31,729 nucleotides of DNA from a virus (taxonomy: Duplodnaviria > Caudoviricetes): positions 1 through 31,729 of the IMG/VR virus record IMGVR_UViG_3300032294_001672. The stretch is one strand, 5' to 3'. The notes under the pieces are model-generated. The model was not told where the DNA came from and searched no databases. It saw only the letters and a program-made list of their open reading frames with translations. This document shows, one piece after another, positions 1-31,729 of the stretch; the stretch's first letter is position 1, and each line of letters starts with the position of its first letter. A program made the translations under genes and the position numbers.

Positions 1-115
1 AATTTTCTTCAAGTTCATCGTAATTTTTCCAATGTCCTAAAAGAAAAAGTTCTCCTTCTAAAGCGGCTAAGTCTAGTTCTGACCAGCCAGAACCGCTGCC
101 GCTAGTAGGTTTGGG
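1..115 (-). CDS. -1 frame extension of the tail assembly chaperone (gpGT-like), truncated by window edge
   Basis: The -1 frame from the slippery heptamer CCCAAAC (109-115) is open to the window edge and reads PKPTSGSGSGWSELDLAALEGELFLLGHWKNYDELEEN. It has no ATG of its own and sits in the canonical position downstream of the major tail gene. Confidence 0.75.
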
Positions 116-405
116 TCGTCAAGTTTGATTCCTCCGCAAACTTCTAGAATGCGGTTCATTGTTGGAACATCAATTGCATCTTCAAATGCTTCTCTGTCTG
201 CTACCAAATCTGGTAGTTGTTTTTCTAGTGCAATTGCACAAGCGTCAATTAAGATGTTTAGAGTTTCATCTTCTGTTTGGGAATCCCCAGTCTTTTTAAT
301 TGCAATCATGAACTTACGAAGTTCTTTAATAGAAAGTGGTTTTAGCTTTACGGTCTGTCCGTTTTGTAGCTGAACTTCTTCTACGTCATATACTGTTGTG
401 GCCAA
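73..405 (-). CDS. tail assembly chaperone (gpG-like)
   Basis: 110 aa acidic helical ORF directly after the major tail protein. TTG start with GGAGGA SD (411-416); X XXY YYZ slippery site near the 3' end. Confidence 0.8.
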   Translation of the reverse strand: MATTVYDVEEVQLQNGQTVKLKPLSIKELRKFMIAIKKTGDSQTEDETLNILIDACAIALEKQLPDLVADREAFEDAIDVPTMNRILEVCGGIKLDDPNLLAAAVLAGQN

Positions 406-434
406 TTTAATCCTCCTAGGATCTAGTCTTAATT

Positions 435-463
435 ATTATAACATATAGGCATTATCTATACAA
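435..463 (-). promoter_or_regulatory. sigma70-type promoter for tail chaperone operon
   Basis: TTGTAT-17 nt-TATAAT with extended -10 TG, immediately downstream of the terminator at 467-494. Confidence 0.65.
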
Positions 464-466
464 ATG

Positions 467-494
467 GAAAACCCCCAGTTTCCTGGGGGCTTTC
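467..494 (-). terminator. intrinsic terminator after major tail gene
   Basis: Hairpin GAAAGCCCCCAG-GAAA-CTGGGGGTTTTC with a GNRA loop and U-rich 3' side, 18 nt after the stop codon. Confidence 0.8.
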
Positions 495-512
495 ACTAAT
501 AAATTAAATTTA

Positions 513-1220
513 TTATACTGTCAATACACGGTCAATAATCTTGCCGTATTCTGAGCCAGCGTAGTTAGCATCTGGTAGAAGACGGAATGTTACTGGGAAT
601 GTGGTTGGAGTTGTACGAGCAAGTGAGAATTGTGACTGTTGTACAGACAAAACTCTACGTGCATAATATACACGCTCTGAAGCTGTTGAATTTGCTGTTG
701 GTGCTAGACCTACTGCAATCAACTGACGCTCTGTTGGGGCTGCACCAAGTGCACCTGCCTCAAGACCAAGTACGTCTTTCTTTGTTAGTCCAGTTCCTGT
801 TGTTGATAGTGATGATGCACCCTGTCCAAATACTGCTGCGATATTTTCGAGAGTACCTTCTGACATTTCTGTTGCAATCATAACTTCCATCGCAGACTTG
901 AATAGCTTAGCTGTATCAAGCAACTGGTCTACTGTTACTGAATCATAAGTTGGGTTATAGGTAATTTGAAGACCGTTGTTAGTAAAACCAACGTTACGAT
1001 ATCCAAACTTTCCTGCTTCCTGATCAACAGCATTTAGTGTTGTTGTGTATGATACGCCTGATGCAAATGCTGGGACGCCAACTGTTCCTGCGCCTGATGC
1101 AACTGCTACACCTGCTTCTGCGTTTGAGATGTAATCTGCGTCGTTTACGTCAATAGTTGACAAAAACAGCGGTGAAGCACCGACGAGAATATTTTTAGCA
1201 TTACCTACGGATTGTGCCAT
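513..1220 (-). CDS. major tail (tube) protein
   Basis: 235 aa with motifs typical of siphovirus tail tubes (NILVGA..., VGFTNNGLQITYNPTY..VTVDQLLD, FPVTFRLLPD). Strong AGGAGGT SD, own promoter and terminator; lies between the neck genes and the chaperone. Confidence 0.85.
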   Translation of the reverse strand: MAQSVGNAKNILVGASPLFLSTIDVNDADYISNAEAGVAVASGAGTVGVPAFASGVSYTTTLNAVDQEAGKFGYRNVGFTNNGLQITYNPTYDSVTVDQLLDTAKLFKSAMEVMIATEMSEGTLENIAAVFGQGASSLSTTGTGLTKKDVLGLEAGALGAAPTERQLIAVGLAPTANSTASERVYYARRVLSVQQSQFSLARTTPTTFPVTFRLLPDANYAGSEYGKIIDRVLTV

Positions 1221-1306
1221 AGTTTTCTTACCTCCTATATTTTAATATATATATATATTTTAAAATCTTAAATTAAAGCTGGCTAGGCTTCTTTCCTCTT
1301 AGGATA

Positions 1307-1335
1307 ATTTTATTCCATAATAGGTAAAAAGGCAA
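1307..1335 (-). promoter_or_regulatory. promoter for major tail gene
   Basis: TTGCCT-17 nt-TAAAAT; the same hexamers and spacing occur upstream of the protease gene (6949-6977). Confidence 0.65.
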
Positions 1336-1338
1336 ACC

Positions 1339-1851
1339 CTAGAGGAACCTGCCTGAAGCATCTGTAATCCTAGAGTATTTGATCTCTAATATAACCTCTG
1401 CAGAGAAAAACCCTTGAAGCTCTTCTGAGGGGGCTATTGGAGATATATCTGCTACCCATATGCTATGAAATTTAAACTTATTAGATAAACCAGTCCATTT
1501 ATTTATATCTTTAGCAGACTCATCCATTCTTCTAAACTCATCTGTCATATAGTTTCTAATTTCATTTATATCTGACACTGATGTAGAGTATAGAGTGAAC
1601 ATGACCTGCTCACAGCAAATTAGCCAGTTATCTTCATACGACATACCAATCTTGTCATAGACAATATGTTTTTTGCCGCTTAAAAATTGATTCATTTCAG
1701 CAGCTTGCTGAACTGGAATAATTGGGACAATACTCTCATTTAAGTTGTCTGACCAATAATCCTCTTCGTCGAATATGTTACGTGTATAAAGCTCTTTCCA
1801 TAAATACTTGCGAAGCTCTAGCATGGCATCTAGTTTATAGTTGGCCGTCAC
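1339..1851 (-). CDS. putative tail terminator / tail completion protein
   Basis: 170 aa, last neck gene before the tail tube gene; GTGA start/stop overlap with the upstream gene. Assigned by synteny and size. Confidence 0.55.
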   Translation of the reverse strand: MTANYKLDAMLELRKYLWKELYTRNIFDEEDYWSDNLNESIVPIIPVQQAAEMNQFLSGKKHIVYDKIGMSYEDNWLICCEQVMFTLYSTSVSDINEIRNYMTDEFRRMDESAKDINKWTGLSNKFKFHSIWVADISPIAPSEELQGFFSAEVILEIKYSRITDASGRFL

Positions 1852-2630
1852 ATTACACCCCCAAATGACGCTGCCAATGCCTCATCGGCCTGAGACCTAA
1901 TAAGATTTGGCGAAAATGAGTACTGAATTTTTTTAATATTAGATGGAACCCTAAGAGCCTTTGTAAGACTTGAATTGAATATTCTTTGAAATCCAGATTT
2001 TTTAATAGATTCATTTACCAATCTTCCGCTAAAAAATCTTGAATGCGCTAGAGTAAATTGATTAGTAGCAGCAGATCCTCCAGGACGCTTAACGGTTACA
2101 GATTGGCCTTTAGGCATAAAAACTGTTTCTCCATCAACTTCAAAAACTAGGCGTTCTGAATTTTTAGGTCTGATAACTAATGGTTTGCCAGCTTCCATTA
2201 TAGAAGCTTTATTTTTAAACATATGTCTACGTTTTCCATTTGATGAAGGAACCATAGATCTTGATGGTAAAAAATCGTAGTTTAGTCTAAAAGATAATCC
2301 TTCTTCAGAAATTTTATTTACTTTAAAAAGTCTAGCAGTTTTATCTCCAGACCTTTGCCATTCATAAACATGGTGCAAACTTTTAGGCTTTGATCTAGCT
2401 AATGCATCTATGTAATTTCCAAAATCCTCAGAAACCTGATTAAAAACTGTATTTACAAATAAAGCTTTAAATTTAGCACTAGATGTAAGCTTAGATATAA
2501 CGGCTGCTTCGTAGTATACAAATGCTGATACCTGAGCCACTGTACTATCTTTTAAAGGTCCGCTTTGATTATAATGCATCATTCGCTCAAGTCCGCTTGC
2601 TGCCTGAACCAGTAGTCCGCTATTGTCCAA
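1848..2630 (-). CDS. putative neck / tail-completion protein
   Basis: 260 aa basic protein in the neck block (LHHVYEW motif; ..IRPKNSERLVFEVDGETVF..VKRPG). Assigned by synteny. Confidence 0.5.
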   Translation of the reverse strand: MDNSGLLVQAASGLERMMHYNQSGPLKDSTVAQVSAFVYYEAAVISKLTSSAKFKALFVNTVFNQVSEDFGNYIDALARSKPKSLHHVYEWQRSGDKTARLFKVNKISEEGLSFRLNYDFLPSRSMVPSSNGKRRHMFKNKASIMEAGKPLVIRPKNSERLVFEVDGETVFMPKGQSVTVKRPGGSAATNQFTLAHSRFFSGRLVNESIKKSGFQRIFNSSLTKALRVPSNIKKIQYSFSPNLIRSQADEALAASFGGVM

Positions 2631-3048
2631 TTTGCTGGTTCTCCGATCTCTTCATAGATGAGTTATATGCAATCACACGACCAAATGGATCTGTGACTGG
2701 GGTTGTTCCCATAACTTCAAATACTGTTGGAGTTTCGTTTGGATAATTAATTTCATTCCAAATTGTGTTTCCTTCTGAGTCTCTAATATTTGTAACTTTT
2801 TCTCTGGCAGTTAATTTTTCTGCAGTTCTAACCTGAATAACCTGATCGTTTAAATATTTGTTTGAAAATATCTGCTTGTCACTAGAACGTGTAGTTGCAG
2901 AGTTACTGATAACTCCTTTAGCATGGCATGCTATTGTTTTGTAATAACTCCATTCTCTAAGGATTTCTCCTGTATCTGGATCCTGAACCTCAGACTGTCT
3001 ATATACATCTAAGTTCATAGACAAGACAGAGTCTACGATGCTATTCAT
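2620..3048 (-). CDS. putative head-closure (stopper) protein
   Basis: 142 aa beta-rich protein with an N-terminal DVYRQ..QDPDTGEILREW pattern typical of head-closure proteins; follows the adaptor gene. Confidence 0.6.
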   Translation of the reverse strand: MNSIVDSVLSMNLDVYRQSEVQDPDTGEILREWSYYKTIACHAKGVISNSATTRSSDKQIFSNKYLNDQVIQVRTAEKLTAREKVTNIRDSEGNTIWNEINYPNETPTVFEVMGTTPVTDPFGRVIAYNSSMKRSENQQIGQ

Positions 3049-4028
3049 TATATTATCTCTGCTTTTGCTGTTAAGACATAGTCTGCTAGTAGATTATCTG
3101 CATAGGCATTTCCAGTGCCAGTATATGCATCTCCAGTATATTCAAAATCCCAGTCAAAAGTTGATATGCTCTTCACATATTTATTTTTCCATACTGTGTC
3201 TTTAGAAAAATAATCTTTCATTAATTCTATTGCTGCAAGCTCTACGTTATCTGGGACTTTTGGCCAACCAAATCTACCCTGTACTTTATAAGGAACTCCT
3301 AATTTAAATATTCCAGAGTAATCGTTAATGCTTGGTGGAACCATGCCATTTGCTACATATACAGTATTGTCTAGCATATTAGCACGATTTATTTTTATTC
3401 CATATCCGCTTTCAGAAATTTCAACTGGATAATTCCAATTATTCATATCATTTATGGTGTCTAATAGCAGCACGTCATTTGCGTAAAGCTCATGCAGCTC
3501 ATGTATTTTTGCTGGAAGTGGTAGCACGTCTGAGTCATATCCATTTACTAAATAAAGATCATCATATAAATAAAAATTTTGACCAGTATGCTGCTCTATT
3601 ACTTTTCTAGCATATCTTTCTGCGCTTAATAATTCTCTATAAGACTTATAGTTGGGATCAGAAGAATCTGTAGAAAACCCTAAATCTTGCACATGATTAA
3701 AATCTATATACGGGGTAACTACATAAACTTCATCTGATCTAACTACCGCAGTTCCGCCAACTGAATACTCCCATTGCACTCTTAATGTTTTATTCCTATT
3801 TGTATATTGATAAGGAATATTTACCGTATATGTTCCTGGATTATTATCGTCAAGAGTAGAGGTTAGTAGTGCAAGTAAGTGTGTGGGATTAACTGCAGGA
3901 CTAATTGCTGGGTCGTTAGTAACATCATACAGTTTAACAACTGGTAGCGAATCTGAGTTAGCAACGTCACCATTCCAAAAAACTTTATGTGTAATTGGTG
4001 ACTGACTGTTTATTAATATCTCTGCCAT
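3048..4028 (-). CDS. head-to-tail adaptor protein with N-terminal Ig-like extension
   Basis: 326 aa. C-terminal part carries adaptor-type motifs (AERYARKVIEQHTGQNF, GWPKVPDNVELAAIEL, TGNAYADNLLADY); lies downstream of the capsid gene. Confidence 0.7.
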   Translation of the reverse strand: MAEILINSQSPITHKVFWNGDVANSDSLPVVKLYDVTNDPAISPAVNPTHLLALLTSTLDDNNPGTYTVNIPYQYTNRNKTLRVQWEYSVGGTAVVRSDEVYVVTPYIDFNHVQDLGFSTDSSDPNYKSYRELLSAERYARKVIEQHTGQNFYLYDDLYLVNGYDSDVLPLPAKIHELHELYANDVLLLDTINDMNNWNYPVEISESGYGIKINRANMLDNTVYVANGMVPPSINDYSGIFKLGVPYKVQGRFGWPKVPDNVELAAIELMKDYFSKDTVWKNKYVKSISTFDWDFEYTGDAYTGTGNAYADNLLADYVLTAKAEII

Positions 4029-4042
4029 TTAAGAGGCGTAGA

Positions 4043-4438
4043 TTAGTTGTAGTACTCCTGGACTTCTCTTGGAGTTGCTAATCTAAAGCCCTCCTCCTTA
4101 TCAAAAATTGCTTGCGCTGTTTCATTGTTCATTGCAATAAATGGGTGCTCTTTTGTGAACGTAAATCCCATAATATCATACCTAAAGTTATCTCTAGTCA
4201 TTCTTACTAATACTGTGTTTTCTGGCTGCTCCGCCTTTGGATCAAACTTTGGCAATACTTCTACTGACATATCTTCTTCTTCCATCTTGTCCATGGTCTT
4301 GTTATATACAGACCAAGTTACGCCTTCTTCTGCGAGGGCTGCAATAATGTCGGCCTTACTCTTTAGGCCATCTGTATCTACTGCAAAATCTTCTGCAATC
4401 TTTTTTATTTCAGATATCTTTAATGTCTCAAATGACAT
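4043..4438 (-). CDS. hypothetical head-associated protein (N-terminal HeH/Rho-N-like helical domain)
   Basis: 131 aa. LKISEIKKIAEDFAVD....KSKADIIAAL resembles a helix-extension-helix motif; AGGAG SD. Confidence 0.55.
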   Translation of the reverse strand: MSFETLKISEIKKIAEDFAVDTDGLKSKADIIAALAEEGVTWSVYNKTMDKMEEEDMSVEVLPKFDPKAEQPENTVLVRMTRDNFRYDIMGFTFTKEHPFIAMNNETAQAIFDKEEGFRLATPREVQEYYN

Positions 4439-4465
4439 ATAATTCTCCTATTTCTACTCTAAACA

Positions 4466-4494
4466 ATTATAGCATTACTAAATTAAAATGAAAA
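4466..4494 (-). promoter_or_regulatory. extended -10 promoter for neck operon
   Basis: TGCTATAAT (4466-4474) just downstream of the capsid terminator; weak -35 TTTTCA at 17 nt. Confidence 0.6.
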
Positions 4495-4524
4495 GCCCCC
4501 CAAAAATTAATTCGGGGGGCTTTT
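4491..4524 (-). terminator. intrinsic terminator after major capsid gene
   Basis: Inverted repeat AAAAGCCCCCC-N12-GGGGGGCTTTT followed by CATTTT. Confidence 0.8.
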
Positions 4525-4545
4525 AGCAGATTTAAATCCTATTAA

Positions 4546-5595
4546 TTAGGAAGCAACCTTAACGTCTTTAACAACTACCCAAGCGTCTGCCTGCTCGATT
4601 TGAACGCCAACACGAGTATACATTGTGTACTCGATTGAGTCCTTACGTGGCTGGAAGAAGCGGTATACGGTTACGTCACGCTTGATACCAATAACTACGT
4701 TATTTGGGAATGTCAAGTGGATATCTCCGTGATCGCCAGTCTCGCCTGAATATGTGCCATCTTGTGATTCCTTTAGCATAGGAACTTCAACGATTGGAAT
4801 TCCGAATGCAAATGGTGCTACATATCCTGCTGGACCACCAAGTCCTGGTGTTGTTCCACGGATAACGCCTGATGCGATATCTGATGGAATTGTTTGGTTT
4901 GTTCCAATGCTGTTAGCATATAGGAAATCTTGGATTAGGTTTGAACCTACCAAGAAGCGTAGATCACCACGACGTTGCTTGTACTTACGTGGAAGTGCCT
5001 TAAGAGCCTTATTGAAAAGCTCACGAGATACTCCTGCACCTGCACCAGCTACTACGTGACCGCTAGCCTTTGCCTTCTTTACAACGCCATCAAATGACTT
5101 GTATAGATTATCGCCAGTCAAAGCTGTATTTCCGTTAAGGATTACATCTTCAATGTCGTTACCTGCCTGTGTTGCCATCAAGCGGGCAATGTGATCTTCT
5201 AGATCTGGACCTTCAATGTTGTCTTCTAGAGACTCAGTTGAAAGTTCCCAATTTAGACGAAGTTTCTTAGTTGTGATAGAGATCTTTGAGAAAGTAACTG
5301 CTGCGTTTGAGCCAGTTTCATCTCCTTCAGTTGCGAGAGTCATAAGCTTCTCACCAACGGACATACGATCAATTTCTGCTGTATCGCTTCTCATTCTGAC
5401 TGTACGGGCGACCTTACCAATTACGGTTGCGTCGAACATATAATCTAAAAAGCGGGCTGATTGTTCTGCATTTAAAAGACCACCGTTGCCATCTTCTGAT
5501 GCACGATGAACTCCTGTTCCACCTGCGGTAGAAGCAAAAGTACCTGTAGCAGTTGTTCCTGCTGCGATTGCCTTTTCTAATGTTTCATTACTCAT
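4546..5595 (-). CDS. major capsid protein (HK97 fold)
   Basis: Motifs GGLLNAEQSARFLDYM, ELSTESLEDNIEG, QAGNDIEDVILNG, FGIPIVEVP. Start moved to ATG 5595 (MSNETLEK) because AAGGTAGGTGA lies just upstream of it. Confidence 0.9.
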   Translation of the reverse strand: MSNETLEKAIAAGTTATGTFASTAGGTGVHRASEDGNGGLLNAEQSARFLDYMFDATVIGKVARTVRMRSDTAEIDRMSVGEKLMTLATEGDETGSNAAVTFSKISITTKKLRLNWELSTESLEDNIEGPDLEDHIARLMATQAGNDIEDVILNGNTALTGDNLYKSFDGVVKKAKASGHVVAGAGAGVSRELFNKALKALPRKYKQRRGDLRFLVGSNLIQDFLYANSIGTNQTIPSDIASGVIRGTTPGLGGPAGYVAPFAFGIPIVEVPMLKESQDGTYSGETGDHGDIHLTFPNNVVIGIKRDVTVYRFFQPRKDSIEYTMYTRVGVQIEQADAWVVVKDVKVAS

Positions 5596-5612
5596 ATTAT
5601 ATTTCACCTACC

Positions 5613-6155
5613 TTATTTAATTAATTCTGTTACGGAACCGAGGAAAGAACCGTTCCACTTTGATTTATTGATTGTTACTTCCTGAGACCCGCCAAGGTCC
5701 GAGGACTTCTTAATTGCAGTCTCTGATTCTACTGCATCGACACGCTTTTGTACGCCATCAATCGTGTTCTTGATATCTTCTACAGCCTTTGAAAGTGCTG
5801 CATTTTGTTCTGCCAATTCTGAAATACGGCCATCTACGCTCTTGCTAAAAGTTTCAACTGTTTCTTTAATAGCTGTAACCTGTGTTGCATTTGCTTCTGA
5901 AGCCTTATTCAATGTCTCTGAGAAAAATCCTTTAAGATCGCCAAGCATCTTTGCAAAATCAGGTTCATCAACCACAACTTCTGATACGTCGGCTGCTTTT
6001 TCTAGAGATTCGGCAGAAGCGTCTGATACTGCATCTGCAGGAGCCTCTTCAACAGCTGGTGCTTCCTCTGCGGGAGCAGCTGCTGCTGTGTCTTCTACAA
6101 CTGCTTCTGATACTACTGCATCTTCTGCAACTGTGTTTTCTTCATGATGTGACAC
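5613..6155 (-). CDS. putative nested in-frame scaffold protein (internal GTG start)
   Basis: AAGGAGGT SD (6162-6169) lies 6 nt before an in-frame GTG (codon 263), exactly at the start of the acidic/coiled-coil region; gives 180 aa. Confidence 0.6.
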   Translation of the reverse strand: MSHHEENTVAEDAVVSEAVVEDTAAAAPAEEAPAVEEAPADAVSDASAESLEKAADVSEVVVDEPDFAKMLGDLKGFFSETLNKASEANATQVTAIKETVETFSKSVDGRISELAEQNAALSKAVEDIKNTIDGVQKRVDAVESETAIKKSSDLGGSQEVTINKSKWNGSFLGSVTELIK

Positions 6156-6941
6156 TTCATTACCTCCTTCTATGTCTGCCTGTTTTGCAATTTGTGTTTC
6201 AGGCGTCGACAATCTTGACTTTTTGTGTAAATCAAGAATCTTATCTATTTCTTTTGCTTTGTTAACATCGTTTGACTCTACCCAACCAATTAGTGTTGCA
6301 GGCTTGCCTGTAACTGGGGAATCATAAGATGATTCTTTTGATACAAATACTGAATCGGTATCTGCACAATAAAAAATATTTTCTGCTACAACTTCTGTTG
6401 CCATTCCTTTAAATACTAGCTGACCGTTCATTTTTTGAACAGACAAGATGTTGCATAGTTCATTTGCTGGAGAGTCAACTACTGACAATTCCATCAATGC
6501 ATATTCTTTAATAAATCTTACTGGCTTACCTGTAGACTTGTTAACTTCATTTTCTGAATCTACAATTTTTCCGCCAATTGAAAATCCTGCTAATGTTCCG
6601 TCTAGAATTTTTTCCCAAGTATCTTGAGCACCTTTTGAGATGTATGCATCAACATAAACTCCATTGTAAAATTCTTTTGTTGTTGGATCATAAAATGTTT
6701 CTGGCTTAAATGAAACCATTTTGCCAACTGCATTTGATCCATGCATCTCACGAATGTTTCCACGAAAACTCTCAAACGCTTTTAGACTTGCTTCAGCAGT
6801 AACAACATCGCCAGTCTGATCGATATTATCTAAAGTTGCAAATCCTGAGACAGTTCTTTTTTCACGGTTAACCTTGGTAAAAGGAACCGATAATGTAAGG
6901 TTGTCGCCATGCGAAGACCACAATGATTTTTCAATGTTCAT
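5613..6941 (-). CDS. prohead protease fused to scaffold domain
   Basis: N-terminal HK97-type protease motifs (RTVSGFAT..NIDQTGD, IREMH, GFSIGG, ELSVVDSPAN). C-terminal Ala/Glu-rich linker and coiled coil; between portal and capsid. Confidence 0.85.
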   Translation of the reverse strand: MNIEKSLWSSHGDNLTLSVPFTKVNREKRTVSGFATLDNIDQTGDVVTAEASLKAFESFRGNIREMHGSNAVGKMVSFKPETFYDPTTKEFYNGVYVDAYISKGAQDTWEKILDGTLAGFSIGGKIVDSENEVNKSTGKPVRFIKEYALMELSVVDSPANELCNILSVQKMNGQLVFKGMATEVVAENIFYCADTDSVFVSKESSYDSPVTGKPATLIGWVESNDVNKAKEIDKILDLHKKSRLSTPETQIAKQADIEGGNEVSHHEENTVAEDAVVSEAVVEDTAAAAPAEEAPAVEEAPADAVSDASAESLEKAADVSEVVVDEPDFAKMLGDLKGFFSETLNKASEANATQVTAIKETVETFSKSVDGRISELAEQNAALSKAVEDIKNTIDGVQKRVDAVESETAIKKSSDLGGSQEVTINKSKWNGSFLGSVTELIK

Positions 6942-6948
6942 ATGCTTA

Positions 6949-6977
6949 ATTTTATAACGTTATTGTATATAAGGCAA
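6949..6977 (-). promoter_or_regulatory. promoter for protease/capsid operon, probably leaderless
   Basis: TTGCCT-17 nt-TAAAAT, then 7 nt to ATG 6941; no SD. Confidence 0.65.
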
Positions 6978-6995
6978 ATAATCAGTTGAGTAAGG

Positions 6996-8579
6996 TTATT
7001 CGACTTGTCGTCCGTCGCCCTGAGCATTTCGGCCTTCTCCAGAAACATCTGGGGAATTTGCAGATCTTTCAGAATCTCTAGATCTAGTTTTTCCTGCCTG
7101 TGCTCTTACCTCTGCCTGTTGCTGTGGCTTTAATTCAACAACCTTATCTCCACCATCAAGTGGGACAAGGCCCATTCTAATTCTTACCTCGTTAGGGGTA
7201 ATGACCTGCATCCTCAAATATCGCTCATCAATTTTTGACTGGGTATCTTCATCGGTTAGAGTAAGTTCATTAAATTTAAGAAGTAGGGCATCTGTCATCT
7301 CTTCAATAATTTTATTTAATTTCTTTTCTAAATTCATTTGAGCTGGACGACATACCTGCTCTCTAAATGTTTTATCTGCATCTCTTGCGACTGCAAGATT
7401 GACTCCCTCTGGGGTTCCAATTTTATTAATTGGAACACGATGAGATAATAGAATTTCATCTCTATTAGATTTACGATACACATTAAATGAAGACTCTTGA
7501 GTTCCTGCCTCAATTGGCTCCATCTTAAATTCAACCTTTGAATCTGGTGAATCTGGTGGAAGTGGTATATATAAAGATCTGTGATTCTTGCCTCTTAGAC
7601 CTACCTGAAAAAACTCCAACAATTTACGCTCAGACTCTGTTGATAATTTAGCACCCTTTACCGTAATAATGTATCTTGGAACCGCCTTATTTTCAAAGTA
7701 GTCAAGGTTATACTTTCCAGCAAACTCATTTCCAGCCATAGCATTTGAAGAGGCTACGATATCTGGAATTCCATAGTAGTTATTTGTTGGTGTATATTTC
7801 TTTAAATGAATAATTTCATTTGGCCTATCTAGTCCGCCTGCAATTGGATTCTCTGTTTCTTGATCTCCGAAGTTACGGAAGTATACAGCCTTTCCGTAGA
7901 GCAACTGAATAAAGCCATCACGAAGTCTACGAACACGCATTGTCTTTGCTGGGATATGCCCTATATATCCAATTCTTCCAGAAGACGTTCTGCCGATTTC
8001 AATATATCCATTTCCTGTTGCTTCAACATCTGTGTAAGCCTTGATAAGGGTTTCTGTAAATGTTTCTTCTTCGTTACACTGTTCTAGCCAATCATAAAGA
8101 TCCTGACGCAGTCTATTTAATTTTCTACGTGCACGATCTAAAGCTTTATCATCTGTAATATTATCAAATGCTTCTTGTGTTTTACGTGTTTCAATAAAGT
8201 CATGTCCAAGTCCAACAATATTTGAAACCTTAGCATTAATTGCTGAATAGTTGTATGGAGAAATTTCGTAAATAGTTGAAAGATAATCTAAATTGTATGG
8301 TGGCTCGATAAGATCGAACATGGCATAGCCAGTGATTGCTTGTGCCAATAAATTTTGTTGAGTTTCAGTTCCATCAATTCCTTGAAATCTTTTTTGCAAT
8401 TCCCTGTTCATCTTACGACGAAATGCAGGGCTTAGCCCTGATATCTTTGTCAGATCTTCTCCGCTTACCTTAAAAAGATCTGTGCTTGTTTGCTCTCTAG
8501 GAGTATTAAATTTCATCCAGTCAGCTACATTAGATATTGAAATATCTTTAGAGTCATCTTCATCTACATACTCAATCAT
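6996..8579 (-). CDS. portal protein
   Basis: 527 aa with portal motifs (TGNGYIEIGR, EIIHLKKYTPTNNYYGIP, YFENKAVP, RDEILLSHRVP, ITPNEVRIRMGLVPLDGGD); upstream of the protease. Confidence 0.9.
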   Translation of the reverse strand: MIEYVDEDDSKDISISNVADWMKFNTPREQTSTDLFKVSGEDLTKISGLSPAFRRKMNRELQKRFQGIDGTETQQNLLAQAITGYAMFDLIEPPYNLDYLSTIYEISPYNYSAINAKVSNIVGLGHDFIETRKTQEAFDNITDDKALDRARRKLNRLRQDLYDWLEQCNEEETFTETLIKAYTDVEATGNGYIEIGRTSSGRIGYIGHIPAKTMRVRRLRDGFIQLLYGKAVYFRNFGDQETENPIAGGLDRPNEIIHLKKYTPTNNYYGIPDIVASSNAMAGNEFAGKYNLDYFENKAVPRYIITVKGAKLSTESERKLLEFFQVGLRGKNHRSLYIPLPPDSPDSKVEFKMEPIEAGTQESSFNVYRKSNRDEILLSHRVPINKIGTPEGVNLAVARDADKTFREQVCRPAQMNLEKKLNKIIEEMTDALLLKFNELTLTDEDTQSKIDERYLRMQVITPNEVRIRMGLVPLDGGDKVVELKPQQQAEVRAQAGKTRSRDSERSANSPDVSGEGRNAQGDGRQVE

Positions 8580-8923
8580 TATTGTCCCTCTGCCCTTAAA
8601 TTTTTAATTTCGTCTTTATAGTTTCCAATATCCAAAGGATCTGGAACTAGTCCCCATTTAAGTCTTTGTTCTTGCTCTGCGTATTCTTCATCTGTAATTT
8701 TGCGTCTTGCTGAAAGAAATTTAGGCCCGCCTTCATATATGCCGAATGTGCGAACTTCTCTAGCCAAAGCATCGATTCTGGATTTATTGCCTTTTTTTGA
8801 CGTGATCGAAAGATAATTCCCATCTTCATCTCCAATCCATCTGCCGTCTGGCATTTCCCAAACATATATGCCTAGTGTTGACTCTTCCTGCAGAATCTTT
8901 GTATTTGCTTTACTAATATCCAT
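8579..8923 (-). CDS. hypothetical protein upstream of portal
   Basis: 114 aa, translationally coupled to the portal (stop/start overlap at 8579). Confidence 0.7.
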   Translation of the reverse strand: MDISKANTKILQEESTLGIYVWEMPDGRWIGDEDGNYLSITSKKGNKSRIDALAREVRTFGIYEGGPKFLSARRKITDEEYAEQEQRLKWGLVPDPLDIGNYKDEIKNLRAEGQ

Positions 8924-8931
8924 AGAAGTTT

Positions 8932-8960
8932 ATTTTACCATTCTTTATGGCCTAAGTCCA
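8932..8960 (-). promoter_or_regulatory. promoter for portal operon
   Basis: TGGACT-17 nt-TAAAAT with extended TG, 8 nt before ATG 8923. Confidence 0.55.
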
Positions 8961-8963
8961 GCT

Positions 8964-8986
8964 TTTTGTCAAGGCGTATGACAAAA
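8964..8986. repeat. inverted repeat TTTTGTCA-N7-TGACAAAA (terminator or operator)
   Basis: Perfect 8-bp arms directly after the LamG gene stop and just upstream of the -35 box. Confidence 0.5.
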
Positions 8987-10732
8987 TTATATACTTTGTA
9001 GTACCACCCAGTCATTATTATAATACTTTGTGTCCAATTCTGTCACGGTTATGGCATTTTCCGTAATTGACTCAACAGGCTTTCCACAATAAAGCTCGAA
9101 GTGGGTTTCAACTTTTGATGCGGTTAGCTCAGAGTCATAAGTAGCAATATTCTTATAGAGGTTGCTTGGGCCACCTACGGACTCATAGTTAAATTTTAAT
9201 TCTCCAGTTACTGGGCTAGTAAATACGATTACAATGTGATGTGGCTCTTCTTGAACTAAATATGAACTAATGTTTGTTTGATTAGTTACATCTATATTGT
9301 TTACATATATCTTAGCTATATTGGCCTTAGAAACCACTCCAGAGCCGTTCCAGGCTAGCCTGGTAGCAGAAGGGTCGGAAGCATAGAAAAGGGTGTTAGA
9401 GGCCAACGTAAGCGGTGTAAAGAACATCTCTATAGACTTTACAGAAGTAGAAGCATTTAAACTAAAGCCTGATCCATTTTTAGCCCTAATTCCATTCATA
9501 TAATGTCTTGATAAAATTGGATAATTTAAAGAGCCTAAATAGTAATCGGTTGATGAGGTTATTTTGTCCCCAAAATTATCTGCATATATTGTTCTATCCG
9601 CATAAAATGTTATACAGAAGAATGATAGTTTTGGCAGATACTTACTTGCATCTGTAGTAGACATTGTAATTTTAATATATACATTACCGCTAGAGTTAAA
9701 TGAATCTTTAGTATATTGTGGTAGTGGCTGTCCATTTACACATGGAGAATATGCAATTCCGTCTACACTAGACTCTACAGTAATTCCTAAATCATTACGC
9801 CATTCAATTTTTGAAGTAGTTAGACCTATTTGTGAAGGCACAAAGAAATAGTCGTTTATAATAAATGTTTTGGCTTCGGCTGTATCTGTTTTATAAAAAG
9901 AAATATATCTATTGTTTGAATCATAGTAAGTGTTTTCGTCTACAAAATCTGACCAGGCCTTACTTGCTGGATAAGAGTAGTCCATTACAGCTTTAATATT
10001 TGCATCCGTTCCAGTAAACAATATTCCCTTATCTGGATAAACAACATTGATTGCAGAAGTGCAAATATTTCCGTCAACATAATGTTTTCTTATAGAGTCA
10101 GGTTGTAGTCCATATCTGTATACCGCTGGAGCATCTATTATAAATGTATCTCCAATAACTGATGTTGGGCCTACCTGTAATCCTAAAGTGGTGTTTGTAA
10201 ATTTAAAATTAGATAAAGCTTTAGAGTCGACGGCAAACGAATCTATGTATAGGGTTATGGCTCCAACTGAATAAACTCCTACAAGATGGATAGATTTTTT
10301 GCTATATGTAACGCAGTATCTGATTGATTCTGTATCAGACACTTTAAATACGATATCTCCATTTTCCCAGAATAAGCCTATATCATTTGTTGGGTCTGCA
10401 AATATTGGAGTTTCTGAAGAAGATTCAATCGATGGATGTATCCATGCTTCTATTGTAAAGTCATTGTCTGAAGTATATTTTGTTGCAAATCCCGCTCCTA
10501 CATTTGCCCCATAATAATCTTTTGTTACTGGTAAAGTTATATATGCTGTATTTGTAATACGGGTTCCAGAGACTCCGCCAGAAACTAAAGGAAGTATATT
10601 TGATACAGGAGATCCTACATAGGTGGCATTATTTCCGCATCCAGAAATATCTGCAGCTGTTGCACCAGAAGACTCATCCAATGGCCAGAAGCCTATGGGG
10701 TAATCTTTAATAACTTTCAGCTGATATGTCAT
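8987..10732 (-). CDS. LamG/concanavalin A-like domain virion protein
   Basis: PIGFWPLDESSGATAADISG..NNATY, DFTIEAWI, HLVGVY...ITLYID are LamG-like jelly-roll signatures. A second degenerate copy near the C terminus (HHIVIVF). Confidence 0.7.
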   Translation of the reverse strand: MTYQLKVIKDYPIGFWPLDESSGATAADISGCGNNATYVGSPVSNILPLVSGGVSGTRITNTAYITLPVTKDYYGANVGAGFATKYTSDNDFTIEAWIHPSIESSSETPIFADPTNDIGLFWENGDIVFKVSDTESIRYCVTYSKKSIHLVGVYSVGAITLYIDSFAVDSKALSNFKFTNTTLGLQVGPTSVIGDTFIIDAPAVYRYGLQPDSIRKHYVDGNICTSAINVVYPDKGILFTGTDANIKAVMDYSYPASKAWSDFVDENTYYDSNNRYISFYKTDTAEAKTFIINDYFFVPSQIGLTTSKIEWRNDLGITVESSVDGIAYSPCVNGQPLPQYTKDSFNSSGNVYIKITMSTTDASKYLPKLSFFCITFYADRTIYADNFGDKITSSTDYYLGSLNYPILSRHYMNGIRAKNGSGFSLNASTSVKSIEMFFTPLTLASNTLFYASDPSATRLAWNGSGVVSKANIAKIYVNNIDVTNQTNISSYLVQEEPHHIVIVFTSPVTGELKFNYESVGGPSNLYKNIATYDSELTASKVETHFELYCGKPVESITENAITVTELDTKYYNNDWVVLQSI

Positions 10733-10753
10733 AATTATATTATATACTAGATA

Positions 10754-11350
10754 TTACCTTTTATAAAAGAATATGGGGATCAAATACTTGGTCCCAGATA
10801 TTGTTTTTGCAGGCTCGTGAACTATATTCTTTGACTCAAAAACAACAACGCTTCCAGCCTCTGGCTTAATAGATATATTGAAATCTGGAAAGTTTATTTC
10901 TCCGCCTTCATAATCATCATTTAAATAAACAACCATTGAAACTGTTAATGGGTCCTGATCATCATCAAATGAGTCTACGTGGGCACCCATGTATGAGCCA
11001 ACATCGTATTTTTTAATATAAAAGGTTGTAGGTAAATATCCTGACTCAATACCTATATCCTTGCAAAAAGACTCCTCGATAGATAGAACCTTATATGCCA
11101 ACATAGAGCAAAGCTTTGAGTTTATTTTATCTCCGACTGTTTGATTTTGAAAAATATTAAGTCGACATTCTTTTTCTTTACCAAAGATTTCATTAATTCC
11201 AGAAGAAGACCTCCAGTCTTTCCACGGACCTATTTGCGGAATATATGATGCCATCAAGTCGGCCTCTTCTAGTTCTTTCAAAAATAGGTCGGGATCCTCA
11301 ATAACATTTTTATAGTAATGTATTTTAGGATGTAGAACTTCCTTAATCAT
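10754..11350 (-). CDS. prolyl 4-hydroxylase-like 2OG-Fe(II) oxygenase
   Basis: HVD...YLNDDYEGGEINF...KPEAGSVVVF...H...GTKY. Confidence 0.9.
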   Translation of the reverse strand: MIKEVLHPKIHYYKNVIEDPDLFLKELEEADLMASYIPQIGPWKDWRSSSGINEIFGKEKECRLNIFQNQTVGDKINSKLCSMLAYKVLSIEESFCKDIGIESGYLPTTFYIKKYDVGSYMGAHVDSFDDDQDPLTVSMVVYLNDDYEGGEINFPDFNISIKPEAGSVVVFESKNIVHEPAKTISGTKYLIPIFFYKR

Positions 11351-12050
11351 ATTTTGCCTTATATTGTAAAGGAGTTCCCTCTTCCTTAGCTTTAGCCCAT
11401 TCCTTATAGGTTTCTTCTTGCTCAGCTCTTGTTTGCTTTAGCTCAGCTTCCCATTCTGCAACTTGCTCTGGTGTATATACGGCATCAGCATTATCCCAGA
11501 AAGATCCAACTGTGTATCTTTCTGCATTTTTAACAGTTGAAACTTCGTGCTCATTACCATATCCACCCTTAAAGAATGCTAATCTTCCTGGTTTTGGCTT
11601 AATAACTATATCGTGATGCTTAAAGTTTAAGTCTCCACCCTCAAAGTTATCATTTAAATATAAAAATCCTGCATACTTACTTTTATAAAATGCGGATGGG
11701 CTTCCGTCTTCATGTGTATTATCTGAATGAAAACTTGCAAAAGCTCCTACTACCCATTTTTGTGCGTGGTAGCTGACCTCAGACAATTCTCTTCCAAAAC
11801 ACTCTTCTCCTGCTTTTTTAATTTTTTCTTTTAATTGTGAAAAATAATCTCTTGGCAATCCAAACAGTAATAGATTATCGTCGTGTGGCCAATACCCCAT
11901 TGCAAAAGAACCATAAAATGAAATTTGATTCCATTCTAAATATCCTGCATTTACAATTCCGTCCAGGTATCCAATAATTGCACTGCATTCTTCTGGCGGT
12001 ATTAAGTTATCTATAACAAATACGTCATCCTTTAGCGTTACAATTTCCAT
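11343..12050 (-). CDS. prolyl 4-hydroxylase-like 2OG-Fe(II) oxygenase
   Basis: HSD...YLNDNFEGGDLNF...KPKPGRLAFF...HEV...ERY. Confidence 0.9.
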   Translation of the reverse strand: MEIVTLKDDVFVIDNLIPPEECSAIIGYLDGIVNAGYLEWNQISFYGSFAMGYWPHDDNLLLFGLPRDYFSQLKEKIKKAGEECFGRELSEVSYHAQKWVVGAFASFHSDNTHEDGSPSAFYKSKYAGFLYLNDNFEGGDLNFKHHDIVIKPKPGRLAFFKGGYGNEHEVSTVKNAERYTVGSFWDNADAVYTPEQVAEWEAELKQTRAEQEETYKEWAKAKEEGTPLQYKAKYD

Positions 12051-12906
12051 AGCCAGATTCCTCTTCTCTTTCCAATATTTCTAGTGCATATTGTATATCT
12101 TGCTCAGACGGCATAACTCTTACACCATCTTTGAAAACTATATTTCCTCCATAAACATCTTCAGCCATTCTTCTTCTTTCCATTTGAGCCCACTTAACTG
12201 CCCCGTACTTTGCTTGATTGGCTAGCCATTCTTCAGATCCTTCATATGGGTAAAACATAAAGTTTCTAATTAAATATTTATTTCCCTGTGTTGCTGTTCT
12301 TACCCCATGATAATAAGGCTCTCCTGATGGAAATACCATAATATCTCCTGCCTCTGGTTTATATGCTGGAACAAATTCTCCGTCTACATAAAATTCAATT
12401 TCTCCACCCTCATAGTCATCATTTATATAAACAGTACAGGTTATAAAAAATTGATTGCCAGGCATATCTTTTTCTGTTTGCTTAAAATCAGTATGAAATT
12501 GCATGGTTAGATTATTTTTTAAGGTGTCTACGTTTGTGTGGTATTTACAAAAAGATGAAGATCCCAGTTCACAATCTTTTGGAAGCTCTACATTATACTT
12601 TTCAATATAATGATCTAGTGCTACATTGTATGCATCAAAAACTGTTTCCGCAGCCCAGTATTCGTTATCAAATGTTTCACTTTTTCCAAGGTGGTCTTTG
12701 ACAGCATCTTTATGTTTTGTACTTGAGTATAATCCAAATGCGCTCCACTGATACCATGGATTAAAATAATGCTCTCCAGAGTCTTTATCCTCTTCTGTTA
12801 AACTTTCTGTTGATTTTATAATTTCAAAAATCTTTTTGTGATCTGGTAACAACCCTTTGTATACTTCAATTTTAGGGTATAGTGTTTTTGATACTATATC
12901 ACTCAT
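12025..12906 (-). CDS. prolyl 4-hydroxylase-like 2OG-Fe(II) oxygenase
   Basis: HTD...YINDDYEGGEIEF...KPEAGDIMVFPS...HGV...GNKY. Confidence 0.9.
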   Translation of the reverse strand: MSDIVSKTLYPKIEVYKGLLPDHKKIFEIIKSTESLTEEDKDSGEHYFNPWYQWSAFGLYSSTKHKDAVKDHLGKSETFDNEYWAAETVFDAYNVALDHYIEKYNVELPKDCELGSSSFCKYHTNVDTLKNNLTMQFHTDFKQTEKDMPGNQFFITCTVYINDDYEGGEIEFYVDGEFVPAYKPEAGDIMVFPSGEPYYHGVRTATQGNKYLIRNFMFYPYEGSEEWLANQAKYGAVKWAQMERRRMAEDVYGGNIVFKDGVRVMPSEQDIQYALEILEREEESGYGNCNAKG

Positions 12907-13583
12907 TTTGAATCCTTGTCTAATTTAGATATTGTCCAAAACCAAGGAGATGTATATCTGGTTCCTGATGTAATTACATCAACTCCGTGAATATAGTTTA
13001 AGTCCCCAGGGAAAAAATAAGCTGCTTTTCTTTTAGGTCTTATTGCTACATCTTGTTTTGGAAAATGCAGTCTTCCGCCTTCATAATCTTCGTTTAAATA
13101 AAATATTGTTCCGATGTCATACCACGGAAAGTTTCCAGGTTGTCCAGCATCTGGGCCTTCGTGCAACTCTTTATCTGCATGTGGCCACTGCATAGATCCT
13201 ACTGGCCATCTAACCAAGCACGGCCCTGTTGGGTAAACCTCTACATTAAAATGCTTTTCAATAACTGGCTTTAGTCTTTGGATAATTTCCTCTAGCTTTA
13301 TTGCTACCTCAGGGTTTCCTTTGTCCAACGAAGCTCTTGTGGCAACACGATCTCTCCACACATCGTGCTGATAAATTACTGTACCGTTTTCATTAACTAC
13401 ATCTTGTCCGCCATCCCAAATGTTGTTATTTTTTATATAATTTAATAGATACTCACACTCTTCTTCTGTAAGAAAATCTTCTACCTCAACAATATTTTCT
13501 TTACCTGCGCCAAAATACCCTGATGGGGTAATTGAGGTTCTGTGTGTTCTTAAATCAGATTCGTTAACGTGCATTTTTTTCAC
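12903..13583 (-). CDS. prolyl 4-hydroxylase-like 2OG-Fe(II) oxygenase
   Basis: DFLTEEEC; HAD...YLNEDYEGGRLHF...HGV...GTRY. Confidence 0.9.
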   Translation of the reverse strand: MKKMHVNESDLRTHRTSITPSGYFGAGKENIVEVEDFLTEEECEYLLNYIKNNNIWDGGQDVVNENGTVIYQHDVWRDRVATRASLDKGNPEVAIKLEEIIQRLKPVIEKHFNVEVYPTGPCLVRWPVGSMQWPHADKELHEGPDAGQPGNFPWYDIGTIFYLNEDYEGGRLHFPKQDVAIRPKRKAAYFFPGDLNYIHGVDVITSGTRYTSPWFWTISKLDKDSK

Positions 13584-13591
13584 CTATCATC

Positions 13592-14320
13592 TTATTCATA
13601 TTTCTTGGGGACCCAAGTTTTTTGTTTATAAACTCCAAATTTTTCATTTCCAAACTCGTCTTGCCTATAAATTTTTGTATGGCTTTCATGCTTTTCAACC
13701 ATTTCTTCTTCTGTAAAAAAGTTAACTTCAGAAGTCCATTCTTCCCTTTTGTAAGGAAAAATTTGAGCATAAGGAGTTCCCTTTTTAATAATACCCTGAA
13801 AGGTATTTTTTATAAAAAACGGCATAAGGCCTGGTGGTCCATACCTATCACTGTCAATTATACCGCTTGTAGTCAAAAAAGGCAGCTCGAAATGATTTAT
13901 TGGATGTGTTACTAAAGCACTATATCCCTCTGGCAAGGTGAATCCCCAGTTAGGGTACCAATGATATGATTGATCGTAGTATCCTTCTGGATAATAAAAT
14001 TCGCCCATGTGTGGCCTACCATCGCAAAATCCCTCAAAACCCTTTTCTGGTTGAATATAAGTAATTTGATCATATCTAGAAACAGCCACATCGCATGGGG
14101 TTGTCAACATATATCCAGATGAAAAAACATCAAGTAGCGCTGGGCAAGATTTAAATCCAGGACCCTTTTTGTTTCTTGGTGGAAAATCTATAACCTTTTT
14201 ATCTTTATCCGTCCAATATTTGCTAGCATTTAAAAACCAGTCTGGAGTAGTTTTTTTTGCAGGCAAGGGAGCAGTATCTTTGTCATTATAAATTCTATTT
14301 GAATTGAAAACAATTTTCAT
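13592..14320 (-). CDS. DUF6065-related conserved phage protein (possible dUTPase-like beta fold)
   Basis: PAKK..PDWF, KSCPA..D...SGY, W...LPEGYSAL..HP.N...LPF...SGIIDSD, IKKGTPYAQIFP; same motif order as the neighbouring gene. Confidence 0.5.
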   Translation of the reverse strand: MKIVFNSNRIYNDKDTAPLPAKKTTPDWFLNASKYWTDKDKKVIDFPPRNKKGPGFKSCPALLDVFSSGYMLTTPCDVAVSRYDQITYIQPEKGFEGFCDGRPHMGEFYYPEGYYDQSYHWYPNWGFTLPEGYSALVTHPINHFELPFLTTSGIIDSDRYGPPGLMPFFIKNTFQGIIKKGTPYAQIFPYKREEWTSEVNFFTEEEMVEKHESHTKIYRQDEFGNEKFGVYKQKTWVPKKYE

Positions 14321-15033
14321 TTTGTTAAATCTTTAACTCCAAGCTTAATCGACTTAACTTCGTGCTCTCCTAAACGATTTCCCATATAATCTACAGCGTC
14401 TCTATAGTAATCAGTCCATGTTCCCTCAGCACTTGCTTTTTCTGCTGCAGCCATAGCGCCCTCCATTGTAAGTGGGACATCTCTTTTAATTCGTGGTGCA
14501 TGTATTCCATGATGTATATCAATTGTAGAATTATTTAAATCTGTAAGTGATATAGGCATTATTGCAATAAATGGCTCATTTGCTTTTATTGTAATCGGAA
14601 CAAATGGTCTCGTAATTTTCCAAGCAACGGGCAGTGGACCTTCGAAAAAGGATGTGCTCAATATACTTGTGACTGCACTTGCTCCATCAGTAAAACTATT
14701 TGGAACTGGAAAAGAAAGAAGACTATAATTTTTATCTGTAACAAACTGAAGATTGGTTTTAAAATTAATTGTTGCATGCCCTCTTCCAGTTTCACAATAC
14801 TTTTCCCCTTGAAGAACCTTAACGTTGTCTGGATAAGTACTAATAATTCCATCCCACATAAATGTTATATCTTCTGGAAAAGACAATCCCCAGCCTAATT
14901 GATTTGTTAAAGTAAGCGGAAAACATCTATAAGCATGCTTATGTGTAGTTTCATCCATCCAGTTTCTTTTTGCAGAAAGGGGTGTTATGTCCGCACAAAT
15001 ATCTGAAGCTTTATAGGCAGTTAAATTAATCAA
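14317..15033 (-). CDS. DUF6065 family protein
   Basis: RNWMDET..KHAYRCFPL...NQLGW matches my recollection of the DUF6065 N-terminal motif (R.WM...AYRC.PL..AN..GW). Confidence 0.65.
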   Translation of the reverse strand: MINLTAYKASDICADITPLSAKRNWMDETTHKHAYRCFPLTLTNQLGWGLSFPEDITFMWDGIISTYPDNVKVLQGEKYCETGRGHATINFKTNLQFVTDKNYSLLSFPVPNSFTDGASAVTSILSTSFFEGPLPVAWKITRPFVPITIKANEPFIAIMPISLTDLNNSTIDIHHGIHAPRIKRDVPLTMEGAMAAAEKASAEGTWTDYYRDAVDYMGNRLGEHEVKSIKLGVKDLTK

Positions 15034-15781
15034 CTTGTTTTTCTTCCATTAGTTGTTCTGCTGGCTTAAACTTTTTACCCTCCGTAATATGATTATATTC
15101 ATAGCTAGCCTCAATTTCTCTATATAGTGGAGTATGCGGTGCTTCTTGATAATCTAACATTGTGACAACTGCATATTTTGTTCCTGATGTTACTGGCATT
15201 GCAGCATGTGAGTATATAAAAGAAGATGGGAATAGATAAAGGTCGCCAGCTCTTGGTTTTACTTTAACACCAAGTTTATCAAAAAATAGTTCTCCACCCT
15301 CATAGTCATCATTTAAATATCCAACTGAGGATAGAACACAAACGTAAGAGTATCCATGATCTGAATGGACATTAAAATGTTGATTTTTGCCATACTTAAT
15401 AAAATTAAAAGCTTCCCAATAATTTAATGGAGGGATTTGGAACATATTCATATAATCATAAACTGCTGAAAGTTGAGCGGTTTTTGACTCTCTCCAAATA
15501 CTACGTAACTCAAATTCTTCTTCTGTAAAATCTTCTGGCTCAACGTGTGTGCCGTTTCCAAGCATTAAAGATCCACCTACGTTTTCTTTAATCTTAAAAT
15601 CCCAAGCATCTCTATAATCTTTATTTAGCGTATCATATCCAGTTTGAGCAAGGTTCCAGTGTTTCTTGCCCTGTGTTTTAGAAAGAACAGCTTCTAGTCT
15701 TGTGTCTAAATTATATTCTTTTTTAAATACATCTCTGTATACAATAATGCCTGGATAAATTGTTTCTGCATTTGGTAGCAT
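15026..15781 (-). CDS. prolyl 4-hydroxylase-like 2OG-Fe(II) oxygenase
   Basis: KYG..QHF..HSD...YLNDDYEGGELFF...FPSSFIYSH...GTKY. Confidence 0.9.
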   Translation of the reverse strand: MLPNAETIYPGIIVYRDVFKKEYNLDTRLEAVLSKTQGKKHWNLAQTGYDTLNKDYRDAWDFKIKENVGGSLMLGNGTHVEPEDFTEEEFELRSIWRESKTAQLSAVYDYMNMFQIPPLNYWEAFNFIKYGKNQHFNVHSDHGYSYVCVLSSVGYLNDDYEGGELFFDKLGVKVKPRAGDLYLFPSSFIYSHAAMPVTSGTKYAVVTMLDYQEAPHTPLYREIEASYEYNHITEGKKFKPAEQLMEEKQVD

Positions 15782-16408
15782 TTAGTTTGACTCCTTTTTA
15801 TGTTTTTTGTCAATATAAGCATCATATTCTTTTGAATGAGCATCATCGTTATAATCTAACATGGTGACAAAAGAATACTTGGTGCCAGAATTTACTGGAA
15901 GCGCTATGTGAGAATAAATAAACGAAGATGGAAATATAATTAAGTCTCCAGCTTTAGGTTCTATGTGCAAATCAAATTTAGGAAAAAATAGTCCTCCGCC
16001 AGTATAGTTATCATTAGGATATCCAACTAAAGAAACTGCAGACTTATAAGACCAACCATCATCTGAATGCTCTTTAAAGTATTGTCCCTTTCCATACTTT
16101 ACAACATTTGTCCATTCCCAAAAATCCATCCTGATGCTGTACATTTCACAGTAATCAAGAACTGCTTCTTTTTGACAATTATAAATATCATTATATATAT
16201 CTATATATTCTGGCAAATTATACATTTTTAGATCTTGGCAATCTCTATAATCTAGATCTTGATCCTCTAAACATACAGTAGCGGTATTCCACTTTAAAAC
16301 ATTAGCGTTTACTTTATCTTCAATTCTTTGAATTAAATTTAAATCTTCTGGAAAAGAATTTGGATATTTCCATATACCAGGATACAGTTGTTGTTTATTA
16401 TATATCAT
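15782..16408 (-). CDS. prolyl 4-hydroxylase-like 2OG-Fe(II) oxygenase
   Basis: KYG..QYF..HSD...YPNDNYTGGGLFF...FPSSFIYSH...GTKY; close paralogue of 15026-15781. Confidence 0.9.
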   Translation of the reverse strand: MIYNKQQLYPGIWKYPNSFPEDLNLIQRIEDKVNANVLKWNTATVCLEDQDLDYRDCQDLKMYNLPEYIDIYNDIYNCQKEAVLDYCEMYSIRMDFWEWTNVVKYGKGQYFKEHSDDGWSYKSAVSLVGYPNDNYTGGGLFFPKFDLHIEPKAGDLIIFPSSFIYSHIALPVNSGTKYSFVTMLDYNDDAHSKEYDAYIDKKHKKESN

Positions 16409-16414
16409 AAATAC

Positions 16415-16443
16415 ATAATATCATATTTAAAAAACCTAGTCAA
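16415..16443 (-). promoter_or_regulatory. promoter for oxygenase operon, probably leaderless
   Basis: TTGACT-17 nt-TATTAT with extended TG, then 6 nt to ATG 16408; no SD. Confidence 0.7.
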
Positions 16444-17989
16444 TAGTATCTTGTAAGGTTTTACATCCATTATAGGCTAGCATTGACTCTGCAATTAATA
16501 GCCCCCAAGGTTCTCTATAAATTAAATATACCTTGGTATCTTTTTCAATAATTTCAACTTTTTCAACGGTTATATATTCTAATGAATTGTCTTTATAAGA
16601 TACAAACTGATCGCCTATCTTTAATCTAGCGCTTGTAATAAACTTATACTTATCATTTCTTTTTATTAAAATTTGCTCCTGTGTTGATAAGTCATACTTT
16701 TCTTCATTATTTATTCTAACGATTGATTCGTAATCCTGCTCATCAATGGCAAAGACAGTGGATTCAGTATATGAAACATTTTCCAAAGAGTCGGAACTCC
16801 ATTCGTCTACAAGAGATATACATTTCTTAGAAACTGAACCAATTGTGCAGTCTGGATCGCCTTCTGGAATATCATCAAACACTGCAGTTATAAGAACGTC
16901 GCCGTTAACAATTTCTTTAGCTTTCTTATATCCGTCTTTTGTTAAAACATTAGTGTTTTCTGGAATACAAAATCCTGGAGGGCCAAAGAATCTAGGTGGT
17001 GAGAAGAATCCTGGAGGTCCAAAGAATGCTGGTGGGGCGAAGAAACCTGGAGGTCCAAAAAATGATGGTGGTGCAAAGAATCTAGGTGGGGTAAAGAATA
17101 ATGGTGGCACGAAGAATCTAGGTGGGCTAAAGAATAGCGGTGGGCTAAAGAATAATGGTGGGCTAAAGAATAGTGGCGGAACGAAGAATAGCGGTGGGCT
17201 AAAGAATAGCGGTGGGCTAAAGAATAGCGGTGGAGAGAAGAATAGTGGTGGAGAGAAGAATAGCGGTGGTGCGAAGAATAGCGGTGGTGCGAAGAATAGT
17301 GGTGGTGCAAAGAACCCTGGAGGAGAGAAGAATGTTGTAACCTGATTAGAAGTTCTTGGAGTTGAAGAACCATTTTCATTTACAGCAACTACGCTATAAG
17401 ACTGAGTTGTTCCCATTGTTTCTCTAATATTAATAGTTGTTGTTGTTCCATTAACTTCATATGGAGATGCTAGTCCTCCTGGCTGAGCAGAAGTATCTGA
17501 AGAAGTAATTATATACTTAGTTAAAGGTTTTCCTCCATTAACTGAAGCAGACCAAGTTACTGTATCCTGCCCTCTTAAATCAGTTTGGCTGTGTCCTGGA
17601 CCAGTTGTATTAGATGTTGAGGTTACTGTTGATGGTGCGGCAGGAACTGTTGTAAACAAAACAGAAGAGGATGGAAGTGATGATTCTGATTGTCCATTTG
17701 CATTTGTTGCCTTTACTGTAGCAGTACCAGTAGCTCCTTGAGGAATTCCAATTACTGTAATAGGAGAAGATGTACCAATTTCTGAAAATGATCCCTGTGC
17801 TCCACAATTTACAACAACTGTATAGCTAATAATTGGTAACTGATTTGGTGGATATTCAAATGATACTATTGCTGCTGCATTATTAAATGGTCGATTTGTT
17901 CCAACATCAGTTAAAGTTACATTGATCGGTGGTACTGGTAATTCAAAATCACCAGATAGTTGTGCTCTTCTACCAACTTTTTTTCCCAT
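16436..17989 (-). CDS. FN3-FN3 / (FFxPPx)20 repeat / Hint-domain protein
   Basis: Residues ~19-219 form two fibronectin III-like domains (VKATNANGQS, VTWSASVNGGKPLTKYII, YSVVAVNENGSS). Residues 220-339 are hexapeptide repeats. Residues 341-507 are a Hint-like domain (CIPENTNVLTKDG...LKIGD...VY...LAYN). Confidence 0.85.
   Translation of the reverse strand: MGKKVGRRAQLSGDFELPVPPINVTLTDVGTNRPFNNAAAIVSFEYPPNQLPIISYTVVVNCGAQGSFSEIGTSSPITVIGIPQGATGTATVKATNANGQSESSLPSSSVLFTTVPAAPSTVTSTSNTTGPGHSQTDLRGQDTVTWSASVNGGKPLTKYIITSSDTSAQPGGLASPYEVNGTTTTINIRETMGTTQSYSVVAVNENGSSTPRTSNQVTTFFSPPGFFAPPLFFAPPLFFAPPLFFSPPLFFSPPLFFSPPLFFSPPLFFVPPLFFSPPLFFSPPLFFSPPRFFVPPLFFTPPRFFAPPSFFGPPGFFAPPAFFGPPGFFSPPRFFGPPGFCIPENTNVLTKDGYKKAKEIVNGDVLITAVFDDIPEGDPDCTIGSVSKKCISLVDEWSSDSLENVSYTESTVFAIDEQDYESIVRINNEEKYDLSTQEQILIKRNDKYKFITSARLKIGDQFVSYKDNSLEYITVEKVEIIEKDTKVYLIYREPWGLLIAESMLAYNGCKTLQDTID
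16973..17332 (-). repeat. 20 x 18-bp coding tandem repeat (FFxPPx)
   Basis: Twenty consecutive 18-nt units counted in the DNA; Phe-Phe and Pro-Pro invariant, with synonymous codon variation. Confidence 0.95.
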
Positions 17990-18003
17990 TTAAATAACCT
18001 TTC

Positions 18004-18504
18004 TTAAGCTGTTAAATCACCAAATAGAAGCCAGGTATTGGCATCTCGTTTTAAAATTGTTGCCATAGACCACTGAAATCTTAGCTTTCGTCCTGGAGTA
18101 AAATTTAAAACTACTCCATCTCCAGCCACAACGGTTGTTTGACCTGTTCCAGATTGCAAAATATCTATAGTAGTTCCAATTGGAAAGTTTACAACAGAAT
18201 CTGGTGGTATTGTAAGATTGTTTGCGACCTGCATTCTAATATCAATAATTGTATCTCTTTCGTTTAAATTACTAAGAGTATACGGGAAATACTTAACATT
18301 AATTGGAGTCAAAGACTGTACGGCTATTTTACTTTGAACTCCATCTGTAAATCTTAGAGTACCGCCTGAAACATCTAAAGTTCCCTTTAGGTCAACTTGT
18401 CCAGCTAAAGTAGTATTTCCTTGAAATCCAGCACGATTATTTACTGACAAGGACTTGACTTGCAAGTCCTCGTCAGTATTAAATTTACCCTTATTCAGAG
18501 ACAT
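18004..18504 (-). CDS. tail-fibre tip / adaptor-like protein
   Basis: C-terminal LTIPPDSVVNFPIGTTIDILQSGTGQTTVVAG.GV...LRFQWSMATILKR.ANTWLLFGDL is a domain I recognise from the ends of aquatic phage fibre proteins. Confidence 0.55.
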   Translation of the reverse strand: MSLNKGKFNTDEDLQVKSLSVNNRAGFQGNTTLAGQVDLKGTLDVSGGTLRFTDGVQSKIAVQSLTPINVKYFPYTLSNLNERDTIIDIRMQVANNLTIPPDSVVNFPIGTTIDILQSGTGQTTVVAGDGVVLNFTPGRKLRFQWSMATILKRDANTWLLFGDLTA

Positions 18505-18513
18505 AATTTTACC

Positions 18514-21500
18514 TTATGCCTGAGCCTCTGTCCAAGACAACCGTCCGAACACTGATGCTGTTGATGAACCAATGTTTTGAACAACAATTGTTAGAACATC
18601 TGGGCCATCTGGATAGATATTAGTGTTGGCAACTGATCCGCCACCTCCGAGAATTGAGTTACCTAGATCTCTAACTCCTGATAGGTCAATTGAGTTTGCT
18701 CCAGATCCTAGGAAGAATCCTGCTGTTACTTCTCCACCAGTAACTGTTGTCGATCCTGAAGAGTAGTCTGCAATTTGTGACAATGAGGAGTTTGCAAGAT
18801 TTGCAACGTTTCCTACAGCGTTAGTCCATGCTGTTGCGGTTGAAGGAACACCATTAAGAACTGCTGTAACAAGAAGGTTTGCGCTTCCTGTTGAAGTTGT
18901 TGCAGTTACATCAAGTGCTCTTAGTGTTAGCTGCATTCTATTAATAAGTTCTCTTGCACCGAATGTTGATGCAATACCGTTATCTACAGAAGGCGCTACA
19001 CGAATTGAGAATAGTGCTCTCTGTTGTCCCGCTGCAACTGAAGTAGAAGTTCTCTGTCCATATGTAAAGACGAGAGACTTATCATCATCATATCTTCCGT
19101 CCATAATAACTGAGGTACCCCAGTGTGATATGGATGCTGAGAATGATGGATAAGCTAGCTCTACCATTGTTGGAGCAACTGCGTCAAATGTAAACAATTG
19201 CGCTGATGTGGCTCCCATTGGTGCTGCAATTACTCCTGTTGGGTTTGCATCAAGGGCTGCCTTGCTTGTTCTAATGCTTGTTCCATTGATACTTGCAATA
19301 AATGTACCTTCTGGATATAGAGAGTGAATTAGTCTCATTCCAACCTGCAAATTAGCTGAGCTAGAAACTGTTCCTAAAGAAGAACCAGCTGCCTGAGTAA
19401 TATTAATAGAAGCTTCTCCAGCTCTTCCTCGTGTAAGACCAGTAAATGATGTAGCAGATTTTCCAGAGTAGTTTACATACTCAACATTGGTATTATCTTT
19501 AATTGCTAAAGTACCAGTTGGAGGAAAACCTTCTGTTGATCTTACTGCTAGTGCCAAATCTGTAGTTAGAACAGTTTGTGTAGTTGCTGTGTATGGAGGT
19601 GTTGTTGAAGATTCATAACGTGCTGGAAGGTTTCCGCTTCGCATATATGCTTCTGTGTTTACGTTATTGTTTGGCATCTTGTGGCAATAAATAACGTCAC
19701 CCTTAGGTCCTCTTACACCCCATCGTACGAAACCAGCTCCATACCAAGTATAGTCGATATAGAACATCTGCATCTTTGAAAGATCAATGTTGTATTGAGA
19801 TGGGCCTGTTCCGTCTAGCTTGTCAATATTAAAGTCTGACTGCTTAATCTTTGTTTCTTGAGTTTTTGAAATTAGTGCAAATTGAGTAGTAGCGCCACGA
19901 TAAGCAGGGCTAATAGTCATAGATGTATCATTTTGAATTGCAATAACCTTGTAAGATTGTCCTCTAATTACAACATAATCTCCTGGGATTAATTGTTTAG
20001 AGAAAAATGTTGGGAAGTAAGAGCTTGACTGTGTAATAGTTGCTCCACCAAAGTTTGCATTTATCTTTCCAGATAGCTGGAATGTTGAGTTTCTGCGAAC
20101 TGCCTGTAGATTAACACCATCGTATTCCCAATATAGACCGTTTTGATTATCAAACATTCCGAGTCTATTTTGGCATCCATACCATGATTCTACAGAAGCA
20201 AAGAATTCTCCTGTTGCAATTGTAGATGAAGGGATGCTTAATGCGTTGTACTGGAACTTATCATCAGAAATTATGCTTTGAATTTCAAATGTTCCGTTGT
20301 ACTCTGGCTGAGTACATCCACCAATTTTAATCATAGTTCCTGGCTGCAAATTGTGCTTTTCTTTTGTTTGAACTGTTACAAGAGTTGTGCCACTGCTTTG
20401 AATATTTTCAATTCCTGCATAAGGCTTTAGAATTGTACCAGAAGAAGCCTGTAGGCCCTTACCAGATTGATATCTGAAGTAACGGCGAGTTTGTCTAATG
20501 CATGATGCATAGTTAGAAGCAGCATTTGTTCCGAAGATAACTCCACCGTCATTTGGTCTATGTGCAAATTGTGACTGTGGTCTTACGAATAGCAATGCTC
20601 CACCACCAATAGTTCCTGTTGGAGCTACTTCATGATAGAAAGAAAATGATGATGGACCAGTAATTTGAGCAACTTCCTGATTACCGTTTGGTGGATTAGT
20701 TGTTGCTGTTGCACCAATTATTACAATTTCATTACCTAGAGCAAGTCCGTGTGGAATTGTTGTTGTTACGTTAATCTTTCTTCCGCTGTATGTAAATGTA
20801 GGGCTTCCACCAATTTGAGCTCCAGTAAAAACATCTCCCTGAACAACAAGAGTTTTATTTGGATCTAAAATTGATTCAATTCCGCTTCGGTTTACAGCAT
20901 TTGCTGTATAGCTAAATGTTGCTCCTCCGCCACCAGACTCAATAATAAAGTTACCATTTGCAGCTGTTATATAGGTATCAATTACTGTAATTGATGTTCC
21001 GTTTGCAGGTGCAACACCAGAGCTAAGTGTTATTGAAACTGTTTTTGAGTTATTAGGAAAGCTAATTGCAGAAATGTTTGGAATTGGGGTTGGACGGGCA
21101 TAAGAATATGGTCTGTTGTTGTAAAGTCCCAAATTTTCCCATTTTGTTTGCTGGATACCATATTCAAAGTCGGTATCGATCAGCGCTTGTGGCTGAGTTA
21201 CACGAAGCTTATTTGTTGTATCTAGCAAAACCTCTGCTGGCATGAATGTTTCTGAATAATCATCAATTGTAATTTGAAGTTTATCGGTAGAACTCATTGA
21301 TGCTGTATTGTATTCTAGAACAAGCGTGGTGTTTTCCACCATTGCTGAACTTGTGCTTGTATTGTATGAAACGCATCCCAAGCTAGGATCTGAAAAATTA
21401 TAAATAACCTGATTTGTTGTTACGTTTGTAATCAACAACAATCTTTCACGAAGAATTGTCTTCGGAATTGAAATTGTCTTTGTTGAAGGTGTAAATGTGT

Positions 21501-21531
21501 AGCTTGTTTCTAGTAATACTTTTCTTGCCAT
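18514..21531 (-). CDS. large virion structural protein (fibre/baseplate-associated)
   Basis: 1005 aa, Thr/Ser/Gly-rich beta protein with repeated small barrel motifs (VTTTIPHGLALG, VQTKEKHNLQPG); located in the fibre block. Confidence 0.6.
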   Translation of the reverse strand: MARKVLLETSYTFTPSTKTISIPKTILRERLLLITNVTTNQVIYNFSDPSLGCVSYNTSTSSAMVENTTLVLEYNTASMSSTDKLQITIDDYSETFMPAEVLLDTTNKLRVTQPQALIDTDFEYGIQQTKWENLGLYNNRPYSYARPTPIPNISAISFPNNSKTVSITLSSGVAPANGTSITVIDTYITAANGNFIIESGGGGATFSYTANAVNRSGIESILDPNKTLVVQGDVFTGAQIGGSPTFTYSGRKINVTTTIPHGLALGNEIVIIGATATTNPPNGNQEVAQITGPSSFSFYHEVAPTGTIGGGALLFVRPQSQFAHRPNDGGVIFGTNAASNYASCIRQTRRYFRYQSGKGLQASSGTILKPYAGIENIQSSGTTLVTVQTKEKHNLQPGTMIKIGGCTQPEYNGTFEIQSIISDDKFQYNALSIPSSTIATGEFFASVESWYGCQNRLGMFDNQNGLYWEYDGVNLQAVRRNSTFQLSGKINANFGGATITQSSSYFPTFFSKQLIPGDYVVIRGQSYKVIAIQNDTSMTISPAYRGATTQFALISKTQETKIKQSDFNIDKLDGTGPSQYNIDLSKMQMFYIDYTWYGAGFVRWGVRGPKGDVIYCHKMPNNNVNTEAYMRSGNLPARYESSTTPPYTATTQTVLTTDLALAVRSTEGFPPTGTLAIKDNTNVEYVNYSGKSATSFTGLTRGRAGEASINITQAAGSSLGTVSSSANLQVGMRLIHSLYPEGTFIASINGTSIRTSKAALDANPTGVIAAPMGATSAQLFTFDAVAPTMVELAYPSFSASISHWGTSVIMDGRYDDDKSLVFTYGQRTSTSVAAGQQRALFSIRVAPSVDNGIASTFGARELINRMQLTLRALDVTATTSTGSANLLVTAVLNGVPSTATAWTNAVGNVANLANSSLSQIADYSSGSTTVTGGEVTAGFFLGSGANSIDLSGVRDLGNSILGGGGSVANTNIYPDGPDVLTIVVQNIGSSTASVFGRLSWTEAQA

Positions 21532-21534
21532 ATT

Positions 21535-24500
21535 CTAATCTCCTAATTGTATATCCACTGCTCTAAATGGATAAATTGATTTTTGAGCTGTTTGACTCTC
21601 TGGACCCGACATATATCTTGCCTCAAATTTAGATCCTACTGGAACGGGCTCCCCGAACTGTACAAATCCATCATTATCGAAGAAATATCCATCGGATGGA
21701 ATCAAGCTTAGCCAATGTTTTTCTTGGTTTCCCAATATCTGTAGTATACCATTAATCGTTATCAAAAGCTTGTAAGGATTTTGAGGTATAAATACATCGC
21801 CGTCATATGTTAACTGGAATCTTGACGTAGAACCGTCAAAAAAGACTGAAATGTCGTCCAGCGGGAATATGTCGGATCCAACTGATGAGGCAATCTGGTT
21901 TGCCAAATATGCCTTATTTACTGCATGCTCGTCATCTATAGGCGCTGCTACAGATATTGGAGTGTTTCCAAAATCAACCCCGTTGACGATAACATTGTTT
22001 AATGTTTTATTTGTAAGGGTTGTTGTATTTGTTTCAGTAACAATTCTATTAGATGAATTTACGTCTAATCCTAGTCCTGGAATTCTAAGGCTTGTTATTG
22101 ATGAATTTCCTAATACAATTTGGTTGTTGGTATTTACGGCAGTGGTTGCTGCGTTATATCCAATAATAATATTATTTGATCCAGTAGTTATTGTAGCTCC
22201 AGCTGAAGTTCCAATAGTAACGTTTTGATTACCGCTAAGTAATTGTGATAAAGAGTTTGCTCCAATAGCTACGTTATCTGAACCGCTTTGAACTGAGCTT
22301 AATGCATCAATTCCTAGTGCAGAGTTGTTTGCACCAGAAGTTAAGCCACCTAGTACAAACTCTCCAACACCAGTATTGTTATTGAAGCTATCAACTAAAC
22401 CGTATACTAAACCAGGAAGGTCAGGAGTTGCGCTTGGTATTTGATAAGTGCCTCCAAGAGCTACTGTGGTATCACTTGTACCTATTGACATAATAATACT
22501 TGAATTTGTCAATTTATTGTTTGCAATAGATCCTGCAAGCATTGCATTTGTAACTGTATTATTTGGAAGTATTACAGTTCCTGTAAATGTAGGTGATGCA
22601 AGATTTGCCTTTAGTCCTAATGCTGTTGATGTTGCAGTAGAAACTGGCTTATTTGCATCTGATGTGTTATCAACGTTATCAAGGCCAACCATTGACTTTG
22701 TAATTCCACTTACAGTTCCTGTAAATGTTGGATTTGCAATTGGAGCATATGTTGTTGCTGCTGTTGCGGAAGCAAGCTTAAGGTCAAGGGCCGTCTGAGT
22801 TGCTGTCGAAATAGGCTTTGCTGCGTCTGATGTATTGTCAACATTTGCAAGACCCACATCTGATTTTGTAATGCCAGTTGGTGTATTAATAACTGGGCTT
22901 GTTAAAGTTTTATTTGTTAATGTTTGAGCGGTAGTAAGGTCTGCTGTAGTTGAAGTATTAATACTAAATGAATTACCAACTAAATTTAAACCATTACCTG
23001 CTAAAAATGTACCAGCTCCTGAGAACTGTGTAAAACTAATTGAATCTGTTCCAATGGTTGCTGGTTTTAGAGTTTGAACCCATCCTGTATTTGCATAAGT
23101 GTTTCCAGATGAAACAAATATGAAGTCTCCGCTGTCTACCTCTGCTGCAGTATCGAAGTCTGATGCACGAAGTGGTCCACCCGATGCCTGAATAACATAA
23201 ATACCATTTTGAGATTGAGTTGTTTGTCCATTGACAAGCACTCTCATTCCTTCTGTAAGCGTTACTCCATCAATAGTGTCTCCAGCTTCTAAAGCTGTTG
23301 CTATATCTATATTTGTCGCAACGTAAGCATTTGCTGATGCGTGAACATGTAACCCTTCAGTAAGTGCATCAACATATTCTTTTGTTGTTGCATCTGTAGG
23401 ATTTGAAGGCGACTTAAGTCCAGTAACCTTAAAGTTACCCATTCGAATTTCGCCTGTCATATCTCCGCCACTCAATGACAACTTACCGTCTAATGCTGTT
23501 TGAGTAGCAGTTGAAACTGGTTTATTTGCGTCTGATGTATTGTCAACATTTGCAAGACCCACATCTGCTTTAACTATTCCAGTTGGAGTATTGATAATTG
23601 GAGAAGTCAAAGTTTTGTTTGTAAGGGTTTGAATGCCAGAATCTGTAATTACAGTTGAATCTATATCAAGAAACAGTGTGTTTGTTTCATCACTATATGA
23701 TTCGTTAAGTCCTGTTCTACCAACAATTAAGTTTGCAGCAATATCCTCTACACGCTCTTGATTTAGTGTTACTGCGCCAGATGTAACCGTGAAATCTGTT
23801 GCGTTAAAGCTTGCAACACCCTTATTGGTTGAAGTTGCATCTTCTGCTGATACTGTAACTGTATTATTTGTTACAGCTACGTCAATTCCTTCTCCACCAG
23901 CAACAGTTAGTGCGTCAGTTAATAGATTAACTGTATCTGTTCCAGTATCTCCTGCTATCGAAAGGTTTGTTGCTACGTCTGCTTCGCTTGCAGCAGTTAG
24001 ACGACCTTGTGCATCTACAGTAAATGTTGGGATTTTTGTGGTTGATCCATATGAACCAGCGGTAACCGCCGTATTGTCAAGATCTATCGTCAGAATGTTT
24101 GATGAATCATTGTATGTTTTTGTAAGCGCAACTCCTGCAATTAGAGCATCGTTTACAGCATCTTGAGCTGCCTCTGAAATAACTGCATCTGTTACAGATA
24201 ATGTTATTGTATTTGCATTATCGTCATATACCTTAGTAATACCATTTCCAGCAACAATTGCTGTGTTTACGGCATCCTGTGAAAGCTCTGTAATATCAGC
24301 AGAATTAGCTTTAAGGTCGAGGGCTGCCTGAGTTGCAGTAGATACTGGCTTGTTAGCATCAGAAGTATTGTCTACATTTCCAAGTCCTACATCCGCCTTA
24401 ACAATTCCTGTTGGTGTAGTTATTGATGGAGATGTAAGAGTTTTATTTGTTAAAGTTTGTGCACCATCATCGGTAACTAGTTTTGCTGTATTTGCAATTC

Positions 24501-25050
24501 CGTGCACATTTGTTGTATCTGCTTCGTGATTAGAAAGGTTTGTTGCAACTGTTGTAAAAAATGTTGGGTCGTCATTAACTGCAGCTGCTAACTCATTTAA
24601 TGTATCTAGTAGTCCAGGGGCTCCGTCTACTAAATTACTTACTGCTGTAGAAATATCTGATGTTAATGCAATTGTTCCAGAATTATTTGGAATAGTAATT
24701 GTTCTATTTGCTGTTGGCTCTGCAGCGGTTAATGTTGTTGTATATGTATGGGCATCATCATTCCACAAAACAATTGAGTTCTCTGGGATAATAAGATCGC
24801 CATTAGAATCTAATTCGGCTGGGCCTCCAGGAGTTCCCTGGTCTGCTACTAGAATATAGTCTCCAAGGCTGTTAGTTAGTCCAGAAGGAGTTACGTTAGC
24901 ATAGCTAGTTGTAGCCGTCCATGTAGATCCATTACCTATTTTAAACTTGAGGGTATCTGTTTCAATACCAATTTCACCTGGTCTTAATACTGGATTTGCT
25001 GAAACCCAATTTGCTGCGGTATCTCTTCGTAATTGAATTCTAATTGCCAC
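21535..25050 (-). CDS. long tail fibre protein (Mtd-N-like N terminus)
   Basis: N-terminal IQLRRDTAANW...NPVL..GEIGIETDTLKFKIGNG; four DVGL.NVDNTSD..KP.STA repeats; TLTNKTL repeats; IDGVTL..G.RVLV..QT..SQNGIYV fibre domain; N.AIG YadA-head-like repeats. Start placed at GTG 25050 (GGGGT SD); ATG 25056 is an alternative. Confidence 0.8.
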   Translation of the reverse strand: MAIRIQLRRDTAANWVSANPVLRPGEIGIETDTLKFKIGNGSTWTATTSYANVTPSGLTNSLGDYILVADQGTPGGPAELDSNGDLIIPENSIVLWNDDAHTYTTTLTAAEPTANRTITIPNNSGTIALTSDISTAVSNLVDGAPGLLDTLNELAAAVNDDPTFFTTVATNLSNHEADTTNVHGIANTAKLVTDDGAQTLTNKTLTSPSITTPTGIVKADVGLGNVDNTSDANKPVSTATQAALDLKANSADITELSQDAVNTAIVAGNGITKVYDDNANTITLSVTDAVISEAAQDAVNDALIAGVALTKTYNDSSNILTIDLDNTAVTAGSYGSTTKIPTFTVDAQGRLTAASEADVATNLSIAGDTGTDTVNLLTDALTVAGGEGIDVAVTNNTVTVSAEDATSTNKGVASFNATDFTVTSGAVTLNQERVEDIAANLIVGRTGLNESYSDETNTLFLDIDSTVITDSGIQTLTNKTLTSPIINTPTGIVKADVGLANVDNTSDANKPVSTATQTALDGKLSLSGGDMTGEIRMGNFKVTGLKSPSNPTDATTKEYVDALTEGLHVHASANAYVATNIDIATALEAGDTIDGVTLTEGMRVLVNGQTTQSQNGIYVIQASGGPLRASDFDTAAEVDSGDFIFVSSGNTYANTGWVQTLKPATIGTDSISFTQFSGAGTFLAGNGLNLVGNSFSINTSTTADLTTAQTLTNKTLTSPVINTPTGITKSDVGLANVDNTSDAAKPISTATQTALDLKLASATAATTYAPIANPTFTGTVSGITKSMVGLDNVDNTSDANKPVSTATSTALGLKANLASPTFTGTVILPNNTVTNAMLAGSIANNKLTNSSIIMSIGTSDTTVALGGTYQIPSATPDLPGLVYGLVDSFNNNTGVGEFVLGGLTSGANNSALGIDALSSVQSGSDNVAIGANSLSQLLSGNQNVTIGTSAGATITTGSNNIIIGYNAATTAVNTNNQIVLGNSSITSLRIPGLGLDVNSSNRIVTETNTTTLTNKTLNNVIVNGVDFGNTPISVAAPIDDEHAVNKAYLANQIASSVGSDIFPLDDISVFFDGSTSRFQLTYDGDVFIPQNPYKLLITINGILQILGNQEKHWLSLIPSDGYFFDNDGFVQFGEPVPVGSKFEARYMSGPESQTAQKSIYPFRAVDIQLGD
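22608..24460 (-). repeat. four dispersed fibre shaft repeats (K.DVGL.NVDNTSDA.KP.STAT..AL.LK)
   Basis: Copies at approximately 22608-22700, 22778-22927, 23485-23630 and 24310-24460. Confidence 0.85.
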
Positions 25051-25465
25051 TTGCATTACCCCCGTCAATATAAGTATCTATAAAACTTGAACTAGCAGAA
25101 CCTGAATTTGCAAAAATTCTAGAATCATCAACATACTCGCCATAAGTTACCTCTTCAACAATACCTGTTGACTGGCTATGTTTGTGCTCAAGAATTTCTT
25201 TTGGTCCTGCAACATCATACCAAATCTGTCCATTATATCCCTTAAATGTATTTTCTGATGTATCAAAATACAACTCTCCTAGTTCAGGACTAGCTGGCGG
25301 TTCTGATAAAACTGGAACACCTGAAGATACGTTACCCCATTCTGTACCAGAATAAATTCTTAACTTACCAGTTGAACTGTTATAATAAATAGCGCCAACT
25401 GCTGCAACAGAAGGGTCTGTAGCAAGTGCTGGTGGTGCTATGGGAGTTAAGAATTTTTTTGTCAT
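25040..25465 (-). CDS. small fibre-associated structural protein
   Basis: Two P..P..G.(I/L)Y(Y/F)....(G/N)....Y.G..W repeats typical of fibre shafts; ends IDGGNA. Confidence 0.6.
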   Translation of the reverse strand: MTKKFLTPIAPPALATDPSVAAVGAIYYNSSTGKLRIYSGTEWGNVSSGVPVLSEPPASPELGELYFDTSENTFKGYNGQIWYDVAGPKEILEHKHSQSTGIVEEVTYGEYVDDSRIFANSGSASSSFIDTYIDGGNASGN

Positions 25466-25468
25466 TTA

Positions 25469-27082
25469 TTATCCTACGATAATAACTCTGTATGCTCCAG
25501 CTACTGGCTGTGACGCAAATGTCAGAGTGACTCTTGATGTAGATGTGTGGTCTACATCACATTCTACCTGATTATATGGAGATGAGGTTGCATAAACTTG
25601 GACTGTTACATCTCTTGTTCCTAGGTTGTGATCTGCATAAAAAGTAAATGGCGCTGCTTCGGTTGTGGTAATATCAGACTTCCAAGTACGTGCTATATCG
25701 TGATAATATCCACCTTGAAGACCAACCTGCCACTTGTCTGCTGTTTCGCTCCACAGGATTTCAGCATCTGCTTCTAGTCCACGGTGTACAACAATTCCAG
25801 CATCCAAAGATGGTGCGCTAGACTCTGGCATGTCAGAGTTAAGATTAATCTTATTGTCTGAAATGTTAACCTGTGTAGAGTTAACTGTATTAATTACACC
25901 AGCTACGTTTAGGTCTCCACCAACATTAAGATTATTGGCGATTGTTACATCGTCTGGCAAACCAATTGTTACAGCAGAATTTTCTGTGCCTGAGCCAGAA
26001 ACTGTAATTTCATTTGCTGTTCCAGAAATTGTTGCTACGTAATTGCCAGTTGTTTGTGTTCCAAGATTTACGTTCTTAACAGATACTGCGCCATCTGTTA
26101 CAGTAAAATCTTCTGTGGCAAAGGAAGCAACACCACGATTTGTAGTTGTTGCAATTTCTGCATCTACTGTTAGTGTTCCTGCATTGTCATCATATGTTAC
26201 ATCAATACCTTCGCCTGCAACAATTTGTGAAGAAACAATATCTTGTACACGCTCAGCATTTAATGTTACTGCTCCTGAAGTTACTGTGAAGTCAGTTGCA
26301 TCAAAACTTGCAATACCCTTATTAGACGCTGTTGCATCTTCTCCAGATACTGTAATTGATGTTCCGCTATGTGTTACATCAACTCCCTCTCCGCCAAGAA
26401 TTGAAATTCCGTGTGCTGAAGGTGTAACTGCTCCAGAATCAGTTGTAATTGTTTTAACTACTGTATCTTCTAGTTCTACATGTCCTGATGCTGTATTAAA
26501 ATCATCTGAATTAAATGATGCTACACCCTTTTGAGATGATGTTGCGTCAAAAGCAGATACTGTAAGTGTATTACCAGAACCACTTACTCCAATTCCTTGA
26601 GTATTATCTCCAGAAATAGTAAGAGTTTCTGTTAGAAGATCTATTGATCCTCCTCCAGTGTTTCCAGCAAACTCAAGTGTTGTAGCAACATTTACTTCGC
26701 CTGCTGCTGTTAAACGACCTTGAGCATCGACTGTAAATGTTGGAATCTTTGTTTGTGAACCATAACTGCCAGCTGTTACTGCTGTATTATCCAAATCAAT
26801 TGTTGTTGTTCCAGCTGGATCGCCATATGTTGATGTTAAGCCAACTCCGCCAACGATAGATGAACCAATAACATCTTGTATAACTTCTGTGGAGCCAGAC
26901 ATTGGCATCCATGGACCATTAGGTGATGCAAGTCCATTGTAGTAATACATCGTGTTGTTTGATGTGTCATAATAAATCTGTCCAGTTACTGGACTAGATG
27001 GAGCTGTTGAAAGCCCTTGAATTCTGGCATTCTGAAGTTCATTCTTATTCAGGTTTATGTCAGTTACAAATAATCTTGCCAT
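25469..27082 (-). CDS. tail fibre protein
   Basis: 537 aa. PSSPVTGQIYYDTSNN motif, three DAT...(K/R)G(V/I)ASF...DF repeats, C-terminal HNLGTRDVTVQVY domain; AAGGAG SD. Confidence 0.75.
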   Translation of the reverse strand: MARLFVTDINLNKNELQNARIQGLSTAPSSPVTGQIYYDTSNNTMYYYNGLASPNGPWMPMSGSTEVIQDVIGSSIVGGVGLTSTYGDPAGTTTIDLDNTAVTAGSYGSQTKIPTFTVDAQGRLTAAGEVNVATTLEFAGNTGGGSIDLLTETLTISGDNTQGIGVSGSGNTLTVSAFDATSSQKGVASFNSDDFNTASGHVELEDTVVKTITTDSGAVTPSAHGISILGGEGVDVTHSGTSITVSGEDATASNKGIASFDATDFTVTSGAVTLNAERVQDIVSSQIVAGEGIDVTYDDNAGTLTVDAEIATTTNRGVASFATEDFTVTDGAVSVKNVNLGTQTTGNYVATISGTANEITVSGSGTENSAVTIGLPDDVTIANNLNVGGDLNVAGVINTVNSTQVNISDNKINLNSDMPESSAPSLDAGIVVHRGLEADAEILWSETADKWQVGLQGGYYHDIARTWKSDITTTEAAPFTFYADHNLGTRDVTVQVYATSSPYNQVECDVDHTSTSRVTLTFASQPVAGAYRVIIVG

Positions 27083-27555
27083 GTGCTATATCTCCTTAAA
27101 GACAGGTATGCTGTCCCACCGAATGGTTGAGCCATTGTCAGTGTAATTTTGTTAATACTATTATAGTCTATTCCTGTTTCTAATATATCGCCTGCGCTGT
27201 TCTTGACAGTTACATTTGGGTTATAGCCCATATTATGTACTATTTCAAGGTAGTGGTAGGATCCTGCATTTACAACTTGATTGATTGAGAAAGAGTATGT
27301 TAGGGTGCTTGTGCTGAGCAAATAGCTGGTTGCTCCTGCCCAAGAAGCGTCGTTGGGTTTTGGACCGTAGAATCTAGTTGTTTGTTTATCATAATAAAAA
27401 TCGCCTTCAAATCCTAAGTTGTCTGCTGGAATACCGTTTCCATTCAGAATTGTTTTTCCTCTAGGACCTTGAGGGCCAGGTGTATTTAAAACAATTTTAT
27501 TGTTTTGTTCGGTTACTACTACTGTTGGGTTATTATTGTTGTTTATTGGCATCAA
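27064..27555 (-). CDS. fibre-associated structural protein with short collagen-like motif
   Basis: PGPQGPRG; G.G.P...LG..GDFYYD......YGPK; C-terminal HNMGYNPNVTV domain similar to the next gene's C terminus. Confidence 0.6.
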   Translation of the reverse strand: MMPINNNNNPTVVVTEQNNKIVLNTPGPQGPRGKTILNGNGIPADNLGFEGDFYYDKQTTRFYGPKPNDASWAGATSYLLSTSTLTYSFSINQVVNAGSYHYLEIVHNMGYNPNVTVKNSAGDILETGIDYNSINKITLTMAQPFGGTAYLSLRRYSTWQDYL

Positions 27556-27899
27556 ATGGTTACCGATCTGCTCAACGTTATATATCCCTCAAGCAATTTA
27601 GTTTTATTTAAATTGCTATCTGTTAACATAAGGTCATATGAGGACTTTGGATAGAATAATTTATTGGTTTGAGTAGGTGTCATCTTAATTGTTAATTTAC
27701 CATTTGGCTCATCAATAATTATTCCGCCAGCAGGTGATGTGAGACTAAAGGCTAGTTTGCTTCCGCCCTTTGTGTCTCTTACCTGTAGTTTTGCTGAACA
27801 GTCTGTAAGATTGATTGGATCTCCGTCGTTGTCTTTATATTCAACGGTAAATGTAAAGGTAGTGTTTTGATCCACTTCCCAATTTTTTTGTCCTGCCAT
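27552..27899 (-). CDS. beta-sandwich fibre/baseplate attachment protein (BppU-N-like)
   Basis: DQ.TTF......KD.DG.PINLT..SAKLQVR...YDL........KLLEG...L...VT pattern; first gene of the fibre block. Confidence 0.55.
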   Translation of the reverse strand: MAGQKNWEVDQNTTFTFTVEYKDNDGDPINLTDCSAKLQVRDTKGGSKLAFSLTSPAGGIIIDEPNGKLTIKMTPTQTNKLFYPKSSYDLMLTDSNLNKTKLLEGYITLSRSVTI

Positions 27900-27916
27900 T
27901 TGCTAAATCTCCTAAA

Positions 27917-27958
27917 TAGGAAAACTCCTATGCCAATTTTAGCATAGGAGCTATCCTA
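27917..27958 (-). terminator. hairpin after holin-like gene, overlapping an extended -10 box
   Basis: CTCCTATGC-TAAAATTG-GCATAGGAG followed by TTTT on the minus strand; outer TAGGA/TCCTA arms. Confidence 0.6.
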
Positions 27959-27971
27959 ATCTGTTACTATT

Positions 27972-28199
27972 TTACTTCTTTGTAAACCCAAATGAGCTTT
28001 CGTTTGGATTAAGTGCTTTAAGAATAACTGGCAGACAAGCTGCAATACCACCCTTGATTAAATCTCCTGGGTCAGTGTTTCCAGTCATGTAAAGAGCAAT
28101 GGCGGCACCTAGAAAGTGACGACCATAGCTTGCTAACGCTGCTAGAATTTTTTCTTGCATTGTTACCTTTCCATCATTGTTAAGATCTTGCTTTGGCAT
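27972..28199 (-). CDS. putative holin / small membrane protein with N-terminal EF-hand-like loop
   Basis: 75 aa, two hydrophobic segments, basic C terminus, AAGGAGG SD, own promoter. Confidence 0.55.
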   Translation of the reverse strand: MPKQDLNNDGKVTMQEKILAALASYGRHFLGAAIALYMTGNTDPGDLIKGGIAACLPVILKALNPNESSFGFTKK

Positions 28200-28258
28200 A
28201 AGATCCTCCTTATTTCTGGGCCCTATGCCCAGGAATTTTGGGTTTTACCCCAATATTT

Positions 28259-28264
28259 ATTATA
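28259..28264 (-). promoter_or_regulatory. -10 box upstream of holin-like gene
   Basis: TATAAT about 60 nt upstream of the ATG, directly after the RNR stop. Confidence 0.45.
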
Positions 28265-28270
28265 TACCCC

Positions 28271-30205
28271 TTAAGCGGAAATGTCTACTAACTCACAATT
28301 TCCATCTGAACTACATGCTAATGTAGAGTTAATAGATGTTCCATCTTCAGTCTCATAAAAAGATAAGTCTTCCCAGCGAATGTTTTTTGGCATTCTGGCA
28401 AGGAGGTCCTCATATTCTTCTTTTGTTACTTCTTGATAAGGTGCTTGCTTATATGAATGATCTGAGTGTGGCAAAAATGAAATTCCAGACACTTCATCAA
28501 AATGCTTGTATACCCAGGCTCCAACTTCCATCCACTCATCTTCTTTAACGGAAACTGTAATTGATGGCTTGTGCTCACACCATGCACGTTGATAAACAAG
28601 CCATGTGTTTAAATGATCTAATGCTGTTAAATCATTTCTAACTATTGCACCTTCTGGTGCCTTTACTGGAAACGAAAATACGTATGTATCATTTGGCTTC
28701 ATTACATCATCTTCTACTGGAATACCAACTTCCTTTAAAAATGTTGAAATTGGATCTCCTTTTGAACCACGTACTGTTCTAATATAATATGGGGAATGCC
28801 ATGGATGCATTCCTGAGGATACCCCGACCAATTGAGAAACTGTGCCAGAAGGCTTTACACACGTAATAGCTGCAGACTCAGGAATCCCAATTTTCCCAGC
28901 CTCTTCTTTATTAATTTCACGAGCATACTCACGAAGTCTAGATAATGCATCTTCTAATTTATCAAGACCCTGTTTTCCAGAAAAAAACTTGTGTCCAAAT
29001 TGTCCTGTTAATGAAACTCCAAGCAGTCTTTCTTCTTCAGTGTTGTCCTTCCAAATTTTACGAAGGTATTTAAAATCTGTTAGTGTTGATTGCCAAGTCC
29101 CAAGAATTGTTGCAAGGCGTACTTTATTCGCAACATCTTCATTTGTATCTTTTTCACGTAGTACGACTTCTGAAAGATTACAAAACTGGTAAGGACGTAA
29201 GATAATCTCTGAGCATGGGTTAGTTCCATAGTGAATATCTGGATCTCTTCTTCCATACTTGGCTGCTTGGGCTTGAGCTGCGGCCACATTGTATATACCT
29301 CGTTCTCCTGACTTTGAATCATAAAGATTCTTCCATTCTGCTATAAATTGCTCCATCTCTGGTTTGCGTGAATATGCAACAGAGTTATTTGAAAGTGCAC
29401 GTTGAGTATTGTTCTCCCACCAATTACCAGACTTTGCTGCAGCCATTTCAATATCATTAATATTAGAAAGAGAAATCATTGCTGAACGACGAACACCTCC
29501 TACAACAACAACTTCACCAATCTTACACATAATATCGTGTGCCTCAATAGGTTTTAGTTGTCTGCCAACTGCATTTTTAAATTTTGCAATTGTAAAATCA
29601 AAAAGATTAATAAGTGGTTGTGGTCCAGATGAACGACCACCCATTGTCTTAAGTCTTGCGCCTGCTGGACGAACTTTTGAAACATCAATTGCTGGAATAT
29701 GTCCAGTCCATAGCAAAGCAAGTAGTTCACGATATGCCTTGGCCCATCCCTGCTTTGAATCTTCTACAACAATTACTGTATCTGACTTTTCAAGGGCTTC
29801 TGGAATAGCAGGAAGTTTATTAACATACTTATATTCAACAGAAAATCCTACACCTGTTCCACACATAAGGATATACATTGTTTCGTCAAATGATCGTGGA
29901 GAATCTACTGGCACAAATGAGCAATTGTACCCAGCAACGTTATCACGATCCAATGCCGCACCTGCAGTCATTACTGATCTCATTGATGGCATAACGTTTC
30001 TATTAAAAACTGCAGACTTTAATTCTTCAATTAATTTTGATTCTGGTTCATATGCGTGTTCTTTAAAAAGATGATCTAGCATAAACTCAAAATATCTATC
30101 TACTGTTTCTCCCCATGATTCACGTCGGTTCTCTTCTGGAATCCATCTTGCATAACGTGACAAAGCAATAAAATTTTCGTATGGGTTTTCAATAGTTCTT
30201 GACAT
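28271..30205 (-). CDS. nrdJ: class II (adenosylcobalamin-dependent) ribonucleotide reductase
   Basis: YNC, CGTGVGFS, VVGGVRRSA, GTNPCSEI, FCNLSE, TCVKPSGTVS and C-terminal ACSSDGNC cysteine pair; monomeric RTPR-like; no small subunit adjacent. Confidence 0.92.
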   Translation of the reverse strand: MSRTIENPYENFIALSRYARWIPEENRRESWGETVDRYFEFMLDHLFKEHAYEPESKLIEELKSAVFNRNVMPSMRSVMTAGAALDRDNVAGYNCSFVPVDSPRSFDETMYILMCGTGVGFSVEYKYVNKLPAIPEALEKSDTVIVVEDSKQGWAKAYRELLALLWTGHIPAIDVSKVRPAGARLKTMGGRSSGPQPLINLFDFTIAKFKNAVGRQLKPIEAHDIMCKIGEVVVVGGVRRSAMISLSNINDIEMAAAKSGNWWENNTQRALSNNSVAYSRKPEMEQFIAEWKNLYDSKSGERGIYNVAAAQAQAAKYGRRDPDIHYGTNPCSEIILRPYQFCNLSEVVLREKDTNEDVANKVRLATILGTWQSTLTDFKYLRKIWKDNTEEERLLGVSLTGQFGHKFFSGKQGLDKLEDALSRLREYAREINKEEAGKIGIPESAAITCVKPSGTVSQLVGVSSGMHPWHSPYYIRTVRGSKGDPISTFLKEVGIPVEDDVMKPNDTYVFSFPVKAPEGAIVRNDLTALDHLNTWLVYQRAWCEHKPSITVSVKEDEWMEVGAWVYKHFDEVSGISFLPHSDHSYKQAPYQEVTKEEYEDLLARMPKNIRWEDLSFYETEDGTSINSTLACSSDGNCELVDISA

Positions 30206-30261
30206 TTTTAAATAACACCTTTTCTCCGCCCTGCGGTTTATGATTTTTTAGTTGAAGTCTA

Positions 30262-30290
30262 ATTCTACCAAACTTTAATCTAAAGGGGAA
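30262..30290 (-). promoter_or_regulatory. promoter for nrdJ
   Basis: Extended -10 TGGTAGAAT; TTCCCC at 17-nt spacing. Confidence 0.5.
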
Positions 30291-30294
30291 GAGC

Positions 30295-31278
30295 TTATGA
30301 TATTTTTTTAAATACTTCTTCAAATGCTTTATTGGTCAACTGATCCCAATTATATTCTTTATGTATTTCAGTTGACTGAGCATAATAATATCCAGAATAC
30401 GCTTTAAAGTTATCTGCTGCATCTTCTATTAAACTAACTAAATGATTGCTGTCTGGTTTATAAACTTTTCCAGGATGCATAGCCTGCCACGGTGAATCTA
30501 TAAGTGTAGAGTTTAACTTTAGGGGACCTAAGTATTTTTTATAATCTGCCCATTCATGTGTTGATATAACTGGCATGCCTGTTGCAAGAGCTTGAAATGG
30601 AATAAAGCCAAAACCCTCTCCGTATGTGGGGTATATCATAACATCGTGCTGGTGATACATTTCTACCAACTCATTGTCCTCTAGGTCTCTTTCATCTAGC
30701 TTAATATTGCTATACATTTCGTGGGGAAGTCCAATAATGCTTCCCTCTCTGTTATATACTCTTAAAGCACTAGACTTATGGGCCTTTATAGTTAATGTAT
30801 AGTTAGGGTTATTACCAAATGCTTTTATAAATGCATTTACTGTATCTTGTCCGCCTTTTCTTTCTGCTGGTTCTCCAACATGCAAAAACTTTATAACATT
30901 TGTATATTCACGTTTTTTAGGAGACCATATTGGATCTATTCCATGAGGGAAAACATTAGATACTTTAAATCCATTATTTTCATATACATCCTTACACCAT
31001 TGAGATGTTGTCCAAAATTCGTCACAGTAGTTTATATTTTCTCTCCATGACTCTGGAATAGATGTTGACTCCCAGGGTGTATAACCAATCTGATATTGAT
31101 TTCTATGTAACTTATAATTTGTAGGTTGTGAAAAATTAATTTGTAATTTAGCTTTAGGGTTTTGATAAGTTAATCTATGACCCATTTTAGACAAAGATTC
31201 TGCTACCTTAAATCCAGCATGACCATACCCATTCTTGGTTGTTAAGTTAGATCTAGGCGTAGAATATGATATTTCCAT
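30295..31278 (-). CDS. glycosyltransferase family 4 (GT-B)
   Basis: HGID, RKGG, YPTYGEGFGFIPFQALATGMPVIST motif. Start placed at ATG 31278 (MEISYS) rather than TTG 31317. Confidence 0.88.
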   Translation of the reverse strand: MEISYSTPRSNLTTKNGYGHAGFKVAESLSKMGHRLTYQNPKAKLQINFSQPTNYKLHRNQYQIGYTPWESTSIPESWRENINYCDEFWTTSQWCKDVYENNGFKVSNVFPHGIDPIWSPKKREYTNVIKFLHVGEPAERKGGQDTVNAFIKAFGNNPNYTLTIKAHKSSALRVYNREGSIIGLPHEMYSNIKLDERDLEDNELVEMYHQHDVMIYPTYGEGFGFIPFQALATGMPVISTHEWADYKKYLGPLKLNSTLIDSPWQAMHPGKVYKPDSNHLVSLIEDAADNFKAYSGYYYAQSTEIHKEYNWDQLTNKAFEEVFKKIS

Positions 31279-31300
31279 GTAATCTTTCTGGTTGACCAGC

Positions 31301-31330
31301 TTGACACCTACTGTCAAGTAATGTTATGAT
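31301..31330 (+). promoter_or_regulatory. sigma70-type promoter for transglycosylase gene
   Basis: TTGACA-18 nt-TATGAT with extended TG; AAAGGAGG SD downstream at 31348-31355. Confidence 0.7.
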
Positions 31331-31363
31331 TGTAGTTCGTTATCTCTAAAGGAGGAAATGCCA

Positions 31364-31729
31364 ATGGAGAAAATAAAAGAACGTTTGAGTGATGTTGCTC
31401 ATAACTGGGCTTATATAGGAATGATAACATTATTCCTGTTTACTGTCCAGCCTGGTCCAACAGAAACTCAAGCTTTTGAGGTGGAAACACCTAAATCAAC
31501 AGTACAACTAAAGAAAGAAACCTTAGAGAAGTACAGCAATACTGTGTACAAGCCTTCTGAGATGCTTACAGACGGAGAACTAAAAGAACTCCTATCAGCT
31601 GTTGGCTTTGAAGGAAAAGCCCTTAAACAGGCTTGGGCTATTGCTAAGGCAGAGTCTAATTCAAGACCTCTGGCTTACAATGGTAACAGGAAAACTGGAG
31701 ACAGTTCCTACGGAATTTTTCAGATTAAT
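31364..31729 (+). CDS. signal-anchored lytic transglycosylase (SLT/lysozyme-like), 3' truncated
   Basis: Not in the ORF track; translated by hand as MEKIKERLSDVAHNWAYIGMITLFLFTVQPG...AWAIAKAESNSRPLAYNGNRKTGDSSYGIFQIN. Has the catalytic ES motif, the G.FQIN motif and an N-terminal hydrophobic segment. Confidence 0.85.
   Translation, partial: MEKIKERLSDVAHNWAYIGMITLFLFTVQPGPTETQAFEVETPKSTVQLKKETLEKYSNTVYKPSEMLTDGELKELLSAVGFEGKALKQAWAIAKAESNSRPLAYNGNRKTGDSSYGIFQIN

Follow-up and report, generated by a model that had tools for sequence, protein, structure and literature searches.

A probable fibre-tip protein-hydroxylation cassette in a Stanwilliamsviridae-like phage

Genes resembling prolyl 4-hydroxylases (P4H) are ranked in a passage of PMC9301287 with the auxiliary genes most often found in aquatic viruses, and their use is called cryptic there. 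In the 31,729-nt stretch of viral DNA analysed here (the window), which has a Stanwilliamsviridae-like backbone, a gene for a proline-rich repeat protein is followed by a block containing six such genes, and the question raised by this locus is whether the repeat is what the enzymes act on, as an earlier note on the sequence had proposed. The six oxygenases likely hydroxylate the FFxPPx repeat on a fibre-tip protein, because related phages have acquired or lost repeat and enzymes jointly, and both are also present in a second, unrelated group of phages. Judged from sequence, we consider it fairly probable that the block is a virion fibre-tip protein-hydroxylation cassette and not a RiPP locus. 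The cassette names a concrete, synthesisable candidate substrate for phage P4H-like enzymes; if the reading is true, a class of 'metabolic' phage genes would move to virion maturation, collagen-type 3- and 4-hydroxylation would occur in bacteriophages, DUF6065 would gain a role, and small single-chain enzymes resembling prolyl 3-hydroxylases (P3H) could be used for making hydroxylated peptides.

The repeat protein and its neighbours

The repeat protein (16436..17989, complementary strand, as are all block genes) has 517 residues, comprising a basic N-terminal strand, two fibronectin type III (FN3) domains, (FFxPPx)20, a Phe and a Hint domain. The FN3 pair (approximately residues 20-219; 17333..17932) was modelled with AF2 at a pLDDT of mostly 80-96, and tandem FN3 domains were its best Foldseek matches (E 3e-10); a weak tail-fibre PHROG match of the protein also runs through FN3. 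The candidate substrate, residues 220-339 (16973..17332), holds 40 of the protein's 61 prolines in 20 tandem units and is followed by F340 and C341, so that the earlier count of units and prolines, and the placing of the run one residue before the Hint Cys, were exact. Every unit contains a Pro-Pro pair, in three of them within GPPG, and no confident fold was obtained for the repeat in the AF2 monomer model (pLDDT 40-55). The longest tandem run among 20,000 shuffled versions of the protein was one unit, which excludes a chance origin; synonymous codon variation across the units ruled out a repeat at the DNA level, and an opposite-strand ORF at 16746-17345 was judged a shadow frame. The protein is not a collagen or phage collagen, having a hexamer and no Gly-X-Y repeat.

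The Hint domain (16469..16969, complementary strand) starts at Cys341 and is non-canonical, with SxxE in block B and the end YN-GC. Alone it had no Pfam match, and its earlier identification held through the family profile, which matched the bacterial intein-like (BIL) domain 2lwy (E 4e-8) and inteins. Its AF2 model was all-beta and confident, and of 42 aligned family members 38 begin with Cys and four with Ser; the domain therefore has the predicted fold and the position-1 Cys/Ser of a BIL-type Hint. Hint domains usually carry the histidine of a TxxH motif in block B. This His, replaced by SxxE in the window, was found in 8/42 relatives and is Gln or Glu in 34/42, the terminal Asn is missing in 9/42, and in most members the residue after Asn is Gly, Lys, Ala or absent. 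Self-cleavage is unsure because the usual block-B His is absent. A splicing intein was rejected: there is no His-Asn followed by Cys/Ser/Thr and a C-extein, the window's domain ending in YN-GC plus eight residues.

A stand-alone fibre-end domain of 166 residues ending in W..GDL.A (18004..18504, complementary strand), just beyond the block as delimited in the earlier note, has PHROG matches to the C-termini of minor tail or virion proteins. Of 137 distinct repeat genes, 114 have a gene with this terminal motif as their immediate upstream neighbour, in both phage groups described below, and the repeat protein is predicted to dock on this domain. On the other side, the claim that the block sits between fibre genes and portal was right as to the virion region, but two conserved backbone genes, one encoding a LamG domain (8987-10732) and one at 8579-8923, intervene before the portal. 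The tight coupling of eight genes behind the repeat gene was borne out, with 27 nt before the first oxygenase and then gaps of 0, -8, -4, 8, -4, -26 and -8 nt, computed with mechanical gene starts.

Two oxygenase types and a dUTPase-fold partner

All six oxygenases match PF13640, one of them just below the curated cut-off. The HxD...H triad earlier ascribed to them is intact in 6/6; the accompanying YxNDDYxGG motif is exact in only three, the variants being YPNDNYTGG, YLNEDYEGG and YLNDNFEGG. They form five stable one-copy clades, with the triad invariant in all five alignments, and with a basic 2OG-binding residue as well they can be classed from sequence as 2OG-Fe(II) dioxygenases of prolyl-hydroxylase-like type. 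This residue divides them into predicted P4H-like (Lys) and P3H-like (Arg) clades. To the former belong ox1 (15782..16408), a paralogue of ox2 (15026..15781), which is a core gene in both phage groups and has the Bacillus anthracis P4H as best PDB match, and ox6 (10754..11350; Lys in 24/30, Arg in 6/30), whose clade profile best matched the B. anthracis P4H (E 1e-10) and the chlorovirus P4H 5c5t (E 4e-10). The P3H-like enzymes are ox3 (12903..13583), likewise a core gene in both groups, and ox5 (11343..12050), the best match of both clade profiles being human P3H1, 8k0e (E 9e-11 and 6e-8, respectively). The type of ox4 (12025..12906) is unclear, since Lys and Arg are both invariant; it gave weak PDB matches only (9blq, 8k0e), and its gene is absent from some arrays. 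The nearest solved relative is thus a protein prolyl hydroxylase for five of the six genes, these matches being remote (E 1e-8 to 1e-10) and confined to the catalytic core. PiuC-type hydroxylases also score in the profile searches, and because of this and the remoteness of the PDB matches sequence does not settle which class of substrate is used.

Between ox2 and ox3 lie what had been described as two DUF6065-like proteins. The first, dufA (14317..15033), matches DUF6065 (PF19541) and is a core gene in both phage groups; the second, dufB (13592..14320), is instead phrog_7084, an accessory gene whose product is homologous to dufA by profile (95.5%), its dUTPase fold being assigned by that homology alone. 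The dufA model matched 6ky8 in Foldseek (E 3e-4), and structural alignment (VIA) gave Z 10.6 and rmsd 2.9 over 124 aligned residues. The catalytic motifs of trimeric dUTPases include an Asp in motif 3. An active dUTPase was rejected for dufA, in which this Asp is missing and Ser or Thr stands there in 22/23 sequences. The GIIDxD motif is kept in dufB, with Asp in 20/21, and the dufB profile had no sequence match to any dUTPase in the PDB. The dufB gene also occurs without the repeat, and with Trp-halogenase cassettes.

In bacteria DUF6065 is paired or fused with oxygenases, and both DUF6065-JmjC fusions seen (2/2) adjoin (Pro-Thr)n surface proteins. Among 50,697 cultured phage records there was no carrier of dufA or of the repeat protein, one weak Hint match being the only return, and the ESM Atlas gave the DUF6065 self-family and Hint leads below 0.9 only. 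Of 34 GTDB matches to the repeat, two carry the cassette, both on phage-like contigs; the others resembled shadow frames or repeats of another kind.

Repeat and enzymes across related phages

Of 27 backbone-anchored relatives, nine have both repeat and array, 18 have neither, and none has just one; on the portal tree 6/6 independent pairs were concordant (p 0.031). The repeat was present at 25/25 DUF6065-anchored loci with 10 kb of upstream sequence, and at least two core oxygenases were found within 8 kb at 66 of 80 repeat loci. It was found at 0/22 array-less loci and on 0/30 array-less whole contigs, which are fragmentary (9-88% complete), the controls giving 4/4. The metagenomic co-occurrence that the earlier note had suggested as a check was thus found. 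Its refuting outcome, arrays occurring independently of the repeat, was seen in 0/27 of the anchored relatives, but 6/30 repeat-less contigs still hold one or two oxygenases.

An unrelated group of ~205-kb myoviruses, with tail sheath, baseplate and a different portal, keeps the repeat, two oxygenase types and DUF6065. In these the repeat is within 8 kb at 29/33 loci, and at the remaining four it lies 8.5-12 kb away, still on the contig; gene order differs, and variable fibre genes separate repeat from enzymes by as much as 12 kb. Five repeat-less myovirus contigs, which reach less than 4.2 kb beyond dufA on the upstream side, are uninformative, as is L534, and a check for a T4-type capsid in this group returned no ring anywhere and was also uninformative. 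Together with the portal tree and the P3H1 and P4H relatives, this recurrence supports the proposal of a dedicated repeat-enzyme pairing. Neighbours in a block-exchanged island do, however, co-segregate whatever their function.

The F/Y-PP core of the repeat is constant and its flanks vary, the N-side being FN3, other Ig-like or short domains and the C-side Hint, an S74 chaperone (in place of Hint in L129), or Cys-rich or 2-9-residue tails. The Hint is optional or S74-replaced. A basic N-terminus is conserved; short forms of ~130-145 residues lack FN3 and Hint (L071, L160), and elsewhere the repeat is part of large Ig/FN3 proteins of virion type, which reach ~890 residues. Other genes of the fibre island turn over, and some cassette relatives add sulfotransferase-like and Asp/Asn beta-hydroxylase-like genes. 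The clade split, the optional Hint, the upstream fibre-end gene and the bacterial DUF6065-oxygenase pairs and fusions are additions to the earlier note. The covariation of repeat sequence with oxygenase subfamily, for which it had proposed a test, was lost after tree correction: raw Fisher tests over 79 arrays linked Arg at position 6 with two ox1/2 copies (p 5e-10) and Gly at position 3 with dufB (p 4e-8), and on a 72-row cassette tree only 1/5 and 2/6 independent pairs, respectively, agreed.

Weighing the explanations

The data show that the repeat gene moves together with the oxygenases and DUF6065, as one unit, within a variable island of fibre genes. Linkage alone could account for this if the substrates of the oxygenases were nucleotides, small molecules or host proteins, with the repeat protein an unmodified adhesin. 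Such a reading draws on the failed covariation, the oxygenases on repeat-less contigs, bacterial two-gene operons of DUF6065 and an ox3-like gene in which no repeat gene was seen (L455, L540-L549), and haloviruses in which dufB adjoins ribonucleotide reductase or thymidylate synthase. It is also in line with the metabolite synthesis proposed for the array of Synechococcus phage Syn9, in which ten dioxygenases, a JmjC enzyme among them, are accompanied by two Trp halogenases (Iyer et al. 2010, PMC2938197). We nevertheless think it unlikely, as the pairing survives in the myoviruses across variable genes and another gene order, the rest of the island turns over, and the closest solved structures belong to protein prolyl hydroxylases and not to AlkB/TET.

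Somewhat less probable still is a RiPP-like precursor, hydroxylated and cut into short Phe-Pro peptides against the host or competing microbes. The repeat does look multi-core beside candidate tailoring enzymes, the short forms and accessory genes of some relatives would fit, and the basic N-terminus could be a leader; but no protease, cyclase or exporter is among the block's Pfam/PHROG matches (host proteases could serve), no cleavage residue is conserved between units, and the virion-type fusions and preceding fibre-end gene point elsewhere. Of the two fates that had been offered, fibre-tip display or released peptides, display is favoured by these last two features and by the S74 swap. An intracellular role, in which the hydroxylated repeat serves, for instance, as a scaffold during assembly or to decoy proline-binding proteins of the host, would agree with the tail-fibre match being weak and through FN3 only, and with the lack of a carrier among the cultured records. 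It is improbable to a like degree given the constant place behind the fibre-end gene in both phage groups and the replacement of Hint in L129 by a chaperone usually seen on tail spikes and fibres.

In the favoured reading, a hydroxylated fibre tip, ox1, ox2 and ox6 together with ox3 and ox5 would oxidise the two prolines of a pair, as collagen P3H1 and P4H convert Gly-Pro-Pro to Gly-3Hyp-4Hyp according to part of PMC2696763, and ox4 may target another residue. DUF6065 might be a non-catalytic partner holding enzyme or substrate. The Hint would be a removable cap cut at Cys341, leaving the repeat at the end of the mature chain; the basic N-terminus and FN3 pair would attach the protein to the fibre-end domain from the gene just before it, and the aromatic/proline tail, once hydroxylated an extensin-like tip, could serve in adhesion or receptor binding. 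A broader version is tentative and, in our view, rather doubtful: that at least two unrelated tailed-phage groups use their own enzymes to build an extensin-like 3-/4-hydroxylated Phe-Pro fibre-tip polymer with a self-removing Hint cap, DUF6065 being a pseudo-dUTPase substrate-presenting subunit common to hydroxylases of Pro-rich surface proteins from phages to bacteria.

The earlier note could not say whether the layout had been described, and partial precedents are in print. Chlorovirus PBCV-1, in the account given in PMC3634087, has a prolyl 4-hydroxylase that acts on viral Pro-Ala-Pro-Lys repeats (Eriksson 1999) and so likewise combines a P4H-family enzyme, matched (5c5t) by the ox1/2 and ox6 profiles, with Pro-rich repeat proteins. 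PBCV-1 is an algal giant virus, whereas here a tailed bacteriophage has six putative hydroxylases including P3H-like ones, a Phe-rich repeat in the same operon, a Hint cap and DUF6065 partners. The Syn9 array similarly joins several distinct 2OG oxygenases to a conserved-Cys dUTPase-fold protein; the passages that describe it name no protein substrate, whereas here a repeat protein co-segregates. The same paper, where it treats bacterial operons, pairs beta-hydroxylases and sulfotransferases with collagen-like or tail-collar proteins as predicted substrates; a repeat or fibre protein is co-encoded with hydroxylases in both cases, but the present families are P3H/P4H-like, without Gly-X-Y, in a phage virion context. 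The collagen enzymes are the nearest solved relatives of both types, and the repeat too holds Pro-Pro pairs; only the catalytic core matches, TPR, PDI and CRTAP partners are lacking, and FFxPPx cannot form a collagen triple helix. BIL Hints and tail-spike S74 chaperones resemble the present cap, an N-terminal-Cys Hint ending a structural protein and S74-interchangeable in one relative, but differ in the block-B and Asn losses given above, and cleavage here is predicted.

The glycosylation that had been suggested was not supported, there being no glycosyltransferase within the block; the GT4 gene at 30295-31317 occupies a position at which a glycosyltransferase is also found in Streptomyces phages that lack the cassette. 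Neither a Trp halogenase nor a JmjC enzyme was found in the window with Pfam, and halogenase cassettes are present in repeat-less relatives. PF11397, a homologue of the Skp1-type hydroxyproline GlcNAc-transferase, occurs in the cassette of L410 and also in the repeat-less L299.

Repeat protein and oxygenase array

The cassette made up of the repeat gene, the oxygenase genes and a DUF6065 gene is real, widespread and testable, and its best explanation, which we hold with moderate confidence, is that it would serve the virus as prolyl-hydroxylation machinery directed at the cassette's own repeat protein. The repeat gene (16436-17989, minus strand) lies within the block 10754..17989 and encodes a 517-aa protein. 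The 20 exact FFxPPx units claimed in the earlier note are present at residues 220-339, followed by a Phe and Cys341; a shuffled protein gave at most one unit, and codons differ from unit to unit. An AlphaFold2 model from a 50-sequence alignment contained two confident FN3 domains and a confident C-terminal beta domain, with no confident fold for the repeat. A profile of the beta domain (42 sequences) matched a bacterial intein-like domain and inteins. All 42 sequences have Cys or Ser at position 1 of this Hint domain, 8 keep the block-B His and 33 keep the last Asn, a residue pattern that would fit N-terminal release rather than splicing, provided that the Hint domain is active at all. Intein identity failed the membership tests run on the window's Hint domain, and collagen identity was ruled out for the repeat protein.

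The eight genes 3' of the repeat gene are tightly coupled, as previously described, and six (ox1 to ox6) were confirmed as PF13640 oxygenases with HxD...H. Of the remaining two, described as DUF6065-like, dufA (14317-15033) is a DUF6065 gene and dufB (13592-14320) its homologue. Array oxygenases fall into five clades (ox1/2, ox3, ox4, ox5 and ox6), mostly single copy per array and with invariant triads. Against the PDB, the ox3 and ox5 clade profiles best matched human prolyl 3-hydroxylase 1 (E 9e-11 and 6e-8), those of ox1/2 and ox6 matched B. anthracis and chlorovirus prolyl 4-hydroxylases (E 4e-8 and 1e-10), and ox4 gave weak matches only; these matches are remote and cover the catalytic core only, PiuC-type enzymes score too, and regiochemistry is not readable from them. 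The 2OG-binding residue mirrors the split, being Arg in ox3/ox5, aligned with prolyl 3-hydroxylase 1, and Lys in ox1/2, aligned with prolyl 4-hydroxylase. Since the collagen prolyl 3-hydroxylase substrate is Gly-Pro-4Hyp, according to an excerpt of PMC2696763, a Pro-Pro substrate handled by both enzyme types is coherent. At four loci (L373:847-2119, L381, L393 and L410:8253-9260), accessory genes lie between the repeat and the oxygenases: a sulfotransferase-like and Asp/Asn beta-hydroxylase-like pair, or a homologue of the Skp1-type hydroxyproline GlcNAc-transferase.

Co-occurrence of repeat and array

Part of IMG/VR was scanned with a three-unit DNA pattern, giving 125 repeat stretches (approximately 340 estimated in all). 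At least two core oxygenases were found within 8 kb in 66 of the 80 stretches with flanks; nine of the other 14 were on contigs with the array further off or cut, and five ended less than 3 kb downstream, as read from the contig ranges. GTDB yielded 34 repeat-pattern stretches, two of which were the cassette on phage-like contigs; the others had the look of shadow frames or of repeats unrelated to this one. Contigs L244 and L250, from two MAGs labelled Bacteroidia/Bacteroidetes, carry the full cassette; they are probably binned phage DNA, and hence give no host assignment.

In the reverse direction, a Phe/Tyr-Pro-Pro repeat was present in all 25 DUF6065-anchored loci with 10 kb upstream (among the best 80 of 597). 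As a neutral anchor, the 114-aa backbone gene (best 80 of 598) gave a usable portal in 75 loci, 27 of these with at least 9.3 kb upstream; array and repeat occurred together in 9, neither in 18, and one alone in none. When 30 array-less records (fragments, 9-88% complete) were searched whole, the repeat was absent from all 30, with controls positive in 4/4, and PF13640 genes numbered none in 24 and one or two in 6.

The 61 dereplicated rows of the portal tree comprised 43 with both traits, including L051 (five oxygenases and dufB, no dufA), and 18 lacking both. The two traits switch six times each, and 6/6 independent pairs were concordant (p 0.031). Carriers are over-represented among the sampled loci, and any block exchange would move neighbouring genes together, so this concordance alone is no proof of function. 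The covariation of repeat sequence with the enzymes that the earlier note had proposed to look for was apparent in the raw comparison of repeat composition and enzyme content, and gone after tree correction. The objection from physical linkage is loosened by a second, unrelated group of large phages, in which short repeat proteins (~130-240 aa) accompany ox3, ox2 and DUF6065 orthologues in a different gene order. One 205-kb record of this group encodes a tail sheath, a baseplate wedge and a portal from another family, and the window portal had no match in five of the group's records. A set of 80 such loci, without dereplication, included 33 with 8 kb of upstream sequence; the repeat was seen within that distance in 29, often as (F/Y)FPP tetramers, and in the other four it lay 8.5-12 kb off, past unrelated fibre genes.

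DUF6065 and its oxygenase partners

Modelling gave dufA a dUTPase fold, but the protein lacks the motif-3 Asp of dUTPases. dufB retains GIIDxD and is an accessory gene: many arrays lack it, and it also turns up in repeat-less settings, namely halogenase cassettes and haloviruses, in the latter close to nucleotide enzymes. Its homologues in haloarchaeal Hafunaviridae (L422:5857-6690 and L423:5848-6738) have adhesin/fibre genes on one side and ribonucleotide reductase or thymidylate synthase on the other.

DUF6065 is present in 18 of 201 bacterial genomes (the class of a Novosphingobium genome). Two of the 16 bacterial loci read encode DUF6065-JmjC fusions, each adjoining a secreted (Pro-Thr)n repeat protein, one of the two genomes being the entry point of the search and not a random draw. 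One locus has a DUF6065 and ox3-like pair, one lies in the neighbourhood of poly-Pro RTX proteins, and the remaining 12 had neither an oxygenase partner nor a Pro-rich protein by a crude ORF pick. Further two-gene DUF6065 and ox3-like operons were found in metagenomes, with no repeat gene seen there. Together, the fusions, pairs and operons make DUF6065 a general oxygenase partner, which supports a shared job, and show that the pair can exist without an FFxPPx repeat.

The fusions and their adjacent surface proteins are at L441:6267-9812 and L444:3446-9024; the L441 (Pro-Thr)n protein is Slam-associated and TbpB-like, and also has an S74 chaperone match. Bacterial two-gene operons of DUF6065 and an ox3-like oxygenase, with no repeat gene seen adjoining, are at L455:203-1746 and L540-L549. 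In a phage-like metagenome locus (L567:303-11027), distant DUF6065 and oxygenase genes lie between two proteins with a Tyr/Pro-rich, non-FFxPP tail.

Known systems and genome setting

The open-licence full-text literature (listings and abstract starts, subscription journals being outside its scope) returned no description of the cassette and no paper on DUF6065. RiPP cluster identity failed the membership test for a dedicated protease or exporter, none being among the block's Pfam/PHROG hits. In the excerpt of Iyer et al. 2010 (PMC2938197), the Syn9 array comprises ten dioxygenases and a dUTPase-fold Cys protein, with metabolite synthesis proposed, and bacterial hydroxylase/sulfotransferase operons are predicted to modify co-encoded collagen-like or tail-collar proteins. 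Excerpts of two further papers state that viral Pro-rich repeats are hydroxylated by the PBCV-1 prolyl 4-hydroxylase (review PMC3634087), and that phage P4H genes are abundant and termed cryptic (PMC9301287).

The window record (31.7 kb) is coded almost wholly on the minus strand, in the order glycosyltransferase, ribonucleotide reductase, long fibre genes, block, LamG-domain gene, 114-aa gene, portal, prohead protease, capsid and head-tail genes. Its LamG gene matched only Streptomyces phages (127 records), and we infer an actinobacterial host. Two Stanwilliamsviridae phages among these matches share the order from the reductase to LamG-114-portal, with nothing but an endolysin gene or a single other gene separating reductase from LamG, so the window's fibres, repeat gene and oxygenases form an island in a Stanwilliamsviridae-like backbone. 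In array-less relatives the island is occupied by Gly-rich proteins, fibres of other kinds or Trp-halogenase cassettes. Two repeat-less relatives (L299:1350-8173 and L349:3205-7889) have a Trp-halogenase cassette with 1-3 dufB copies in the same island, L299 additionally a PF11397 GlcNAc transferase; these are a Syn9-like array in the window's phage group.

Of 137 distinct repeat genes, 114 have a gene ending in W..GD(L/I) as their immediate upstream neighbour, across both phage groups; of the 23 exceptions, four are GDM variants, three are shadow ORFs from bacteria and eight are long proteins present as a second copy. The window's example is a stand-alone fibre-end domain (18004-18504, minus strand), which also ends minor tail and virion proteins and, elsewhere, long fibres, and is present in array-less islands too. 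It is read as a putative docking site for the repeat protein, on the model of the T-even pair gp37 and gp38. The repeat itself is followed by Hint, an S74 endosialidase-type chaperone (L129), a Cys-rich tail or 2-9 residues, and preceded by FN3 pairs, long Ig-like proteins or short domains; some genomes encode the long Ig-like form as a second repeat protein. At five loci (L118, L137, L140, L178 and L418), this second protein (~680-890 aa) has the same C-terminal repeat and shares a tail or Hint with the array-adjacent copy of its genome, which suggests that the C-terminal module was copied between genes. The window also encodes a 1177-aa fibre (21535-25068) with an N-terminal Mtd_N domain and three VDNTSDAxKP-type repeat copies; the fibre varies widely in length among relatives.
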